This document shows, piece by piece, positions 1 through 64,000 of a DNA stretch of 64,000 nucleotides. The notes under the pieces are model-generated. The model was given only the letters and a program-made list of their open reading frames with translations. It was not told the origin of the DNA and did no database searches. The position numbers and the translations under genes were made by a program. The stretch lies in the NCBI RefSeq assembly GCF_040394755.1, contig NZ_JBEBRQ010000003.1; one strand, 5' to 3'. Numbering within the stretch: the first letter of the stretch is position 1; every line of letters begins with the position of its first letter. The stretch comes from Castellaniella defragrans (GTDB taxonomy: Bacteria > Pseudomonadota > Gammaproteobacteria > Burkholderiales > Burkholderiaceae_B).

Positions 1-72
1 CCCGTCTGGCACATGTTCATCCCCAATGTCGGGCAGGCTCTGTTCGATCAGGCCCAGGCCGAATTGAAATAA
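1..72 (+). CDS. 3' end of a CDS truncated by the window edge, product unknown
   Basis: Frame 1 is open from base 1 (PVWHMFIPNVGQALFDQAQAELK) to TAA at 70-72, followed by a GC hairpin (83-105) and the next + strand gene. Confidence 0.5.
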   Translation, partial: PVWHMFIPNVGQALFDQAQAELK

Positions 73-149
73 TTTCAACCCCGGGCGCCGCGCCTGGCGG
101 CGCCCTTCACCATCCCTCGGCCGCGCGCCACGGGATGCCCGGAGCCATC

Positions 150-1169
150 ATGAAACTCGCCACACTCAAGGACCAGACACGCGACGGCCAGTTGGTCGTG
201 GTCAGCCGCGACCTCACGCTTTGCGTCCCTGTCCCCGACATCGCCCCGACCCTGCAGGCCGCGCTGGACAATTGGGACGACTGCGCCCCAAGTCTGCGCG
301 AAGCCTACGACTGGATCAATGACGGCGGGGTGCCGGACGCCATACCTTTCGATCCCACCGCCTGCCACTCGCCGCTGCCGCGCGCCTACCAATGGGCCGA
401 CGGCTCGGCCTACCTGAACCACGTGGAACTGGTGCGCAAGGCGCGCAACAGCACCGTGCCCGAATCCTTTTTCAGCGACCCCCTCATGTACCAGGGCGGC
501 TCGGACGCCTTCATCGGACCGCGCGACCCCATCATCGCCGACAGCGAGGATTGGGGCATCGACATGGAGGCCGAGGTCGCCGTGATCACCGGCGATGTGC
601 CGATGGGCGCCAGCCTCGAGGACGCGGAACAGGCCATCCGCCTGGTCATGCTGGTCAACGACGTCTCGCTGCGGGGCCTGATTCCCGCCGAACTCGCCAA
701 GGGCTTCGGTTTCTTCCAGTCCAAGCCGGCCAGCGCCTTTTCGCCGGTTGCCGTCACCCCCGACGAATTGGGCACGCACTGGCGCGATGGCAAACTGCAC
801 CTGCCGCTGCTGGTCGAACTGAACGGCGAGCCCTTCGGCCGCCCCAATGCAGGCCAGGACATGACCTTCAGCCTGCCCCGGCTCATCGCCCATGCCGCGC
901 GCACCCGCCGCCTCGCGGCCGGCAGCATCATCGGCTCGGGCACCGTCTCGAACAAGCAAGGCGACCTGCATGGGTCCAGCATCCGCAACGGCGGGGTCGG
1001 ATACTGCTGCATCGCCGAGGTCCGCATGTACGAAACCATCGAGGACGGCAAGCCCGCCACGCCGTTCATGCGATTCGGCGACCGCGTCCGCATCCAGATG
1101 CTCGACGAGGCCGGCCAGGATGTCTTCGGCACGATCGATCAGGTCGTCCAACCCCGCCCAGGAGGCTGA
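150..1169 (+). CDS. Fumarylacetoacetate hydrolase family protein
   Basis: MKLATLKDQTRDG start after GGAG; FAH motifs IDMEAEVAVI, LVNDVSLR, FQSKPASAFSP, GSGTVSN; adjacent to maiA. Confidence 0.9.
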   Translation: MKLATLKDQTRDGQLVVVSRDLTLCVPVPDIAPTLQAALDNWDDCAPSLREAYDWINDGGVPDAIPFDPTACHSPLPRAYQWADGSAYLNHVELVRKARNSTVPESFFSDPLMYQGGSDAFIGPRDPIIADSEDWGIDMEAEVAVITGDVPMGASLEDAEQAIRLVMLVNDVSLRGLIPAELAKGFGFFQSKPASAFSPVAVTPDELGTHWRDGKLHLPLLVELNGEPFGRPNAGQDMTFSLPRLIAHAARTRRLAAGSIIGSGTVSNKQGDLHGSSIRNGGVGYCCIAEVRMYETIEDGKPATPFMRFGDRVRIQMLDEAGQDVFGTIDQVVQPRPGG

Positions 1170-1174
1170 AGCCC

Positions 1175-1822
1175 ATGTTCGAGCTCTACTCGTATTTCCG
1201 CAGCTCGGCGGCCTACCGGGTCCGCATCGCGCTGGGCCTCAAAGGGCTGAACTACACCACCGTGCCGGTGCATCTGCTGCGCGACGGCGGGGAACAGCTC
1301 TCCGCCCGCTACCTCGCCATCAACCCCGAGGGCCTGGTTCCCGCACTGGCCGACGGCTCCCAGATCATCACCCAATCCCTGGCGATCATCGAATATCTCG
1401 ATGAGGCCTACAGCCCGGCCAGCCTGCTGCCCCAGGCGCCGCTCGAGCGCGCACGGGTGCGCGCGCTCGCGCTGCACATTGCCTGCGACATCCATCCGCT
1501 GAACAATCTGCGCGTATTGCGCTACCTCTCGCACCAGGCTGGCCTCGGCCTGGAGGCGCGTAACGACTGGTACCGCCATTGGATCGTCACGGGCTTCCAG
1601 GCCCTGGAAAAACAGCTGGCGCACTCACCGGACACCGGCCTGTGCTGCCACGGCGACCAACCGGGGCTGGCGGATTGCTGCCTGATTCCCCAGGTGTTCA
1701 ACGCCCAGCGCTACGAGGTCGACCTCGGTCCGTTCCCGACCATCGCGCGCATCGCCACACACTGCGAAACCCACCCGGCCTTCCAGGCCGCGCATCCCGC
1801 ACGCCAGCCCGACGCGGAATGA
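1175..1822 (+). CDS. maiA: Maleylacetoacetate isomerase (GST zeta class)
   Basis: C-terminal part of ORF 392..1822; ATG at 1175 gives YSYFRSSAAYRVRIAL, the GST-zeta signature, and ending HPARQPDAE. Confidence 0.93.
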   Translation: MFELYSYFRSSAAYRVRIALGLKGLNYTTVPVHLLRDGGEQLSARYLAINPEGLVPALADGSQIITQSLAIIEYLDEAYSPASLLPQAPLERARVRALALHIACDIHPLNNLRVLRYLSHQAGLGLEARNDWYRHWIVTGFQALEKQLAHSPDTGLCCHGDQPGLADCCLIPQVFNAQRYEVDLGPFPTIARIATHCETHPAFQAAHPARQPDAE

Positions 1823-1916
1823 TCCGCACACCGGCACGATGCCGCCTGAGCCGAGGCAAAGGGGCGCCGTGCCGGTGACGCCTTTCAGCCACAGTTCCAT
1901 GCTTTTCGCGGAGATC

Positions 1917-1953
1917 AGGGTTTACCCCTATCTTTGGATTAGGGTTTACCCTA
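1917..1953. promoter_or_regulatory. Tandem near-palindromic operator-like sites AGGGTTTACCC(C)TA
   Basis: AGGGTTTACCCCTA at 1917-1930 and TAGGGTTTACCCTA at 1940-1953, 45 bp upstream of the ATG at 1998. Confidence 0.55.
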
Positions 1954-1997
1954 GAATGTCTCCATTGAAGGAACCCCCTTCAGACCAGGAGCAGCAT

Positions 1998-2225
1998 ATG
2001 AACTACGGCAATACACCGGCCCTTTTCTCCGATGCCCTGGAACGCGCCTACACTCAGGCCGTCATGGATGCATCGGGAACCGTGTCGATCAAAGACATGT
2101 TCCGCGCCATCGGGCGCGGCATCAAATACGTCGGCACGCGCATGGTCCACGCCTTCGGCGACATGACCTACGCGCAGGCCCAGGCCCGCGCACGCGACGC
2201 CCGGTATTCGCGGACGCAGTGGTGA
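1998..2225 (+). CDS. Small hypothetical protein (75 aa)
   Basis: AGGAG RBS before ATG at 1998; fills the gap between maiA and convergent dmpG. Confidence 0.7.
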   Translation: MNYGNTPALFSDALERAYTQAVMDASGTVSIKDMFRAIGRGIKYVGTRMVHAFGDMTYAQAQARARDARYSRTQW

Positions 2226-2249
2226 TCGGGTAGGGCTGCGGTACCAGGA

Positions 2250-3287
2250 TCAGGCTTCAGCGCGGCCAGTCCCGCCGCGCAACAGCGACAAGGCCGTATC
2301 CTCGATCATGTCCTCCTGACCGCCCACCATGCCGCGACGCCCCATCTCAACCAGAATGTCACGGGCGGGCACCCCATATTTCTGCTCGGCGCGCTTGGCA
2401 AACAACAGGAATGAACCATAGACCCCGGCGTAACCCAGCGTCAGGGCATCGCGATCGATGCGGATGGGAAAATCCATCATGGGCACGACGAGATCCTCGG
2501 CCACATCCTGGATCTTGAACACATCGATCCCTGTCTCGATATCCATCATATCGAGGACTGCCACCAGAACCTCCATCGGCGTATTGCCCGCACCGGCGCC
2601 CAGGCCCGCGCAGGCCGCATCAATACGATTCGCCCCCGCTTCGATGGCGGCAATACTATTGGCCACACCCATAGCCAGGTTGTGGTGACCGTGAAAGCCC
2701 AACTCCGTTTCAGGCTCGAGAGCATCGCGCACCGCCAGCAGGCGCTCACGCACCGTGCCCGGCAATAGATGGCCTGCCGAGTCCGTCACATAAATGCAAT
2801 TGGCGCCATAGCTTTCCATCAGCTTGGCCTGTCGGGCCAGGCCCTCCGGGCTATTCATGTGGCTCATCATCAGAAAGCCAACGGTATCCATGCCCAAACG
2901 GCGGGCCTCGGTAATGTGCTGCTGCGAAACATCCGCTTCAGTGCAATGGGTGGCGACACGAATAACATGCACACCCAGCCCATGCGCCATCCGCAAATGA
3001 TCCACCGTGCCGATCCCGGGCAACAGCAGGGCCGATACCTTGCTCTGCCTCAGCACGGACAGCACGGCCCCCAGATACTCCTCATCCGAATGAGCAGGAA
3101 AACCATAGTTGACCGACGCACCGCCCAGACCATCTCCGTGGGTGACTTCGATCAACGGCATACCCGCCTCATCCAGGCCCTTGGCCACAGCGCGCATCTG
3201 CTCCAGTGTGATCTGGTGCCGCTTGGGATGCATCCCATCGCGCAATGTCATGTCATGCAAGATGATTTTCTTGGCTGTCTGAGTCAC
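2250..3287 (-). CDS. dmpG: 4-hydroxy-2-oxovalerate aldolase
   Basis: [44 protein letters not shown] motifs; GTG start at 3287 after GAGG. Confidence 0.95.
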
Positions 3288-3297
3288 GATATACCCC

Positions 3298-4212
3298 TCA
3301 ACGCACGGCGGATGCGGCCACACCATTGGCCTGCAGGATGTGCCTGGCCATCAGCTCGGCAGTACGCGCCGCGGCAGCCGTCATGATGTCCAGGTTGCCG
3401 GAATACTTCGGCAGATAGTCGCCCAGGCCTTCGATCTCCAGGTAGATCGAAACGCGCTTGCCGTCAAACACCGGGCCATTGACCAGGCGATAGCCGGGCA
3501 CGTACTCACGCATCTGTTCGAGCATCCGCTGGATCGATTCGGCAATCGCCGTCCGGTCGGGTTCCGTTTCAGTCAGGCAATGCACCGTATCGCGCATGAT
3601 GATGGGCGGTTCGGCCGGATTCAGGATGATGATGGCCTTGCCAACCTTGGCACCGCCCACCTTTTCGACGGCGCCGGCCGTCGTGCGCGTGAATTCATCG
3701 ATATTTTTGCGCGTCCCGGGGCCAGCCGAACGCGAGGACACCGTGGCCACGATTTCACCGTAGGCGACGGGCTGTACACGCGAGACCGCATACACCATTG
3801 GAATGGTTGCCTGTCCACCGCAGGTCACCATATTGACGTTGCGCTCATCCCGGCCCGCCAGGGCAGTCAGATTGACCGGCGGCACGCAAAATGGTCCGAT
3901 GGCTGCGGGCGTCAGATCAATCATGCGCACGCCCAGTGCGGTAAGTTTGTCCGAATTTTCCTGGTGCACGTAGGCGCTGGTCGCATCGAAAGCAAAGCGG
4001 ATATCGTCCTCGACGACGTGGGGCAACAGGCCATCCACACCCTGATCAGTGGTCTTCAATCCCAATTCCCGGGCCCGCTTCAGGCCATCGGACTGCGGAT
4101 CGACCCCAACCATCCATAGCGGCTCTATCCAGTCGCTGCGCATCAACTTGGCCAGCAGATCGGTACCGATATTGCCTGGGCCAATGATCGCGGCCCGCAA
4201 TTTGTTTGCCAT
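3298..4212 (-). CDS. dmpF: Acetaldehyde dehydrogenase (acylating)
   Basis: [46 protein letters not shown]; paired with dmpG. Confidence 0.95.
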
Positions 4213-4261
4213 GATGAACTCCTAAGGTCTCGAGCGTGAAAATGGGGTCATAGGAGCACGC

Positions 4262-5548
4262 TCATTTACCCATGAGACTGAGTGGCGCCAATGAAAGTGG
4301 CGGTACGTAAGTGATCAGCAACAACACCGCCAGCATCGATACGATGAAGGCCATGGCGCCCGCGGCGGCCTTCTCGAGGCTGATCCCCGCAAGACGGGCC
4401 CCGACGAACAGATTCACGCCAACCGGCGGCGTCACCATGCCGATGGCCAGATTGACGATGACGACGATGCCGAAATGGACCGCATCCACACCGACGGCCA
4501 GCACGACCGGCAGAAGGATCGGCGTCAGGATGATGATGGCCGCCAGGGTTTCCATGAACATCCCGACGAACAGCAGCAGCACGTTGATCAGCAGCAGAAT
4601 CAAGACATGGTTGTCGGTCAGGCTCACCATGGCCTCGGCGATCATGACCGGGATGCGCTCGATGGTCAGGACCCGGCCAAAGATCGTCGCCGTGCCCACG
4701 ATCATCACCACAGTCGCGGAGGTCAGCGCCGAATCCGCGATCACGCGGTACAAATCCCGGAAGCTCAATTCCCGGTGGACGAACACGCCCACGATCAAGC
4801 CATAGATCACGCCGACAGCGGCGGCCTCTGTCGGCGTGAACACACCGCCATAGATTCCGCCCAGAATGATCAATGGGACCAGCAGCGCCCATTTGGCATC
4901 CCAGACCGTCGCCCAGATCTCGCGGGCTGTATAGCGCCTGTCATCGCCCTTGTAGCCGCGCCTGCGCGCGCTGAACCAGGCCACCATGATCAGGCTGACG
5001 CCCACCAGGATACCGGGGATGATGCCCGCCAGGAACATTTGCGTAATCGACACATTGGCCGATACCGCATAAATGATCATGGGAATGCTCGGTGGAATAA
5101 TGATGCCGATACTGCCTGCGGAGGCGAGCAGGCCCACCGACCAGCCCCTGTCATAGCCCGCCTTGGACATGGCCGGCAGCATGATGCCGCCGATGGCCGC
5201 TACGGTCGCCGGCCCCGAGCCCGAAATCGCCGCGAAGAACATGCAGGTGACCACCGCGATGATGGCCAGCCCGCCGGTGTAGCGGCCAAAGAACACAGCG
5301 CCCACATTGAGCAGCCGGCGCGACAGGCCGCCATGGCCCATCAGATCACCGGCCAGGATGAAGAAGGGCACCGCCATCAACGGAAACGAGTCGATCGAAG
5401 TCACCAGGCCCTGGGCAATGAAGCTGCTGCTGACCTTGCCGCTATACAGCAGCGCCAGCGCCGAAGCCAGGCCCAGTCCGATCGCCACTGGGACCGCGGC
5501 GATCAACAGCGCAAGAAAACAGCCGAAAAGCAGGAGCGAAACCATCAT
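4262..5548 (-). CDS. dctM: TRAP transporter large permease
   Basis: Polytopic; FAAISGSGPAT, IIPPSIPMIIY, TPPVGVNLF motifs. Confidence 0.93.
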   Translation of the reverse strand: MMVSLLLFGCFLALLIAAVPVAIGLGLASALALLYSGKVSSSFIAQGLVTSIDSFPLMAVPFFILAGDLMGHGGLSRRLLNVGAVFFGRYTGGLAIIAVVTCMFFAAISGSGPATVAAIGGIMLPAMSKAGYDRGWSVGLLASAGSIGIIIPPSIPMIIYAVSANVSITQMFLAGIIPGILVGVSLIMVAWFSARRRGYKGDDRRYTAREIWATVWDAKWALLVPLIILGGIYGGVFTPTEAAAVGVIYGLIVGVFVHRELSFRDLYRVIADSALTSATVVMIVGTATIFGRVLTIERIPVMIAEAMVSLTDNHVLILLLINVLLLFVGMFMETLAAIIILTPILLPVVLAVGVDAVHFGIVVIVNLAIGMVTPPVGVNLFVGARLAGISLEKAAAGAMAFIVSMLAVLLLITYVPPLSLAPLSLMGK

Positions 5549-6024
5549 CAGCCCTCCTGGCGCAGGCTGCGCGCCTCAAGCACGATCTCCTGAGCCAGGC
5601 GCCAGAGCACGAGCGCAAAGCCCACCGTGGGCGCCATGTAGATCCAACCCATGGGCAATCCCATGGACGAAGATTTCTGACCGAAACCGAAGATCTTCAT
5701 CGACAGCGCATAGCCTTCCTTCATGACCAGCAACGCAAAAACGCCGAACACGAGATAGGCGAAAATATTGAGGTAATGCCGGCCGCGGGAGGGCAGACGC
5801 TCGCTGAGCGCCGTCACACAGATGTGTGCCTTGCGCTTGACGCCATAACTGACGCCGATATAAGTCGCCCAGATGAAACAGTAGCGTGCCAATTCCTCAG
5901 ACCAAGTCAGGGAATCATGCATGACATAGCGCATGAAAACCTGCGCACCAATCAGCAAGGACATCAGCGACAGGAGGAAGACGAGCAGCCCCTCCTCAAG
6001 ATGATCATCGATCAGCTTGATCAT
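5548..6024 (-). CDS. dctQ: TRAP transporter small permease
   Basis: 4 TM helices, WSEELARY motif, coupled to dctM. Confidence 0.92.
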   Translation of the reverse strand: MIKLIDDHLEEGLLVFLLSLMSLLIGAQVFMRYVMHDSLTWSEELARYCFIWATYIGVSYGVKRKAHICVTALSERLPSRGRHYLNIFAYLVFGVFALLVMKEGYALSMKIFGFGQKSSSMGLPMGWIYMAPTVGFALVLWRLAQEIVLEARSLRQEG

Positions 6025-6133
6025 GATTGCTTTCCCGGTATGCGCCCAGAGATATCCCGGGCGTGCTCAGTGAACATGGCCAGCAGCGGGCCGCCGGGCA
6101 CAGGACCCGGCGCGCACGCTGCGGCGTCAGGAT

Positions 6134-7147
6134 TCAACCGTTGACTTCGGCCAGGATGGCATCCACGACCTGCGGTCCGATCTTTTTCTTGACCATCTCG
6201 TGAATCGGCCCCATGCGCTCGCCGAACGCGGCCAGTTCCTCGGGTGTCAGGTCGATGATCTGGACATCGGTCATCGCAGCGGCCGCCTTATCATCAGCCT
6301 GCTGTGCCAGACCACGCTGGTAGCGTGTGGTGTCACGCGCGACATCATCCAGAACCGCCCGATCCTCGGCGCTCAAACCATTGTAGACATCTGGATTGAT
6401 CAGCAGAGGCCACGGCGAATAGACATGATTCGTGCGAGAAATGAATTTCTGAACCTCGTAGAACTTCATGTCGTAGAACAGGTTGATGGGGCCTTCCTGG
6501 GCATCGAACGTGCCCTGCTGCAAGGCAGTGAACAACTCACCAAAAGCCAGCGGCGCAGGATTGGCGCCTTCGGCCTTCCAGGCTGCAATATGGACCTCAT
6601 TTTCCATGGTCCGCATTTTCATGCCCTCCAGATCCTTGGGGCTGCGGATCGGATGGCGATTGTTGGTCAACTGGCGAAACCCGTTTTCCCAATAGGCCAG
6701 CCCCTTGATACCAACCTTGTCCAGGCTGGTCAGCAAACCCTTGCCAATTTCACCGTCCAGCACGCGGTACACACCTTCGCGGTCCTTGAACATGAAAGGA
6801 ATGTCCAGCGCGAAGAACTCAGGATTGAAGGCGCCCAGGACGGCTGACGAAACAAAGCACAGGTCGACGTTGCCGAGCTGGATGCTCTCGACCAGTTCGC
6901 GCTCGCTACCCAGTTGGGAATTCGGGAAAATTTGCAAAGTGACCCGGCCCTGGGTTTTGTCCTCGAGCTGCTTGGCCATGTATTCCAGGGCCAGGTGCCC
7001 GGTATTGCTCGTCGAAGCCGCGTGGCCGGCCTTCAGCACTGTCTGCGCAGCGGCTGGTGCTGCGGCGCAGATAGCCAACGCCGCCAGGCTCGGGGCCAGG
7101 AAAGTGCGACAGGCAAGGCGGCAGGCGATCGTCTTGAATAATGTCAT
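6134..7147 (-). CDS. dctP: TRAP substrate-binding protein
   Basis: Signal peptide, FPNSQLGSERE, ENGFRQLT, GMKMRTM, ALQQGTFDAQEGP; ATG at 7147 after GGAG. Confidence 0.93.
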   Translation of the reverse strand: MTLFKTIACRLACRTFLAPSLAALAICAAAPAAAQTVLKAGHAASTSNTGHLALEYMAKQLEDKTQGRVTLQIFPNSQLGSERELVESIQLGNVDLCFVSSAVLGAFNPEFFALDIPFMFKDREGVYRVLDGEIGKGLLTSLDKVGIKGLAYWENGFRQLTNNRHPIRSPKDLEGMKMRTMENEVHIAAWKAEGANPAPLAFGELFTALQQGTFDAQEGPINLFYDMKFYEVQKFISRTNHVYSPWPLLINPDVYNGLSAEDRAVLDDVARDTTRYQRGLAQQADDKAAAAMTDVQIIDLTPEELAAFGERMGPIHEMVKKKIGPQVVDAILAEVNG

Positions 7148-7274
7148 GTCTGCTCCGTAAGAAAGTGGGATCGATGGCGCCGTCCCGAGAGGACTACCGG
7201 GCGCGCTTCTGGTTTTTCGATCGGCTGTAAACCGATAACGAATTGTATATTGGTGATAAAATTTTTTCAATTAA

Positions 7275-7299
7275 TGAGATTAGTTCTCACATATTGAGA
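7275..7299. promoter_or_regulatory. Candidate IclR operator in the divergent dctP / oxidoreductase promoter
   Basis: TGAGA-N5-TCTCA-N5-TGAGA alternating half-sites in an AT-rich intergenic region. Confidence 0.4.
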
Positions 7300-7313
7300 T
7301 AATAGGAGGCGCC

Positions 7314-8732
7314 ATGAATGCATTTGCTCCTTTTCCAGCCCCTGACGAACAGCTTGCCCAGCGCTTGCGCACGGCCCTGGGCGACGATTCGATCCGCACC
7401 GGCACCCACATCAGCGACAAATACCTGGGAGACTGGAGCGGAGAAAAGGGCGGCAGGCCGGCCATTCTGGCCCTGCCGCGCAATACTGACGAAGTGTCCA
7501 GAATCCTCGGCATCTGCCATGCCGCTCACCACCCGGTCGTACCGCAAGGCGGCCTGACGGGGCTGGCAGGCGGCGCCGTCCCGCAAGAAGGGGCTGTAGC
7601 GCTGTCTCTGGAACGCATGAACGGCATTGTCGAACTGGATGCCGATTCAGCCACGGTCACCGTCCTGGCGGGCACACCACTACAAACAATCCAGGAGGCT
7701 GCCGCCGCCGAGGGTTTTCTGTGCGGCCTGGATCTGGGCGCGCGCGGCTCATGCCAGATTGGCGGCAACATCTCCACCAATGCCGGCGGCAACCGCGTCA
7801 TCCGCTACGGCATGACCCGGGATCTCGTACTCGGCCTCGAGGTCGTACTACCCGACGGCACTGTCCTGCCGATGATGAACAAGATGAGCAAGAACAACAC
7901 AGGTCCCGACCTGAAGCAGCTATTCATCGGCGCCGAAGGCACACTGGGAATCGTGACGCGCGCCGTGTTGCGCTTGCATCCCGGCATATCCGGCGCCAAC
8001 ACGGCGCTGGTGGCCCTGGGCAGCTTCGACGATGCCCTGAAGCTGCTGCGCCATGCGCGCCAATCCTTGTCTGGCCTGGTCAGCGCCTTCGAACTCATGT
8101 GGGCCGACTACTATCGGACAGCGATCGCCGAAAGCAACGCACGCGCGCCTCTGGCGGCGGACTATCCTCTCTATGTCCTGATGGATATGCAAAGCGCCCA
8201 CCCCGAGGAAAACGCAGCACGCTTCGAGGCAATGCTCGAACACGCGCTATCCGAAGGCTGGGCGCGAGACGTCGCCATCGCGCAGTCCCACGCAGATGCT
8301 GAGAATTTCTGGGCGCTGCGCGACGGCGTCGGCGAAATGCTGCGGGCTCTGGCACCGACCATCAATTTTGACGTGTCAGTTCCGGTTTCGAGTATCGGCC
8401 TGTGCGTCCAGCGCATGCGCAATGCCATGGAATCCGGGTTCCCCGGCATCCGGCACATGTATTTCGGTCACATCGCCGATGGCAATGTGCACATCGTCGT
8501 CGGCCCGCTGCCACAAGATGAGGGCCATACCGGGCATGAAATCGAACGCGCCTTTTATGCCATCGTGCGCGACCTGTCTGGTTCTGTCTCGGCCGAACAC
8601 GGCATCGGCCTGCACAAGCGCCCCTGGCTGGCATACAGCCGCAGCCCAGCGGAAATTCATCTGATCCGGATACTGAAGCAAGCCCTTGACCCGCACGGCA
8701 TCATGAATCCCGGCAAGATCATCACCACCTGA
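7314..8732 (+). CDS. FAD-binding oxidoreductase, D-2-hydroxyacid dehydrogenase (GlcD/D2HGDH) family
   Basis: PQGGLTGLAGG, GGNISTNAGG, LFIGAEGTLGIVT, FGHIADGNVH, SAEHGIG, MNPGKI. Confidence 0.92.
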   Translation: MNAFAPFPAPDEQLAQRLRTALGDDSIRTGTHISDKYLGDWSGEKGGRPAILALPRNTDEVSRILGICHAAHHPVVPQGGLTGLAGGAVPQEGAVALSLERMNGIVELDADSATVTVLAGTPLQTIQEAAAAEGFLCGLDLGARGSCQIGGNISTNAGGNRVIRYGMTRDLVLGLEVVLPDGTVLPMMNKMSKNNTGPDLKQLFIGAEGTLGIVTRAVLRLHPGISGANTALVALGSFDDALKLLRHARQSLSGLVSAFELMWADYYRTAIAESNARAPLAADYPLYVLMDMQSAHPEENAARFEAMLEHALSEGWARDVAIAQSHADAENFWALRDGVGEMLRALAPTINFDVSVPVSSIGLCVQRMRNAMESGFPGIRHMYFGHIADGNVHIVVGPLPQDEGHTGHEIERAFYAIVRDLSGSVSAEHGIGLHKRPWLAYSRSPAEIHLIRILKQALDPHGIMNPGKIITT

Positions 8733-8747
8733 ATGGCGGGTGCTGGA

Positions 8748-9503
8748 TCAGCCGCCCAGCTCGATGCTGATCTGGCGGGCTGCCTCCATCACCACAGGGA
8801 CGAGACTCCGCATACGCTCGGGCGGCATATAGTCCACCGTGCTGGAAACGCTGACGGCCGCGACGATCCGCTGACTGGCATCGCGGATAGGCGCCGCCAC
8901 ACAGCGGATCGACTGCTCATCCTCGCCCAGGTCATAGGCATAACCCCCGGCCGCATATTCCCGCATCCGCGCCAGCCAATCCTCCCGGGAAACAGGCTGG
9001 CTGAACAGACTTGCATCGGCATCGTACAACGCCCCCCAGGATTGCTCAGTGCCATCCAGCAGCAGCGCTTTGCCCACACCCGTGGAAATCAGGGGCTTGG
9101 AACCGCCAATACGTGAACTGATCTCGACGGGCCGGCGGCTGGCAATTTTATCCAGATAGAGCACCAGACCCAGCTCCAGACATGCCAAGTGGACCGTATC
9201 CGAGGTCTGCTGCGCAAGACGCTCAAGAATCGGCCGGGCAACGGGCGTCAAATCAACCTGCGCATAAGCCCGGAATCCCAACGCCAGCATTTTGCTGCCC
9301 AGACGATACCCCTTGCCAGGCACACGCTTGAGGTACTGTCGCGCCTGCAACACCGACACGATGCGATGCGCCGTGCTGTAGGTCATACCGGTGCGATCAG
9401 CAATCACCGCAATGTCTTTCGCGCCGCCTTGCGACACAGCCTCGATCACCTCCAGCCCGCGCACCAGTGTCTGGCTTGCCGTCGTGTGCTTGGACGTCGC
9501 CAT
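8748..9503 (-). CDS. IclR family transcriptional regulator
   Basis: N-terminal HTH (QTLVRGLEVIE...STAHRIV), TGVGKALL, RCVAAPI, AAVSVS. Confidence 0.92.
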   Translation of the reverse strand: MATSKHTTASQTLVRGLEVIEAVSQGGAKDIAVIADRTGMTYSTAHRIVSVLQARQYLKRVPGKGYRLGSKMLALGFRAYAQVDLTPVARPILERLAQQTSDTVHLACLELGLVLYLDKIASRRPVEISSRIGGSKPLISTGVGKALLLDGTEQSWGALYDADASLFSQPVSREDWLARMREYAAGGYAYDLGEDEQSIRCVAAPIRDASQRIVAAVSVSSTVDYMPPERMRSLVPVVMEAARQISIELGG

Positions 9504-9633
9504 CTCTCTATCATCCTTCATGATGCATCCATCGTACGGCATCGATCTTCCCGCCCCGATGCCAGACGCAACGGGTCAACCATTCTACGGTATTCGATCG
9601 GTTCCCCAGTCAGGCAACGACCAGTGCAGACTC

Positions 9634-11853
9634 TCAGCACGGCCCCCCCGCCCCCCGCCCCGCCAGCAACGCCTTCAACCGCCCCAGCGTCTGCTCGGGG
9701 TCGGCCACAGGGGCCGCGCCGGGCGCGGCGTCGGCCTCCAGACCCATCTCTTTGATGAAGCGGGACGGTTCGCGCAGCAGGTCCTCCCGCCCCCGCCGCC
9801 GCTTGCGGCACCAGCTGATGTGCAGGCTGCGCTGCGCGCGGGTGATGCCCACGTACATCAGGCGCCGTTCCTCCTGGATGCGCCCGGCAAGCGCCGCCGC
9901 CGCGGCCTCGGTGCCGTCATCGTCCTCGGACGACCCGCGATGCGGCAGCAGCCCTTCCTCGACCCCGATCAGATAGACATGAGGATATTCCAGTCCCTTG
10001 GAGGCATGCAGGGTCGAGAGCTTGACGGCATCGGGCTCCTCATCATCGGCGCGCTCGAGCATGGTCACGAGCGCGACGTGCTGCACGAGTTCAAGCAAAG
10101 TCATGTCCTCCTCGTCGGCCTTGCGCTTGAGCCATTCGATCAGTTCGAGGACGTTGGCCCAGCGGGCCTGGGCCTGGCGCTCGTCGAGCATGTCGTACAG
10201 ATGGCGCTCGTAATCGATGGCCGCCAGCAGATCGTCCAGGACCTGGGCGGCGCTATCCTCGCGGCATCCGTCCACGCCGACGGCGCCGCCTGCAATCGCA
10301 TCGGCGGCTGACGGCGCGCCGCCGGGCGGCGCGGCCTCCCACGCCGGGATCTCGCCGGCCAGCCCCGGCAGCCCGGCCTGAACCTGGGCCGGCTGCGCAA
10401 GCGGCACGGCGCCCCCGCGCCGCGCGGCGCGCGCCTGGAAACCCTGGATCAGGCGCGCAAAGCCGCGCACCGCCTCGCGCTGGCGCCCGGCGGGCAGTTC
10501 GTCCTCGCCGGCGACCAAGCCCGCCTCGAACAGCGACACCCCGCGCCGCGCCGCACTCGCGCCAAGCGCCTGCAGGGTCGCCTGCCCAACGCCGCGGCGC
10601 GGCGTGGTCATGGCGCGGATGAAGGCCGGATCGTCGCTGTCGTTGGCGATCAGGCGCAGATACGCGAGGATGTCGCGCACCTCAGCCTTGTCAAAGAAAC
10701 TCTGGCCGCCGGAAATCGTGTAGGGAATGCGCAGATTGCGCAAGGCCTGCTCCATGACGCGGGCCTGGTGATTACCGCGATACAGCACCGCGAAATCCTT
10801 CCACTGGGCCTGGCGCTCGAACCGCGCGGCCGACAGCCGCATGGCAATGGATTCGGCCTCGGCCAGATCGCTGTCCATCGGCGTCACGCGGATCGGCTCG
10901 CCCTCGCCCAGCTCGGACCACAGCGTCTTTTCAAAGACCTTCGGGTTATGCCCGATCACCCGGTTGGCCGCATGCAGGATGCGCTGCACCGAGCGATAGT
11001 TCTGTTCGAGCTTGATGACCCGCAGACGCGGATAGTCTTCGGCCAGGCGCGCCAGGTTTTCCACCGTGGCGCCGCGCCAGGCATAGATCGCCTGGTCGTC
11101 GTCGCCCACCGCCGTGAACATGGCGCGCTCGCCGCACAGGTGGCGCACCAGCTGATACTGGCAGGAATTGGTGTCCTGGTACTCGTCCACCAGCAGGTAA
11201 TGCACCCGCGCCTGCCAGCGCGCGCGCAGGCGCTCGTCGGCCGCCAGCAGCAGGGCGGGCAAGCGGATCAGGTCATCGAAATCGACCGATTGATAGGCGC
11301 GCAGCGTGGCCTCGTAGCTGCGATAGATCCTGACCGCCTCGGCCTCGCCCGCATCGCGCGCGGCCTGCGCCGCCGCATCGGGCGTCAGCATCGCGTTCTT
11401 CCAGAGGGAAATGGTCTGCTGCACGACGCGCAGCCGGGCCTTGTCGGTGGTGGCGAGCAACTCCTGGACGATGGCCAGCGCATCATTGGCATCGAGGATC
11501 GAGAACCCCCGCTTCAGCCCCGCGGCGGCAGCCTCCTCGCGCAAAAAACGCAGGCCGAGCGAGTGGAACGTGCCCACGGTCAGGCCGCGCAGCAGACGCG
11601 CATCCACCAGGCCGCGCACGCGCTCGCTCATCTCGCGGGCCGCCTTGTTGGTAAAGGTCAGGGCCACCACATTGCGGGCCTGATAACCACATTCGCGCAG
11701 CAGGTAGGCCATCTTTTGCGTGATGACCCGGGTCTTGCCGCTGCCCGCGCCGGCCAGCACCAGACAAGGCCCGTCGAGATACAGCACCGCCTCGCGCTGG
11801 CGCGCATTCAGGTCCTGGGCCACCGTCGCGCCCCGGGTCGGGCTCGCGCTCAT
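9634..11853 (-). CDS. rep: ATP-dependent DNA helicase Rep (UvrD family)
   Basis: AGAGSGKT, VDEYQD, VGDDDQAIYAWRGA, LEQNYRS, TLHASKGLEY, EERRLMYVGITRA; ATG overlaps priA stop. Confidence 0.9.
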   Translation of the reverse strand: MSASPTRGATVAQDLNARQREAVLYLDGPCLVLAGAGSGKTRVITQKMAYLLRECGYQARNVVALTFTNKAAREMSERVRGLVDARLLRGLTVGTFHSLGLRFLREEAAAAGLKRGFSILDANDALAIVQELLATTDKARLRVVQQTISLWKNAMLTPDAAAQAARDAGEAEAVRIYRSYEATLRAYQSVDFDDLIRLPALLLAADERLRARWQARVHYLLVDEYQDTNSCQYQLVRHLCGERAMFTAVGDDDQAIYAWRGATVENLARLAEDYPRLRVIKLEQNYRSVQRILHAANRVIGHNPKVFEKTLWSELGEGEPIRVTPMDSDLAEAESIAMRLSAARFERQAQWKDFAVLYRGNHQARVMEQALRNLRIPYTISGGQSFFDKAEVRDILAYLRLIANDSDDPAFIRAMTTPRRGVGQATLQALGASAARRGVSLFEAGLVAGEDELPAGRQREAVRGFARLIQGFQARAARRGGAVPLAQPAQVQAGLPGLAGEIPAWEAAPPGGAPSAADAIAGGAVGVDGCREDSAAQVLDDLLAAIDYERHLYDMLDERQAQARWANVLELIEWLKRKADEEDMTLLELVQHVALVTMLERADDEEPDAVKLSTLHASKGLEYPHVYLIGVEEGLLPHRGSSEDDDGTEAAAAALAGRIQEERRLMYVGITRAQRSLHISWCRKRRRGREDLLREPSRFIKEMGLEADAAPGAAPVADPEQTLGRLKALLAGRGAGGPC

Positions 11854-14036
11854 CAGATCTCCTGGGGATCGATCTCGATCCCCCAGCGCACGGACCGGCC
11901 CTGGGCCAGGCCATGCACCTCGGCGAGCCACGGCCGCAACAGCCGGTGCAGGGCGCCGCGCCCGTCCGCCTCGATCAGCAACTGCGCCCGTTCGACATTG
12001 GCCACGCGCAGCACCCGCAAAGGCACCGCATCGTAGACCCGCACCCCGGCACCCTCGGGCATGGCCTGCGCAAGCGCGCGCGCCTCGCCGAGAAAAGCCA
12101 GGGCATCGCGCAAATGCCGCGTCTGCGCCGTCAGCAGCGCCTGATGGGAAAACGGCGGCAGGCCGAGTTCCTCGCGCTCGGCCAGGGCAGCCTCGGCGAA
12201 ACGCGCATAATCGTGGGCGCGCAAGGCTTGGTAAACGGCCTGGTCGGGATAGTCGGTCTGCACCAGGACCTCGGCGCCGCCGGCGCGGCGGCCAGCGCGG
12301 CCCGCCACCTGCATCAGCTGCGCAAACAGCCGCTCGGGCGCGCGGAAATCCTGCGCGAACAGCATGGTGTCGGCATCGAGCACCCCCACCAGGCCGAGGC
12401 GGGCATAGTCGTGGCCCTTGGACACCATCTGGGTGCCGACCAGAATATCGGCCTCGCCCGCATGCACCTTGGAAAACAGGATCTCGGCGCTGCCCTTGCG
12501 CCGGGTCGCATCCGCATCGATGCGCAGAATGCGCGCCTCGGGAAAACGCTCGCCGAGGAACTCCTCGATGCGCTGCGTGCCGCGCCCCATGGGCCGGATG
12601 TCCTGGTCGCCGCAATCCGGGCAGGCGCGCGGCGGCGCAACGCAGTCGCCGCAATGGTGGCACTGCAAGGTATGGCGTCCGCCCGCATGACGGTGCAGCA
12701 CCGTGTAGGCGGTGCAGCGCGGGCACTGGCTGACCCAGCCGCAAGAGGCGCAGCGCAAGACCGGCGCATAGCCCCGCCGGTTGAGAAACACCAGGCTCTG
12801 TTCACCCCGATCCAGGCACGCCGCCAGCCCGTCCAGAAGCTGCGGCGTGAATCCCTGCTCCAACTGGGCGCGCCGGGTGTCGATCAGGCGCACCTCGGGC
12901 AGCGGCTGGGCCAGTGCGCGCCGGGACAGGATCACATGGCGGTAATCCCCGCGCCGGGCGCGGCGCCAGGTTTCCAGGGCGGGCGTGGCCGACCCCAGCA
13001 CGACCGGCACGCCCAGATCATGCCCGCGCCACACCGCCAGATCGCGCGCCGAATACCGCAAGCCCTCCTGCTGCTTGTACGAGGTATCGTGCTCCTCATC
13101 GACGATGATCAGACCCAGACGCGGTAGCGGCGCGAACAGCGCCAGGCGCGTCCCCAGCAGGATCGCCGCCTCGCCGCGCGCGGCCCGCAACCAGGCGCGC
13201 AGGCGCTCGCCATCGGCAAGCTTGCTGTGCATGACCGCGACCTGGCCCAGGCGCCCGCGCACGATCTGTTCGAGCTGGGGCGTCAGATTGATCTCGGGCA
13301 CCAGCAGCAGCACCTGGCGGCCCGCCGCCAGCGCATCCGCCGCGAGCCGCAGGTACAACTCGGTCTTGCCGCTGCCGGTGACGCCATGCAGCAGGGCGAC
13401 GCCAGTGGCGGCGCCGGACGTCGCCAGCGCCCGCAGATCGCGCAGCGCGGCGGACTGCTCCGCGTTCAATTCAGGCGCCGGGAAATCATTGGAATCCTCG
13501 ACGGCCTGCGGCACTACGGCGCCGGATTCAGCCACCGCATCTCCGCCCCGCGCGCGTGCCAGACCCGGACGCCGGTCGGCGCGCCGCACCGGACCGCCCG
13601 CGGCACGCGGCCCGAGATAGGCCGAAGGCTTGCGCAGGCTGGCCGGCAGGATGGGCAGCAGCACCTCGCCCAGTGGCCGGTGATAATAATTCGCCGCGAA
13701 CTCCGCCAGCCGCATCCAGTCAGCCGGCATGGGCGGCAGATCGTCCAGGACCGCCTCGATCGCCTTGACCCGCCCAGCCTCGATCGCCGGCGCCTCGCGC
13801 ACGGCCCAGACCATGCCGACCATCCGGCGCCGCCCGAAACTCACCAGGACCCGGGTGCCGGGCGCCACCGGCGCCCCGTGCGTGTAATCGAACAATCCCG
13901 GCAAGGGCACATCCAACGCAACCGCCAGGTAGATACATCCATCACCGCCAGAGACCTCGATCGGGCTCTTGACAGCCGCCTCATCCGTCGCTTCGATTCC
14001 CCGGCCAAGGCCTTTTTCATCCCCCGCCATCGTCAT
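11853..14036 (-). CDS. priA: Primosomal protein N'
   Basis: GVTGSGKTE, IVDEEHD, FLNRRGYAP, Zn-binding CxxC pairs, GTQMVSKGHD, QVAGRAGR. Confidence 0.96.
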   Translation of the reverse strand: MTMAGDEKGLGRGIEATDEAAVKSPIEVSGGDGCIYLAVALDVPLPGLFDYTHGAPVAPGTRVLVSFGRRRMVGMVWAVREAPAIEAGRVKAIEAVLDDLPPMPADWMRLAEFAANYYHRPLGEVLLPILPASLRKPSAYLGPRAAGGPVRRADRRPGLARARGGDAVAESGAVVPQAVEDSNDFPAPELNAEQSAALRDLRALATSGAATGVALLHGVTGSGKTELYLRLAADALAAGRQVLLLVPEINLTPQLEQIVRGRLGQVAVMHSKLADGERLRAWLRAARGEAAILLGTRLALFAPLPRLGLIIVDEEHDTSYKQQEGLRYSARDLAVWRGHDLGVPVVLGSATPALETWRRARRGDYRHVILSRRALAQPLPEVRLIDTRRAQLEQGFTPQLLDGLAACLDRGEQSLVFLNRRGYAPVLRCASCGWVSQCPRCTAYTVLHRHAGGRHTLQCHHCGDCVAPPRACPDCGDQDIRPMGRGTQRIEEFLGERFPEARILRIDADATRRKGSAEILFSKVHAGEADILVGTQMVSKGHDYARLGLVGVLDADTMLFAQDFRAPERLFAQLMQVAGRAGRRAGGAEVLVQTDYPDQAVYQALRAHDYARFAEAALAEREELGLPPFSHQALLTAQTRHLRDALAFLGEARALAQAMPEGAGVRVYDAVPLRVLRVANVERAQLLIEADGRGALHRLLRPWLAEVHGLAQGRSVRWGIEIDPQEI

Positions 14037-14111
14037 GCCACCCCGCCTTCAGCCACAGGCAGAAGGGAAAAGGCCTTGTCGAGACTAGGGATTGAAAGAA
14101 TGCCCGGCACC

Positions 14112-14296
14112 TGTGGATAACTTTGTGGAGAATTGACCTGTCTCATACCCTGGCAAGGGTCTGACGATATACTTTTTGTCATACATTGCGATATGACACC
14201 TATAAGTCACATATAAATCAGTGCATTACGAGTTGTGCTTAAGACAAAGCCAAGGTTCCTAGGGGAAAACCCTAACTTGCGCGAACTTGTGTATAA
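14112..14296. promoter_or_regulatory. DnaA-box cluster with IHF consensus site
   Basis: TGTGGATAA 14112-14120 (perfect), TGTGGAGAA 14124-14132, TGTGCTTAA 14234-14242, TGTGTATAA 14288-14296; IHF WATCARNNNNTTR match AATCAGTGCATTA 14216-14228. Confidence 0.7.
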
Positions 14297-14318
14297 ACAT
14301 CCCGTCCCGACGCTGATT

Positions 14319-15389
14319 TCAGCCACCATGATACCCGCGGCTGGCGGCATGAACCTCATCGACAAGCGCCGCCACGGCCTCGGGCGGCGTGAACTGGGAA
14401 ATCCCGTGCCCCAGGTTGAAAACATGGCCGCCGCGACCCACCGGCCCGAAGTCGCGCAGGATGCGGCGGGCCTCCTCGCGAATCGCCTGCTCGCCGCCAA
14501 ACAGCGCCATCGGGTCCAGATTGCCCTGCAGAGCTACCCGATCACCCACCCGGCGGCGGGCCGCTGCCAGGTTCACGGTCCAGTCCAGCCCCACAGCATC
14601 GCAGCCGCAGGCCGCGATATCCTCGATCCAGAGCCCGCCGCCCTTGGTAAAGACAATGCACGGAATCGACTGACCCTCGTATTCACGCAGCAAGCCATCG
14701 AGCACCCGGCGGGTGTAGGCCAGGGAAAATTGCTGGAACAAGCCATCGGCCAGCACCCCGCCCCAACTGTCGAACACCATCACCGCCTGCGCGCCCGCGC
14801 GGATCTGGGCATTGAGATATTCCTGGACCGCGCGCGCGTTGATATCGAGCATCCGGTGGAGCAGATCGGGGCGCTGGTAGAGCATGGTCTTGATCCGGCG
14901 ATAATCATCGCTGCCCGACCCCTCGACCATATAGCAGGCCAGCGTCCAGGGGCTGCCCGAAAAACCGATCAGCGGCACCTGACCGTCGAGCTCGCGGCGG
15001 ATCAAGGACACCGCATCAAAAACATAGCGCAACTGCTCCATGTCGGGCACGCGCAAGGCATCGACCCCCGCCTCGTCGCGCACCGGATGCGCAAAACGCG
15101 GTCCCTCGCCCGCCTGGAAACTGAGCCCCAGGCCCATGGCGTCGGGCACCGTCAGAATGTCCGAAAACAGAATCGCCGCATCCAGCGCGAAACGCCGCAG
15201 AGGCTGCAGAGTCACCTCGCAGGCATATTGCGGATTCTGCGCCAGACCCATGAACGACCCGGCCTGCGCCCGGGTCTGGTTGTACTCTGGCAGATAACGG
15301 CCCGCCTGGCGCATCAGCCAGATCGGCGTGTAGGGGACCGGTTCACGCCGCAGCGCGCGCAGGAAGACATCGTTTTTGAGCAGGGACAC
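14319..15389 (-). CDS. hemE: Uroporphyrinogen decarboxylase
   Basis: [43 protein letters not shown]; GTG start at 15389 after GAGG. Confidence 0.97.
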
Positions 15390-15421
15390 AGGCGGCAATC
15401 CTCATAGAAGTGCCGTGGATT

Positions 15422-16174
15422 TTAACCGTCCGGCGTCGCTCCTGGGGCAACCTGCGTCCGATAGGGGGCGGGGTCGATATCGTGTTTGCGCATCAGCGCC
15501 CAGAAAGCCCGCCGATGCTTTTGCGCGGCCCGCGCCGCCATCGCGATATTTCCCCGGTGACGGCCCAGGGACGCATGGATGTAAGCGCGCTCGAAGCGCT
15601 CGATGATGCGCCCCTTGGCCTCACGAAACGACTCGCGCGAGGAAGCCTGGCGCGAAGCGGCCGCCACGGCGTATGCCTCGAGCTCGATCCCCGAGCGCTG
15701 CAGGATGGTCGCGCACAACGCGCCCTCGCCCACCGCCGGACCATAGCGCGAATCACCCTCGGCCAGCATCGGCGCCAGCGGCGCGGCGCCGTTCAACAGG
15801 CGCTCGACCCGCGCCCTGACATCCTCGGCGCAGAACGGCGGCCGGACGAAATCGGCCACCCCCAGCGCATACAGATCGTGGATCGCCTGAGCGCGCAGAT
15901 CCACCGCATAAGCGATCAGGTGCGCATCGGGACGGCGCGCGCCGGCCAGCGCCGTGCGCCACACCCCCAGCCCGGCGCCATCCATGTACATCAAGCAGGC
16001 ATCGTAGCGGCCCAATGAGAGGGCAGGGTCCGCCAGCATCGCGGCGGCATCCGCATGCGTCCCCGGCGGTGCATGCAGATGCAATCGCCCGCCGACATGC
16101 GGCCCCACCAGGGAAGCCACCCAGTCCTCACGCCCCACGGCCAGCACCGCGCAATCCAGACGCTCTCGCATCAC
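15422..16174 (-). CDS. Regulator with degenerate receiver-like domain and C-terminal Fis-type HTH
   Basis: LYALGVADFVRPPF..DVRARVERLL resembles the receiver alpha4-beta5-alpha5; FREAK..FERAYI..GNIAMAARAAQKHRRAFWALMRKH is a Fis HTH; no AAA+ motifs. Confidence 0.75.
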   Translation of the reverse strand: MMRERLDCAVLAVGREDWVASLVGPHVGGRLHLHAPPGTHADAAAMLADPALSLGRYDACLMYMDGAGLGVWRTALAGARRPDAHLIAYAVDLRAQAIHDLYALGVADFVRPPFCAEDVRARVERLLNGAAPLAPMLAEGDSRYGPAVGEGALCATILQRSGIELEAYAVAAASRQASSRESFREAKGRIIERFERAYIHASLGRHRGNIAMAARAAQKHRRAFWALMRKHDIDPAPYRTQVAPGATPDG

Positions 16175-16300
16175 TGTCTCCTTTTCGTGGATGGAGAATG
16201 CAGGATAGGCGGCGGGACGTCCGGCGCCTATTCGCAGAAAACGAGGGCGACAAGACCGAGATGCCGAGCAACACCCAGGCTTATACAGACTAAATAGGGG

Positions 16301-16495
16301 CTACCGCCCGCCGCCCAGGGCCTTTTCGATTTTTTTATCGGTCTTGTACTGGCTGAGCGCATACACCGCCCAGATCGTCGCCGGCACCCAGCCGATCAGC
16401 GTGATCTGCAGCAGCAGGCAGATAATGCCCGCAAACGGACGGCCGATCGTGAAAAACGTAAGCCAAGGGAGCAGCAGCGCGATAATCAGTCGCAT
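16301..16495 (-). CDS. YqaE/Pmp3 family small membrane protein
   Basis: MRLIIALLLPWL...LIGWVPATIWAVY pattern, 64 aa. Confidence 0.88.
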   Translation of the reverse strand: MRLIIALLLPWLTFFTIGRPFAGIICLLLQITLIGWVPATIWAVYALSQYKTDKKIEKALGGGR

Positions 16496-16537
16496 AAGAA
16501 TCTCCGGGAACGGTGGGTATGCATGATATTTTACGGT

Positions 16538-16597
16538 GAGATACCGCCAAACACAGCGAAATACGATGAAATACAGTGAGACATAACGAAATATCAC
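16538..16597. repeat. Six degenerate 10-bp tandem units (GAAATAcagt-like)
   Basis: GAGATACCGC/CAAACACAGC/GAAATACGAT/GAAATACAGT/GAGACATAAC/GAAATATCAC. Confidence 0.7.
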
Positions 16598-16759
16598 GAC
16601 TGATAATATCCAGCCGCCAGGCACTACCTGACGATTTCAAAAACCGAAATTCAAGCAATCCGTCATGACCATCCATGAAAATGACGAGCCGATCGGAAAA
16701 ACACGCAATTCATCAAAAAATCCATGATGTGTTCCAGGGAAAAACCGCACAGGACAAAA

Positions 16760-16842
16760 CAAAAGGCCTGAGCCCGGTCCAATACCGAACTCAGGCCTTG
16801 GCCGCTTTATCTGTGACCGTCCAACTTCTGGGGGTCAACTCA
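16760..16842 (+). mobile_element. IS3-family right-end remnant
   Basis: Encodes KGLSPVQYRTQALAA, a typical IS3/IS150 OrfB C-terminus, followed by IRR-like ACCGTCCAACTTCTGGGGGTCAACTCA ending in CA. Confidence 0.8.
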
Positions 16843-16873
16843 CTCGCGGCAGCCTTGAAACACAGGGCTTGGC

Positions 16874-17323
16874 TTACTGGATTTCCAGAACCTTGCTGCC
16901 CTGCTCGCTCGTCTGCTTGGGCAAGGTCAGCTCGAGCACCCCATCATTGCAGCGTGCCGAGGCCTTGGCAGCATCGATCGCATGTCCCAGACTGAACCGG
17001 CGCGTCTGCACGCCATGGTAGCGTTCCCGGCGCAGCACGGTCTCGCCTTCCTTTTCGACATTCTCGCCGCTCTTTTCCACACGGATGGACACCACATTGC
17101 CGTCGATCGACACCTTGACGTCCTCCTTGCGGGCGCCGGGGACCTCAGCCTTGACCGCATAAGCCTCATCGGTCTCGGTCACATCGACATTGATGCGGGG
17201 CTCATCGCGTGATGCGAGCGCACCGCCCAGGGGAAAACGGCTGAGCAAATCATCGAAACTGCGCAGACCCTCGAAGCCAGCCAGATCACCGAATGGATTG
17301 AACCGCGTGAGATTGTTTCCCAT
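16874..17323 (-). CDS. Hsp20/alpha-crystallin small heat shock protein
   Basis: VDVTETDEAYAVKAEVPG, RRERYHG...RRFSL, A.CNDGVLELTLPK. Confidence 0.93.
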   Translation of the reverse strand: MGNNLTRFNPFGDLAGFEGLRSFDDLLSRFPLGGALASRDEPRINVDVTETDEAYAVKAEVPGARKEDVKVSIDGNVVSIRVEKSGENVEKEGETVLRRERYHGVQTRRFSLGHAIDAAKASARCNDGVLELTLPKQTSEQGSKVLEIQ

Positions 17324-17404
17324 ATCAAATCTCCTGAATTCAATGAAAACAGCAACATAGGGGCTGGAGGAAGGCTTTCGCCTACCCCGGCAACCCTACT
17401 ATGA

Positions 17405-17433
17405 ATATGGGTTTACCCCAGCGAGAAATCAAC
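17405..17433 (-). promoter_or_regulatory. Candidate sigma32 promoter of hsp20
   Basis: Minus strand GTTGAT-N15-ACCCATAT versus consensus CTTGAA-N13-17-CCCCATNT. Confidence 0.45.
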
Positions 17434-17462
17434 TACCGCACCCGGCAAGGAGCGCGCTATAT

Positions 17463-17476
17463 TTGATCCACATCAA
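17463..17476. promoter_or_regulatory. FNR/ANR/DNR-type box
   Basis: Perfect TTGAT-CCAC-ATCAA between divergent hsp20 and waaL-1. Confidence 0.65.
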
Positions 17477-17576
17477 ACTTTAAGCATCAAGCTTATCGAC
17501 CAGCCTCCGCCCTTGATGTAACAACCCATCCGCAAGCCGCATAAAATGAGCGGGTTTATCCCCCTGAGAAACCGAC

Positions 17577-18890
17577 ATGCGTCACGAGCAAGCCTCCCGC
17601 GCCGTGCTTCCCCTGACCTCCGCAGGCGTCTTCGTCTTTTTCGCCACCATGTTCGCCGTGCCCTCCGGGTACTCCATCGGCGGGACATTGCTGCTGCTGG
17701 CCAGCCTGCTCTGGCTGGCGCAATGCCCGCGGCTCGATACGCTGCGATCGCAAGACCACTGGATGATAGTGGTGCTGCTGATCTATTCCATCGTCTCGTC
17801 CGCCATGATCCTGTGGCTGGGCAACACTCCAAAGTATATCGACCAGTTTTCCCGCGCCCTGCTGGCGATCCCCGTCTTTCTGCTGCTGCTGCACGTGCGC
17901 GTAAGCCTGCCGATGATCTGGGCGGCCATCGCGCTCGGCGTGACGCTATCGGCCCCGCTGGCCTGGTGGCAGATCAACATGCAGCACATGGATCGAGCCG
18001 CGGGCTTTCTGAACATCATCCATTTCAGCAACCTGGCCCTGGTATTCGTCATCTATTGCGCGGCCGGTCTCTACTGGGCCGGCGCCCAGGGGCGCCATGC
18101 ACGCCGCTGGCAAGCCGGTTTCCTGCTGGCCATCGCCTGCGGGCTCTACAGCGTGATCGTCGGGGGGAGCCGCAGCAGCTGGGTCGCGCTGCCGCCGGTC
18201 ATCGTGGTGTTTCTGATTGCTTTCATGACACGGCGCAATATCGGCCGGCTGACCATCGCGGCGGCGGCCAGCGTCCTGGTCGTAGGGGGGCTGTTCGCAG
18301 TGCCCGACAGCCCGCTGCAAGTCCGCTACGCAGCCGCCGTGAAGGACATCACCCTGTACCAGGAAGACCAGCCCGACAGCTCCATCGGCGCGCGCTTCGA
18401 AATGTGGCGCGGGGCCCTGCACAACCTCGAACGAGAGCCCATCCTGGGCTGGAACCTGCAAGCCTACACCCAGGCATTGCAAGACCAGGTCGCCCGGGGG
18501 GAACTGGCGCCCGTCGCCCTGGCTTTCAACAACAACCTGCACAACAACTACATCCACGCCTGGGTCTTTACCGGTCTGCCGGGCCTGTTGGCGCTGCTGG
18601 CGCTGTATGGCCTGCCACTCTGGCATTTCGCCCGGCGACTGCGCGATGCAGACCTGACCGCGCGCGTGCTGGCATTCTGCGGCGCCAGCACGGTCGTGTC
18701 CTATCTATGCTTCGGCCTTACCCAGGTGATCCTGCAACGCAACAACGGGATCATGTTTTATCTGCTGGCGATCATGATCCTGTGGGGGGCGCTGCGTCAT
18801 GCCAGTACCTCCTGTTCATGCTCAACCCCCTGCACCATGCCGCAGGCAGCCGATCGCAGTTCTTCCCCAACTTGTAACCAACGATCTTGA
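17577..18890 (+). CDS. O-antigen ligase (WaaL/Wzy_C) family, copy 1
   Basis: ~12 TM; GGSRSSW, SIGARFEMW, LHNNY motifs; 3' end overlaps the convergent GT2 by 119 bp. Confidence 0.85.
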   Translation: MRHEQASRAVLPLTSAGVFVFFATMFAVPSGYSIGGTLLLLASLLWLAQCPRLDTLRSQDHWMIVVLLIYSIVSSAMILWLGNTPKYIDQFSRALLAIPVFLLLLHVRVSLPMIWAAIALGVTLSAPLAWWQINMQHMDRAAGFLNIIHFSNLALVFVIYCAAGLYWAGAQGRHARRWQAGFLLAIACGLYSVIVGGSRSSWVALPPVIVVFLIAFMTRRNIGRLTIAAAASVLVVGGLFAVPDSPLQVRYAAAVKDITLYQEDQPDSSIGARFEMWRGALHNLEREPILGWNLQAYTQALQDQVARGELAPVALAFNNNLHNNYIHAWVFTGLPGLLALLALYGLPLWHFARRLRDADLTARVLAFCGASTVVSYLCFGLTQVILQRNNGIMFYLLAIMILWGALRHASTSCSCSTPCTMPQAADRSSSPTCNQRS

Positions 18891-19722
18891 ACGCATCCTG
18901 CAGCCAGGCCCGAGGCAGCCACCAAGGGGCCCGGGCCAGCAGATAGCGCAGCTCCGACTTCAGGAACCGGGCCCCCTCGCCGCCCGCGCCGCCGAACTCG
19001 CGACCGATCCAGGACTCCTCGCTCTGGAAGACCCCGATATCGAAATAGCGCCGGAGCTCCTCCATCGGCGTGTAGTTGTGCGAATGCCGGACCGCGGCGG
19101 ACGCGACATAGGCCACGCGATGGCCGGCCAGCACCGCCCGCGCCGCGAAATACATATCCTCGCTCAGGATCGTCCGCTCTGGAAAGCCGCCCAACTCGCG
19201 AAACACCGACATCCGGTAAGCCGCAAAAGAATTGGATGTGAACGCCGCCTTCAGGCCCATCGCCGCAATATCCTCCCTGCCGCAGACATAGCTCGCATCC
19301 CGGTAATTGAAATGCCGCGCATGTGCGGCAACCGGATTGGCATCGCCATGCGGCAACTGACGGCCATAAGCCACCGCCACCCGGGCATCGGCAAAAACGT
19401 CCACCAGATTGGACAGCGCCGCGCCGCCTTGCACGATCGCATCCTGGGTCAGGAACACCACCACCGCCGCATTGCAGGCCATCGCGGCCGCGTTGCGCGT
19501 GCCGCCATGATTGAAATCCGCCGAGGCGATCACCCGCACATCGAACCCGCAATCACGCGCCACCTGGGCCGAGTCGTCCCGCGACGACGAATCCACCACC
19601 AGCACCTCGACGCAATGGCGGCACTCATCCGCCGCCTGGCGCAGACTGCGGGCGCTTTCGCGCCATAATGCCCCCCCGTTATAGGTGGGCACGATCACTT
19701 GCAGAGAAATGCCTTCGGCCAT
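18772..19722 (-). CDS. GT2 rhamnosyltransferase (WbaN/RfbN-like)
   Basis: VIVPTYNG, VVDSSSRD, FNHGGTRN, FLTQDA, AYGRQLP, FTSNSFAAYR, HSHNY. Confidence 0.85.
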   Translation of the reverse strand: MAEGISLQVIVPTYNGGALWRESARSLRQAADECRHCVEVLVVDSSSRDDSAQVARDCGFDVRVIASADFNHGGTRNAAAMACNAAVVVFLTQDAIVQGGAALSNLVDVFADARVAVAYGRQLPHGDANPVAAHARHFNYRDASYVCGREDIAAMGLKAAFTSNSFAAYRMSVFRELGGFPERTILSEDMYFAARAVLAGHRVAYVASAAVRHSHNYTPMEELRRYFDIGVFQSEESWIGREFGGAGGEGARFLKSELRYLLARAPWWLPRAWLQDAFKIVGYKLGKNCDRLPAAWCRGLSMNRRYWHDAAPPTGS

Positions 19723-19733
19723 GAATCACGCCA

Positions 19734-21116
19734 CTACGGATGGGCATTGAGAAAACCCTTGAATACCGTCATCACGATGATTCTCAAGTCCAGCCCCAGC
19801 GACCAGTTGTTGATGTACCAAAGATCATGTTCGACGCGCTTTTCCATCTTTTCCAGCGTATCGGTCTCGCCCCGGTAGCCATTGACCTGAGCCCAGCCGG
19901 TGATGCCCGGCTTGACCTTGTGCCGCTGCATATAGGAATCGACCATGTCCATGTAGTATTCATTATGCGCCAGCGCGTGCGGGCGCGGCCCCACCAGCGA
20001 CATCCGCCCCTGCAGCACATTAAAAAGCTGCGGCAATTCATCCAGGCTGGTCCGGCGCAGAAAAGCCCCCAGCCGCGTCACGCGCGGATCGCCGAACCGC
20101 GCCTGCGTCACCTGGCCCGAGGTCTCCTCGTGCACCTCCATCGAGCGGAATTTGTATACCTTGAAGCGTTGGCCATTGATGCCCGTCCGGTACTGCTTGA
20201 AGATCACCGGCCCGCGCGACGTGCACTTGATCGCCACCGCAACCGCCAGACACACCGGCAGCACCAGGATGGACAACAGGGCTCCCAGCAGCAGATCCTC
20301 AATCCGCTTGACCAGCCGCGCCGGCCCCTCCATCGGGCTGCGGCTGAGATCCAGCGTATACAGGCCCGCCACCTCGCCCACCCGATGATTCAACAGCGGC
20401 AGATCGCCCAGATCCGGCAAATAGCGGACATCCACCGTCTGATGCCTCAATGCATGCAGGATCGACTTGATGAACCGCCCTTCCTCCAGAGGCAGGCACA
20501 GCCACAACTCATGCACCCCGCACTCCGCCACAACCTGCTCGACCGATGCCAGCCATTCCGGCGTGCGCTCGAACGCAATGGTGCGCACCACATCGTAACC
20601 ATGCTCCGGCAACAACGAGCGCCGCGCCCAGAGATCGGCCGCCGAATCCCCCGACTCGATCACCAGCACGCGCTTCAGATTGCGCCCCTGCATCCGCGTA
20701 TAACGCAGGAACAAAAAGATGACCAGGCGGAACAACGACGCCAGCACCATGCCCAGGCCAACCGTCGTCACCAGCCAGATGCGCGAATAACTGCCCGAAA
20801 CCTGCAACAAGACCGCCAGCACGGCAATCACCGCCAGCGCCAGCAGCCAGCCTGAATAAATACGCCCCAACTGCCGCAGGAAATGCCGGCCGCGCCACGA
20901 TAAATAGTTGCCCACCAGCACTTGGCAACCCACCACCACCAAGGCCAGGACCAACGTGGCCATCAGGTAATAGTCCAGCATGAACCAGTCGCCGAAACGC
21001 AGGTAATGCGACAGGTAGCTGCCGGCGACGATCAGCAGGAAATCGATGAAGCCCGCCAGCAAGGCCAGGGGGTAACGCTCGGCGAGGAGGGGGATGGGGG
21101 TTCTTGGGGAGGTCAT
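19734..21116 (-). CDS. wcaJ: Undecaprenyl-phosphate glucose phosphotransferase
   Basis: 4 TM plus Bac_transf domain: KRIEDL, YKFRSM, RRTSLDELPQL, PGITGWAQVNGYRGET. Confidence 0.9.
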   Translation of the reverse strand: MTSPRTPIPLLAERYPLALLAGFIDFLLIVAGSYLSHYLRFGDWFMLDYYLMATLVLALVVVGCQVLVGNYLSWRGRHFLRQLGRIYSGWLLALAVIAVLAVLLQVSGSYSRIWLVTTVGLGMVLASLFRLVIFLFLRYTRMQGRNLKRVLVIESGDSAADLWARRSLLPEHGYDVVRTIAFERTPEWLASVEQVVAECGVHELWLCLPLEEGRFIKSILHALRHQTVDVRYLPDLGDLPLLNHRVGEVAGLYTLDLSRSPMEGPARLVKRIEDLLLGALLSILVLPVCLAVAVAIKCTSRGPVIFKQYRTGINGQRFKVYKFRSMEVHEETSGQVTQARFGDPRVTRLGAFLRRTSLDELPQLFNVLQGRMSLVGPRPHALAHNEYYMDMVDSYMQRHKVKPGITGWAQVNGYRGETDTLEKMEKRVEHDLWYINNWSLGLDLRIIVMTVFKGFLNAHP

Positions 21117-21202
21117 GGAGCCAGAGGAGGCCGAAGGACAAAGTAATGAATTATGAGTGATTTCAGAGCCATTGCAATCGTTTCGCGATTGAAGCTACGC
21201 GG

Positions 21203-22195
21203 GTGCTATCATTGCCGCAACCCTACGCTATCTATGCAGCCTTGACCCCCCCGGCCTCCACAGCTACCGCTCCCCAGCCCTCGGTCGCCATCCTTCTGGC
21301 GACCTACCAGGGCGAACGATACCTGCCCGAGCAACTTGATTCCTTTGCACGGCAAACATACAGCAATTGGAAAGCCTGGGCATCAGATGATGGCTCTACT
21401 GACGACACCTTGCCCATTCTGCGACGCTACCAGACACAGTGGGCACCCGGCCAACTCACCATCATAAAAGGCCCTGCGCAAGGCTCCAGCCGCAACTTCG
21501 TGTCGCTGACCCATAACCCTGCGATTCAGGCCGACTACTATGCCTATTCCGACCAGGATGATATTTGGGAGGATGACAAACTGGCACGCGCTCTGGCTTG
21601 GCTGAATACCCAGGATGCGGATAAACCCGCCCTGTACTGCACCCGCACTCGTCTGGTAGACGCGCAGAACAAAGAAATCGGCCTGTCGCCCAACTTTCGG
21701 CGGCCACCCAGCTTTGCCAATGCCTTGATGCAAAACATCACCGGCGGCAACACGATGGTATTCAACAATGCGGCTTGCCGCCTGCTGCGCTCTGTACCCG
21801 AAGACACCGAAATCGTCATCCACGACTGGTGGGTCTATCTGGTGGTCACCGCCTGTGGTGGGGCTGTGTGCTTTGACCCAGTGCCGGGACTGCGCTATCG
21901 ACAGCACGAAAATAACCTGATCGGCATGAGCGCTGGTGGCCCGCCTCTGGTCAGCCGCATCGCCAAGCTGTTCGGAACAACGCTGCGGGAAAATTCAGAT
22001 ATACACCTGAAGGCGCTTCAAATACTGAAGCAGCACATGACGCCAGAAAACCGCTGCATTATGGAAATCTTCAGCAAAGCCAGAGCAAACTGGCTGTTGC
22101 CAAGGCTAGCGGGATATAAAAAAGCCGGGGTCTATCGACTGACATTCACGGGTAACATCGGCATGGTCATCGCCTCTGTACTCAACCGCCTGTAG
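21203..22195 (+). CDS. GT2 glycosyltransferase (RgpB-like rhamnosyltransferase); start uncertain
   Basis: ILLATYQGERYLPEQLDS, SDDGSTD, YSDQDDIW, IHDWW, YRQHENN. Confidence 0.85.
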   Translation: MLSLPQPYAIYAALTPPASTATAPQPSVAILLATYQGERYLPEQLDSFARQTYSNWKAWASDDGSTDDTLPILRRYQTQWAPGQLTIIKGPAQGSSRNFVSLTHNPAIQADYYAYSDQDDIWEDDKLARALAWLNTQDADKPALYCTRTRLVDAQNKEIGLSPNFRRPPSFANALMQNITGGNTMVFNNAACRLLRSVPEDTEIVIHDWWVYLVVTACGGAVCFDPVPGLRYRQHENNLIGMSAGGPPLVSRIAKLFGTTLRENSDIHLKALQILKQHMTPENRCIMEIFSKARANWLLPRLAGYKKAGVYRLTFTGNIGMVIASVLNRL

Positions 22196-22269
22196 GCTCA
22201 CCGCCAGAATCATTGCCGGGCAATTAGACGCACGCCCACAACCATCATCGCGGCACAACCGCAAACATC

Positions 22270-23256
22270 CTAGTTTCGGCGGAAATTTCTGAGACTGGAG
22301 GCAATCGCTCGGAGAGGCGCGGTGATCCTCCAAGATTTTGATTTTCTATATGAGGCCTCGGCCGCCAGACTCTGTTGGAGTTGATGTTTAAGACGAGAAA
22401 TTTCCCGTTCGGCATCTTGCGGCCATATTGAATTAACCACGCTTGATGTCTTGAAAGAATTAACCATGGCCTGCCAGCTGCTTATGATTTCTTCTTGATC
22501 CTCGCTGGAACGCAATGCCACAAAAAATTCAAGCTGATCTCGTTCGGTATCATGAAAGTCAACACATGCGAAGCCCAGCATACCGGTATGCGCCAACTCA
22601 AGAAACAGTTTGGCGAATGACTCCGGAGTGAAAACCCAGCAATGAACATCACGATACACCCCGTTTTCCAGCGAGTCTCGTGCCATATCCAACGCGTCCG
22701 AGAAGGAGTATTTCCTTCCCAGATTTTCAGCATCCACCCGACCTGCCCATACCCCCCCACAATCCACATCCCTGACCTTAAGAAAAAAATCCAATATCAG
22801 ATAGGGATGGGGTACTCGGGATTTTGTCAAATAACCAAGAAAAACCTCTGACAGCGTAGTTTCCGAGCGAAGAATATCGAACGTAAAACGCCGATCAGGA
22901 ACAACCAAACGCAACTGTCCGCCCGTATTCAGAATACAACGTACCTCAGACAACCAAGTGATTAGATCAGGCACATGCTCAACAACATGCGACGCAATAA
23001 CATAATCAACAGTGCGCCCATTCAATGCATTGCTTAGCGTATTCTTCCCCCATACGCCATCCACACCGACAATCGCATCAGCGTCGACATCGGGATCATT
23101 TTTATATTTTTCCCTTAGCGACTTAGTGTCCTCATGATCCACATACAGAATATTCCCTTCGCCTTTCGAGACGATGGGTCGGTGCAGCGGCCCTATTTCA
23201 GCACCAACACTGTTAACAATATCCAATCCACTGATTATCTTTTGCTTGCGGTCCAT
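22270..23256 (-). CDS. SAM-dependent methyltransferase with short C-terminal coiled coil
   Basis: EIGPL motif I variant, DYVIASHVVEHVPD, GGQLRLVVPD; ends ..EISRLKHQLQQ..SKSWRITAPLR. Confidence 0.8.
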   Translation of the reverse strand: MDRKQKIISGLDIVNSVGAEIGPLHRPIVSKGEGNILYVDHEDTKSLREKYKNDPDVDADAIVGVDGVWGKNTLSNALNGRTVDYVIASHVVEHVPDLITWLSEVRCILNTGGQLRLVVPDRRFTFDILRSETTLSEVFLGYLTKSRVPHPYLILDFFLKVRDVDCGGVWAGRVDAENLGRKYSFSDALDMARDSLENGVYRDVHCWVFTPESFAKLFLELAHTGMLGFACVDFHDTERDQLEFFVALRSSEDQEEIISSWQAMVNSFKTSSVVNSIWPQDAEREISRLKHQLQQSLAAEASYRKSKSWRITAPLRAIASSLRNFRRN

Positions 23257-23339
23257 CAGCCTTTTACTCCAATTCTTGATAAACGAATTACTTCGCCAGA
23301 ATTTGCAGCCAGGAACACCACCAGAAGCGATCCCATGGA

Positions 23340-24239
23340 TTAACCACGATCCAGCATCCAGCGCAAGGTGTCATGCAACAACGGAGGTTGCCAATTTCCG
23401 ATTAGCCTGCGCAACCTCTCCGAACTACCACAAAGCATCTTGACTTCATTTTTACGGATAAAATCAGGATTGATTTCAATATCAAGCCGATGCCCCGTGA
23501 TGTCTTGGCACATCCCCAGCACCTCATGCAGGGAATGGGCCAGACCAGTGCTGATATTGACAGTCTGACCAATGGCATTGGATCGTTCAAGCAATTCTTT
23601 ATAGGCACGCACAACCATGCGCACATCGCCAAAATCCCGATAAACCTGAATATTTCCAAGCTCGATGGAAACGGCTTTCTTGCGAAAGTGCGACACGATC
23701 TTGGGAATAAGAAAACTTTCCGCCTGACCCACGCCGGTATAATTGAACGGACGCGTGATGATGATAGGCAGCTTATCGGCATAAAGCTTGGCCATGTACT
23801 CCATGGCCAGCTTGCTGACGGCATAATCATTGGCGGGCGCCGGTACGACAGTTTCATCAATCATGCCTTCTGATGCATTGCCATACACATTGGCACTGCT
23901 AGCCAGCAAAATTGCTTTGGGCAGCCTGGGCAACCGGACCAGGGCCTGCAATAAATTCCTGGTGCCCAGCAGGTTGACATGATAAAAGGCATTTGCATTG
24001 CCATGCCCGACAAATGCCATAGCCGCCAAGTGGACGACCATATCAGGAGCTATCTGTCTGACCGCCTGCTCAAGCGCCCCTTCGTTCAATAAATTGACCT
24101 GCACACGATCGCGGCCAGATGGCGCGTGCGCAGTAAGGCCTACGACACGATATCCAGAAGACTCCAGTTCCTTCCGCATATAACAGCCGGTGAAACCATC
24201 GTCTCCCGTTACGAGTACGGTATTTCCATACCCGCTCAT
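23340..24239 (-). CDS. rmd: GDP-4-keto-6-deoxy-D-mannose reductase (Rmd-like)
   Basis: GDDGFTG, HLAAMAFV, ASSANVYG, YAVSK, RPFNYTGVGQ, RDFGDVR; coupled to gmd by TAATG. Confidence 0.8.
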   Translation of the reverse strand: MSGYGNTVLVTGDDGFTGCYMRKELESSGYRVVGLTAHAPSGRDRVQVNLLNEGALEQAVRQIAPDMVVHLAAMAFVGHGNANAFYHVNLLGTRNLLQALVRLPRLPKAILLASSANVYGNASEGMIDETVVPAPANDYAVSKLAMEYMAKLYADKLPIIITRPFNYTGVGQAESFLIPKIVSHFRKKAVSIELGNIQVYRDFGDVRMVVRAYKELLERSNAIGQTVNISTGLAHSLHEVLGMCQDITGHRLDIEINPDFIRKNEVKMLCGSSERLRRLIGNWQPPLLHDTLRWMLDRG

Positions 24240-25282
24240 TAGAAGGAAAATCCTTGCATATTGCGCCGGATGTCTTCCTGCACCATCATTTGGCACAATT
24301 GCTCCAGCATGGTATGAGGAGCCCATCCCAACTTGGCCTTGGCCTTTCCAGGATCACCGATCAACAGTTCTACCTCCGCAGGACGATAGAACTTTGGGTT
24401 AACGGAAACGAGTACCTTGCCAGTCCTGGCATCCCTGCCTACTTCATTCTCAGCCTTACCTGAAAATTCAAGTGTATATCCGGCAGCACCAAACGCCATG
24501 GACACGAAATCCCGGACAGATTCTGTACGATTGGTCGCCACCACATATGTATCAGGCTCATCCGCCTGCAGCATACGCCACATTGCATCCACATATTCCT
24601 TGGCATAACCCCAGTCGCGCTTGGCATCCAGGTTGCCAAGTTCCACGGCATCGAGCCTGCCCAATTTTATCTTGGCCACCGAATCGGTGATCTTTCGTGT
24701 GACGAACTCGCGACCACGCAGGGGGGATTCATGATTGAACAGAATCCCGCTTGCCCCGAATATGCCGTAGGATTCGCGGTAGTTGATAGTCATCCAATGC
24801 GCATACAACTTGGCAACCCCATAGGGACTGCGAGGATAAAATGGCGTTGATTCTGTTTGCGGGATAGTTTGTACCTTCCCGAACATTTCAGAAGTCGAAG
24901 CCTGATAATAACGCACCCTCGGATTGACGATGCGGATAGCCTCCAGGAGATTGACGGCACCTAAACCGGTAATCTCGGCCGTGGTGATAGGCTGCTCGAA
25001 GGAAACACCGACAAAGCTCTGCGCCGCCAAGTTATACACCTCGGTCGCCTCCGTGCCTTCCAGCAGGCGGATACTCGCGGAAAGGTCGGTTAAATCATAT
25101 TCAAGCAGATGCAGGCCTGGATGTTTGTCCACGCCGAGCTCCTCGATACGCCAGAAATTGACAGAACTGGTCCGACGGTAGGCACCATAGACAGCGTAGC
25201 CTTTTTCCAGCAGCAACTGCGCCAAATATGCGCCATCTTGACCTGTGATGCCAGTAATAATGGCTTTTTTAACAGTCGTCAT
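24239..25282 (-). CDS. gmd: GDP-mannose 4,6-dehydratase
   Basis: [46 protein letters not shown]. Confidence 0.97.
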
Positions 25283-25371
25283 GATTTAATCTACCAATAA
25301 GTCAATGGATGATGTCCTCTGCGGCGTTGATAGCCAACGGCCCGCACCACCCTTCTGGGACCCAGCATGAT

Positions 25372-26838
25372 TCATCTCTCTATCCGTCCGTAGATATCTT
25401 CGAATCGCACAATATCGTCCTCACCCAGGTACTCACCGCTTTGCACCTCAATCAAAACCAAGTCAATTACCCCTGGATTTTCCAACCGATGCTTATGACC
25501 AGCCGGTATAAAAACAGATTCATTACTATTCAACATCAGTTCTCGCTCGCCATTCACCACATGCGCCATGCCGCTGACAACCACCCAATGCTCACTGCGA
25601 TGATGGTGCAGTTGCAGTGATAAAGATCCTTTCGGCTTGACCACAATGCGCTTGATCTTGAAACGCTCGCCTTCTTCCAGCGTGGTATAGGTACCCCATG
25701 GGCGATGTACGGTCTGGTGCACCAGATGCGCCGTATGCCCGCTCTGCTTCAGAGCGCTGACTATATGCTTGACATCCTGCGCATCATTTTTGTGCGCCAC
25801 CAGCACGGCATCAGGGGTATCAACGACAATCAGATCTTGCACACCTACCAAAGCGGCAAGACGATGTTTACTCTGAACATAGTTATTCCTGGCATTGTAG
25901 GTAACCGCTTGGCCCACGATACGGTTGCCATCGCTGCCAGGTTCGACCAGTTCGCTCATGGCATTCCACGAACCAATGTCGCTCCAGCCAATATCGCAGG
26001 GTATCGTTGCTACCTTGGTAGATCGTTCCATCAGGGCATAGTCGATGGAAATTTCCGGTACTTGCGCAAAGGCATCGGCATCCAGGTTCAGATGGCGGTA
26101 CCCTTTGCCCTCCGCCATACGCGATTTTTCCAAAGTAGCTATCACGGCGCTCAACACATCATCGGCGAGTTTTTCCAGCTCTTCCAGGACCGTGCCTACG
26201 CGGAAGCAAAACATCCCGGAATTCCAGAAATAATTTCCCGCAGCCACATATTCCTTGGCGGAGGCGTCGTCTGGCTTTTCAACAAAACGCTTTACCTTGA
26301 ACCCGCTTTGCAATGGGCTCGCGCTATCGATCTCGATGTAGCCGAATCCTGTCTCTGGGTATTGGGCATGCATCCCGAAAGTGACCAGCCAGCCATGAGT
26401 AGCCAGATCTGCGGCTTTTTGCACCGCCATGGAAAACGCAGCTTCGTCCTTGATGAGATGATCCGCGGGCAGCACCAGCATGATAGCGTCTGGACCATGC
26501 GCCTGCTTCAGATGCACGGCAGCGGATGCCACGGCGGCAGCCGTGTTGCGGCCAAAGGGCTCGAGAATATAACTTTGCTGAAAATGAGCGTCAACCTTGC
26601 GGTATTCGTCCTCGGTCTTGAACAACAGCTCCCGGTTTGTCACGGTCAGCACTTCATTGACCCCGGCCTGGGCGCAGGCCCGCAGAAAGGTCTTCTGGAT
26701 CAGATTCTGCCCGTCAGGCAAGGTCATGAAGGGCTTGGGATGCGCCTGGCGCGATATAGGCCAGAGGCGGCTGCCAACCCCGCCAGACATAATGACAGGG
26801 ATTAATTTCACAGACGATACCTCAGGTATTGTGTTCAC
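25372..26838 (-). CDS. manC: Mannose-1-phosphate guanylyltransferase / mannose-6-phosphate isomerase
   Basis: GGVGSRLWPISR..PKPF, EPFGRNTA, WNSGMF, WSDIGSW; cupin RPWG, SLQLHHHRSEHW. Confidence 0.96.
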   Translation of the reverse strand: MNTIPEVSSVKLIPVIMSGGVGSRLWPISRQAHPKPFMTLPDGQNLIQKTFLRACAQAGVNEVLTVTNRELLFKTEDEYRKVDAHFQQSYILEPFGRNTAAAVASAAVHLKQAHGPDAIMLVLPADHLIKDEAAFSMAVQKAADLATHGWLVTFGMHAQYPETGFGYIEIDSASPLQSGFKVKRFVEKPDDASAKEYVAAGNYFWNSGMFCFRVGTVLEELEKLADDVLSAVIATLEKSRMAEGKGYRHLNLDADAFAQVPEISIDYALMERSTKVATIPCDIGWSDIGSWNAMSELVEPGSDGNRIVGQAVTYNARNNYVQSKHRLAALVGVQDLIVVDTPDAVLVAHKNDAQDVKHIVSALKQSGHTAHLVHQTVHRPWGTYTTLEEGERFKIKRIVVKPKGSLSLQLHHHRSEHWVVVSGMAHVVNGERELMLNSNESVFIPAGHKHRLENPGVIDLVLIEVQSGEYLGEDDIVRFEDIYGRIER

Positions 26839-26991
26839 TACGGATTGCCTCTTGCTGTAAATTAGCGAATTCCATCGACCGGGACTACCTGCTCGACCAA
26901 CCTGGCATCCAAGAAATCACGCATTTGCGCAACGCGGCGAAACGCGCCATTTCATCGGTCAAAATATTATGCGTAATTCAAGACTTACGAA

Positions 26992-28764
26992 TTACCATTC
27001 AGCCACTTGGCAGTCTACCCTGTCTTTAGGCAATCGAGGATTATAGTATGGGTCCCGCTGTATCTTATCAGGCCACTTGGATAGAAAATGCATTCTATCC
27101 GCCTCATCAACATCGCGCCTAGGAAGAGATGATCCCTCATAGTGATAAAGCAATGCATAAGGCGAATAAACAATCCTATAGCCCGCATCACGCATCCGAA
27201 GGCAGAAGTCTATATCGTTATAGTCAATTCTTAGTTTCGGATCGAACATCCCGACTTTTTCTATCACACTCATGCGAGTCGCCAACACAGCCCCCGTGAC
27301 CGCCGAATAATTCCGGATCAAATGCGTGAAGCCGCAATACCCAATCTCGCTGGATGGCAGATTATGGAATATATGTGTCGTCAAGCCGTTGACACCCAAA
27401 ACGACGCCCGCATGCTGCAAACGCCCATTTGGATAGATAAGCCTGGCCCCAACAGCCCCTATATCTGCCCGGCGAGAAAATGATAGCAATGCCTCAATCC
27501 AGTCTGGCGCGACGACCTCAATATCATCATTGAGCATGATGACATCTTCCGTTGTCACCAACCCCAACGCATGATTTGTTTTATCTGGGAAATTAAACGG
27601 CCCCTCGAATTCATATTGAGCCACCTTGACACCCCACTTCAAAAATCGATCATGGATATCCTCCGGCAATTTGCCATCATCCAGCACGATCAGATTGAAA
27701 TTTCTGAAGGTCGAACGCTCAATAATACTTTTAACCGCATTCTCAACCAATAAAATTTTTCCTCGGCCTTCCACCTCTCTGGTACAGCTCCCTGTAAGTA
27801 TCACTAAAGTGACAGGACGAGACGCATCGACAGGCCATTTAACGCGAAAACTTCCAGTAAACAAACCATCAACAACCTCAGCGGTCGGCTCCTGACTCTG
27901 CACGAAATCCGTGAGCGCCTTCTTGGCGTTGATCAAGGCGGTAGGCTTGGCATCAACTACCGCAGCCGCCGAGCCTGGAATTTTTCTCCAATGATAAAGC
28001 ACGTGAGGGATATGTTCCACCCGCCTTGCCTTCGCCGTGGCACGCAGCGCCAAATCATAATCTTGCGAGCCGGTAAACTCATCTCGCAGTCCGCCTAACT
28101 CAAGAAACAGCGATTTTCTGATCACCATAAAGTGCAGAACATACATTACCGAAAGAAGATGCTCGGGAGACCAATCCGGTTTCAAGTAAGGCTCGCTACG
28201 ACTTCCGTCCTCTTCGAGCTTGTCTTCATCCGTGTATAGAACATCAATGTCCGAGCCATTCTCAATCGCCTGGACGACAAGCTCCAGAGCCTTCGGCTCC
28301 AGGGTATCGTCATGATCCAAGAAGGCAATAAAATGGCCTGTGGCAAACTCAGCCGCAAGATTGGTCGCCCTGGCAATATGCAGATTTTTTGACGACCTGA
28401 CGATTTTGATGCGGGGGTCAGATCCTCGGTATTTTTCCAATACATGTACGGTTTCCTTCGAGCTAGATGCATCGTCGCACAAACATAGCTCCCAATTCGT
28501 ATATGTTTGATGCAAAACCGACTCTATCGCCTCATCAAGAATTTTTGCCGGAGTATTGTAAACAGGCACCAAGATACTTATCCGTGTACTGCCTCGAACT
28601 ACAGGTCCGTATGAGGCATTCCGCTCAGATGCCTGTGTAGGCCGAACGGCGGTCTTCCCAAGAACCCGTGCAGCTTGCGAGACCGCCATTTTTAAACCTA
28701 CGGCACGCGCAACAACCAAAAATCGACTGACCAAATGTAGAAATCGCTTCATTGACATCTTCAA
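26992..28764 (-). CDS. Two-domain GT2 glycosyltransferase
   Basis: ILVPVYNT..DDASS..FLDHDD..YTDED..GSQDYD; second domain LNDDIEV, AVTGAVL, NDIDFCLR. Confidence 0.9.
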   Translation of the reverse strand: MKMSMKRFLHLVSRFLVVARAVGLKMAVSQAARVLGKTAVRPTQASERNASYGPVVRGSTRISILVPVYNTPAKILDEAIESVLHQTYTNWELCLCDDASSSKETVHVLEKYRGSDPRIKIVRSSKNLHIARATNLAAEFATGHFIAFLDHDDTLEPKALELVVQAIENGSDIDVLYTDEDKLEEDGSRSEPYLKPDWSPEHLLSVMYVLHFMVIRKSLFLELGGLRDEFTGSQDYDLALRATAKARRVEHIPHVLYHWRKIPGSAAAVVDAKPTALINAKKALTDFVQSQEPTAEVVDGLFTGSFRVKWPVDASRPVTLVILTGSCTREVEGRGKILLVENAVKSIIERSTFRNFNLIVLDDGKLPEDIHDRFLKWGVKVAQYEFEGPFNFPDKTNHALGLVTTEDVIMLNDDIEVVAPDWIEALLSFSRRADIGAVGARLIYPNGRLQHAGVVLGVNGLTTHIFHNLPSSEIGYCGFTHLIRNYSAVTGAVLATRMSVIEKVGMFDPKLRIDYNDIDFCLRMRDAGYRIVYSPYALLYHYEGSSLPRRDVDEADRMHFLSKWPDKIQRDPYYNPRLPKDRVDCQVAEW

Positions 28765-28829
28765 ATCTTTTGGGGAAATGTACTTTTCACTTCATAATAT
28801 ATTCAAAACGCATCGCGCAGCATCTCCCC

Positions 28830-31800
28830 TTATGAATCAGGATTGTATTGCCAGATACGATTCAACTCGGAACGCATCACCTGCATTGTTTTTTCACTGG
28901 AAAATAGACTTCCAGAATATGCCAGGCCTTTTTTCCCCAAATCATCCGCATAGCTTCTATCAGAAAATATTTTGCGCATCCCTTCGCGCATTGAAGCAGA
29001 CAATGGATCGGCCCACAAGTAATGTGGAGGATAGGGTGCGTTGCCTTCTCCAACCTCGACAAGACGATATTCCAGAGGCCATGCTGAGTCAGGGGTCACA
29101 AAATCAGCAGCCCCACCATAAGGCGTGGCAATCACGGGTTTTCCCGCTCTCATCGCTTCCAATATAGTCAGCCCGAGCCCCTCGGATCTGTGCGGTGAAA
29201 CATAACAATCAATCAGTTGAAAGAGATCATGCATTTCATGATCTTCCAGCGCCCTGTCCATGAAAATTATATCTGGACGCTGCCGAGCCATCGAAACAAG
29301 CTTCTGGATATTAACATCTTCAGGATTTGAATAATGTATTTTGATTAGACAACACGCACCATCATCCGGCCCGAATTCTTCAAGATAAGCATTGAGCAAT
29401 GCCAACGGATTCTTGCGGCCTAGAATGCTCCCCGCATCCGCCGCATAGAAAAAGATAAATCGATCATCGGGGAGATCAAAATCATGCCTTTTCATTGAAC
29501 ATGAGGTCTGTGATTGTTCCAGCATTGGACGAACCACACGGACAGGAGTCCTGGACACCGCGGCGACCGATCGTGCAATGAACTCACTTGCACACCAGAT
29601 CTCATCGAAACGATGGATTATTTCATGCCATTCAGGTAGGAGGGAAGACAGCTCCCAATATACTATCGCAACGTTATAGCAGCAGGGCGCCACAAGCTCT
29701 CTTAATGGCGCACAGTCGAGCAGACTCGCGTTTGCAAGCAGGTCAAGATTGAGATGAACGATATTGATCGGCTGCTTATCAATCGATGGATACTCGATGG
29801 GCGTTCGACGGAGCCGCTCGAATCCCAAGCGCCATGGAACGACATTGATTGGTATATCGGTCTCCAGCAAACAGGAGACATAACCTCTCGCGCTGATACT
29901 TACGCCATTGACAAACTCCACAGGTCCTATGAAATTGACCCCTAGTTTTTTATGTAAGGGTCTGATCCACGTCCGCAGGGCGGGGACTTTGTTGGCAGCG
30001 GATGTACGCCGCAGATTATTCTCTTTTGCCTTAAGTATGGCGCTCACATCGCATTGGGCAGGCTTGCCTGGCGCGGCCATTATTTCGATCTTGCTGCCCC
30101 ATAATGTGGTATCTCGCACTTCAGTTAGACCAATATGGCCATTTTCCTGCGTAGCGATTAGACCAAAGAGGCGTTCCATTGCATGCGCAGTTTTACCGTC
30201 ATTACTACCGTCCTCGGCTTCTAGAGATATGCCTGCATCGGTCAACTGTAATAGTTTTTTCAATGTCCGAGGCCCCATCCAGAACATGGTGCCGGCAAAA
30301 AATCCCCATTCGGGCGGCAGCGGCTTTCCTGGATAGAGTTGTCCTGCCAGCTTTTTGAGCTTTGGGCCATTATCCATGATGAGAGTAGGCCCCGAAACGT
30401 ATAGATCCTTCGCGCCAACCAGCAATAGGTCGGGGTCGGCCTGGAAACAACGGAGGATGCCACTGACAAGATACTTGTTATCCAGCACGCCCTGCAGCAT
30501 TAGCGTTCGCCACATTTCGGGCAAAGTCTGCCCCTTCTTTGTATGAAGCTTGCAGATCGCAGTGTAATTGCTGGCCGCGAGTAATGGTAGAACGGTCAAA
30601 AATGGGCCAATATCACGTCCGGCGTTACTGGTCGTAAGCACCCTCGCGGCAGGAAACAAACGATGCACCTGCTTCCGGAGTGCTTCCACATTGGAATCCT
30701 CGGATACAGACACATATAAATCAAAGACTATAGGAATATTGCGGAGAAAGAGTACAATCTCGCTCCAAAGATCCTCATAATAAAGATGCACCACAACTGC
30801 GATTTTGACATCTCGAAGCAATATGCCTGGATCGAAGGCTCGTTCCTCCTGTACCAATCCATGCTCAAGATAGTGGGATAGCAGATTCACATCACGAGAG
30901 GCCAACTCTGGATGCTGTGTTAGATACCACTTGCCGTCAAAAAGCGGGGCCGGCTCCCGGTTTTCATATATACCACGCCTCAAATAATGAGCAAGCGGAT
31001 TGATCCCGGTACGAACCACATCTTTATTCCGCATGAGATACCAGCTGGTATCGAATACGGGATTCGGATTCCGCCTTTCATCAACGCCAAATCTAAGATA
31101 ATGAACCAATGGGTTTACGCCGGAACTTGCCACATCCGGATATTGCGCCAGATACCAACTTGTAGTGAAAAGCGGATTGGGGTTGCGCCCTTCGATAGCG
31201 CCATGCATTAGGTAATGCCGTATTGGATCCTTGCCTTTTTCCGCAACATCCGGGTACTGTTTCAAATACCAATCGCAATCAAACAACCCGCTGGCGCAAA
31301 GCGATTTACGATCACGCGCAACCATGAGTATCTTCTGTATTGGATCGAATACCAAACGCATCAAATTAGCCAGCGGCAAGCACACATTGCGCATGAACCA
31401 ACGCAGCGGGTATGTCAGGCGCCAGATTTTGGAGCTGCGTAGCGCAGCGATCTCCTGCTGCAGCGATGCTATGGCCTGGCTCTTTTCGGTAATTTCGAGA
31501 TCGAGGGTTCTGACATGTTGCCGCAACACATCTGCATCGCGTGTTAGTTCGGTGACCCGATGAGATTCCTCAACGACGGTTTTCTGTGCCTGCCCCAACC
31601 GCTCTGACAACTGCGTTATTTCCTCCAAGGGATTGAATTTCCTTGAACTCCATTGATTATTTGTTTGCGGTGGCGCCACCGACTCGTATGTTGACAGATC
31701 GAAATGACCGGGAACAACTTTCTCCTGCGTTCCCGCAATAACGCGCTTACCCAACAAATTCTCTGCGACCGTTCGCTTCCGAACCACACACATTGAGTTT

Positions 31801-32432
31801 ATGAATTCGATGGAATGGATGGAGGCCAATTCCTCGATCTCAAAGTCGAGCCCATATTTATCACGGAATCCGGACAGCAAATCCATCGGTGGCTTCTCGA
31901 TGCCCCAGTGCTCATAGTTGACGATATCGGCCAGATGCTTGAAGAAACCAATGGATGAATATGGATCATACAGGCCACCATCAAACCCCTCCCAATAGCT
32001 GCAGTGCATATCCTCTGCAACAAACAGCCCGCCATCAACGAGATATTTGAAATACCGAACAAAGCTCTGAATGATATCTCCAGAGGTGTGCGACCCATCG
32101 TCAATGACGATGTCGAATCGATCGGAAATAGCGATAATGCATTCTTGCGTGGCGTCTTTGTTCGCATCGCCAACAACAACAGTAATCCGAGGATCATCGT
32201 ACCGAAGACGCGCACAGTCCGGATTGATGTCGCAACCCACAAGATGCACCGCATTTGGAAAATATTTTCCCCAGATATCCAATGACCCGCCATTTTGTAC
32301 ACCTATCTCCAGAAGATTGACGGGATGCTCTTGATAAGGATCGAACAAGCGATCGTATTCTTCCAGATATAAACTCCATTTATCGGAAACTTTCCCGGTG
32401 TGTTCACGATAGAGTTGCTTTAATTTGGTCAT
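28830..32432 (-). CDS. 1200-aa multidomain O-polysaccharide enzyme: methyltransferase - coiled coil - 4x38-aa repeats - RgpF-like GT - GT4
   Basis: LEIGVQNGGS/IVIDDGSH (class I MTase); heptad region; VVHLYY..GRDIGPF..KLHTKK..FAGTMFW..HAMERLF (RgpF); SEGLGLTILEAM (GT4). Confidence 0.85.
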   Translation of the reverse strand: MTKLKQLYREHTGKVSDKWSLYLEEYDRLFDPYQEHPVNLLEIGVQNGGSLDIWGKYFPNAVHLVGCDINPDCARLRYDDPRITVVVGDANKDATQECIIAISDRFDIVIDDGSHTSGDIIQSFVRYFKYLVDGGLFVAEDMHCSYWEGFDGGLYDPYSSIGFFKHLADIVNYEHWGIEKPPMDLLSGFRDKYGLDFEIEELASIHSIEFINSMCVVRKRTVAENLLGKRVIAGTQEKVVPGHFDLSTYESVAPPQTNNQWSSRKFNPLEEITQLSERLGQAQKTVVEESHRVTELTRDADVLRQHVRTLDLEITEKSQAIASLQQEIAALRSSKIWRLTYPLRWFMRNVCLPLANLMRLVFDPIQKILMVARDRKSLCASGLFDCDWYLKQYPDVAEKGKDPIRHYLMHGAIEGRNPNPLFTTSWYLAQYPDVASSGVNPLVHYLRFGVDERRNPNPVFDTSWYLMRNKDVVRTGINPLAHYLRRGIYENREPAPLFDGKWYLTQHPELASRDVNLLSHYLEHGLVQEERAFDPGILLRDVKIAVVVHLYYEDLWSEIVLFLRNIPIVFDLYVSVSEDSNVEALRKQVHRLFPAARVLTTSNAGRDIGPFLTVLPLLAASNYTAICKLHTKKGQTLPEMWRTLMLQGVLDNKYLVSGILRCFQADPDLLLVGAKDLYVSGPTLIMDNGPKLKKLAGQLYPGKPLPPEWGFFAGTMFWMGPRTLKKLLQLTDAGISLEAEDGSNDGKTAHAMERLFGLIATQENGHIGLTEVRDTTLWGSKIEIMAAPGKPAQCDVSAILKAKENNLRRTSAANKVPALRTWIRPLHKKLGVNFIGPVEFVNGVSISARGYVSCLLETDIPINVVPWRLGFERLRRTPIEYPSIDKQPINIVHLNLDLLANASLLDCAPLRELVAPCCYNVAIVYWELSSLLPEWHEIIHRFDEIWCASEFIARSVAAVSRTPVRVVRPMLEQSQTSCSMKRHDFDLPDDRFIFFYAADAGSILGRKNPLALLNAYLEEFGPDDGACCLIKIHYSNPEDVNIQKLVSMARQRPDIIFMDRALEDHEMHDLFQLIDCYVSPHRSEGLGLTILEAMRAGKPVIATPYGGAADFVTPDSAWPLEYRLVEVGEGNAPYPPHYLWADPLSASMREGMRKIFSDRSYADDLGKKGLAYSGSLFSSEKTMQVMRSELNRIWQYNPDS
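30830..31286 (-). repeat. Four 114-bp (38-aa) intragenic repeats
   Basis: LFDCDWYLKQYPDV..HYL..G..EGRNPNP / LFTTSWYLAQYPDV.. / VFDTSWYLMRNKDV.. / LFDGKWYLTQHPEL..; unit starts 31286, 31172, 31058, 30944. Confidence 0.9.
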
Positions 32433-33799
32433 GACGAAGATCTTAGAGATACATGATCGAATCTGATACCAACCAGCCCCCAGCGCACTTTACTTGACGA
32501 CACATTGATGAACATGGCGTCGTGGAGCAAATGGTGCTGTACGTTGTTATGCAAATCGCCATCGGCCACAGAGGCCATTACTGAATACGTGCCGTTGGGA
32601 AGCATAGGTAGCGTGAAAACGAACACCCCCTCAAAAACAGTTCCTTTTTCCATCGGCTGCGGGCAATTGGCGGTGAAGGGCAGGGTGTTCTCTCCGAACA
32701 GGTCCTGCCCAAGGCGATCCCGGACGATGAAACCCAATATGGGATGCGGTAAGTCTTGGTTTGCCCTGGCCCTGATCCGAAGCTGGACACGCTCCCCGCC
32801 TTTCAGCACTGGCGCGCTCTTGCCATCAACCGTTGCAAACTCGATATCGATTATTTCCGCGCCACCGCTTTTCCATCCATTTGCCGCATTCAGATTATTT
32901 TTGATTCGATTAGAGGATTCGTAATCCAGTATGGCATCTCGTTGGATAGACTCCTCATCGACATCATCAAGCAGCGCATCACTCTCGAACTCCAGCTTTG
33001 CCCCCTGTGTCGATTCGACAGGAGCCAGCTTCGCCTCCTCACCGTAAATTTCTTGCAGCGTATACTGCAGATAGGCCTCCGAGATAGCTTTTGATTCCCC
33101 CATCCGCACAATCTTTCCATTGCCAAGCCATATTGCGGACTTGCAAAGGTTCAATACCGAACCCATATCGTGGCTTACAAACAGCAGGGTTCCGCTCTTT
33201 TGGAATTCACGAATGAAACGCATGCATTTCTGCGTGAATACGGCATCGCCAACGGCCAATGCTTCATCAATGACGAGTATATCGGCATCCACATGCGCAA
33301 TGACGGCAAAGGCAAGACGCACATACATGCCGCTGGAGTAAGTCTTGACTGGATGGTCGAGATGCTCTCCAATATCCGCAAACATGGCAATTTTATTGAA
33401 CCTGGCATCTACTTGTTCAGTGCTAAGTCCATACAAAGAAGCAGCCATATAGACATTCTCGCGCCCAGTAAACTCCGGGTTGAAGCCAGCCCCCAGCTCC
33501 AATAAAGCCGCAACCTTCCCATTCACGGTGATGTGGCCTAACGTAGGATTCAGAGTGCCGCAAATCATCTGCAGCAACGTTGACTTACCCGAACCGTTGC
33601 GACCAATGATGCCCACTGTTTCACCTTTAAGTACAGTGAAGGATACGTCGCGCAAGGCCCAGAATTCGTGAAATAGCGCTTTTTTCCCCCGAAGAAACAT
33701 TTGTAGAAGCCGGTCGCGTGGCTTGTCGAAAATAGGATAAGCCTTACCAAGACCCTCCACGCGAATGGCTATATCGCCAGCAGAAACCTCAGATGACAT
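32429..33799 (-). CDS. wzt: O-antigen ABC transporter ATPase with C-terminal carbohydrate-binding domain
   Basis: GRNGSGKST, LLELGAGFNPEFTGREN, YSSGMYVRLAF, DEALAVGD plus a Wzt_C-like beta domain. Confidence 0.93.
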   Translation of the reverse strand: MSSEVSAGDIAIRVEGLGKAYPIFDKPRDRLLQMFLRGKKALFHEFWALRDVSFTVLKGETVGIIGRNGSGKSTLLQMICGTLNPTLGHITVNGKVAALLELGAGFNPEFTGRENVYMAASLYGLSTEQVDARFNKIAMFADIGEHLDHPVKTYSSGMYVRLAFAVIAHVDADILVIDEALAVGDAVFTQKCMRFIREFQKSGTLLFVSHDMGSVLNLCKSAIWLGNGKIVRMGESKAISEAYLQYTLQEIYGEEAKLAPVESTQGAKLEFESDALLDDVDEESIQRDAILDYESSNRIKNNLNAANGWKSGGAEIIDIEFATVDGKSAPVLKGGERVQLRIRARANQDLPHPILGFIVRDRLGQDLFGENTLPFTANCPQPMEKGTVFEGVFVFTLPMLPNGTYSVMASVADGDLHNNVQHHLLHDAMFINVSSSKVRWGLVGIRFDHVSLRSSS

Positions 33800-34607
33800 C
33801 CGCGAACCCTTTACGTGTTTTCTGAAACCATGCAAAACCAAGCACGGCTGCAAAAAAACAGCCGGCCAGATACATCAGATATCGGCCCGGGTCCGGCACA
33901 GTGCCCCAATACAGAATCTCACGGATCTGACTTATCGCCGGCGCAAGCGGATTAAGTACCAACAACGGCCGATATTTTTCTGGAAGCGCCTCGATGGGGA
34001 AAAAAATAGGCGAAAGAAACATCAGCACCGTCGTCAGGATTCCAACCAGCTGGCTGATGTCTCGCAAATACACGCCGAGCGAGGCAAGCCCCCATCCCAA
34101 TCCGACTATCAGTAATATCAAAGGAAACAACACGAAAGGAAGGAGCAATACGGTAAAATGCGGCGGACCGATTACGATGGCATAGAATATGAGCCATACA
34201 AAAGCGCTGATGAGGGCATGGAATAATGCTGACCCAATGGCAACCCAGGGCAGGACCTCCAGCGGGAATATGACTTTCTTCACATAATTCGCGTTAGAAA
34301 GAACCAGGCTTGGCGAGCGATTGAAGCATTCAGCAAAAAGGTTGAATACGATCATTCCCGCAAAAAGGATTAGCGCAAATTCGGCCCTTGACTCACTACC
34401 CCCGCTCCACCGAACCTTGAACACGACACTGAATACGAACGTATAGACCGCCAGCATGAAGACCGGATTGAAAAACGACCAGAGCAATCCAAGCATGGAC
34501 CCTCGATAACGGCCGATAACCTCTCTTTTTGCGAGGGCGAGAATCAAGCGTCTATTCCGCCACAAACTCGCCACCATTTCGCGGGGTGATGCACTGAAGT
34601 GTTGCAT
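33789..34607 (-). CDS. wzm: O-antigen ABC transporter permease
   Basis: RYRGSMLGLLWS, NANYVKKVIFP, YLRDI, LNPL motifs. Confidence 0.94.
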   Translation of the reverse strand: MQHFSASPREMVASLWRNRRLILALAKREVIGRYRGSMLGLLWSFFNPVFMLAVYTFVFSVVFKVRWSGGSESRAEFALILFAGMIVFNLFAECFNRSPSLVLSNANYVKKVIFPLEVLPWVAIGSALFHALISAFVWLIFYAIVIGPPHFTVLLLPFVLFPLILLIVGLGWGLASLGVYLRDISQLVGILTTVLMFLSPIFFPIEALPEKYRPLLVLNPLAPAISQIREILYWGTVPDPGRYLMYLAGCFFAAVLGFAWFQKTRKGFADVI

Positions 34608-35152
34608 CAGGCGAATACCTCGGCATTGACCAGCAGGATTGCCGCCTTGTCTTTGTCAGAGAGCAGCGGCTCACCGGCGAAAGGCCATTCGATCCCGATT
34701 GCGGGGTCGCGCCATGAGATACCTCGCTCAAACCGCGGCGCATAATAATCCGTGGTCTTGTACAAGAATTCCGCCGTATCCGACAGCACGACAAACCCAT
34801 GCGCAAACCCCTCCGGCACCCAAAGCTGTTTCTTGTTTTCGGCACTGAGCCTTTCCCCAACCCATTTCCCAAAACTAGGCGAATTCTTGCGAATATCCAC
34901 CGCCACATCGAATACTTCACCAACAACAACTCTGACCAATTTCCCCTGAGGTTGCTGGATCTGGTAGTGCAAACCGCGCAATACATTCCGAGCCGATTTG
35001 GAGTGATTGTCTTGCACAAAGGTCACTTTACGGCCAATCGCCTCCTCGAATTCCGCATGATTGAAACTCTCGAAAAAGAACCCCCGATCGTCCCCAAAAA
35101 CCTTGGGTTCGAAAAGGATCACATCTGGAATGGCAAGCCGGGTCGCTTTCAT
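34607..35152 (-). CDS. rfbC: dTDP-4-dehydrorhamnose 3,5-epimerase
   Basis: FGDDRGFFFESFN, QDNHSKS, LRGLHYQ, PEGFAHGF. Confidence 0.96.
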   Translation of the reverse strand: MKATRLAIPDVILFEPKVFGDDRGFFFESFNHAEFEEAIGRKVTFVQDNHSKSARNVLRGLHYQIQQPQGKLVRVVVGEVFDVAVDIRKNSPSFGKWVGERLSAENKKQLWVPEGFAHGFVVLSDTAEFLYKTTDYYAPRFERGISWRDPAIGIEWPFAGEPLLSDKDKAAILLVNAEVFA

Positions 35153-35154
35153 GA

Positions 35155-36036
35155 CTATTTGACCTCCCTGGCAATCTGCATGAGATACTTCCCATACCCA
35201 TTCTTGCTCAACGGCTTGGCCAACTTCCGGACCTGCTCCGCATCGATCCACTTCTGCCGGAACGCAATTTCCTCCGGGCAGGCAACCTTCAACCCCTGGC
35301 GGTTCTCCAGGGTGGCAATGAACTGCCCCGCCTCCAGCAAGGATTCGTGCGTGCCGGTGTCCAGCCACGCGTAGCCGCGGCCCATGATTTCGACATTCAA
35401 TGTGCCCTGCTCCAGATAGAGGCGATTCAGGTCGGTGATCTCCAGTTCACCCCGGGCGGAGGGCTTCAGGTCTTTTGCCAGACCGACCACCTGGTTGTCG
35501 CAGAAATAGAGTCCCGTGACGGCATAATTGGATTTGGGCTTGGCCGGTTTTTCCTCCAGTGACAGCACCCGGCCATCCTCGTTGAACTCGGCCACGCCGT
35601 AGCGCTCAGGGTCCTGGACGCGATAGGCGAACACGCTCGCGCCTTCAATGCGCTGCATGGCATTGCCCAGCAGCCGATGAAAGTCGTGCCCGTAAAAGAT
35701 GTTGTCGCCCAGCACCAGGGCCGATGGGCCGTTGCCCACGAAATCCGCGCCGATGATGAATGCCTGCGCCAGCCCATCGGGGCTGGGCTGCACGGCGTAC
35801 TGCAGGTTCAGCCCCCACTGGCTGCCATCGCCCAGCAGCTGCTCGAAGCGCGGCGTGTCTTGCGGGGTGGAGATGATCAGGATGTCGCGGATGCCGGCCA
35901 GCATCAGGGTGGACAGCGGGTAATACACCATGGGCTTGTCGTACACCGGCAGCAGTTGCTTGCTGACGGCCAGGGTGGCGGGGTGCAGGCGCGTGCCGGA
36001 TCCGCCGGCCAGGATGATGCCTTTGCGTTGTGTCAC
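35155..36036 (-). CDS. rfbA: Glucose-1-phosphate thymidylyltransferase
   Basis: [38 protein letters not shown]. Confidence 0.97.
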
Positions 36037-36039
36037 GGT

Positions 36040-36930
36040 TTACTTCTCCAGAATCTCTGCCAACATGCGGGCGACGCCCGTTTGCCAATGCGGCAGGGTC
36101 AAGCCAAATGTGGTTTGCAGTCGATGGGTGTCCAGGCGCGAATTGCGCGGCCGTTGGGCGGGGGTGGGAAAGGCGCTGGTGGGCACGGGCTGGATGGCGT
36201 CCGCCGCCACTTTCAGGTCCACCCCATAGGCGCGAGCGATGTCCAGTACGTAGCAGGCGTAGCCATGCCAGGAGGTTTCTCCGCCCGCCACCAGGTGATA
36301 CAGGCCGGCGGTTGCCGGCCGATCCTGCGCGGCGCGCAGGGCGTGGGCGGTGACGTCGGCCAGCAGATCGGCCCCGGTGGGTGCGCCGATCTGATCGTCG
36401 ATCACGGTCAGGGCGTCCCGCTCGCGGGCCAGGCGCAGCATGGTTTTGGCGAAGTTGCCGCCGCGCGCGGCATACACCCAGCTGGTGCGAAAAATCAGGT
36501 GCCGGCAGCCCGAGTCCCGAATGGCAATCTCGCCGTCCAGCTTGCTGCGGCCATAGACATTCAAAGGTCCGGTCGTATCGGTCTCGACCCAGGGGGTGCT
36601 GCCGCTGCCGTCAAATACATAGTCGGTGGAATAATGCACCAGCCATGCGCCCAGGCGATTGGCCTCGGTCGCCAGCAGGGCCGGAGCCAGCGTATTCAAC
36701 TGGCGGGCCAGATCGGGTTCGCTTTCGGCCTTGTCCACGGCGGTGTGGGCGGCCGCGTTCACGATGACGTCGGGGGCGATGCCGCGCACAGTCTGCTTGA
36801 CCTCGTCCAGGCGGGTGTAGTCCCCGCCCGGCGTGTCGCGGCCCAGGGCGATCAGCTCACCCAGCGGCGCCAGGCTGCGTTGCAGTTCCCATCCTAACTG
36901 GCCGCACTTTCCCAGCAGCAATATCCTCAT
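36040..36930 (-). CDS. rfbD: dTDP-4-dehydrorhamnose reductase
   Basis: [36 protein letters not shown]. Confidence 0.95.
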
Positions 36931-37997
36931 ACGGCGCGCCCGCTGTAGTTCTGTTCGACCCAATCGCGATAGGCGCCGGTTTGCACGGTTTCAACCCACG
37001 CCTGGTGGTCCAGATACCATTGGACGGTCTTGCGGATGCCGGTTTCAAAGGTTTCGGCGGGTTTCCAGCCCAGTTCGCGTTCCAGCTTGCGGGCATCGAT
37101 GGCGTAGCGGCGATCATGGCCGGGCCGATCCCTGACGAAGGCGATCTGCTCCTGGTAGCTTTTTCTATCCAGGCGAGGCCGCAGCTCATCCAACAAAGTA
37201 CAGACGGTATGGACGATCTCGAGATTCGTCTTTTCGTTCCAACCGCCGACGTTGTAGACCTCACCCGTTTCACCGGCTTGCAACACACGCCGGATGGCGC
37301 TGCAGTGATCCTCGACGTAGAGCCAGTCGCGGATCTGCTGGCCGTCGCCATACACGGGCAAGGGTTTGCCCGCCAGCGCGTTGACGATCATCAGCGGAAT
37401 CAGTTTTTCCGGGAAATGGTAGGGGCCATAATTGTTGGAGCAATTGGTCGTCAGGACCGGCAAACCATAGGTATGGTGATACGCGCGCACCAGGTGGTCG
37501 CTGGCGGCCTTGCTGGCCGAATAAGGGCTGTTGGGCTCGTAGCGATGGGTTTCGCTGAACGCCGCATCGTCTTTGTCCAGGGACCCGTAGACTTCGTCGG
37601 TGGAGACATGCAGGAAACGAAAGCCGGTTTTGCGCTCGCCCGCCAGGCCATTCCAATAGGCGCGCACGGATTCCAGCAGATGAAAGGTGCCAACGATATT
37701 GGTCTGTATGAAATCCTCGGGACCGTGGATGGAGCGATCCACGTGGCTTTCTGCCGCGAAATTGATGACAGCACGTGGGGCATGATCGGCCAGCAATCGA
37801 TCGACCAGCGCGCCATCGCCGATGTCGCCTTGCACGAAGGCATGGCGCGCATCCCCCTGCAGGCTTTCGAGGTTGTGCAGGTTGCCGGCATAGGTCAGCT
37901 TGTCCAGGTTGATCACCGGCTCGTCGCTATTTTTCAGCCAGGCCAGCACGAAATTCGCGCCGATGAAACCAGCGCCTCCCGTCACTAATATCGTCAT
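36927..37997 (-). CDS. rfbB: dTDP-glucose 4,6-dehydratase
   Basis: [44 protein letters not shown]. Confidence 0.97.
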
Positions 37998-38144
37998 GCT
38001 TTATTCTTTCCTAAAAACAGAAACAACCGGACGAGTTGCGCACTCATCAATTTCTCGGCCGGGTTTTCTCAAAGACATCGATTGGCCGGGCATCGACACT
38101 TTTACAATTAGCATACTTTTCATAATCATCACATCTGAAAAGGA

Positions 38145-38495
38145 CTACTTTGCCATCCCCTCGTCCGGCGCCTCGCGCCGCAGCGCCTCGATTTCCCGCC
38201 GCAACGCCTCGTACTCCCTGAGCTTGATCTTCAGAAAATCCGCGGCCAGTTCGGCCTTGGCGGCGATCCCCGCCGGGGTCAGCAAATAGGCATAACTCAG
38301 TTTGTTCTGGCTATTGCGAAAGTTCTGCATCTTGATCAGCCCCTTGTCCAGCAAAGCGCGGATGCAGTAGTTGGTCTTGCCCAGGCTGACGCCCAGCGCC
38401 TCGGCCAACTCGCGCTGACTGAGGCTGGGGTCGGACTCCAGCAGTCGCAAGACCTTCAGGTGATATTCGTCGGACGAGGTGGTATCGGAGGACAT
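38145..38495 (-). CDS. MarR-family EPS-associated winged-helix regulator
   Basis: LSQRELAEALGVSLGKTNYCIRALLDKGLIK..YAYLLTPAGI. Confidence 0.9.
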   Translation of the reverse strand: MSSDTTSSDEYHLKVLRLLESDPSLSQRELAEALGVSLGKTNYCIRALLDKGLIKMQNFRNSQNKLSYAYLLTPAGIAAKAELAADFLKIKLREYEALRREIEALRREAPDEGMAK

Positions 38496-38517
38496 GGCCT
38501 ACAGAAAACTCTGCGGG

Positions 38518-38582
38518 CACGCTACCGCCGTGCTGTGTCACGGTCAGCAAGCGCACAGGGGAGTACGTTCATGAATTGAACG
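38518..38582 (-). promoter_or_regulatory. JUMPstart-like leader with RfaH ops, copy 1, plus upstream palindrome
   Basis: Minus strand GCGCTTGCTGACCGTGACACAGCACGGCGGTAGCGTG (38554-38518; ops GGCGGTAGCGTG); CGTTCA-N5-TGAACG at 38566-38582. Confidence 0.85.
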
Positions 38583-38874
38583 CGATGGTACACCGATGAC
38601 CCCCCCATGAAAACCCTATATCAATACAATTTGTACATTTGATTTAGATTGATTATAGGAATCGGGAAATGGCTACCGCATCACTGCTGGCTGCCTGAGA
38701 AAAGACTTCGGCCGCCTGCCGGCGGCCGTCAATGTGTGTCCGCTGTGGACACTAGCAATCGGAAGATCCGCGCAACAAGCTCGCCCGCCGGGGGCCCCGC
38801 GTGTCACGCAAAATTTACAGGAAGGGGAATGAACCTGGGCAAGGCCCGAACGATCACATCGGGCTAGGCGCGGC

Positions 38875-40677
38875 TCAAGGGATCGCTGCCCGGCGCCGCA
38901 CCGGCCGGGGCGATGGATGGGCATGGGCAACCATGTCCTGATAGGTGCCCTGGGCCGCAATGCGTCCGGCAAGCAGCTGCACCACCCGATCGCATCGCTG
39001 CAATGTCGACAAGCGATGCGCAATGATCAAAACAGTCAATTCGGCCCCGAGACCATCGATCGCATCCATGACGGCCTGCTCTGTCTCCGTATCCAGGGCG
39101 CTGGTGGCCTCGTCCAGGATCAGGATCTCCGCCCGCCGATACAGCGCGCGCGCGATTCCGATGCGCTGGCGCTGACCGCCGGACAGGCGCACACCACGCT
39201 CGCCGACTTGGGTCCTGTAGCCTTCCGGCAAGGATTCGATCGTGTCCTCGATCTGGGCCTGCCGGGCAGCCTGGCGCACCCGTTCCGTATCGATCTGGTC
39301 TGGCGGAATGCCGAAAGCGATGTTCTCCGCGATACTGGCATCCAAGAGATAGATGGATTGCGGGACATGCGCGATACGGCGCTGCCAGGCCCGCTGTACG
39401 CTCGGGTCCAGCTGGATATCATCGATCCACAGACCGCCCTCGGTCGGAATCAACAGCCCCATCACGATATCCAGCAGCGTGCTTTTGCCGCTGCCCGTGA
39501 CGCCGATGAAACCGATCCGGCTGCCGCGCGGGATCCGCAAATTCAGGTCACGCAGGATCTCGGGGCTGTCGGGAGCATAGCGAAAGCCCAGGCCGCGCAA
39601 CTCGATGCCATGTCTGAAGGGCAGCGCGCGGGTACTCTCGTAGACCGAGGAATCGATCGGCTGACCCAGCAGATCCAAGGCATCCCGCAGCGAATCCCGG
39701 CTGCTGCGCAGCTGGATCACGGACAGATACCCTTGTTGCATGATGGGCAGCAGGCGCTGGGCCCCAAGCGCCAGGGCGCCCAGCAAAGCGATCGTGCTGG
39801 TGATCCCGCCGCCCTGGTGAGCCATGGAATAGGCAAGAATAGCGATGAACGCCATACCCATGGCCTCTGCCGCAAAGCGCGGCGAGCCGCCAATGATGGC
39901 GCTATTGGCCTGGGCATGACGCAATTGGAGGTCCGCGTGGCGGTACTGCTCGCAATAGGTTTCCTGGGCGCCATCGAGCAGCACATCACGGATGCCGCCC
40001 AGGCCCTCCTGCAGGACCTTGACGACCCGCTCGGACTCCTCGGAAATCCGCCGGCTGTAGGCGGCAAGACGCGTCCTGGTCACCAGAATCACGATGCCAT
40101 AGATCGCGCCGAATCCACCAAAAGCGGTCAAGGACATCAGAGGCTCGACCGCCAGCAGGGCCAGCAGGATGGCCGCCAGAATGACCGTGCTGCTCAGCAG
40201 CGTCAGGATCGGCATCAGGAAATAATTGATGACCATCGTGACTTTGGTGGTTACACCGCTGATGACCTCGCTGCTGTTGCGCGAAACGTGCACCGCATAC
40301 GGCTGATACAGGGTGCGCCGATAGATCTGGTAGCTGAAATCCGCCCCGATGGCGAACGACAGCCGGGTCTGCACATACAACAGCAGCAAACGCATGGCGC
40401 CCGCCAGCAAAGCGGCGGCAATGAATGCCAAAGTAATCGGGAACAATAACGCCTGGGGGCTGGTGATCCGCAGCCAGGACAGCATCGGCTGGATGGCCGG
40501 GTAGGCAAAAACCTTTTCCGGCTGGGTCAATACCCCCAGGAACGGCAGTACGGCGCCCAGGCTCAAGACCTCGGCAAAAGACGCCAGCACCATGAGGATC
40601 AGCAAGAGGACCAACTGCCGCTTGCGGCGCGGGGTCAAATGGGCCCAATATTCCTTGGACAGCGCAAGCAGGGTCAT
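38875..40677 (-). CDS. ABC transporter permease/ATPase, PglK/MsbA-like glycolipid flippase
   Basis: N-terminal TMD; GVTGSGKST, LSGGQRQRIGIARAL, LDEATSALD. Confidence 0.85.
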   Translation of the reverse strand: MTLLALSKEYWAHLTPRRKRQLVLLLILMVLASFAEVLSLGAVLPFLGVLTQPEKVFAYPAIQPMLSWLRITSPQALLFPITLAFIAAALLAGAMRLLLLYVQTRLSFAIGADFSYQIYRRTLYQPYAVHVSRNSSEVISGVTTKVTMVINYFLMPILTLLSSTVILAAILLALLAVEPLMSLTAFGGFGAIYGIVILVTRTRLAAYSRRISEESERVVKVLQEGLGGIRDVLLDGAQETYCEQYRHADLQLRHAQANSAIIGGSPRFAAEAMGMAFIAILAYSMAHQGGGITSTIALLGALALGAQRLLPIMQQGYLSVIQLRSSRDSLRDALDLLGQPIDSSVYESTRALPFRHGIELRGLGFRYAPDSPEILRDLNLRIPRGSRIGFIGVTGSGKSTLLDIVMGLLIPTEGGLWIDDIQLDPSVQRAWQRRIAHVPQSIYLLDASIAENIAFGIPPDQIDTERVRQAARQAQIEDTIESLPEGYRTQVGERGVRLSGGQRQRIGIARALYRRAEILILDEATSALDTETEQAVMDAIDGLGAELTVLIIAHRLSTLQRCDRVVQLLAGRIAAQGTYQDMVAHAHPSPRPVRRRAAIP

Positions 40678-40997
40678 GATGTCTCGGATGCTTGCCGCAA
40701 TCGCTTTATATTCTGTTTCATAATTTAAGATTATTGACCTTTCGGTTTCAATGAATTATGCACGGATTCCATCTTTGCGCCAATATCATGTGGCGCCGGA
40801 TACCGGTCAAATGGCACTGTTTCTGGTGTTTTACATTTTGATAAACAGCCTGCAAAACCACAGCGCATCATAGGTCGCCTGGGCTGATGCCTGGCTCATG
40901 CGACAGATCACGCAGGCTCAGGCCAGATTGGCCTCCAGCAAACGCAGGACTTTCCAGTGGCTTTCTCCGAGAGAAGGCGTTTGCCATGGAATGCCTC

Positions 40998-42308
40998 TTA
41001 CCGCGCCCCCCAGCCAGTCAGAATGATCCGCACCGTCTTGAACACGATCAGGATGTCCAGCCACAATGAGAAGTGCTTGATGTAATAAAAATCATGCTGG
41101 ATTTTGATCCGTGTCGCATCAACGTCCCCAGCGTATCCCTGCATGACCTGGGCCCAGCCGGTCAGGCCGGGACGCACCACATGCCGGTAAATATAGAACG
41201 GAATCTCACGATCGAACTGATCCACGAACACGCGCTGCTCAGGCCGCGGGCCGATCAGACTCATATCGCCCTTGAGTACATTCCATAGCTGCGGCAACTC
41301 GTCAAGACGCGCCTTGCGGATGAAAGCACCGACACGGGTGACCCGATCATCGCCGGAAGCCGCGAACCGGGCACCATCGGATTCCGCGCTGACACGCATA
41401 CTGCGAAACTTATAGATGCGAAAATTCTTGCCTCCCAAGCCGACCCGACTCTGGATGAACAGCACCGGACCTGGACTATCAAAACTGACCGCAATGGCCG
41501 TCAACAGCATCAATGGGAGCGTAATAGGGGCAGTCAGCAGGACACCCACGATGTCGATCATTCGCTTGCACATAGAATACAGCGGGGAGGGCAAGAGGGA
41601 ACCCACTTCGTTCTCGGACAGGCGATCGATCTCGACCCGGCCCGTCAGGCTCTCCATCGCCTGGCGCACATGAAACACCGGAATATGGGCCAGAATGCAC
41701 TGCGCCAGAAAGCGCTCCCACTCGGAACTCAGGTCCTTGGCCTCGAGATCCGCGACGACGGCATCATATCGAACCCCCGCCAGGTCGGGCGCCGACAGTT
41801 GGCGAACCTCCAAATTGTGCCGTGACCCTACCGCACAAGCGGCTCCCACGGGCACCACGGCCAGCTTCAGCCTACGATAACGGCGACCGATGAAATAGCT
41901 CCCATAGCACCAGAACAATGCCAGGACATAAGCCATCAGCAGGATCGGCCTGGAATAGGGACTGCGACTGAAGAACAGAACCGCAAAGGCCACGAGGAAT
42001 ACCATCGTCACGACGGGCGCAATATGGGCAATAAAGGCCCCGCCCGAGAATCGCCCAAAGCGGTGCAAAGTCACGACAATAACCAGGCACGACAGTCCAA
42101 CGGCAATAAGGGTATTGATCCGGACCGGATTCATATAGAACCAGAATGACGATCCCCACTCCAGGAGAGCAGGCAACAATGCAACCATCAGCAAGCCAAC
42201 CACCAGTTGGAATGGCCAGCCCAACAACAAAACCTCGTACCAGCGGGAATGACGTCGCGCATACCGGCTGATCGGCTCTATAGGTTTCCTCAAACTAGAT
42301 TTGTTCAT
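40998..42308 (-). CDS. Polyprenyl-phosphate glycosylphosphotransferase (initiating sugar transferase)
   Basis: 4 TM plus [32 protein letters not shown]. Confidence 0.9.
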
Positions 42309-42562
42309 ACTCTGTCAGCTTTGTTCGCATCATCACAGAAACAATAATTTGTTACCGCATTCTGGCGAATCGCCTGTCTTTACCCCTGCAACTGCCGGAC
42401 AAACGCTCAAAAAATCCTGATTCGCCAAAAAATAGTGGCGATACGATCTATCGGCCCTGATCGGCCATTGCGCTTCAAGGATGGCCCATGAGGTCGCGCA
42501 GTCTGGCGATGCGCTTTTCCTCTTGGGTTCTGACTGGGACTGCCCAGACTACACTTGGGGCT

Positions 42563-43795
42563 TCATTGGTGTTCGATGACCAACTCGTTCAGCATATTGG
42601 CAAAACGTGCGGCGAGCGCATCGAACCCGTGATTCCGCTCGACATACGTCCTGCCCGATCGGCCCATTTCAGCGCGCTCGCTAGCCGGTGTCGCGACAAG
42701 AGTTGCGATGGCCTGAGCCAGCGCAACCGGATCGCCCGGCTGTACCGTGATCCCCGCATGTGCCTCAGCAATCGGATTATTCGATGAATTGCAGCAGAAA
42801 ATTACCGGACGGGCACCGGCAAGAAAATCAAATATTTTGTTTGGACTGATCCCATATTTAAAAACAGGCGAGTCTATCAAATTGAAAACGAACGCATCAG
42901 CCTCTGCCGCCAAGGCTGGAATTTCATTTTTCGGCACCGGATCTTCGAATTCAACATTATTCAATCTCAACTCGTCGGCCAATCGGATCAACGATAATTT
43001 GAGGGGGCCTGCACCAATCATACGCAGCCTGACATGACGCATATCGGAGCGTTTCTGTATTTCCGCCATCGCCTTGATGACACAATCCAGACCATTTGCC
43101 TGCCCATGTGCGCCAAAGTACATCAGCACGAACGCATCACGAGCGGCCACTGGCGCCGGCTCTGGATAATCTTCCAATTCAACGCCGTTTGGTATCCATA
43201 CGATCTTGCGCTCTGGAATCCCCAGCGGAACAATATATTCACCCGCCCGCGGTAGAACAACCACGATACGGTCAGCTTTTTCGTAGAGCCATTTCTCGAG
43301 TCTGCGCAATGCTTTCGTCATCAGGCTGTTTTCCTGCAACCGGCCGAAATCGACCAGCGTTTGGGGCCATAAGTCCCGGACCTCGAACACGAACGGCACT
43401 TTGAAACGTTTGGCAAGCAGCGCACCCGCCCACGCAGCAAACGGGTGTGCGCTCGACCCCATAATGACATCCGGCTTATCCAGCCCGCTGGTGACGCCCG
43501 GCATGAGGACCCGGGCAGCATAGACCAGCATGTTTCTTATCCGCCCGCCACCGTTGCCCTCATATGAAGGCGTACGGATCCAAAGAAATCGAACCCCATC
43601 AAAATCATTGATACGCGAGACGTCTTTATTTGTAATTCGCTTATGGCCGGTATGATGTTCAAAACTTGCGGCAATCACAGAGGCTTTCCATCCATGTGAC
43701 ATCAAATGCCGCGCAAGCCCATAATGCCGTGTAATGCCTGCCCCCCCGGGCTCTTGCGCATAATGATTGAGTATCCAGACGTTTCTCACAATCAC
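42563..43795 (-). CDS. GT4 glycosyltransferase (WbuB/WbpJ-like)
   Basis: ILNHYA, GSSAHPFA, FEVRDLWP, YFGAHGQANG, SPNKIFDFL. Confidence 0.88.
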   Translation of the reverse strand: MIVRNVWILNHYAQEPGGAGITRHYGLARHLMSHGWKASVIAASFEHHTGHKRITNKDVSRINDFDGVRFLWIRTPSYEGNGGGRIRNMLVYAARVLMPGVTSGLDKPDVIMGSSAHPFAAWAGALLAKRFKVPFVFEVRDLWPQTLVDFGRLQENSLMTKALRRLEKWLYEKADRIVVVLPRAGEYIVPLGIPERKIVWIPNGVELEDYPEPAPVAARDAFVLMYFGAHGQANGLDCVIKAMAEIQKRSDMRHVRLRMIGAGPLKLSLIRLADELRLNNVEFEDPVPKNEIPALAAEADAFVFNLIDSPVFKYGISPNKIFDFLAGARPVIFCCNSSNNPIAEAHAGITVQPGDPVALAQAIATLVATPASERAEMGRSGRTYVERNHGFDALAARFANMLNELVIEHQ

Positions 43796-44862
43796 AATTC
43801 CCTGATCAAACTATCTGCAATAATGGATGCAGCATTACCATCACCATACGGCTGGATGTCAAACCCTTCACTCCCCAATGCCCTCTCCAACACAGAGGCG
43901 ATGTCACCCCCATTGGTCGGTGGAGCCAGGCGATTCCATCCACCATCAACCAGTTCCGACCATTCGGTCTCATCTCTCAGAGTCACGCACGGCACCCGGT
44001 AGAAAAAGGCCTCTTTCTGGACGCCGCCCGAATCAGTCGCAATCAAATGTGCGTTCTTCTCGAGCATCACCATATCGAGGTAACCGATCGGATCGATCAC
44101 ACGGACGTTCTTGGGCAACGTGAGGCCCTGTGCGGCAAGCCGTCCCCGAGTCCGAGGATGCAAGGGGAGCACAATATCCGCACCAAACTGCGCGAAACCC
44201 TCAAAAATAGCCGCTAGCCGTTGAGGATTGTCTGTGTTCTCGGCGCGATGAATCGTTGCCAGGGCATAACGCCTAGGCGTAAGACGCAGAGAGGCGAGAA
44301 TCGAACTCGACTGCTCGGCCTTATCACCGTAAAACAGCGCGGCATCGTACATGACATCACCCACCAAGCGCACCCTGGCGTCGGCAATACCTTCCCGAGC
44401 CAAGTGTGTCACGGCGGTTTCTGTCGGCGCAAATAACAGATCCGCAGCATGATCGGTAAGAACACGGTTGATTTCCTCAGGCATCCGCCGGTTGAATGAA
44501 CGCAGCCCCGCCTCGACATGAGCGACAGGAATATGTAGTTTCACCGCCGCAACAGCGCCGGCAAGAGTTGAATCCGTGTCACCATAGACAAGCACCCAAT
44601 CAGGGCGTTGTTCGAGTAAAATCTGCTCAACAGCTTCGATCATCCGACCGGTGTTCTGTCCATGCGTACCGCCGCCAATGCCAAGATGATATGCCGGACG
44701 GGTAATGCCCAACTCGTCGAAAAACACATCGGACATATTCGCATCGAAGTGCTGCCCGGTATGAATCAATTTCTCGGCAATACCCCTGACTACGAGAGCC
44801 TGCGAAACAATAACCGCCTTGATGAATTGAGGGCGGGCACCGATGATCGTGATGACGTTCAT
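43792..44862 (-). CDS. wbpI: Non-hydrolysing UDP-sugar 2-epimerase (WbpI/WecB family)
   Basis: GARPQFIK, HTGQH, YGDTDSTLAG, HVEAGLRSFN..PEE.NR, TDSGGVQKEA; context implies a UDP-diNAc-glucuronate substrate. Confidence 0.8.
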   Translation of the reverse strand: MNVITIIGARPQFIKAVIVSQALVVRGIAEKLIHTGQHFDANMSDVFFDELGITRPAYHLGIGGGTHGQNTGRMIEAVEQILLEQRPDWVLVYGDTDSTLAGAVAAVKLHIPVAHVEAGLRSFNRRMPEEINRVLTDHAADLLFAPTETAVTHLAREGIADARVRLVGDVMYDAALFYGDKAEQSSSILASLRLTPRRYALATIHRAENTDNPQRLAAIFEGFAQFGADIVLPLHPRTRGRLAAQGLTLPKNVRVIDPIGYLDMVMLEKNAHLIATDSGGVQKEAFFYRVPCVTLRDETEWSELVDGGWNRLAPPTNGGDIASVLERALGSEGFDIQPYGDGNAASIIADSLIREL

Positions 44863-44872
44863 TTCAATCCGA

Positions 44873-45976
44873 TTATTTCAAAATAGATTCATAAAGATCA
44901 ATCAGCTTTTTCTCCTCAACCCCCCAGTTATAGCGGCTCTCGACCGCACGCCGCCCATTCTCGCCCATTGCCCGCGCCTGCTCGGGATGGTTGGCGAAAA
45001 AGTCGATTGCCGCGGCAATTTCGCGGGGATCGAGCGGATCGACACACAAACCGCAGTCGTTGCCCTCGATGATCTCGCGCCACAACGGGAAGTTCGAGGC
45101 GATGACCGGGATGCCAGCGCTCATGTATTCGAACATTTTGTTAGGTTGGGCATCTATGTGATTCGGAGCGGGTAGAAATGTTACCAACCCAGCGAACGAT
45201 CGGCCGAGCACGCTCCGTACGCCTGCCCTATCCATAAAACCGAGTTCATCAATCCGATTCCACCCGCCATACTGCCGAACCTCCGCGCTGACGGGCGCTT
45301 CGGAGAACGTGCCGACGAGTTGCAGCCTTGCGTCGGAGCGTATGTACTCCATTGCTCGGACGATCTCCCGTACCCCGCGAATTGCAGCAATGCCGCCGAC
45401 ATAACAGATATTGCTGCGTATCCCTTCCGCATCGGCCGGCTCGGCTAATTCCCCCCACATCGGAAAATTGTTGATGTCGATTGCGCGTGCGTTGATACCC
45501 AGAAATTTATCCCGTATGAATGGCGTGGCTGCCACAATGGCATCGAACTCTCCACAGGTTCTCCGTTCATACACGGAGAATACCCAGGAGAGCAGCTTAC
45601 GCTTCATGGGACTCAAATAGGGCTTACCTAATAATTGTTTAGGAACGTCTTCATGCGAGTCGAAAATGACGCGCTTTCCCATGCGCTTCAACTTCAGTCC
45701 TGCGGGAATGAGTTCCGGATCGTGAAAGTGATAGATTTCGGCGTCAACGGCGATGGCTTTGGCAAGCACACGCTTTGTTGCGTGACGGATTCTATCGAGC
45801 CTGCCACTGGATGCGCCTGCATCGTGGATTTCTATACCCTCCCTATCCTCTCGGCCTTTTCCGTCGGCAACGATCAACGCAACCTTATAACCGGCGTTGG
45901 ACAGAGATCGACATTCCTTGAGAAAGATGCGTGTGTCGTAGCGAGAATGGACGGATGTAAGGTGACAGATTTTCAT
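44873..45976 (-). CDS. GT4 glycosyltransferase (WbpH-like); ORF extends to 46063
   Basis: MKICHLTSVH..DTRIF.KEC.SL, YHFHDPEL, FDSHED, PNKMFEYMSAGIPVIAS. Confidence 0.88.
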   Translation of the reverse strand: MKICHLTSVHSRYDTRIFLKECRSLSNAGYKVALIVADGKGREDREGIEIHDAGASSGRLDRIRHATKRVLAKAIAVDAEIYHFHDPELIPAGLKLKRMGKRVIFDSHEDVPKQLLGKPYLSPMKRKLLSWVFSVYERRTCGEFDAIVAATPFIRDKFLGINARAIDINNFPMWGELAEPADAEGIRSNICYVGGIAAIRGVREIVRAMEYIRSDARLQLVGTFSEAPVSAEVRQYGGWNRIDELGFMDRAGVRSVLGRSFAGLVTFLPAPNHIDAQPNKMFEYMSAGIPVIASNFPLWREIIEGNDCGLCVDPLDPREIAAAIDFFANHPEQARAMGENGRRAVESRYNWGVEEKKLIDLYESILK

Positions 45977-46073
45977 TTGGCAAACATGCACGTGAATACT
46001 CAATTCCGTGCCCACAACATTGAAAAGGAATCCGCGAATGGTCCGACGCAGCAAGCTCACCACAATGGGCGCT

Positions 46074-47381
46074 CTACCGCATTACAAATCCTCGGGTTAG
46101 CACTGACTGACTGCCGCGATGACTTTCTTCTTTTATCTCATCTCGCTCGACAAACACCCACCTTCCGCCGGACTTATTCAAACGCTTTCCGATGAGCAGC
46201 ATAAATACCAGCAAAAAAATTAGTTGCCTATTTTGCTCGAAATCCCCCCCAACAAAAGAAAGCAGAAAGCAATTTAAAGTTATTCCTGAAATAAAAATCA
46301 TGAATGGCTCATTCGACAGCAAGAATCCAGCAATGGATTTTATTAATGCACGAATCACGATATAAGCAAGAGGCACCCCAGTCACACCAAACCATACAAC
46401 AACACCAACAAAAATATTATGCGGATGACGATATGCATCACAATACCCAACATTACAGGCAAATTTCATAGGGCCAACCCCAAAGATGAAACTCTCGATG
46501 TCGCCAACCCACTGCTTTAGCCCTGCTGTCATCAGCCACAACCTATCTTGTTCCACCCCCAAAGAAGAAAATTGTAATTTTCCATAAAATCGATCAATAA
46601 ACTTATTTTTATCTAAGGAACCCAGCCACTCGGGGAAAGGAAAGACAACAACCAGCATTAGCAGCGCCAAACAAATAAAAACCCAGGATCTTATGCCTAC
46701 ATGATATCTGGCATAAAAAACAGCCGCCAAGATAACAGCAAAAAAAGCGCCGAAGGACTGGAGGGCGAACAACAACAGAATCCCAACCAATATGATTGGC
46801 CAGCGCATAAAAAAAATAACTTCCCTCCGGAAACACGCCATTATAAGAACACACAGCCCCAATACCCTGGACACACCTTGATAGGAGTCTCCTATATATG
46901 TGCCAATAAGGCTTTGGCCGGGTCGCCACGATAGCTGAAACGCAAGAATACAAATCGCAACTATTACGCACGCGGAAAAAAATGGAATCAAACTACAAAA
47001 TTCCGAAATTCTGTCCCTGCGCCTTGTTAAGTACTCGTAAAACGCATAACTAGACACTGAGGCGCTTATAAAATAATAAATAGTCTTTAAATAAAGAGTG
47101 CCCGTATACGGTGTTTTTACGTCCGCCAGATACGCAATAGCCATCATCATCATTATGTATACATATAGTGCTATTGCCGGTATGGTTATTTTTATCTTTC
47201 TTTTCAGCGAAAAAAGATAAATGAGAGAAAGAACAGGAACCGCTAACTCAATTCCTCTAATAATCCACTCATAACCAAGAAACCCCCAGAAAAAACTTAT
47301 CATCCACGCAAAAAAGAAAAAAGAAAGGACGCGCGGAACCATTTTTTCCGGGAAAAAATTGCGACCTATAATTTCTTTCAT
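46074..47381 (-). CDS. wzy: Putative O-antigen polymerase
   Basis: Low-GC polytopic membrane protein with late loop HPHNIF, positioned between wzx and the GTs. Confidence 0.65.
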   Translation of the reverse strand: MKEIIGRNFFPEKMVPRVLSFFFFAWMISFFWGFLGYEWIIRGIELAVPVLSLIYLFSLKRKIKITIPAIALYVYIMMMMAIAYLADVKTPYTGTLYLKTIYYFISASVSSYAFYEYLTRRRDRISEFCSLIPFFSACVIVAICILAFQLSWRPGQSLIGTYIGDSYQGVSRVLGLCVLIMACFRREVIFFMRWPIILVGILLLFALQSFGAFFAVILAAVFYARYHVGIRSWVFICLALLMLVVVFPFPEWLGSLDKNKFIDRFYGKLQFSSLGVEQDRLWLMTAGLKQWVGDIESFIFGVGPMKFACNVGYCDAYRHPHNIFVGVVVWFGVTGVPLAYIVIRALIKSIAGFLLSNEPFMIFISGITLNCFLLSFVGGDFEQNRQLIFLLVFMLLIGKRLNKSGGRWVFVERDEIKEESHRGSQSVLTRGFVMR

Positions 47382-47414
47382 GAAGGCCTAACAGGATATA
47401 ATGACAACCGAAAA

Positions 47415-48581
47415 CTACCCTCTGTTAGAATAATCTGCCATTATCTCATCATTGCGTTTTGATCTATAGCTGATGATTACGTACAAAAGAGCAGGAATAT
47501 TTATCACCGCAAACAACAAGACAACAAAATGATAGTAAGCGACGCCTCTTGGCCCATATAATAGATAATACACACCAGGGTTCTGGGCAGTCCAACGCCA
47601 CCTCATTGCTATACTCGCCGCATCCTCTTTTATTTTCCCATTTTTTCTTTTCAATAAATCCCCCAATAAGGCAACATGGATTTTATGATATTTTATATTA
47701 TTCGAGTTTCCCAACAAATCATAATCAGACCACCCATTTCTATCGAAAAAAGGCAGCATATTAAAAATCGCGCGGTAAAGACTCTCTGATTTCCTGTTAC
47801 TTATTTTTGAGAAATTTTCATATGCCTCAATACCATAGGTTGCATAAACCATCCCATTGAATACATACGCCATATTTTCAGATTTAAATCTAGGATCTAT
47901 ATATTCCTCTATCCATGGCTGCCCTTTGATAAACGAAAGACTGCCGCCGTCTTCAACCTTTGTCAGCACGGATTTATATAAATCCCCCGCTAACACCAAA
48001 AACTTTTCTTCCTTGAAATAATCGTAGGCCCTTAAAAGAAGGATAATGGCATATCCATCTGTCAGACCAGACCACCACGGCGCTTCCAACCCACCAGACG
48101 GATATCCCTTATATGGCCAGTTAAATTTATATATGAAATGCGGAAGACCAGATTGATAATCAGCATTTTTATAGAGCCAATCTGCCGAATTATAAAAATA
48201 CCTCTCCGCCTCCTTTGTATTATTTATATGTGGTTTGACATTCCATTCATCCATCGATGAATCGTCTCTCCAATGAGTCGCATTGGCATGTTCAATTGGT
48301 CTTATCAGATAATTTGAATAATAAAGACCGTAGTGCACAACATAAAATGGGGAAATGAAAGGTCCTATTCTGGGAGATGTTGATACGGGAAGCCCATCAC
48401 TATTGAATATTCTATGCTCGACGGAACCAGTGGTTGCAAAAACTCTCACCTTGGAATTAAATTCGAATATTTCATACGCAAACACATTGAAAGTGAACAC
48501 TACGACCAACACCCAAACCAAGAAAGCAAGAAATGATATGTATTTATTTATTCTATTCATAGTTATCAATTCATTATACAA
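47415..48581 (-). CDS. D-glucuronyl C5-epimerase family protein with N- and C-terminal TM helices (start may be 48560)
   Basis: WWSGLTDGYAIILLLRAY, GG..PWIEEY, YVFNGMVYATYG, MLPFFD..SDYDL, YHKIHVALL; order and spacing match recalled GLCE motifs. Confidence 0.85.
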   Translation of the reverse strand: MYNELITMNRINKYISFLAFLVWVLVVVFTFNVFAYEIFEFNSKVRVFATTGSVEHRIFNSDGLPVSTSPRIGPFISPFYVVHYGLYYSNYLIRPIEHANATHWRDDSSMDEWNVKPHINNTKEAERYFYNSADWLYKNADYQSGLPHFIYKFNWPYKGYPSGGLEAPWWSGLTDGYAIILLLRAYDYFKEEKFLVLAGDLYKSVLTKVEDGGSLSFIKGQPWIEEYIDPRFKSENMAYVFNGMVYATYGIEAYENFSKISNRKSESLYRAIFNMLPFFDRNGWSDYDLLGNSNNIKYHKIHVALLGDLLKRKNGKIKEDAASIAMRWRWTAQNPGVYYLLYGPRGVAYYHFVVLLFAVINIPALLYVIISYRSKRNDEIMADYSNRG

Positions 48582-48638
48582 TCGCCCGTTGGGCTGCCAA
48601 TATCGTTCAAATGATGTCGCATTGAAATTGCGCAGTAA

Positions 48639-49931
48639 TTATTTTATCCCTGATATACGCCCAAGGCTAAATCGATATGACATCACAAGATATACAGCAT
48701 AAAGCAAACTATATCCCGCACTGTATGCCTGCAATGCATACACGTAATTTTGTGAGATATTAAGACTTGCCAAGGTCATTGCAAACAGGAAAACTTGCCA
48801 TATCAAATCAATATGCTGTTTCCCAGCGATATAAGCCATATAGCTCAATGGGCTAGCTATGAAACGAAGCGCGAAAAGAGGCAGCAACCAAATCGAAATT
48901 TTTCCAGCATCACGCCAAGTCTCACCAAAGGCCAGTGCAAAGAAAGGTTCGCTGATAATTATCATTATCATGCAAAACACGCATGAAGATAACGCCAGCA
49001 CCTTAAAGGTTCTGAGGTAATCACTACGGCATTCTCCTCTTTGACGGAAGCTGGCAGCTGCATGGCGTTTGAAAACGTCCAGTACTGATTTGCCGAGCAG
49101 TCCGATGGGAGCGCCAAGGATTCTCATAGACATAGCTAAAAGGCCTGCGATATCAGCGCCAAATCGACTTGCAACTATCAGAACCGGCAGTTGGGCCGCT
49201 GCTGTACTAATAACACCCGCAGGTAATGAATACAGTGGAAAACGACGATGCCGCCGCCAAAAATCTTGAATAATCGCTAATACTTGCCTGCCAGGCAATA
49301 CTCCCAGAGGCATCAAATAAAGCGACGCCACAAGTCCAATAATCTGCCCAAGTAAATATGAAATGGCTAGAGCATCAGCGGCTGCATGAAATACTCCAAC
49401 AATGATCTGAATGAGTGTGATTGCTCCAGCTTGCGCGATGCGCATCATTGATAATTGTCGATAGCGCCCCTCAGCAGCAGCCCAGGACTGCCAAGTTTGA
49501 GCCATTGCAACCGCTAGCGCCGCCGGAATCAGAAAAATTACCATAACCGGCGTTTGGTCGCCAATGATTCCCGGGATGAGCTGAACGCTGACCCCGCAAA
49601 GAATTGCGACTGCGCATGCGACCAGACCAGCAGTGGCGAGCGTGGACAACACGGCAAGCCGCCGGGGCTCACCATCAAACTCAATGGCAAGGGCTGTTTC
49701 GAATCTTCCTGTCAGAACGACACCCAATATCAGCACAATACCCAACCAAGCGGAAAAAATGCCGAAATCCGCTGGTACATATAGACGCGCAAGAACCAGC
49801 GAGCCAATCACAGGAATGACCTGGGCCAATACTGTCCCCGTCAATACGGAACCCACACTCCGCCAGTAACGATCAGAAACGATAAACCCCATCGACTTGA
49901 CAACGGCACTCAATGAAACAATAAACACCAA
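48639..49931 (-). CDS. wzx: O-unit flippase
   Basis: GTVLAQVIP..LARLYVPADFG, RRFPLYSLP, ~12 TM. Confidence 0.85.
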   Translation of the reverse strand: MVFIVSLSAVVKSMGFIVSDRYWRSVGSVLTGTVLAQVIPVIGSLVLARLYVPADFGIFSAWLGIVLILGVVLTGRFETALAIEFDGEPRRLAVLSTLATAGLVACAVAILCGVSVQLIPGIIGDQTPVMVIFLIPAALAVAMAQTWQSWAAAEGRYRQLSMMRIAQAGAITLIQIIVGVFHAAADALAISYLLGQIIGLVASLYLMPLGVLPGRQVLAIIQDFWRRHRRFPLYSLPAGVISTAAAQLPVLIVASRFGADIAGLLAMSMRILGAPIGLLGKSVLDVFKRHAAASFRQRGECRSDYLRTFKVLALSSCVFCMIMIIISEPFFALAFGETWRDAGKISIWLLPLFALRFIASPLSYMAYIAGKQHIDLIWQVFLFAMTLASLNISQNYVYALQAYSAGYSLLYAVYLVMSYRFSLGRISGIK

Positions 49932-50043
49932 ACTCCTGGAATCTGGCTGGATTGATCAAGAGATTCCTTAAGCAGGGTCCTTGGATCTTTCAAGAGATTC
50001 ATAGCGCGGGATAACATGCCAATTCCATAAATCGACATCCGAT

Positions 50044-51131
50044 TCAGGGTATTAGCGCCTTGACGATATAATTGATCAAATCATCAGACATATCCGCACT
50101 CATCGGCAAGCTCATGACATGCCGCGATGCGCTGGCCGCAACCGGCGTGCCCCCTGAATAACACAACCCCCCATAAACCGGCTGCTCATTGATTGGAACC
50201 GGATAGTGCACGGCAGTAGGAATGCCTGCTGCCTGAAGGCGCGCCTGCGTCGCTTCGCGATCCTCGCACAGGATCGAATATTGGCCGAATACCGAGGTCC
50301 TGTCCGGCCGCTGCACGACCCGCGGAAAGCCGATTTCATCCAGCATCCGGTTGTAGCGCGCGCCTATCTCGAGCCGCTGCGCGATCTCCCAATCGAACCG
50401 CTCCAGCTTTGCCAGCAGGATCGCGCACTGCAAGGTGTCCATGCGCCCGCCGACACCGATGCGCGTGTGGACGTAACGCCGGCTCTGCCCATGCACACGG
50501 ATTTCACGGCAGGCTTGCGCGATGGCGTCGTCGTTCGTGAAAATGGCGCCGCCGTCGCCATAGCAGCCCAGCGGCTTGCTGGGAAAAAAACTGGTGCAGC
50601 CGATGGAGGACAGGTTGCAGCTCTTGCGGCCCTTATATTCAGCGCCAAAGCTTTGCGCCGCATCCTCGATGACTGGAATGTTGCCGTGCCGGGCGGCGAT
50701 GGCGTTGATCTCGTCCATGTCGGCCGGCTGGCCATAGAGGCTGACCGGCATGATCGCCTTGGTGCGCGGGGTGATCACGGCCTCGATCAGGCCCGCATCG
50801 ATGTTGCAGGTGTCGGGCTCGATGTCGACAAAGACCGGTTTTGCGCCGAGCAGGACAATGACCTCCGCAGTAGCCACGAAGGTAAACGGGGTGGTGATGA
50901 CTTCATCGCCGGGGCCGATCCCCAGCGCCATCAGGCTGATCAGCAGGGCTTCGGTGCCGCTTGCGACGGTCACGCAATGTCTGGCCCCGGTGTAGGCTTG
51001 CAGGCGTTCCTCGAGTTCCTTGACTTCGGGCCCCATGATGTACTGGCCGTGTTCCAGAACGGCGTCGATGCGCGCCTGGATCTGCGGTTGCAATGCCCGA
51101 TACTGGGTCTTGAGGTCGATGAAGGGGATGC

Positions 51132-51135
<4 letters not shown>
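50044..51135 (-). CDS. wbpE: UDP-3-keto-GlcNAcA aminotransferase (DegT/DnrJ family)
   Basis: [42 protein letters not shown]; coupled to wbpD and wbpB. Confidence 0.88.
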
Positions 51136-52831
<1,696 letters not shown>

Positions 52832-52863
52832 CAATACTACGGAATCAAGGCTACCCGGCAGGT

Positions 52864-54051
52864 TTATGCCTGCGTGGCGTCGGATGAGGCCTCATCGTTT
52901 TTCCACCAGGCCAGCGCCAATGCGATGAACACGCCCAACATGCCGCCGAGCACCCCGCCGAGCACAAGGCCCAATGCCAGGCCCGGTTTGCGTTCCTTGA
53001 CCTCCGCCCCTTGGGGGGATGTCACGAAACGCATGCGCCGCAGATAGGTATTGATCCAGCCCTCGCGCTCGACATCGAGCGTATTCCAGGTTTGCTCGAT
53101 GATGTCGATGCTCTTGTCCTGGTCGCGGAAGACGTCCACCTGGATATCCGCCAGACCTTCCAGAAAGGCGCGGCCGGTCGGGGCCTGCTGCTGGGCTTGC
53201 TGCGCCTTGCAGTAATAGTCACGCATCAGCGCGCTGGCAACCCGGTCGCGCTCCCGGCTGGCCTTCTCAAGCTGCATGTCGAATATCCGGAGTTCCGTCG
53301 CCGTGAGCTGTACGACGGGCGACAGGAAGTACTCGCTGCCGTCTTTGTCCAGCGACACGATCTGCCGGCTGCTGTCGGCCATTGCGCTCGAGGGATGGTC
53401 CATGATGTCGCGCAATATGGCGACGCGCTTTTCCTCTTGACTGATGGAAAAATCGCTGGATAGCTGCTCATTGCGCAACTCTTGCTCGCGGGTGCTGAAA
53501 TCCGCGCAACGGGCCAGCAGGGTGTTTTCAAAGTTGGCGCGGATGGCAACATCGCGAATGAATTCGGCCAGCAGCGCGACGGGAGCCCCCTGCGTGGGTT
53601 CCTTGTGCGCCAATTGGATGCGTATCCCGATCAGGGTGCCGGCCTCCTCGCCCCCGACAGTCTTTACGCCGAAGGTCTTCTGGTCCTGGTCGGTAAAAGC
53701 AAACTCCGGTTTGAGCGCGGCCTTGAGCGCATCGGGCCTGTCCGTCAGATTGTGGAACAGTGCACCGTCGGCAATGTCGGCCTGACCGGCACTCAAGAGG
53801 AATTCCCGCAGGCGGGCGCCGCTGGAGAACACGCTCTGAAGGCGTTTGTAGTTGGTGGCGGACACGCCGGTGGTGAGAAACAAACTGTCGGAGACGTACC
53901 TGGTCGACAGGAGGCTTGCCACGACGCCGAGGGCTGCGCCCGCGATCACGAGACTGGCGATCAGGGTTTTCCGCCGCCAGATGGTGCAAACGAGTTGTCG
54001 CAAGTCGACTTCATCGTCATGACTTTGGGGCGTCGTCGGGTTAGGTTGCAT
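52864..54051 (-). CDS. wzz: O-antigen chain-length regulator (PCP-1)
   Basis: DDEVDLRQL..IWRRK TM1, periplasmic helical region, C-terminal KPGLALGLVLGGVLGG TM2. Confidence 0.85.
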   Translation of the reverse strand: MQPNPTTPQSHDDEVDLRQLVCTIWRRKTLIASLVIAGAALGVVASLLSTRYVSDSLFLTTGVSATNYKRLQSVFSSGARLREFLLSAGQADIADGALFHNLTDRPDALKAALKPEFAFTDQDQKTFGVKTVGGEEAGTLIGIRIQLAHKEPTQGAPVALLAEFIRDVAIRANFENTLLARCADFSTREQELRNEQLSSDFSISQEEKRVAILRDIMDHPSSAMADSSRQIVSLDKDGSEYFLSPVVQLTATELRIFDMQLEKASRERDRVASALMRDYYCKAQQAQQQAPTGRAFLEGLADIQVDVFRDQDKSIDIIEQTWNTLDVEREGWINTYLRRMRFVTSPQGAEVKERKPGLALGLVLGGVLGGMLGVFIALALAWWKNDEASSDATQA

Positions 54052-54260
54052 GGGCGTAGTAACAAAAATCTGAGCTCGGGCGACCCGCAAGGACATCTGG
54101 GGGAACGAACGAGAGATCGATCAATACCCTGCTCTTGACGCCCGTTGGAGGCTGGTACGCAGGGACAGTTGGAACACCTTCGCCTCCTGACTATGGTCGA
54201 GATTATATTTCCATTTCTTTTTCTTTGAAGGTTTTTTACATTATTCCCCTGCAACATCTC

Positions 54261-54300
54261 CGGTTATTTTCGGATATTTCTCATTATTTTCTGGTATTTT
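54261..54300. repeat. Four 10-bp tandem units (TATTTY core)
   Basis: CGGTTATTTT/CGGATATTTC/TCATTATTTT/CTGGTATTTT in the wzz-waaL2 divergent region. Confidence 0.65.
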
Positions 54301-54692
54301 CCGTCATCATATAGCTAATATCGTAGCAAATAGCGGCGAAGGTCTGCACGGTCCGAACGTATACATCCGCACAACCGTTCCATCCAATGGTGCGCAAATC
54401 AGGAGGCGTCCCCGGCAGATTTTCGTCCTGGCTGATTATATTCAAGGATGTGACTTAATATAACTTAATGTAATATTGGTAATTCTACCAAGAGCCTGCC
54501 GGCTGATGGACTACCGGCTCAATTTTTGTTAAGCCAGATCAAGAATCTCAAACAGCTGCGTCTCAGGAACAATCCTTCCCTTGATGACAAGTGCTGGGCC
54601 AGCGAGGGCGGCCACATCGCAACAAATTGTTTCCAGCGTAAAAAAAATGGTGGTTTACAATCCGCGAGACTCCAGCCCAGAACAGATCCCCG

Positions 54693-56060
54693 ATGTCCCC
54701 GACCCCGACCCCGGCCCCGGCCCGCACACCGGCCTGGCTGTCCACCTGGATGGCGGCCAGCACCGCGCTGTTTTTCCTGTTGATGCTCTCTGCCCCCTCG
54801 GGTTATTCCATGAGCGGCGGCTTGCTGTTCCTGGGCGGAATCATGATCTGGCTCGCCACCAGCGCCGTCCAGCGCAACCGCGCGATCGATGCGCCGGATT
54901 CATCGGCCGCTGCCTGGTCGGGCGAGGATCGGGTCCTGTGCTGGCTGCTGCTGGCATTTTTCCTGACGAATGCCGTGACCGTGCTGTGGCACGGCGACTC
55001 CGGCAAGTACCTGGACCAGGGAATACGGTACGTACTGGCAATCCCTATCCTGGCGGGACTGCGTCGTGCGCGTCTGCGCCTGGATTGGCTGTGGGCGGGA
55101 CTGGGTCTGGGGCTCATGGGCGCTGCCGCCGTCGCCTGGTGGCAGACCAGTCATATCGGCATACGGCGCGCGGATGGGTTCCTGACCAGTGCCATCCCTT
55201 TTGGCGACATCGCTCTGCTCATGGCCTTCTGGTGCTTCATGGGCGCAGTCCTGGCCGGGCAGCGCCGGCGCCATGCCTGGGCCGTATTCCTGCTGGCGGG
55301 AACGCTGGCCGGCGCCTACGCGTTCATCGCATCGGCCACGCGCGGCGGACTGGTCGCCCTGCCGATCCTGGTCATCCTGGCGGCAGCGGCGCTGCTGCAG
55401 CCGCGCCGCGCGCATCCCCTGGCGCTGCGGCACACCATGATGGTGGCGGGCGGCGTTGCAGTGGTGGCGGCAGGCGCGGCAGCCGTCATGATCGCCCTTC
55501 CCAGCGGGCAAATCGCAGAAGGCCGCTACACACACGCCATGACGGAATGGCGGGCCTATGCTCAAGAAGGCGATGCGAGGAACAATATCGGCTCGCGCCT
55601 CGAGGCCTGGAAATCCGCCTTGATCAGCATTCCCGAGCGCCCCCTGCTGGGCTGGGGCCACAAGGAATACGATGCCCAGATACAGCGCCTGATCGAGGCC
55701 GAGCGCATTCACCCATTCGTGGCCACATTGGCCAACACCCACAATAACTTCATCGAGGTCTGGCTGCGCCAGGGCTCTTTGGGCCTGATCGCATTCCTGG
55801 CCCTGATGATCACGAGTTTCTGGTATTTCTGCCGGCGCCTGCGCGCACCCAGCCTGGTGGTGCGAGTACTGGCCTGCTGCGGCGCCAGCCTGCCTGCGGG
55901 TTTCGCGGCCTTCGGACTGACCCAGGTGATCCTGGGGCGCAACAACGGGGTGATGTTTTTCGTGCTATCCCTGGCTATCCTGTGGGCCGCAATGCGGCAG
56001 ATGGAGGCGGATGCCCGGCGGTCAGTTACAGAGGCGCAATCCGATCGAAATCGACGCTGA
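54693..56060 (+). CDS. O-antigen ligase (WaaL/Wzy_C) family, copy 2
   Basis: SATRGG, NIGSRLEAW, THNNF, FGLTQVILGRNNG; paralogue of 17577..18890. Confidence 0.85.
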   Translation: MSPTPTPAPARTPAWLSTWMAASTALFFLLMLSAPSGYSMSGGLLFLGGIMIWLATSAVQRNRAIDAPDSSAAAWSGEDRVLCWLLLAFFLTNAVTVLWHGDSGKYLDQGIRYVLAIPILAGLRRARLRLDWLWAGLGLGLMGAAAVAWWQTSHIGIRRADGFLTSAIPFGDIALLMAFWCFMGAVLAGQRRRHAWAVFLLAGTLAGAYAFIASATRGGLVALPILVILAAAALLQPRRAHPLALRHTMMVAGGVAVVAAGAAAVMIALPSGQIAEGRYTHAMTEWRAYAQEGDARNNIGSRLEAWKSALISIPERPLLGWGHKEYDAQIQRLIEAERIHPFVATLANTHNNFIEVWLRQGSLGLIAFLALMITSFWYFCRRLRAPSLVVRVLACCGASLPAGFAAFGLTQVILGRNNGVMFFVLSLAILWAAMRQMEADARRSVTEAQSDRNRR

Positions 56061-56628
56061 CCAGCTGCGGCCGCCCGAGGATCTCGAGCAGCAGCGTCAC
56101 ACGATCGCGCGATACGGCCTGCACCAGGGCCTGCAAACCGCCCAGGGCCGGATCCTGCAGGCGCACGGGCGTGCCAGGCTGGTAGGGGCTGATCTGCGTA
56201 AGTCCCGTGTGTTCGCGCGCGGCCTCGGCCGCGCGGATTCCATCGACCAGGGGCTGGGCGATGCGGGCAGGCTGGCTGCCGAACATCACCAGGCGGCTGA
56301 CGCCTTGCGTCGAGCGCACGCAGGACAGGGACTGGGTAGGGCGGCTCGGCCGCAGGAACAGATAGCGCGGAAACATGGGCTCGTGGGCGGTCAGCGTCTG
56401 GGCTGACGGCGCACCGTCCGGGACCGCTGCTGCCCGGCCCGCGCCGCGCCGGCGCGGCGCCTTGAACACCTTGAACATCGGCAGATAAACCTCGAATCCC
56501 TGGCGCAGCAGATGCTCGCGCGCGAGGGATTCCCCGCGCGGTTTGGTATGCACGACGAACCAGTCCGCCACATCGTGAGAGACGGCAGGCGAATCGGCGG
56601 GTCTTTTGGAACCGGCGGTGGCGATCAT
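56026..56628 (-). CDS. rfaH: Transcription antiterminator RfaH (NusG paralogue)
   Basis: WFVVHTKPRGE..A.EHL.RQGFEVYLP, PMFPRYLF, STQGVSRLVMFG, KOW-like C-terminus. Confidence 0.88.
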   Translation of the reverse strand: MIATAGSKRPADSPAVSHDVADWFVVHTKPRGESLAREHLLRQGFEVYLPMFKVFKAPRRRGAGRAAAVPDGAPSAQTLTAHEPMFPRYLFLRPSRPTQSLSCVRSTQGVSRLVMFGSQPARIAQPLVDGIRAAEAAREHTGLTQISPYQPGTPVRLQDPALGGLQALVQAVSRDRVTLLLEILGRPQLVSVDFDRIAPL

Positions 56629-56754
56629 GCAGATAGGCCCATCGGAAACAGCTCTTTATTGTAAGCGCTGGGCCGCTGTGCGCGGCCCAGCCTCGCGCCG
56701 TCCCCTGACGACACCATCGCAACCGCCCTGGCCTGCATCGGCCGCGAACCGGAT

Positions 56755-57420
56755 TTATCGCCCCATCCTCGACGAGCGCCGCCCGGCGGAATCCGCCAGC
56801 GCGCAGCACAACATGGCAAGCAGCCCGCCAGCCCCGGCCAGCGCCATGTCCTTGTGCGCGTCCCAGACATCGCCCTGAGTCCCCAGGTAATGCATCCCCA
56901 GGTCGCCGCCGAACCATATGGCGGCGCCCCATTCGATCAGCTCGTACAGAGCCGAGGTGCCGAGGATGATGTTCAGGGGCAGGAAATACGACCAGAATCC
57001 GGGCGCCCGGATCACCCGCAGCAGGAACTCGCGCACCGGGACCACGAACAGCAGACCATAGGCGAAATGGACGAGACGGTCGAACTGGTTGCGGTCCCAG
57101 CCCATCCGCGCATCCAGCCCGCGCCCGGTCAGCGTCTGGATCCAGGCATCGTACGGAACCTCGGAATAGGTGTAGTGCGAACCCAGGGCATGCAGGGCCA
57201 GAAAGGCGAGGATCATCGCCAGGGACCCATCCGACAGCCGGAACCACCGGTACAGGGCCGCCAGGGCCAGCCATAGCGCCGCCACCAGAACGTTTTCGAG
57301 GATCCAGGTCGGGCGGTCGGCTGGCCCGATGGCCAGTACGACCCACAGCAGGGCGTATGCGGCGACCGCGAAACGCGGCCAGAAGCGGGAGGGCATATGC
57401 CCGGACTCTGGCGCGCGCAT
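56755..57420 (-). CDS. DUF2238/YjdF-like membrane protein
   Basis: WILEN, HYTYSEVP, RNQFDRLVHF, YELIEW, GTQGDVWDAHKDM. Confidence 0.88.
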   Translation of the reverse strand: MRAPESGHMPSRFWPRFAVAAYALLWVVLAIGPADRPTWILENVLVAALWLALAALYRWFRLSDGSLAMILAFLALHALGSHYTYSEVPYDAWIQTLTGRGLDARMGWDRNQFDRLVHFAYGLLFVVPVREFLLRVIRAPGFWSYFLPLNIILGTSALYELIEWGAAIWFGGDLGMHYLGTQGDVWDAHKDMALAGAGGLLAMLCCALADSAGRRSSRMGR

Positions 57421-57425
57421 GTCCG

Positions 57426-59033
57426 TCAACCCTTCAACCGTCCGATCCAGTGGCGCGTCGAGGCATCGTGCGCGGCATCCAGGCCCGGCCCGGCAGCGGC
57501 GCCGCCCGTCGCCTCATCGGGAGACAGCGCCTCCACGATTCCGCGCGCCAGGACCTTGCCGTATTCCACCCCCCACTGGTCGAAGGGGTCGATCCCCCAG
57601 ATCACGCCCTGGGTAAAGACCCGGTGCTCGTAGAGCGCCAGCAGCGCGCCCAACGTGTAGGGCGACAAACGCGGCAACACGATGAGGTGGTTGGGCCGCC
57701 GGCCAGGATGTGTGCGATGGCGCGCCAGCCAGTCGGCGCGCTCCGGGTCCAGGCCCTCGGCGAGGCACTCGGCGCGCGCCTGCTCGAAGGTCTTGCCGCG
57801 CATCAGGGCCTCGCGCTGGGCCAGGCAATTGGCCAGCAGGGCGCGATGGTGCGCCGGCCAATGATGATCGGCCATGCGGCACAGGATGAAGTCCACCGGC
57901 GCGCCGTCGCTGCCCTGGTGCAGCCACTGGAAGAACGTGTGCTGGGCATCGGTACCCGGCATACCCCAGACGGCCGGCCCCGTGGGCACGCCCACCGGGC
58001 GGCCGGCCAGGTCGACGGACTTGCCCAGGGATTCCATGTCCAGTTGCTGCACGTAGGACACGAGATTGGCCAGGCGCGAGTCGTAGGGCGCGATGTTCAG
58101 CGAGCCATAGCCCAGCACGCTGCGGTTGGCGACGCCCGCCAGCGCCATGCGCACCGGCGCATTGATGATCGGCGGCGCCTCGGCGAAATGCTGATCCATG
58201 GCCGCAGCCCCCGCACGCAAGCCCGCCAGCACGTCGACGCTGACCGCCAGCGCGGTAGTCAGGCTGACCGCCGACCACAGCGAGAACCGCCCGCCGACCC
58301 AATCCCACATGCGAAAGACATTGCCCTCAGGCACGCCCCAGGCGATGGCGCGCTCGGGGCGGGCGGTAATGGCGGCGATGTTCGCCTGCGGATCGGCGCC
58401 GCCGGCGATCAGCCATTCGCGCGCGCGCGCGCCGTTTTGCAGGGTTTCGGCCGTCGTAAAGGATTTCGAGGCCAGGACGACGAGGGTGTCGCGCGGATCG
58501 AGGCCGGCCAGCCCGCCCTCGATCGCATGGCCATCAATATTGGCCACGAACCGCACCTGGCGCCACAGACCGGCATAGCCGAAGGCCGCCACCGCCAGGC
58601 GCACACCCCAGTCGCTGCCGCCGATGCCGATGTGCACGATGTTGCGCCAGCGCCGTTCGGCATCGGCGCTGCGCACCCAGGCGTCCATGCGGATGCGCTC
58701 GGCCAGGACCTCGGGCGGAGCGACCGGCGCCCGCAAGGCGGTGTGCCAGGCCGGCCGCGCCTCGGTGAAATTGACCGTTTCGCCGGCCAGCAGGCGGGCG
58801 CGCTGCTCATTGAAGCCACGCGCCTCGAGCAGCGCGCAGCCAGCCGCGCCCAAGGTATCCGAATGGCGCTGTCCGCTGAAATCCACGGTCAGCCCCGGCG
58901 CCTCGATGAGATCGAGGACATCATCAGCGCGCGGCGCGCTGGCGCGCACCGCCTCGGCAAAGCACGCCCATTCGGGCAGGTCCGCCAAAGCCGGGAGCTG
59001 GGCGGTCGGTGTCATGTCCGGCATATGTGTCAT
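57426..59033 (-). CDS. pgi: Glucose-6-phosphate isomerase
   Basis: GIGGSD, SKSFTT.ET, WVGGRFSLWS, QQLDMESLGK, FDQWGVEYGK. Confidence 0.95.
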   Translation of the reverse strand: MTHMPDMTPTAQLPALADLPEWACFAEAVRASAPRADDVLDLIEAPGLTVDFSGQRHSDTLGAAGCALLEARGFNEQRARLLAGETVNFTEARPAWHTALRAPVAPPEVLAERIRMDAWVRSADAERRWRNIVHIGIGGSDWGVRLAVAAFGYAGLWRQVRFVANIDGHAIEGGLAGLDPRDTLVVLASKSFTTAETLQNGARAREWLIAGGADPQANIAAITARPERAIAWGVPEGNVFRMWDWVGGRFSLWSAVSLTTALAVSVDVLAGLRAGAAAMDQHFAEAPPIINAPVRMALAGVANRSVLGYGSLNIAPYDSRLANLVSYVQQLDMESLGKSVDLAGRPVGVPTGPAVWGMPGTDAQHTFFQWLHQGSDGAPVDFILCRMADHHWPAHHRALLANCLAQREALMRGKTFEQARAECLAEGLDPERADWLARHRTHPGRRPNHLIVLPRLSPYTLGALLALYEHRVFTQGVIWGIDPFDQWGVEYGKVLARGIVEALSPDEATGGAAAGPGLDAAHDASTRHWIGRLKG

Positions 59034-59190
59034 GGTGCGAGTATAAATAAAGAGACCGCCGACTGGCCTGTATTCACACTGCATCATTGCGGATTCCACG
59101 CCCGGGATGCATGCGTCCATGCGGCGGCGCACACCATATAATAGGTCCTTCCCCCGTCGACGCCCCCTCCCGCGTGGCACAAACCGATTC

Positions 59191-59880
59191 ATGGCCCGAC
59201 TTCCTCGCCTCTACGCACCACGCATCCCGCAACTGGCCCAGGCCCATTTCGCGCAGGCTTTCGCCCAGGCATCCGAGCCGGCCCCGGCGGCGGATCTGGA
59301 CCGTCTGCGGGACTGGCTGGGCCAGGAGGTCGCGCGCCACGGGCTGGCGCTGCACGCCTGGGTGATCACCCCGGACCGCGTGTGCCTGCTGGGCACCCCC
59401 ACGGATGCGCACGGCCTGTCGCGCGTGATCCAGGGCCTGGGGCGGCGCATGGGGGCCGGTATGCAGCGCGGCCGGGCCTACGAGGGCCGCTATCACAACG
59501 CCCTGCTCGAACCTGGCCGCTGGGTACTGCCGGCGATGGTATGGCTGGAATCCCTGCCTGCGACGCTGGGCTATGTGGACGCCCCGGCGCGCTGGCCCTG
59601 GTCGTCGGCGACGGGGCATATCGGCCTGGGCGCCGATCCCATGCTGGCCGACCACATGGATTACTGGAACGAAGGCAACACGCCATTCTCGCGCCAGGCC
59701 GGCTACCGCCAACGGCTGGAGGCTGGCGTGGATCCCCGCCACCACACGCAGATCGAAACCGCGCTCCTGGGCCAATGGGCCCTGGGCGAACGCATATTCC
59801 TCACCCATCTGGGACGCCTGGCCTCGCGGCGCGTCGCCCCCTCCCCGCGCGGCCGGCCGCGCAAATCGGCCTCGGCCTGA
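59191..59880 (+). CDS. RAYT/IS200 (Y1)-like protein lacking HUH and catalytic Tyr, with C-terminal AT-hook-like RGRP
   Basis: MARLPRL, LHAWVITPDRVCLL (canonical AYxxMPNHVHLL), EGRY, WLESLP (canonical YIxxNP), WPWSS, PRGRPRK. Confidence 0.75.
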   Translation: MARLPRLYAPRIPQLAQAHFAQAFAQASEPAPAADLDRLRDWLGQEVARHGLALHAWVITPDRVCLLGTPTDAHGLSRVIQGLGRRMGAGMQRGRAYEGRYHNALLEPGRWVLPAMVWLESLPATLGYVDAPARWPWSSATGHIGLGADPMLADHMDYWNEGNTPFSRQAGYRQRLEAGVDPRHHTQIETALLGQWALGERIFLTHLGRLASRRVAPSPRGRPRKSASA

Positions 59881-59892
59881 GCGGACGAACCA

Positions 59893-59930
59893 CGGGGGTG
59901 GAACAGCCCCTGCGGACTGTTCCACCCCCG
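59893..59930. repeat. REP-like perfect palindrome / possible bidirectional terminator
   Basis: CGGGGGTGGAACAG-N10-CTGTTCCACCCCCG between convergent genes; no U-tract. Confidence 0.7.
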
Positions 59931-59966
59931 GCGCATCAGATCGAAACGCAAACGGCTTGCGCCCCC

Positions 59967-62252
59967 TCAGAACGAGGTCGTGGCCTCCAGAAAAAACGTG
60001 CGGCCGGGCTGGTTATAGGTGCGGGCGCCAGCGCCGTAGATATAGTTGGCCGTCGCGAGATTCACCCCGATGGCATTGCCCGCGCGGAACAGGCGCTTGT
60101 CGAACACATTGTCCACGCCCAGCGTTACGCGCAGGTGCTTGCTGAACTTGTACTGGGTGCTCAGGCCAAAGAGCGCGTAGGGCGATATCGTGTCCGTGGC
60201 GCTGCCGGTCAGAGGATCGCCATAGTAGTCGTACTTGGGCCCCTCCTGCTCGCCATAGAACGTGGCCTTGGCGCGCAGGGACCAGGCCGGGGTCACGGAC
60301 CAGTCCAGGGTGCTGTTGACGGTGTACTCGGGGATGGTCGAGAGGTGTTCGCCGGTGTCCTTGTTCTTGGACTCGATCATGTAGGTGACGTTGGTCGACC
60401 ATAACCAGTCCGGGGCGAACGGCCAGGTCAGGTTGCCTTCGAGACCCTGAACGACGGCGCGGGGAATATTTGTCCATTCAAAAACGTTATAGGTATTGGC
60501 GCCGACGGCGAGCGTCGAGGTCGGCGTGCGCCCGGCCTCGATCTTGTCGCGATAGTCGTTATGGAAATAGGTCAGGCTGGCGCCCAGCCCGTCGCGGCCG
60601 CGGAATTCCACACCCAATTCCTTGTTGATGCTGGTTTCCGCATTCAGGTCGGCATTCCCCATGAGAAAGCAGCCGCTGCCGCCGTTGGGCGGATTGCCCC
60701 AGCAGCCATTGCCCGCGCTGTACAGCGCATAGCCGGAATTGCTCTGATAGAGATTGGGCGCCTTGTAGGCCCGCGCGATACCAGCCTTGACCGTCCATTC
60801 ATCGCTGATCAGGTAGGACAGGTTCAGCGATGGGCTCCAGTTGTTGCCATGCTGGGTATGATGGTCGAAGCGCAGGCCGGGCGTCACCGTCCAGCGCTCG
60901 CCGATATAGAGGTTGTCCTCGGCGAACAGCGAATAGATATTGGCGTGGGCCTTGGGCTGGTAGGCCACCAGCGGCGCGGGAACCGACGCCTGGGGATTGC
61001 GCTGCTTCAGGTCCGAGGAGTAGTCCTCCAGATCCTGACGCACCCATTCGAGACCGAAGGTGGCCATCTGGTCGATGCCGCCCCAATTCAGGCGGCGATT
61101 CAATTCGGTGTGCGCCGTCAGGGTCCGCAGATTGATGTCGCCGTTGCCGCCCCCGCTGGCAGCCGCCGTCGGGTCGTTGAAAATGCCCTCCGTGCCCCCC
61201 GCCAGGCCTTCCAGCAGGCGGGTATTGCGCGTCTGCTCGTACTGCAGGTAGCTGAGCGTGTGCGTGGCGGCATTCCATTCGCCGGTATGCATGACCCAAT
61301 AGTTCTGCCGGTAGATCCGGTTGGTCTCGCCGCCCAGTTCGGCCTGGACAGTGGCGTTGCGGTTGGTATTTTGCGTGTCGCCGACGTAGATGTTGCCCTG
61401 ACGCCCGTAGTCCACCCCGAAGTCGATCTTGTGACCCGCGGCGGGCGTCCAGCTCAACATGCCGCTGATGTCGCGGTTCTTGAACCCTTCGCGTCCGGCG
61501 GGGAACGTGCCGAGATTGCTGCCGCCGCGCGCCGAAGCATGGTCCTTGTTGATATCGTAGGCATCGCCCTGGAAGTTCACCGCGCTGCCGAACAGGCGGA
61601 AATTCAGACTGTCGGTCAGCGGACCGGACAGGCCGAAGGTCGTGCGCGCGGTTGCCCCCTCATCGCTGTGATGCGGCGCCGTGATCAGCGCCGAGAGCGA
61701 TCCGCTGAGCGTGTCCGAGGGCGGCCGGGTGATGATGTTGACCACGCCGCCGGCCGCGCCGTTGCCGTAGCGCGCCGCGGCGGGGCCGCGCAGAACCTCG
61801 ATGCGCTCGATCATTTCCGGCGGGACCCAGTTCGTATCGCCGCGCGTGTCGCGCTCGCCGCGCCAGCCGAAGCGCACCGCGCCGCGCGAGGAAACGGGCC
61901 GGCCGTCGATCAGGATCATGGTGTTTTCCGGGCCCATGCCGCGGATGTCGATCTGACGATTGTTGCCGCGCTGGCCGCTGGAGGAATTGCCGGTGAGGTT
62001 CACGCCGGGCATGGCGCGGATGATTTCCGACACGTCATTGATGGGCGGCGATTTCGCGATGTCGGATGCCGTGATGGTCGACGCGCCCGGGGTCTGCTTG
62101 AGTTCCTGCTCGGCCTTGACGACCACGCGCTCGAGCTGGGTCACTTCGCTGGCCGATTGCGATTGTGCGCCGGCGGGGACGGCGGCCGCACCGAGGACCA
62201 TGAGCAGTCCGGCAGACGGCACGGCGCGGCCCTTGGGCTTGAAGGCGATCAT
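59967..62252 (-). CDS. fepA: TonB-dependent ferric-enterobactin-type siderophore receptor (FepA/PfeA/BfeA family)
   Basis: QRGNNRQIDIRGMGPENT, RGERDTRGDTNWVP, GPAAARYG.GAAGGVVNIIT, terminal Phe. Confidence 0.85.
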   Translation of the reverse strand: MIAFKPKGRAVPSAGLLMVLGAAAVPAGAQSQSASEVTQLERVVVKAEQELKQTPGASTITASDIAKSPPINDVSEIIRAMPGVNLTGNSSSGQRGNNRQIDIRGMGPENTMILIDGRPVSSRGAVRFGWRGERDTRGDTNWVPPEMIERIEVLRGPAAARYGNGAAGGVVNIITRPPSDTLSGSLSALITAPHHSDEGATARTTFGLSGPLTDSLNFRLFGSAVNFQGDAYDINKDHASARGGSNLGTFPAGREGFKNRDISGMLSWTPAAGHKIDFGVDYGRQGNIYVGDTQNTNRNATVQAELGGETNRIYRQNYWVMHTGEWNAATHTLSYLQYEQTRNTRLLEGLAGGTEGIFNDPTAAASGGGNGDINLRTLTAHTELNRRLNWGGIDQMATFGLEWVRQDLEDYSSDLKQRNPQASVPAPLVAYQPKAHANIYSLFAEDNLYIGERWTVTPGLRFDHHTQHGNNWSPSLNLSYLISDEWTVKAGIARAYKAPNLYQSNSGYALYSAGNGCWGNPPNGGSGCFLMGNADLNAETSINKELGVEFRGRDGLGASLTYFHNDYRDKIEAGRTPTSTLAVGANTYNVFEWTNIPRAVVQGLEGNLTWPFAPDWLWSTNVTYMIESKNKDTGEHLSTIPEYTVNSTLDWSVTPAWSLRAKATFYGEQEGPKYDYYGDPLTGSATDTISPYALFGLSTQYKFSKHLRVTLGVDNVFDKRLFRAGNAIGVNLATANYIYGAGARTYNQPGRTFFLEATTSF

Positions 62253-62304
62253 CGATCATTACCTCTCGTTTTGTATGGATAGGGGAAAAATTCCTATGAA
62301 TATA

Positions 62305-62323
62305 AACGAGAATGATTCTTATA
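62305..62323. promoter_or_regulatory. Probable Fur box
   Basis: AACGAGAATGATTCTTATA, 7-1-7 with 5/7 consensus match per arm, ~53 bp upstream of the receptor start. Confidence 0.65.
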
Positions 62324-62462
62324 ATCAAATTTTTCTTAGGATAAATCAGGAAACACCTGTTGCATCGCGCCTGCGGCGCGGGACCGATTCAGACGCCCGC
62401 CAGCAGCCAACGTCAGCCCGGCATCAAGGCATCGCGCGGCGCCGTCTGGCGGCGGCCGTGCC

Positions 62463-63272
62463 CTACCCGCCAGTCCGATCCGGTTTGCTTGCCAGGCGGC
62501 GGGCGCGCGAGGCTACGGCGCGGCGCGACATTTCCGAATCCAGGATCAGCCGCCCATGCAGCCTGCCGTGCAGGCGCCGCACCGAAACCTGCGCATCCTG
62601 CATATGCTCGCGCATGAGGGTACGTACCGTATCGACATCCCGCTCCCTGGCGGCCGCCAACAGCCGTCGGTGAAACTCGACATTGTTGGCGCCGAAATGC
62701 TGCTGTTCATGCATCTGCATCTTGTTGTCATATACCGTGAGCTGGCGCAGCATTTGATTGATCATTTCGCAGACGAACCGCAGGAAAGGGTTGGGGCTGG
62801 CGGCCGCCAGGATGTCATGAAAGGTCATGTCCTCCTGGCGCTGCGAGAATTGATCGGCATTGGGATCACGAATCGGATCGCATTCCTGGATATTGCGCTC
62901 CAGCGCATCGAACTGCGCCTCGGTCAGGTGCGGGACAGCGCTGGCGGCAAGCTCGGGCTCAATGAGCATACGGGCCTGATAGATATCGTCGATGGAGACT
63001 TCTTTGAAAAACAGATAGTTCTGCATCAACTGAAAGGCCCGGTCCAGCGGAACCTCGACGGCCATCCCGCCGCCGCTCGGCCCGGTGGACACCCGGATCA
63101 GGCCCTGCACCTCCAGCGATTTCAAAGCCTCGCGCACCGTGCTCTTGCTGACATTGAACATTTCCTGCAGCTCGATCTCGCGCGGCAGGCGATCGCCCGG
63201 CAGCAGGTTCTTCGCCGTCATCAACCGCTTGATTTCCTCGGCGATCAAATCGCTGCGCTTGGGTTGCGCCAT
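62463..63272 (-). CDS. GntR/FadR family regulator
   Basis: GDRLPREIEL...VSKSTVREALKSLE..GL wHTH; FCD domain with FHDIL..NPFL and H..L. Confidence 0.92.
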   Translation of the reverse strand: MAQPKRSDLIAEEIKRLMTAKNLLPGDRLPREIELQEMFNVSKSTVREALKSLEVQGLIRVSTGPSGGGMAVEVPLDRAFQLMQNYLFFKEVSIDDIYQARMLIEPELAASAVPHLTEAQFDALERNIQECDPIRDPNADQFSQRQEDMTFHDILAAASPNPFLRFVCEMINQMLRQLTVYDNKMQMHEQQHFGANNVEFHRRLLAAARERDVDTVRTLMREHMQDAQVSVRRLHGRLHGRLILDSEMSRRAVASRARRLASKPDRTGG

Positions 63273-63421
63273 GCTGCGCGCCGCGACCTGTCGCCTGCCC
63301 TCTGTCCCGTCCAACACTTTTTGCTCCCCATCGATCTTATCGAGCGCCGAAATCCCCCCGGCGGCGACCGCCGCGGCAGGTGGCGAAAGGCATCTCCGGG
63401 TTTCACCCGAGGCGAATCCGC

Positions 63422-63484
63422 TTGACACGGGAATCCCGAAAATTCATTATACCCACAATCCTATTTATCATTATAAATAGGATT
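63422..63484 (+). promoter_or_regulatory. Sigma70 promoter with overlapping 12-bp inverted-repeat operator
   Basis: TTGACA(63422)-N17-CATTAT(63445); AATCCTATTTAT-CATT-ATAAATAGGATT at 63457-63484. Confidence 0.7.
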
Positions 63485-63572
63485 ATTCATCAAGAGGCGC
63501 CGGCACCAACCGGAACGACGCAGACAAGACCTCATCCATTGACAAGCCGCCCCCGGCGGCCAGGAGACATCA

Positions 63573-64000
63573 CGTGAATCGCCGCGATCTACTCAAATTG
63601 ACAGCGCTGAGCACCCTCCCAGGATCCCTGCTGCCACTGCGCTCCGCTCTGGCTCAGGCCGACGCCATCCAGTTCGGCTGTCCCGTCCCGATTTCCGGCG
63701 CATTCGCCGCCAACGGCAAGTTCGCCGACATCGGCATGAAGCTGGCGCTGGAGGAATACGGCAAGGTTCTGGGCAGGCCCCTGGCCTACACCGCACTGGA
63801 TACGGAAGGCAAGCCCGCCACCGCCGTGCGCAAGGTGCAAGAGGCGGCGCAGCAGAAAAATGCCCGGTTCTTCGCGGGCGGCATCCTGTCCTCCGAATCG
63901 CTGGCCATGGGCAAGGAAATCGAGCGCCTGGGCGGCGTATTCATCACCACGGCCGGGGCCGACGAAATCACCGGCAAGGACTGCAACCACGCCACATTCC
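63573..64000 (+). CDS. ABC transporter substrate-binding protein (LivJ-like), Tat signal, truncated at window end
   Basis: AGGAG RBS, GTG start, MNRRDLLK Tat motif, PISGAFAANG, DTEGKPATAVRK; no stop before 64000 so absent from the ORF track. Confidence 0.85.

Follow-up and report, generated by a model that had tools for sequence, protein, structure and literature searches.

The gap between hemE and priA in an Alcaligenaceae betaproteobacterium carries a cluster of boxes for the replication initiator DnaA and a putative IHF site, and it raises the question of whether this DNA starts replication, controls the neighbouring genes, or regulates DnaA itself. In E. coli, DnaA is turned off by datA and on by the DARS sites. 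To our knowledge, the control of DnaA by such non-coding sites (datA, DARS1, and DARS2) is known almost entirely from this bacterium. Here, the cluster has been analysed within a window of 64 kb (the whole stretch of DNA under analysis) and compared with the priA loci of relatives, with copies found in metagenomes, and with the datA and DARS loci of E. coli MG1655, which were read directly.

The gap between hemE and priA and its motifs

The gap covers positions 14037–14318 and has a GC content of 0.475, against 0.64–0.71 in its flanks; its 282 bp agree with the lower-GC gap of about 280 bp described in a first-pass annotation of the same DNA. The three genes around it are all encoded on the minus strand and keep the same orientation across the gap. 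These are hemE (14319–15398; TIGR01464, 417 bits), which reads toward the element and whose stop codon lies 22 bp before the distal DnaA box; priA (11853–14036; NCBIfam NF004067, 894 bits), with its ATG at 14036, 75 bp downstream of box II; and the gene of the Rep helicase (9634–11853; TIGR01074, E = 6e-198), whose ATG overlaps the priA stop codon by 1 nt. The sequence TGATG at 11851–11855 contains both the priA stop and the rep start, and this one-base overlap indicates that priA and rep form a translationally coupled operon. The closest relatives of PriA are found in Castellaniella (75% identity) and other Alcaligenaceae. The genes around the gap belong to catabolic, transport, and polysaccharide functions. 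Two islands of low GC (0.38–0.53, compared with approximately 0.6–0.7) are also present in the window. The first one, at 21000–35000, contains gmd, manC, and several glycosyltransferase genes, adjoins wcaJ, and was probably acquired horizontally; the second one is located at 45000–50000.

In the direction of the minus strand, the element consists of TTATACACA, 59 bp, an IHF site that belongs to the plus strand, 83 bp, TTCTCCACA, 3 bp, and TTATCCACA, with a total span of 185 bp (14112–14296). The distal high-affinity DnaA box (14288–14296, minus strand), which is the counterpart of box 2 or box 3 of datA, and the high-affinity box II (14112–14120, minus strand) are both exact copies of the consensus TTATNCACA. 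The low-affinity box III (14124–14132, minus strand) has one mismatch and is placed 3 bp 5' of box II, the junction being TTCTCCACA-AAG-TTATCCACA; no other pair of boxes with this 3-bp spacing occurs within the 64-kb window. The putative IHF site, AATCAGTGCATTA (14216–14228, plus strand), fits WATCARNNNNTTR exactly, shows one mismatch with respect to the stricter consensus WATCAANNNNTTR, and ends 83 bp from box III. At 14098–14106 (plus strand), 5 bp from box II, the position of an inverted box I is occupied by the degenerate sequence GAATGCCCG, in which four of the eight specified positions are wrong. Another box with one mismatch, TTAAGCACA (14234–14242, minus strand), falls outside the conserved module. 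In summary of their orientation, the four boxes of the gap with no more than one mismatch all point in the same direction on the minus strand, and four more sites with two mismatches are distributed over both strands.

Most of these motifs had already been pointed out in the first-pass annotation, and its two exact boxes, the one-mismatch box paired at 3 bp, and the exact IHF consensus are indeed present. Its statement that all boxes face the same way holds for the four boxes with at most one mismatch, but not for the sites with two mismatches, which lie on both strands. It had also mentioned a single two-mismatch box, which could be any one of the four sites of this kind. As for the inverted repeat TGTCATA-N8-TATGACA (14177–14198), also listed there, it can be found in the sequence, but it is not conserved in relatives and a repeat of this kind appears in about 12% of random gaps (P ~0.12); it is probably a product of chance.

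The same question of chance was addressed for the boxes with 30,000 random gaps of 282 bp, generated by a Markov-1 model with the same dinucleotide make-up. In these gaps, two or more exact boxes were obtained with P = 1e-4, and four or more boxes with at most one mismatch with P = 2e-4, while four boxes on one strand appeared in none of the 30,000. The motif cluster is real and non-random. Two other features of the window deserve mention. A third exact DnaA box, TTATCCACA, is located at 52654–52662, over the start codon of a minus-strand gene; it was discarded as a second element, as it has neither a partner box nor an IHF site, and approximately one such box per window is expected by chance. 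In addition, a small palindrome, TAGGGGAAAACCCTA, lies at 14260–14274, in the stretch that separates the IHF site from the distal box, and similar GGGG-A4/T4-CCC hairpins are found in the same place in the loci L007, L008, and L001. This palindrome may be the remnant of a hemE terminator within the module.

Conservation, variation, and location of the module

The conservation of the element was studied in a sample of 80 priA loci from species-representative genomes of beta- and gammaproteobacteria. The region upstream of priA can be aligned with the window in eight relatives (Alcaligenaceae and Lautropia), which makes nine sequences in all. In this alignment, a block of 23 bp that contains box III, TTYTCCMCAAAGTTATCCACAGG, is invariant in the nine sequences, even though the PriA proteins of this set are only 56–75% identical to that of the window. 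Box II is likewise without variation in this alignment. The distal box (GTTRTGCACA) and the central TAAGTNATTGATTT, which is the IHF site as it appears on the complementary strand, are also kept. The spacers between these motifs are free in sequence and constrained in length.

For more distant genomes, a family profile (nhmmer) was used, derived from 88 copies of the module from other genomes and metagenomes, with the window and E. coli not among them. In the 64-kb window this profile has a single significant match, at 14101–14301 on the minus strand (E = 7e-12 for a search space of 78 kb, 40.3 bits, profile positions 4–217 of 228). The profile detected the module in 40 of the 80 priA loci. 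In all 40 it immediately precedes priA on the upstream side and has the priA orientation, and hemE may or may not be found upstream of it. The module therefore tracks priA and not hemE, because it is also present where hemE is absent. Conservation of the boxes in relatives had been named in the first-pass annotation as a check of its proposal, and the boxes are conserved, both in the nine-sequence alignment and in these 40 loci; the exception is the box at 14234–14242, which the alignment of relatives does not keep.

The wider survey has also revealed which parts of the module are fixed and which ones vary. Box II is always TTATCCACA and lies 3 bp from box III. The IHF site does not share the strand of the boxes but lies on the opposite one, and it ends 83–87 bp upstream of box III. 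In relatives, a distal box (TTRTGCACA) with the direction of boxes II and III is found 172–193 bp upstream of box II. An inverted third box, placed 5 bp beyond box II, is present in many lineages, among them the sampled families of Xanthomonadales, Oxalobacteraceae, Hydrogenophilaceae, and Chromatiales. This box I has 0–2 mismatches in Xanthomonadales, Oxalobacteraceae, and others, and 3–8 mismatches in Alcaligenaceae and Comamonadaceae; in two families it has been lost with the rest of the module unchanged. Another variable trait is the distal arm, from the distal box to the IHF site, which measures approximately 56–60 bp in Alcaligenaceae, including the window, versus approximately 70–72 bp in most other lineages. 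The difference amounts to one helical turn, and the clade with the short arm (Alcaligenaceae) is also devoid of box I. Finally, whole modules repeated in tandem have been observed between hemE and priA, with three copies in one Oxalobacteraceae-like MAG (L009, 2956–3951), two copies in an Oxalobacteraceae-like MAG (L010, 1335–1985), and four copies in Acidovorax (L029, 2509–3769).

Copies of the module away from priA are frequent in metagenomes. A scan with the triple-box pattern yielded at least 120 loci (L083–L202), and priA is the downstream gene in only about 20 of the 120 listed. Other downstream genes among the listed loci code for citrate synthase (at least 17), M48 peptidase (at least 7), and ExbB (at least 5), and the upstream genes among them code for HemN/HemW-like radical SAM proteins (at least 21–22), XseA (at least 8–9), and ECF sigma factors (at least 6). 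The neighbouring genes lie on either strand around the listed copies. Within these same copies, the exact IHF sites cluster at 84–87 bp and the exact distal boxes at 187–193 bp. Some arrangements are recurrent: the order HemN/HemW-like radical SAM gene, module, and citrate synthase gene is found in at least 11 loci with GC contents from 0.39 to 0.70, and the order XseA, module, and a gene of an unnamed family in at least five. The varied neighbours and the tandem arrays indicate that the module is a self-contained, relocatable unit. This argues for a function independent of the neighbouring genes, as is the case of datA and DARS, and is compatible with a local effect on priA.

Proposed control of the DnaA pool and alternative explanations

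With moderate confidence, we propose that DnaA and IHF assemble on the element of the window and that it controls DnaA, as a putative member of the datA/DARS class that is most likely datA-like in this copy. Such an element would act on the pool of active DnaA and would not start replication. Firstly, DnaA would occupy the two strong boxes, TTATACACA at 14288–14296 and TTATCCACA at 14112–14120, and the DnaA molecule on box II would recruit a second one, head-to-tail, onto the weak box TTCTCCACA, located 3 bp upstream. The binding of IHF at 14216–14228 would then bend the DNA sharply and join the distal DnaA to the proximal pair, in such a way that one DnaA oligomer could close across the bend. 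The most likely outcome would be a DnaA sink that promotes hydrolysis of the ATP bound to DnaA and restrains re-initiation. Read-through from hemE into this element, which sits between hemE and priA, may displace IHF; there is a parallel, although only by analogy, in the read-through from glyVXY that evicts IHF from datA (PMC10950094). As a side effect, the bound DnaA may dampen the expression of priA–rep. That the proteins bind, that the DNA bends, and which way DnaA is affected are predictions made from the motifs, their geometry and conservation, the membership of the family, and the match to datA and DARS.

The datA-like role is favoured because the boxes of this copy share a single direction and box I has been lost; the essential boxes of datA likewise share a single direction (PMC5742627). 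It is also favoured because box I is dispensable in evolution, like the inverted box 4 of datA, which is stimulatory only (PMC10950094), and unlike box I of DARS, which is essential in E. coli (PMC6868365). On the other hand, the effect may run in the opposite direction, because the core of the family is the core of DARS and the best match in E. coli, DARS1, acts in that way. The location of the weak partner box, which lies on the opposite arm with respect to datA, also speaks against a datA-like element. In addition, a role restricted to the DnaA pool has to face the constant position and orientation of the module, which in 40 of the 80 loci lies immediately upstream of priA and in the priA direction; this would fit a transcriptional role too.

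A purely transcriptional operator is, in fact, the alternative that survives best, although we consider it unlikely. According to this explanation, DnaA and IHF would repress, activate, or block the transcription of priA–rep, which might be read through from hemE, and the nucleotide state of DnaA would be unaffected. DnaA is an established transcription factor (PMC13438810), and the operator would be well placed, directly upstream of priA across beta- and gammaproteobacteria, with box II ending 75 bp before the priA ATG in the window. Moreover, no terminator-like site was found between hemE and the module, and the RNA-seq contigs of Achromobacter relatives are unbroken from hemE through the module to priA. 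The DNA of the module is therefore transcribed in those relatives; these contigs show continuity and do not resolve start sites. Against the operator, a scan of 13900–14450 for sigma-70-like promoters found no promoter-like site, so the priA promoter could not be placed. Complete modules are also found beside the genes of citrate synthase, M48 peptidase, ExbB, and others, with neighbours in mixed orientation, and whole modules form tandem arrays. Finally, an operator would not need so rigid an architecture, which extends over approximately 185–230 bp and combines a distal box with a phased IHF site. Nevertheless, a role as operator and a role in the control of the DnaA pool are not mutually exclusive.

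The proposed control of the DnaA pool could also work in the opposite direction, although this is quite improbable for the copy of the window. In this case, the element would be a DARS-type reactivator that strips ADP from ADP–DnaA and regenerates ATP–DnaA, as DARS1 and DARS2 do in E. coli. The members of the family from Xanthomonadales, Oxalobacteraceae, and others reproduce exactly the orientations and the spacers of the DARS1 and DARS2 cores, and the family profile matches DARS1 with E = 4.7e-10 (search space of 78 kb). The IHF site is located on the side of box III and has the orientation of the site IBS2 of DARS2, one turn further out (83–87 bp in the family, 83 bp in the window, versus 74 bp). 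However, the box I of the window is degenerate, and the arm beyond the IHF site holds a DnaA box; in DARS2, that arm has Fis sites.

The other two explanations are far less probable. A cluster of DnaA boxes with an IHF site in a lower-GC gap is what would be expected of the chromosomal replication origin, oriC, but oriC has been rejected on the grounds of skew, gene orientation, neighbours, tandem copies, and multiple contexts. The GC skew of the plus strand does not change its sign at the gap, with values of -0.07 to -0.08 to the left of the gap and of -0.11 to -0.12 to its right; the excess of C over G on both sides, without a skew flip, had already been noticed in the first-pass annotation. 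The genes hemE, priA, and rep share one orientation, without any divergence. None of dnaA, dnaN, gidA, parAB, and rpmH is among the annotated neighbours in the window, and the Pfam families most often found in the genes nearest to the metagenomic copies listed (at least 120) include no origin markers. The presence of two to four tandem copies and of several genomic contexts is not origin-like either, and in the complete chromosome of Dyella the locus is found at 5.33 of 5.70 Mb. It is true that origins adjoin hemE in alphaproteobacteria, an argument also raised in the first-pass annotation, but this rule is irrelevant here because the organism is a betaproteobacterium of the Alcaligenaceae, and the element follows priA even in loci without hemE. 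That annotation had nevertheless preferred a datA/DARS-like locus, or a control of priA–rep by DnaA, over oriC, and this preference is supported by the datA geometry, by the DARS core of the family, by the conservation of the boxes in relatives, by the constant sign of the skew, by the shared gene orientation, and by the lack of origin markers among the annotated neighbours. The second explanation takes the element for the gene of a non-coding RNA or for the 5' leader of priA. It would account for the transcription of this conserved intergenic DNA in relatives, but it is highly improbable, as the conservation is confined to protein-binding motifs with spacers free in sequence, Rfam gave no match at the gathering threshold (the sole permissive match was a chance miRNA, E = 7), and RNAalifold found 0 pairs and no consensus fold in the nine-sequence alignment.

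Comparison with datA, DARS, and other DnaA-box clusters

The comparison of the module with known elements has implications beyond this locus. From its sequence, it appears to be a widely conserved non-coding module of the datA/DARS type, and we have not found it described outside the close relatives of E. coli. In the literature searched, no paper was found that ties datA or DARS to priA, to Betaproteobacteria, or to Xanthomonadales, and a prior mention is possible. Fujimitsu (2009) reportedly gives DARS candidates from a range of species. In the supplement of Kasho (2014), the conservation of DARS2 is reported for eight gammaproteobacteria close to E. coli only, and DARS-like sites have been described in Vibrio cholerae at uvrB and mutH (PMC6090056). 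The present module is conserved in Betaproteobacteria, in Xanthomonadales, and in further gammaproteobacteria (Chromatiales, for instance), and it would carry the control of the cell cycle by DnaA sites to large groups, among them Bordetella, Achromobacter, Burkholderiales, and Xanthomonadales. The comparison also suggests that datA and DARS share one architecture. Natural variants, with or without the head-to-head box and in one to four copies, would be useful to distinguish DnaA inactivation from reactivation. Finally, the link to priA, which codes for the replication-restart helicase, hints at a coupling between the control of initiation and the capacity for restart.

A more general hypothesis can be put forward only tentatively. 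The module might represent the ancestral element controlling the nucleotide state of DnaA in proteobacteria, in which case datA, DARS1, and DARS2 would be diverged and relocated copies of it and box I would be the switch. If this were true, the shared plan would be formed by a distal element, a phased IHF site, and the box III–II pair, with or without an inverted box I, and whether a copy reactivates or inactivates DnaA would depend on box I being present or lost. The DnaA cycle of beta- and basal gammaproteobacteria would then run through modules located at priA, at hemW–gltA, at xseA, and elsewhere, and the priA copy of Alcaligenaceae would be specialised as an inactivator.

Among the known systems, the titration clusters of Bacillus subtilis and Streptomyces resemble the module in being clusters of DnaA boxes outside the origin; an IHF site, a fixed geometry, or a head-to-head core is not known to us from these clusters. 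In PMC5742627, these non-origin clusters are cited as restraining initiation.

The module can also be compared with the DARS elements. In MG1655, the DARS1 core is TTATCCACT-ATTCC-TGTGGATAA-CCA-TGTGTATTA and the DARS2 core is TTATTCACC-TTTTC-TGTGGATAG-AGT-TGTGAAGAA, an assignment that for DARS2 is backed by deletion primers (PMC4585315). Both cores are formed by box I, 5 bp, an inverted box II, 3 bp, and box III, and the full core of the family matches them exactly in order, orientations, and spacers when the opposite strand is read. The window shares with DARS1 and DARS2 the box II–III pair in the same direction, the 3-bp spacer, and a perfect box II followed by a G, whereas box I placed head-to-head with box II at 5 bp is shared by the relatives only. 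In the same search space of 78 kb, the family profile matches DARS2 with E = 1.7e-3, with IBS2 aligned to the IHF site of the module. Another difference is the genomic location, as the module is linked to priA and the E. coli elements are near uvrB and mutH. Beside the DARS2 core, the rppH–mutH gap of E. coli MG1655 contains a second triple box, TTATCCCAG-5-TGTGGATAA-3-GGTGTAAGA (L082, 4452–4486), to which the module profile gives E = 0.013 in that search space. An IHF-consensus site, AATCAGAGAATTG (L082, 4571–4583), is found exactly 84 bp beyond the box III of this second triple box, just upstream of mutH.

The minimal datA of MG1655 consists of box 7 (TTGTAAACA), 3 bp, box 2 (TTATCCACA), 56 bp, an IHF site on the opposite strand, 84 bp, and box 3. 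The family profile matches it with E = 2.8e-4 (search space of 78 kb), with boxes 7–2 aligned to boxes III–II. There are differences between both elements: the weak partner box occupies opposite arms in the window and in datA, the inverted accessory box of the relatives lies 5 bp from box II and that of datA 3 bp from box 3, and the genomic contexts are not the same, with the sequence similarity confined to the motifs. Nevertheless, both elements are intergenic and lie shortly downstream of a gene whose transcription runs the same way as the boxes point, glyVXY in E. coli and hemE here. A low-affinity box is found 3 bp 5' of a high-affinity TTATCCACA that is followed by a G in each of them, although on different arms of the IHF site. 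Moreover, in both of them two high-affinity boxes with the same direction surround a single IHF site on the opposite strand, with box–IHF intervals of 59 and 83 bp in the window versus 56 and 84 bp in datA, and total spans of 185 and 183 bp, respectively.

Follow-up and report, generated by a model that had tools for sequence, protein, structure and literature searches.

The question raised by this locus of Castellaniella defragrans is whether one protein can both build a surface polysaccharide and stop its growth. The window we analysed is a stretch of 64,000 nucleotides, and the candidate terminator-ruler-polymerase is encoded by an uninterrupted ORF with an ATG start (positions 28830..32432, minus strand; 1200 aa). 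Judging from its sequence, the protein most likely does both, building a rhamnose-rich surface polysaccharide and ending each chain, once it has a set length, by methylation of the tip. We put the probability at roughly 60% that the ORF is a multi-module assembly protein for an ABC-transporter-dependent surface polysaccharide, most likely the LPS O-antigen.

Modules of the 1200-residue protein

A preliminary description of the ORF had listed an N-terminal methyltransferase, a heptad region of ~65 residues, four 38-aa repeats, an RgpF-like domain and a GT4 domain. Pfam, phmmer, AF2, Foldseek and heptad and repeat analysis agree that this domain set is real, with the reservation that, of the RgpF family, only the C-terminal half is present. 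The domain parsing it had proposed, done with AlphaFold-type models, recovered all of the modules, and the AF2 models of the two halves of the protein have a pLDDT of 90.3 (N-terminal) and 93.0. The order in the one polypeptide is methyltransferase (aa 1-235), coil (268-332), tail, repeats and two glycosyltransferase (GT) modules (541-811 and 832-1200). Pfam, AF2 and Foldseek thus place the putative terminator and two GT modules on a single chain, with the terminator at the coil's distal end. The best of the relatives with the full architecture are 35–47% identical.

The first module (31728..32432, minus strand) is a Mg/SAM-dependent sugar O-methyltransferase domain of the MycE/SpnK kind by Pfam, phmmer and Foldseek. 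It carries the motifs LEIGVQNGGS (41-50), DDGSH (111-115), ED (140-141) and H143, and Pfam Methyltransf_24 matches aa 41-141 with 24.6 bits, slightly under the cut-off of 26.3. The phmmer match in the PDB is MycE (2.6e-20). Foldseek with the AF2 model gave MycE (1e-13) and SpnK (2e-12), with generic methyltransferases at about 1e-6. The closest solved structures are therefore deoxyhexose/rhamnose O-methyltransferases, namely MycE, a 6-deoxyallose 2-O-methyltransferase, and SpnK of the spinosyn pathway. The domain shares its catalytic fold and a SAM-binding motif with these enzymes, and phmmer aligns the DDGSH and ED motifs with their MycE equivalents. Residues E42, G44, Q46, G48, D112, H115, E140, D141 and H143 are identical in 60 of 60 homologs; by analogy with MycE, D112, H115, E140 and D141 would be the metal ligands and the catalytic His base. 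The two proteins differ in that the alignment covers only residues 202-361 of the 419 in MycE. No counterpart of the N-terminal auxiliary domain of MycE was found in the phmmer alignment, and the query methyltransferase begins at residue 1. MycE and SpnK act on macrolides, whereas by analogy the substrate here would be the end of a polymer.

The coil is a single 65-residue heptad helix (31437..31631, minus strand), predicted from AF2 and the heptad register to be a coiled coil. Hydrophobic residues occupy 17 of the 24 a/d positions in one register, and the monomer model and heptad counting predict a length of about 9.7 nm if the helix is fully coiled. The helix terminates, as had been described, in SSKIWRLTYPLRW (aa 333-345), the start of a WbdD-type tail that we delimited by homolog conservation and pairwise alignment (aa 333-381; 31290..31436, minus strand). 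The tail includes amphipathic helices (aa 344-373, muH 0.5–0.62), and no transmembrane segment was found within aa 333-381. Pairwise BLAST aligned aa 303-346 with residues 274-320 of E. coli O8 WbdD (E 2e-6), matching SSKIWRLTYPLRW to NSRSWRITQPLRW with SWR(I/L)TxPLRW in common. By this sequence comparison the two coil-end motifs are homologous; in O8 WbdD, too, a coil precedes the tail and the gene lies directly after wzt. Among homologs, W337 is kept in 58 of 60 and R344 in 57 of 60. Across 71 homologs, a spacer of anything between 86 and 411 aa separates the methyltransferase from the tail, and both of these stay conserved. WbdD recruits the polymerase WbdA through the part that lies C-terminal to its coil (PMC3482155).

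Behind the tail are four repeats (aa 383-534; 30831..31286, minus strand), identified by repeat analysis and AF2. Their period is exactly 38 aa, with a conserved Trp at 388, 426, 464 and 502 and the consensus LFDxxWYLxxYPDVAxxGxNPLxHYLxxGxxEGRDPxP, and AF2 predicts three short helices per repeat. The repeat matched no Pfam or NCBIfam model. Related proteins have between 1 and 27 copies.

The first GT module (aa 541-811; 30000..30812, minus strand) is an alpha/beta glycosyltransferase-like lobe by Pfam and AF2. PF05045 (RgpF) matches aa 541-763 at 2.3e-30, but only over model positions 269-501 of 503; the full two-lobed model was not matched by Pfam, and the C-terminal lobe is present alone. 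The lobe has the motifs GRD (605), HTKK (630), FFAGTMFW (711) and AHAMER (749), and a search for a PDB sequence relative found none. From sequence inspection, unscored against the model, Variovorax relatives seem to have the other RgpF lobe at the same place. RgpF enzymes are L-rhamnosyltransferases (PMC9574508), and the analogy suggests that the lobe may use dTDP-L-rhamnose, which fits the rmlBDAC genes that lie in the same operon direction. The second GT module (aa 832-1200; 28833..29939, minus strand) is a complete GT4 domain of the retaining type by Pfam and Foldseek. It matches Glycos_transf_1 (PF00534) at 7e-13, as well as PF13692, and has a whole GT-B fold of two Rossmann domains (Foldseek 3oy2, 1e-15, TM 0.75; also BshA, GlgM and PimA) with the motif E1084-x7-E1092.

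A domain search of the next gene (26992..28764, minus strand) found a 590-aa protein with two GT2 modules. Homologs that are 61% and 44% identical to it lie directly after repeat-RgpF proteins in two other loci (L001 and L003), and the two-GT2 protein co-occurs with RgpF-C+GT4 proteins elsewhere. It is likely to be a further component of the polymerase.

Export genes, gene order and sugar supply

The ORF lies directly downstream of wzt, whose C-terminal domain had been described as looking like a cap-recognising CBM; the position and the presence of a carbohydrate-binding domain both held up. The ATG of the ORF overlaps the TGA stop of wzt in an ATGA. The wzt gene (32429..33853, minus strand) encodes an ABC ATPase with a C-terminal carbohydrate-binding domain (~32468-32881), with Pfam matches to ABC_tran and to Wzt_C (PF14524) at 1.4e-31. 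The true start probably lies downstream of the TTG listed for it. A domain search identified wzm, the ABC-2 permease, at 33789..34607 (minus strand). The closest PDB match of the Wzt C-terminal domain is the Aquifex protein (9e-7), followed by that of E. coli O9a (9.5e-6), and in pairwise comparison it matches O8 Wzt at 5e-13. The Aquifex domain binds 3-O-methyl caps, and Wzt carbohydrate-binding domains are essential for exporting capped chains (PMC9445017). In a weak pairwise alignment to the Aquifex pocket, Leu300 is replaced by Ile and Arg304 is kept, and Thr346, Ala348 and the methyl-pocket Trp362 differ.

The mechanism we propose would work as follows. The tail motif and the amphipathic helices of aa 333-381 would hold the complex at the membrane, to its partners, or both, and the 65-residue coiled coil would keep the N-terminal methyltransferase at a distance from the polymerase. 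Once the non-reducing end of the growing chain arrives at the methyltransferase it would be O-methylated, and elongation would stop. The Wzt C-terminal domain would then bind the methylated end and so license export by Wzm and Wzt. The preliminary description had combined extension, methyl-capping and cap-reading export in the same way, and this combination is compatible with every computational test run (methyltransferase kinship, tail homology, gene order and Wzt_C).

How common the arrangement is can be seen from a library search in which the sequences were clustered at 50% identity. At E<=1e-30 it found 813 clusters that combine a MycE-type methyltransferase with the coil and tail of WbdD type, and among the best 150 matches most are fused to varied sets of GTs. 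The order wzm, wzt, methyltransferase-coil is found with the genes adjacent in the window and in six other loci (L002, L004, L010, L011, L014 and L015), from unrelated phyla. Compared with those of the window, the Wzt C-terminal domains of L004, L010 and L011 are 56–61% identical and the methyltransferases 56–60%. L004, from a Nitrospira MAG, encodes the methyltransferase-coil-tail on its own, in a 344-aa gene; this gene overlaps wzt, and a large GT protein is encoded after it. This fission form places the boundary between terminator and polymerase at about aa 380.

Two of these loci bear on a different explanation. In L014 (Achromobacter) and L015 (Variovorax) the methyltransferase-coil lies beside a short Wzt, of 247 and 233 aa, that has no carbohydrate-binding domain, so cap reading is not an obligatory partner of the module. 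It could be that the methyltransferase modifies residues inside the chain or plays no part in termination, that the coil serves only in oligomerisation or as a scaffold, and that length depends on how polymerisation and export are balanced, as it does in systems that lack a carbohydrate-binding domain; the variation in spacer length may then be neutral drift. The methyltransferases of the P. aeruginosa CPA, which are unlike WbdD in their action (PMC3560663), also count against a terminator. Yet the Wzt of the window does have Wzt_C, a domain type essential to the export of capped chains; WbdD, which is established as a length regulator, has a homologous coil and tail; and the methyltransferase was at the coil end far from the GT modules in every relative examined. 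We consider this explanation improbable, and prefer a methylating terminator held off by the coil.

The sugar supply comes from both sides of the ORF. A domain search found rmlB-rmlD-rmlA-rmlC, for dTDP-L-rhamnose synthesis, at 34607..37997 (minus strand). At 23340..26838 (minus strand) are manC, gmd and an SDR reductase, a route from GDP-mannose to a GDP-6-deoxyhexose of the D-rhamnose or 6-deoxytalose type; the gmd equivalog model scores 476 bits against a cut-off of 415. By its gene content, the locus is predicted to supply both dTDP-L-Rha and GDP-6-deoxyhexose. The rhamnan product and the coil-set chain length of the preliminary description are putative in a locus that has both these sugar routes, the two GT2 modules of the next gene and a further methyltransferase with its own short coil.

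All initiating transferases within the window are WcaJ/EPS-type phosphoglycosyltransferases and none is WecA-type, which means that the product may not be O-antigen. With the same enzymatic roles it could be a capsule-like polysaccharide or exopolysaccharide, or a protein-linked glycan. WsaE, a precedent for the architecture, itself makes an S-layer glycan, and L001, from Methylobacteriaceae, has the RgpF-C+GT4 polymerase part without wzm/wzt or the methyltransferase. Against this, the layout is typical of O-antigen loci (rml, wzm, a wzt that encodes a carbohydrate-binding domain, GTs and gmd), GC is low across the locus, and the locus resembles the O-antigen loci of P. syringae and E. coli O8. 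Such a product strikes us as a poor bet, and LPS O-antigen is the product we favour.

Another tail-bearing methyltransferase in the locus

Pfam identifies a second methyltransferase, of the Methyltransf_23 type (22270..23256, minus strand; 328 aa), about 5.6 kb downstream of the ORF and past the sugar-nucleotide genes. Its end is made up of a short coil and the tail motif that the ORF also has, here KSKSWRITAPLR (22309-22332), and in pairwise alignment with WbdD it has no significant similarity outside the tail. The locus therefore has two candidate terminators, which counts against the ORF being the terminator. One way to read this is that the second protein is the true terminator and that the methyltransferase of the ORF is redundant or adds a further methyl group, giving a two-step or di-O-methyl cap. 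The tail and the Pfam methyltransferase type are both shared with O8 WbdD, the Variovorax locus L015 likewise has two tail-bearing proteins, and of the two methyltransferases of the P. aeruginosa CPA, which are partly redundant, one at least is needed (PMC3560663). However, it is the MycE-type methyltransferase-coil gene, and not a Methyltransf_23 gene, that directly follows wzt in the seven loci, and the second gene is distant, with a methyltransferase domain unlike that of WbdD. We think it unlikely that the second protein is the true terminator, and keep the ORF in that role.

A broader and rather speculative idea treats the tail of WbdD type (SxSWRxTxPLR) as a universal dock that plugs interchangeable terminal-modifying enzymes into one polymerase/exporter complex. 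The two methyltransferases, with coils of about 65 and 25 residues, would share the dock and produce a two-step cap (for example di-O-methyl) or two modal lengths, and the 38-aa array would put another spacer between dock and polymerase, one adjusted through the number of its copies.

Known systems and what the chimera means

The preliminary description had called the domain combination uncharacterised. This was an overstatement, since WsaE, ORF6 of K. pneumoniae O7, WbbB and the fused genes of P. syringae share its logic. The WbdD proteins of E. coli O8 and of O9a / K. pneumoniae O3 have the same methyltransferase-coil-tail order, their gene overlaps and follows wzt, and their partner Wzt has Wzt_C; O8 WbdD is a methyltransferase-only terminator. 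They differ in having a Methyltransf_11/23/25 domain where the ORF has a MycE/Methyltransf_24-like one: no significant alignment of the methyltransferase domains was found, and no WbdD is among the PDB sequence or fold matches listed. WbdD is also a separate protein that recruits WbdA, whereas the ORF has its polymerase modules fused behind the tail. Pfam and NCBIfam found no kinase domain in the ORF.

Compared by description, K. pneumoniae O7 ORF6 (PMC11231755) unites its parts in one polypeptide: the methylating terminator, which is a methyltransferase-kinase, at the N-terminus, a coiled-coil ruler, and at the C-terminus two modules for rhamnosyl transfer of the dTDP-Rha GT2 type. A neighbouring gene adds a GT. 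ORF6 makes a methyl-phosphate with two GT2 modules, while our ORF has no kinase, an RgpF lobe plus GT4, and the 4 x 38-aa repeats between tail and GTs. WbbB of Raoultella terrigena / K. pneumoniae O12 similarly joins terminator, coiled coil and two polymerase GTs in one chain, with a Wzt that reads the cap, but the terminator is a GT99 beta-Kdo transferase and the polymerase is GT102/GT103. Fold comparison of the ORF's N-terminal half gave no GT99 structure among its top 50 listed matches.

WsaE of Geobacillus stearothermophilus NRS 2004/3a has a 2-O-methyltransferase at the N-terminus, which caps L-rhamnose, and two rhamnosyltransferase domains; the genes wzm, wzt and wsaE overlap, and rml is in the cluster (PMC2943079). 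By this description both architecture and context match the ORF; the product is the glycan of an S-layer glycoprotein and the host is Gram-positive. The literature covered describes no ruler coil. Homologous wzm-wzt-wsaE-wsaF blocks occur in Xanthomonas (PMC2238763). P. syringae isolates have fused GT/O-methyltransferase genes, and the P. syringae locus likewise pairs L- and D-rhamnose genes with an operon for transport, elongation and termination, wzm-wzt-wbdD-wbdA (PMC7820976). Set beside the ORF by description, it differs in that its polymerase has two GT4 domains and its evidence is genetic and bioinformatic only.

What is new, at the level of sequence, is the set of modules: a MycE-type putative terminator on a WbdD-type coil and tail, a 38-aa repeat without a Pfam model, and a second, unrelated methyltransferase with the same tail. 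To our knowledge no member of the methyltransferase-coil-tail family has been studied biochemically, with WsaE as a possible exception. The finding does not overturn the current understanding but extends a known principle, in that the coil-and-tail module of WbdD is joined to an unrelated MycE-type methyltransferase in a chimera that is very common. The short conserved tail motif is a handle for mapping how terminators dock, and the unannotated 38-aa repeat merits a family model. O-antigen length and end-capping govern serum resistance, receptors for phages and tailocins, and recognition by plants and animals. Only a few enterobacterial proteins underlie the coiled-coil ruler model, and the ORF, as a predicted simple methyl-only terminator, would make the ruler idea testable outside the Enterobacteriaceae.

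Domains and genomic setting

The 1200-aa protein is encoded by one open frame without interruption (28830-32432, minus strand). A preliminary description, made from the sequence alone, had listed a methyltransferase, a coiled coil ending in a distinctive motif, four repeats, an RgpF-type domain and a GT4 domain, and we found all of these elements with Pfam, phmmer, AF2, Foldseek, and heptad and repeat analysis.

The N-terminal domain matches Methyltransf_24 slightly below the Pfam cut-off. With phmmer against PDB, it hit MycE (2.6e-20) and, at 1e-13, another sugar O-methyltransferase (8ia9). Foldseek on the AF2 model for aa 1-545 (pLDDT 90.3) gives MycE and SpnK at 1e-13 to 2e-12, far better than the roughly 1e-6 of generic methyltransferases. 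The glycine-rich SAM loop (E42, G44, Q46, G48) is invariant in 60 homologs, as are D112, H115, E140, D141 and H143. These residues align with the DDGSH and ED motifs of MycE in phmmer, and we take them to be metal ligands and the catalytic base, after MycE.

The coil (aa 268-332) is modeled by AF2 as a single helix of exactly 65 residues. In one heptad register, 17 of its 24 a and d positions are hydrophobic. Directly after it come SSKIWRLTYPLRW and then two helices modeled at lower confidence; aa 344-373 are strongly amphipathic (muH 0.5-0.62). There is no transmembrane segment anywhere in the protein.

The AF2 model of aa 536-1200 (pLDDT 93) has two modules. The first is alpha/beta and matches PF05045 RgpF (2.3e-30) at model positions 269-501 of 503, a match confined to the C-terminal half of the family model. 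The second, which contains E1084-x7-E1092, is a full GT-B domain (Foldseek 3oy2, 1e-15, TM 0.75, with further matches to BshA, GlgM and PimA). A profile search of PDB matched the GT4 part only, and the Foldseek listing for the C-terminal model was occupied by GT4 enzymes.

The gene sits in an island with a GC of about 0.49, against 0.60-0.69 in the flanks, and all of the island genes are on the minus strand. They run rmlB, rmlD, rmlA, rmlC, wzm, wzt and the 1200-aa gene, followed by the gene of a 590-aa protein with two GT2 domains, manC, gmd (above the equivalog cut-off), an SDR reductase gene and a second methyltransferase gene, with a WcaJ-type phosphoglycosyltransferase gene beyond it. The TGA of wzt overlaps the ATG of the 1200-aa ORF (tcATGAcc), and Wzt itself matches PF14524 Wzt_C (1.4e-31). 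A genome scan found no relative closer than 42% identity. One aldolase encoded in the flanks shares a >=90% cluster with a protein of a Castellaniella MAG, a weak sign that the host probably belongs to the Alcaligenaceae.

Some mechanical starts overlap upstream genes, namely wzt (TTG 33853, by 65 nt, 33789-33853) and rmlC (GTG 35368, by 214 nt, 35155-35368). Because the conserved domains start at residues 29 (wzt) and 78 (rmlC) of these ORFs, both genes probably begin further 3'.

A second glycan locus, of the Wzx/Wzy type (about 41000-54100, minus strand), adjoins the ABC-transporter locus, and between the two lies a 600-aa fused ABC exporter of the MsbA/PglK/HepA type (38875-40677, minus strand). 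The second locus encodes, all on the minus strand, a phosphoglycosyltransferase (40998-42308), two GT4 proteins (42563-43795 and 44873-46063), a UDP-GlcNAc 2-epimerase (43792-44862), a 435-aa ORF that has no Pfam match and is possibly Wzy (46074-47381), a C5-epimerase-like protein (47415-48581), a Wzx-like flippase (48639-49931), an aminotransferase (50044-51135) and a Wzz-like protein (52864-54096). Its GC falls to 0.41-0.45 at 46-50 kb.

The coil end and the second methyltransferase

We compared the protein with WbdD of E. coli O8. The O8 cluster of E. coli IAI1 runs manC, manB, wzm, wzt, methyltransferase, a large GT4 protein, a GT4 protein and wbdC. The 425-aa methyltransferase is in the WbdD position, directly 3' of wzt, and after its coil it reads ...QLHQQMADLHNSRSWRITQPLRWLSLQ... 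This coil-end region aligns with aa 303-346 of the 1200-aa protein (pairwise, E 2e-6) and with the second methyltransferase (9e-5). WbdD recruits the polymerase WbdA through the part that lies C-terminal to its coil (PMC3482155). Given the O8 alignment and this role, we judge that the motif singled out in the preliminary description is the conserved end of a WbdD-type coil. The methyltransferase domains of the two proteins, however, do not align and their Pfam families differ; PDB phmmer, Foldseek and pairwise alignment led us to reject a WbdD-like catalytic domain.

Searching all six frames of the window for the tail pattern W[RKQ][ILVM][TAS]x[PA][LIVM][RK] gave only two occurrences, where roughly 0.05 per window would be expected by chance. 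One is at the end of the coil of the 1200-aa protein. The other, KSKSWRITAPLR at 22309-22332, is at the C-terminus of the second methyltransferase (22270-23256, minus strand), after a short coil (...LKHQLQQSLAAEASYRKSKSWRITAPLRAIASSLRNFRRN). This second enzyme (328 aa, Methyltransf_23 type) had no matches in PDB, and its catalytic domain is unrelated to the methyltransferase of the 1200-aa protein. Two proteins with such a tail are also encoded in a Variovorax locus (L015), with the motif at 10099-10122 and 19902-19925.

The tail is well conserved in the homolog alignment (W337 in 58 of 60, T340 in 53, P342 in 50 and R344 in 57), and where a fused protein has a different enzyme at its N-terminus, the motif is 46-60 residues ahead of the first repeat. 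Between the methyltransferase and the tail, the spacer ranges from 86 to 411 residues with both of its ends conserved; it is 127 residues in the 1200-aa protein and has a median of 114 in stand-alone proteins. A variable spacer held between conserved ends is what a ruler model would expect, although such variation in length could also be neutral drift.

Repeats, relatives and gene order

The four repeats (30831-31286, minus strand) have a period of exactly 38 residues, with the consensus LFDxxWYLxxYPDVAxxGxNPLxHYLxxGxxEGRDPxP, and AF2 models each as three short helices (pLDDT >90). No Pfam or NCBIfam model matches the repeat, even at E<=10. With a local HMM we found it in 170 of the 365 retrieved proteins, P0003, P0050 and P0057 among them, in 1-27 copies at a modal spacing of 38, and it typically adjoins glycosyltransferase modules.

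The full-length query matched at least 3637 proteins (90%-identity clusters) at E<=0.001, and 76 of the 120 matches listed have only the repeat region in common with it. Because the repeats dominated this search, we searched the halves of the protein separately. Relatives of aa 541-1200 are 640-1000-aa proteins, many from Rhizobiales and kin, that reach 64% identity and have the repeats without a methyltransferase. RgpF of NGR234 was considered as the closest characterized relative and dropped: tblastn against plasmids gave Rhizobium sp. CB3171 at 61% identity, and the 25 records listed did not include pNGR234a.

The N-terminal query (aa 1-376) had 5108 matches in 90%-identity clusters, and the best were mostly stand-alone proteins of 320-400 aa that span the methyltransferase, coil and tail. 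When we searched exhaustively for this type of module in 1.84 billion 50%-identity representatives, 813 clusters matched at E<=1e-30 and, at the looser threshold of E<=1e-10, 5298. Of the 150 best matches, 98 exceed 700 aa, and nearly all of these longer proteins carry the module at their very N-terminus; 14 of the 150 have the 38-aa repeat, 11 have an RgpF-type lobe and none has the full module set. Among the matches listed, the same four modules occur only in P0002 and P0011 (Methylobacterium-type), at 35-47% identity per domain. From these counts, we judge the general plan to be common and the combination in the 1200-aa protein to be rare.

A methyltransferase-coil gene lies directly 3' of wzm-wzt in loci of six lineages: Chloroflexota (L002), Nitrospira (L004), Smithella (L010), a deltaproteobacterial MAG (L011), Achromobacter (L014) and Variovorax (L015). 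Identity to the window in the Nitrospira, Smithella and deltaproteobacterial loci is 56-61% for the Wzt C-terminal domain and 56-60% for the methyltransferase. Wzt C-terminal domains are usually very divergent, and since 56-61% is high for such a family, this suggests that the cap-maker and cap-reader travel together. The pairing is not universal. Achromobacter (8130-8873, 247 aa) and Variovorax (8121-8822, 233 aa) have a Wzt without the carbohydrate-binding Wzt_C domain despite the methyltransferase-coil gene after wzm-wzt, which is a counter-example: the terminator module is not always paired with a cap-reading exporter.

In Nitrospira a gene of its own, with a start that overlaps the stop of wzt, encodes a 344-aa terminator ending in ...NSNSWRITKPLRTLSNWLK; after it comes a WsaF-like/GT2 protein of 1535 aa, which lacks the repeats. 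Since this locus carries the fission form, we place the putative functional boundary in the 1200-aa protein at about residue 380. Homologs of the 590-aa GT2 protein lie directly 3' of repeat-RgpF proteins in two other loci (61% identical in L001 and 44% in L003), and the 590-aa protein is probably part of the same polymerase as the 1200-aa protein. Two MycE-type methyltransferase domains stand in tandem directly after wzt in Smithella (10001-11326) and the deltaproteobacterial MAG (9986-11473), and these tandems may mean that the cap is methylated twice.

Cap reading is supported by comparison with solved structures: nearest to the window's Wzt C-terminal domain is that of Aquifex (9e-7), a binder of caps made of 3-O-methyl-mannose or -rhamnose (PMC9445017). 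Next are those of E. coli O9a (9.5e-6) and O8 (5e-13, pairwise), with the Kdo-binding Raoultella domain much weaker (0.16). We rejected the alignment as evidence for 3-O-methyl specificity, because the methyl-pocket residues of the Aquifex domain, including the key Trp362, are not conserved in it.

Proposed mechanism and known systems

GT4 enzymes WbpX, WbpY and WbpZ use GDP-D-Rha and WsaF uses dTDP-L-Rha. Donors of both kinds (dTDP-L-Rha type and GDP type) are supplied by genes of the locus. RgpF enzymes transfer L-Rha (PMC9574508). We propose that the glycosyltransferase modules and the 590-aa protein would polymerize a rhamnose-containing chain. The tail and amphipathic helices would anchor the assembly to the membrane or to partners, and the coil, at 0.15 nm for each of its 65 residues, would keep the methyltransferase about 10 nm away. 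Growth would end once the terminal sugar is O-methylated, and the Wzt C-terminal domain would then bind the cap and license export.

We hold this mechanism as a whole with a confidence of 0.6. On rough estimates for its parts, we are highly confident that the 1200-aa protein acts in ABC-transporter-dependent glycan assembly, we think it fairly likely that it methylates the chain terminus, and we hold a true ruler function only tentatively. The feature is real and had been described correctly, and its earlier reading as a polymerase, ruler and terminator in a single chain is plausible.

The same description had called the combination uncharacterized. Since the design is established in known systems, this is true only of the particular families found here. 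WbdD and WbdA divide the work between two proteins, and in WbbB a single chain combines a GT99 terminator with a coil and GT102/GT103 modules. ORF6 of K. pneumoniae O7 consists of a methyltransferase-kinase, a coil and two GT2 modules for dTDP-Rha, with another GT acting in trans, and the same study describes the strategy as widespread and the distribution of modules as flexible (PMC11231755). WsaE, whose gene overlaps wzt, combines a 2-O-methyltransferase at its N-terminus with two rhamnosyltransferase domains (PMC2943079), and its architecture as published is like that of the 1200-aa protein. Xanthomonas has gene blocks homologous to the WsaE block (PMC2238763), and a study of the P. syringae TET operon reports fused GT/O-methyltransferase genes (PMC7820976).

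The value of the finding lies in a terminator family of the MycE type attached to a coil and tail of the WbdD type, in one tail motif common to two methyltransferases within a single locus, and in a 38-aa repeat outside the Pfam and NCBIfam models.

Follow-up and report, generated by a model that had tools for sequence, protein, structure and literature searches.

Two O-polysaccharide operons of Castellaniella defragrans headed by a predicted MarR_EPS operator joined to a JUMPstart-like ops leader

Two promoter cassettes and the operons behind them

The window, meaning the whole 64,000-nucleotide stretch of Castellaniella defragrans DNA that was analysed, contains two operons for O-polysaccharide synthesis, each preceded by a similar cassette of conserved noncoding sequence (Table 1). 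Operon 1 starts with a gene for a small MarR_EPS regulator, which is followed by rmlB, rmlD, rmlA, rmlC, wzm, wzt, a gene whose 1200-aa product carries rhamnan-synthesis (RgpF), GT4 and methyltransferase domains, and then GT2, manC, gmd, rmd-like and methyltransferase genes. Operon 2 starts with wbpB-like, wbpD-like and wbpE-like genes, wzx, a C5-epimerase-like gene and a gene for a membrane protein without an assigned role, and it continues with a GT4 gene, wecB, another GT4 gene, and genes for a polyprenyl-phosphate glycosyl-1-phosphate transferase and an MsbA/PglK-like ABC exporter. In gene content only, operon 1 resembles the CPA locus of Pseudomonas aeruginosa (wzm/wzt, gmd, rmd-like, manC and a rhamnan-synthesis domain), and operon 2 resembles the OSA locus (wbpB/D/E-like genes, wecB and wzx, with wzz and one waaL-like gene nearby). 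Unlike those loci, the window locus also has rmlBDAC. We know of no promoter cassette that is shared by CPA and OSA in P. aeruginosa.

Table 1. Coordinates of genes and regulatory features in the window
Feature	Coordinates	Strand	Remarks
Operon 1, remainder	22270..37997	-	ABC-transporter-dependent rhamnan-type O-polysaccharide pathway
marR_EPS, first gene of operon 1	38145..38495	-	116 aa; TIGR04176, 156 bits versus a cut-off of 88
Cassette 1, JUMPstart-like leader element	38518..38554	-	ops GGCGGTAGCGTG at 38529..38518
Cassette 1, conserved helix arms	38549..38545 and 38535..38531	-	Within leader element
Cassette 1, CCGTG/CACGG hairpin	38543..38539 / 38532..38528	-	Within leader element
Cassette 1, palindrome CGTTCA-N5-TGAACG	38566..38582	.	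Core 38567-38581; predicted MarR_EPS operator over transcription start
Cassette 1, predicted transcription start window	38578..38567	-	
Cassette 1, predicted extended -10 box, TG + TACCAT	38585..38592	-	Ends 3 nt before GTTCA; aligns with conserved TGnTAnnnT box
Strong terminator-like hairpin	38709..38728	-	8-bp G+C stem and T-rich tail; between operon 2 and cassette 1
Operon 2	38875..52654	-	Wzx/Wzy-type O-polysaccharide pathway
Cassette 2, JUMPstart-like leader element	52768..52804	-	ops at 52779..52768
Cassette 2, conserved helix arms	52799..52795 and 52785..52781	-	Within leader element
Cassette 2, palindrome CGTTCA-N5-TGAACG	52815..52831	.	Core 52816-52830; predicted MarR_EPS operator, in trans
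Cassette 2, predicted transcription start window	52827..52816	-	
Cassette 2, predicted -10 box, TAGTAT	52834..52839	-	CG, not TG, before the box; ends 3 nt before GTTCA
wzz-like chain-length determinant	52864..54096	-	Own promoter-like site at 54229..54202; no palindrome, no ops
waaL-like O-antigen ligase	54693..56060	+	Wzy_C domain
rfaH-like NusG paralogue	56026..56628	-	Predicted reader of both ops sites; RfaH profile and structure matches

Each cassette comprises a palindrome and, 11 nt (copy 1) or 10 nt (copy 2) downstream of it, a 37-mer that ends with the ops 12-mer. The two 37-mers are spaced by 14250 nt (repeat family D7) and match at 36 of 37 positions; their sense strand is the minus strand in both cases, where they read 5'-GCGCTTGCTGACCGTG(A/T)CACAGCACGGCGGTAGCGTG-3'. 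The palindromes have the same arms and unlike spacers (TGAAT and GGGCA on the plus strand). Both 37-mers also contain a CCGTG-N6-CACGG inverted repeat that overlaps the first two G residues of ops. On all these points the sequence statements of the preliminary description are accurate. Within the 64-kb window, exact GTTCA-N5-TGAAC occurs twice, once per cassette, against 0.04 expected occurrences, and two were reached in none of 100 shuffles; a scan of the same window that allowed one mismatch gave no additional site. The exact ops 12-mer is likewise confined to the two cassettes. An additional copy of CCGTG-N6-CACGG, at 54979-54994, was discarded because it is inside the waaL-like coding sequence and has no adjoining ops. 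The cassette 2 palindrome is 32 nt past the wzz stop codon, and the distance from ops to the start codon is 22 nt in cassette 1 and 113 nt in cassette 2. The first gene of neither operon has a Shine-Dalgarno sequence at normal spacing.

The sequence between and around the conserved blocks, including spacers and flanks, differs between the copies. Because the blocks are kept while the intervening sequence has diverged, selection rather than recent block duplication accounts for the likeness, which refines the earlier description of a duplicated leader. In the closest relatives (seven loci), a single cassette is followed by marR-wbpB-wbpD, and the WbpB proteins encoded there are 87-92 % identical to that of the window. 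The window instead has a cassette and marR before the rhamnan operon and a marR-less cassette before wbpB, and its two-copy arrangement is therefore derived. No remnants of a deleted marR gene were found between cassette 2 and wbpB. Multiple cassettes are present in other genomes as well, with three in one and two in another. The adjacency of rfaH and waaL is retained in five relatives' loci.

The palindrome, the MarR_EPS gene and the promoter

The preliminary description placed a MarR-EPS regulator directly behind copy 1, and the TIGR04176 match confirms this. The protein has 3456 homologues. Its gene is located in an rml/wzm/wzt operon, and the relatives' loci represent the same kind of glycan context. 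An AlphaFold model (pLDDT 76, pTM 0.43) consists of a winged helix-turn-helix and a 35-residue C-terminal helix, with helices at residues 5-21, 27-34, 38-50 and 74-108, and no ligand pocket is evident in it. Foldseek searches with this model gave no match at E <=0.001, and MarR/SlyA entries aligned at an rmsd above 11 A. A profile search of solved structures found the helix-turn-helix of LrpA only. By sequence and predicted fold, then, the likeness of MarR_EPS to solved structures is limited to the generic DNA-binding domain.

To relate the palindrome to this gene, 80 MarR_EPS loci from different species were fetched via protein alignment alone, with no DNA information used. They span Alcaligenaceae, Comamonadaceae, Oxalobacteraceae, Gallionellaceae, Nitrosospira, Thiobacillus, Methylotenera, Methylobacter, Crenothrix and Competibacter, and 12-20 kb of sequence surrounding each gene was examined. 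Of the 79 loci with 200 nt or more of sequence upstream of marR, 67 carry the exact GTTCA-N5-TGAAC within those 200 nt. Seven further loci, all from Castellaniella, have it about 2.77 kb upstream of marR at the head of the operon; the order there is cassette-wbpD-wbpE-marR-wbpB, so that marR is internal. Three additional loci have a palindrome with one or two mismatches. By comparison, at most two stray sites occur away from such positions in the total of 820 kb that was scanned. Among 78 distinct sequences the ten arm positions do not vary, whereas the five spacer positions and the flanks drift, the flanks showing only preferences for C at -1 and a purine at +15. The palindrome is thus the top conserved noncoding feature upstream of MarR_EPS genes, being conserved in about 75 of 80 species from several orders, with many Beta- and Gammaproteobacteria among them, which bears out the conservation in relatives on which the preliminary description had staked its proposal.

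A reverse search led to the same gene. When metagenomes were scanned with the ops leader alone, 89 loci were recovered, and a MarR_EPS homologue is encoded downstream in 54 of the 74 that have enough downstream sequence; in 52 of these, the gene starts within 250 nt. Many of the metagenome homologues belong to a divergent subfamily that is only 50-60 % identical to the window protein. The promoters of this subfamily have TGgCACAAT followed by GTTCG-N5-CGAAC or GTTCG-N5-TGAAC, and the recognition helix of its proteins (positions 40-46) reads G(T/S)INFCFQ versus GK(T)NYC(I/L/V)(K/R). The wing is also altered, with R60 replaced by S and N61 by Q. Although this is essentially one clade split, the joint change of operator and recognition helix looks like the pattern expected of a dimeric DNA-binding protein that co-evolves with a symmetric site. 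Inspection of the relatives' loci revealed no other regulator gene that recurs consistently. The co-occurrence with marR_EPS, the marR promoters that have the palindrome without ops (locus L008 and loci of Polaromonas and Rhodoferax) and the co-change of the recognition helix all support the earlier suggestion that the palindrome is an operator for MarR-EPS. Judging from these sequence comparisons, the small regulator MarR_EPS almost certainly recognizes the palindrome as its site.

The position of the palindrome is informative about how such a protein could act. In nearly all of the 78 distinct sequences from relatives, a TGnTAnnnT box precedes the palindrome, its end being 1-4 nt away. The relatives' alignment includes no conserved -35 box and no conserved position at a fixed distance downstream of the palindrome. 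An extended -10 box adjoining the palindrome, with no -35 box and nothing fixed downstream, implies an extended -10 promoter whose start site is inside the palindrome. Because nothing downstream is conserved at a fixed distance, an ECF-type promoter that would use the right arm as its -35 box was rejected. A perfect TATAAT at 38657..38652 is not conserved in relatives and was rejected as the cassette 1 promoter; it may be a secondary promoter. For cassette 2, read-through from wzz may contribute, given that CG rather than TG precedes the -10 box and that wzz is only 32 nt away. In group-B relatives, a second inverted repeat, TTGCC-N5-GGCAA, is located farther upstream.

RNA evidence comes from metatranscriptomes that cover the homologous cassette of Castellaniella denitrificans (locus L017), which is a relative and not the window organism. 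The -10 box of that cassette is at 3217-3222 of the locus and the palindrome at 3226-3240. In one study, RNA contigs begin at 3240 in two runs, with adapter junctions exactly there; two more runs have contigs that begin at 3249 and 3251, and depth is zero across the 270 nt upstream. In another study, depth rises from 8.6 to 169 at 3249, a step of roughly 20-fold. The abundant RNA therefore lacks the palindrome, and its 5' ends reach to the last base of the palindrome, at the 3' edge, about 18 nt after the -10 box. Conventional cDNA libraries are known to lose the first bases of an RNA, to which we attribute this gap; about 18 nt would fit a start inside the palindrome only if roughly ten bases were lost in these libraries. 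Because the -10 box abuts the palindrome and the RNA of the relative starts at its 3' edge, the palindrome belongs to the promoter. It is within the polymerase footprint, as a predicted operator over the transcription start, and is not an element of the leader RNA; in this respect the composite leader of the preliminary description, which included the palindrome, has to be abandoned.

The ops leader and the RfaH-like protein

In both cassettes the ops element GGCGGTAGnnTG is on the non-template strand, between the promoter and the first gene. Of 89 cassettes, 53 have ops 13-81 nt past the palindrome; ops is missing from those of Pollutimonas, Polaromonas and Rhodoferax, among others. The ops module is thus separable from the module formed by palindrome and promoter. 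Leaders that have ops share the conserved element GCGCYTGCYGA-N8-CRGCA-N-GGCGGTAGCGTG. A scan of the entire window with Rfam at gathering thresholds gave no match. In a permissive scan, the JUMPstart model (RF01707) matched both copies with 17.6 bits (E 0.26), against a gathering threshold of 35; the alignment covers the ops part only, and the 20-nt hairpin of the model is deleted.

Three candidate structures for the leader RNA were evaluated on an alignment that had not been selected for structure. Pairing is 100 % across 24 distinct sequences for the helix TGCYG-N9-CRGCA, the end of which is one base upstream of ops; the helix has four compensatory UA-to-CG cells, a result matched by none of 500 shuffles. 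The overlapping CCGTG-N6-CACGG hairpin is 85.8 % paired, has 14 % of its cells unpaired and, without any compensatory change, fares no better than shuffled sequences. This hairpin, which the preliminary description had emphasized, is accordingly present in the sequence, but the conserved structure is TGCYG-N9-CRGCA. In the minimum-energy fold of the window leader, ops pairs with an upstream GCGCUUGCUG (-19 to -20 kcal/mol, z about -2.9), with the CCGTG/CACGG hairpin at the tip. The long hairpin of GCGCUUGCUG and ops has no compensatory change across species and does not rise above shuffles, so it was rejected as the conserved structure; it is possible that it represents an alternative conformation. 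In three distant loci, different and unrelated hairpins occupy the position immediately upstream of ops. That a short hairpin precedes ops in distant loci, too, indicates a JUMPstart-like topology in a different sequence family.

The rfaH gene that the preliminary description had placed at 56026-56628 encodes an RfaH-like NusG paralogue. This protein scores best on RfaH models, yet below their cut-offs (TIGR01955, 96.5 bits versus 144.5; a second model, 71.5 versus 124). Its best matches among solved structures are to RfaH, with an E-value of 3e-9 versus 4e-4 for NusG. In many relatives' loci, an rfaH-like gene is located immediately upstream of the cassette. Among 67 genome loci whose upstream sequence is 3 kb or longer, rfaH is nearby in 14 and not nearby in 17 of those that have ops; where ops is absent, the corresponding numbers are 1 and 35 (Fisher p = 4.5e-5, a statistic that ignores species kinship). 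The conservation of ops and the rfaH-like genes beside the cassette in many relatives point to an elongation layer of RfaH and ops, as had been proposed, and the protein encoded in the window is predicted to act in it. RfaH has been proposed to act in ribosome recruitment (PMC6391919), and the first genes of both operons, which lack a Shine-Dalgarno sequence at normal spacing, fit this proposal.

Control of two operons, competing explanations and known systems

It is likely that MarR_EPS represses both operons from an operator over the start site and that a layer formed by ops and the RfaH-like protein then aids elongation. A sigma-70 promoter relying on an extended -10 box would drive each cassette on the minus strand. 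The 15-bp palindrome, with half-site centres 10 bp apart, would cover the transcription start and would be followed by a free spacer and by the JUMPstart-like element, in which the short helix TGCUG-N9-CAGCA is placed one base before the ops 12-mer. A MarR_EPS dimer on the palindrome would block RNA polymerase, most probably repressing its own operon, for the rhamnan-type O-polysaccharide, and also repressing in trans the marR-less operon 2, for the Wzx/Wzy-type O-polysaccharide. Polymerases that escape would pause at ops about 50 nt downstream and would load the RfaH-like protein, which would carry them through operons of 14-16 kb and may also help in translation of the first genes. What we infer is the binding of MarR_EPS, a repressing effect and a dependence of both operons on RfaH; the position of the palindrome over the start site favors repression over activation.

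MarR_EPS could instead activate or counter-silence at the palindrome, or do both depending on occupancy. SlyA and RovA counter-silence against H-NS, activation of polysaccharide genes by MarR-family proteins is known, AT-rich intergenic DNA surrounds these horizontally mobile glycan clusters, and a missing -35 box is common at activator-dependent promoters. However, the TG-extended -10 box accounts for the weak -35 region, and a site that follows the -10 box and covers the start is in the classic position for steric repression and would be unusual for activation, which makes this explanation unlikely, albeit the most serious of the competing ones. It is rather improbable that some other, co-occurring regulator binds the palindrome while MarR_EPS binds elsewhere. 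The second inverted repeat of the group-B relatives does indicate that more than one factor may act, but the palindrome tracks marR_EPS across orders regardless of the neighbouring glycan genes, it changes when the recognition helix of MarR_EPS changes, and no other regulator gene recurs consistently in the loci.

The palindrome can also be folded as a 6-bp RNA hairpin (-4.6 kcal/mol), and might act as a 5' stabilizing stem-loop or as part of an attenuator rather than as a site for a protein on DNA. The change from GTTCA/TGAAC to GTTCG/CGAAC keeps the pairing, the GTTCG/TGAAC hybrids would form G-U pairs, and read-through from wzz would transcribe copy 2. Nevertheless, A/C hybrids occur, eight of the ten arm positions are fixed in more than 100 sequences with no other compensatory pair, and the loop length is always 5. 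Furthermore, with the end of the -10 box only 1-4 nt away, the left arm would be barely transcribed, if at all, and of the right arm the abundant RNA of C. denitrificans includes no more than the last base. A function as an RNA hairpin is for these reasons very improbable. Least credible, to the point of being negligible, is the explanation that the two copies are a mere residue of duplication without a regulatory role. The single cassette of the closest relatives shows that a duplication or rearrangement happened, but between the copies the functional blocks alone were kept while spacers and flanks diverged, and the same blocks are conserved across families.

With repression by MarR_EPS and antitermination at ops as the preferred explanation, each of the two layers is an already known kind of control. 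Like the JUMPstart/ops-RfaH systems of Enterobacteriaceae (rfb, rfa, kps, hly and tra), the cassettes place the same ops 12-mer in the untranslated 5' leader of long polysaccharide operons, on the non-template strand and just after a short helix; the first genes have no good Shine-Dalgarno sequence, and the genome encodes an RfaH-like NusG paralogue. They differ from RF01707 in that the upstream half has its own consensus, GCGCYTGCYGA-N8-CRGCA, which the Rfam model failed to recognize. They also differ from the enterobacterial elements in occurring in Betaproteobacteria and methanotrophic Gammaproteobacteria, in often adjoining an rfaH-like gene and in the fusion of the leader to a repressor-type operator. 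The arrangement of a small winged helix-turn-helix gene directly behind a palindrome over its own -10/+1 region, with half-sites one helical turn apart, is that of MarR, SlyA, RovA, HcaR and other autoregulators of the MarR family. Unlike them, MarR_EPS has about 110 residues with a single long C-terminal helix, and its operator is unusually invariant across orders.

A combination of the two layers has a counterpart in the group 2 capsule cluster (kps) of E. coli, where SlyA acts at initiation and RfaH/ops at elongation of the same cluster. As in kps, MarR-family and RfaH/ops layers are proposed here to act on one polysaccharide cluster. E. coli SlyA, however, is a global regulator and H-NS antagonist that is encoded elsewhere and has its sites upstream of the promoter, whereas in the window the regulator is encoded by the first gene of the operon, its site is over the start, and both layers are contained in a compact cassette. 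The capsule loci of Bacteroides are also similar in linking a NusG-like antiterminator (UpxY) and a small regulator gene (UpxZ) to glycan loci, and there too the regulators can act across loci and coordinate several polysaccharides. Unlike MarR_EPS in the proposed scheme, UpxZ inhibits heterologous UpxY proteins and does not bind DNA, and recognition is via the leader of each locus rather than ops. The two systems have no sequence relationship; on the RfaH-like protein the UpxY model scores 47 bits.

Literature searches for binding or function of TIGR04176 gave no paper, and no binding, reporter or mutant data for any member; searches for a GTTCA-N5-TGAAC operator and for ops in Betaproteobacteria returned nothing relevant. 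Thus, we found no description of the TIGR04176 operator and its near-universal conservation, of the fusion of operator and ops in one cassette, of the frequent gene order rfaH-cassette-marR, or of the JUMPstart-like element that the Rfam model misses.

If the predicted operator is correct, the MarR_EPS family (TIGR04176), which is annotated in thousands of genomes, gains a precise binding site and a mode of action. Far beyond the enterobacteria, glycan loci would appear to include control of the ops/RfaH type as a matter of course, with a leader that escapes the current Rfam model. The 15-bp motif offers a practical means of locating polysaccharide promoters and regulon members in Betaproteobacteria and methanotrophs, a group that includes floc-forming and biofilm-forming bacteria of wastewater. 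For the window organism, the prediction is that two different O-polysaccharides share one control of initiation and one of elongation. A broader possibility, which we regard as doubtful but worth stating, is that the rfaH paralogue, the operator-ops cassette and a first-gene marR_EPS form an old and widespread master switch for glycans in Beta- and Gammaproteobacteria, in which the MarR_EPS of one locus sets initiation at all cassettes. Since the operator is nearly identical everywhere, such a switch would permit dosage-linked or hierarchical coordination of several polysaccharides, and it would be a proteobacterial counterpart, made from unrelated parts, of the UpxY/UpxZ logic of Bacteroides.

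Variants of the cassette in relatives

The cassette (an extended -10 promoter with the palindrome GTTCA-N5-TGAAC, often followed by an ops leader) occurs in tandem in a relative: an Alcaligenaceae metagenome-assembled genome carries three copies spaced about 2 kb apart (L012, 1779-6001). The first and the second copy each stand at the start of a module of three genes that lack a Pfam match; at the third, the gene that follows is marR. Because the upstream flanks of the last two cassettes are identical, their sequences suggest a recent tandem duplication. In a Competibacter metagenome-assembled genome (L080), it is a JUMPstart-like hairpin block, CAATTCGCCAGCAATGCTGTACCTGGTACGGCAG, that occurs in two tandem copies, about 60-190 nt upstream of marR, and full ops follows copy 2 only.

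Upstream of the -10 box, at a distance of about 35 nt, promoters of the divergent MarR_EPS subfamily contain a second inverted repeat that is conserved, TTGCC-N5-GGCAA (loci L093, L096, L101, L119, L127, L149 and L169). This repeat may be a site for another regulator.

In metatranscriptomes, a further contig, about 2.7 kb long, aligns with the Castellaniella denitrificans locus (L017) solely at 3699-3725 and 4120-4146, two pieces of 27 nt each that lie 394 nt apart. The pattern recurs in all four runs, and the contig probably represents a related gene of another organism.

Further elements in the window

On the minus strand, no Shine-Dalgarno sequence is found at normal spacing, either before the marR ATG (region 38496-38517) or before that of the wbpB-like gene (region 52655-52767). 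Other features are collected in the table.

Additional features of the window
Feature	Position	Strand	Location
Partial ops and TATAAT	38652-38679	minus	between operon-2 terminator and cassette 1
88-nt wzz-like stretch	42438-42525		within 254-nt gap between GT4 gene (42563..43795) and sugar-phosphate transferase gene (40998..42308)
AT-rich intergenic region, 590 nt	54100-54690		separates divergent wzz and waaL-like genes
Short direct repeats	54261-54299		wzz/waaL-like intergenic region
Third hairpin copy, CCGTGCTGTGGCACGG	54979-54994	plus	within waaL-like coding sequence

The preliminary description drew attention to a hairpin overlapping ops in both leaders. Its third copy is probably a coincidence, because neither ops nor the palindrome is close by. 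A perfect TATAAT (38657..38652) is located 15 nt downstream of the partial ops, GCGGTAGCC (38679..38672). This site is not conserved in relatives and may be a secondary promoter.

The wzz-like stretch shares 82% identity with a segment inside wzz (53352-53439; repeat family D1) and appears to be a wzz pseudogene remnant or a scar left by recombination within operon 2. The region between wzz and the waaL-like gene also contains promoter-like sites on the minus strand.

Gene content of the two operons

In gene content, the two operons (22270-37997 and 38875-52654) parallel the two O-antigens of Pseudomonas aeruginosa. With its wzm/wzt, gmd, rmd-like and manC genes and its rhamnan-synthesis domain, operon 1 is similar to CPA, and it carries rmlBDAC besides these CPA-like genes. 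Operon 2, with wbpB/D/E-like genes, wecB and wzx, and with wzz upstream, resembles OSA.
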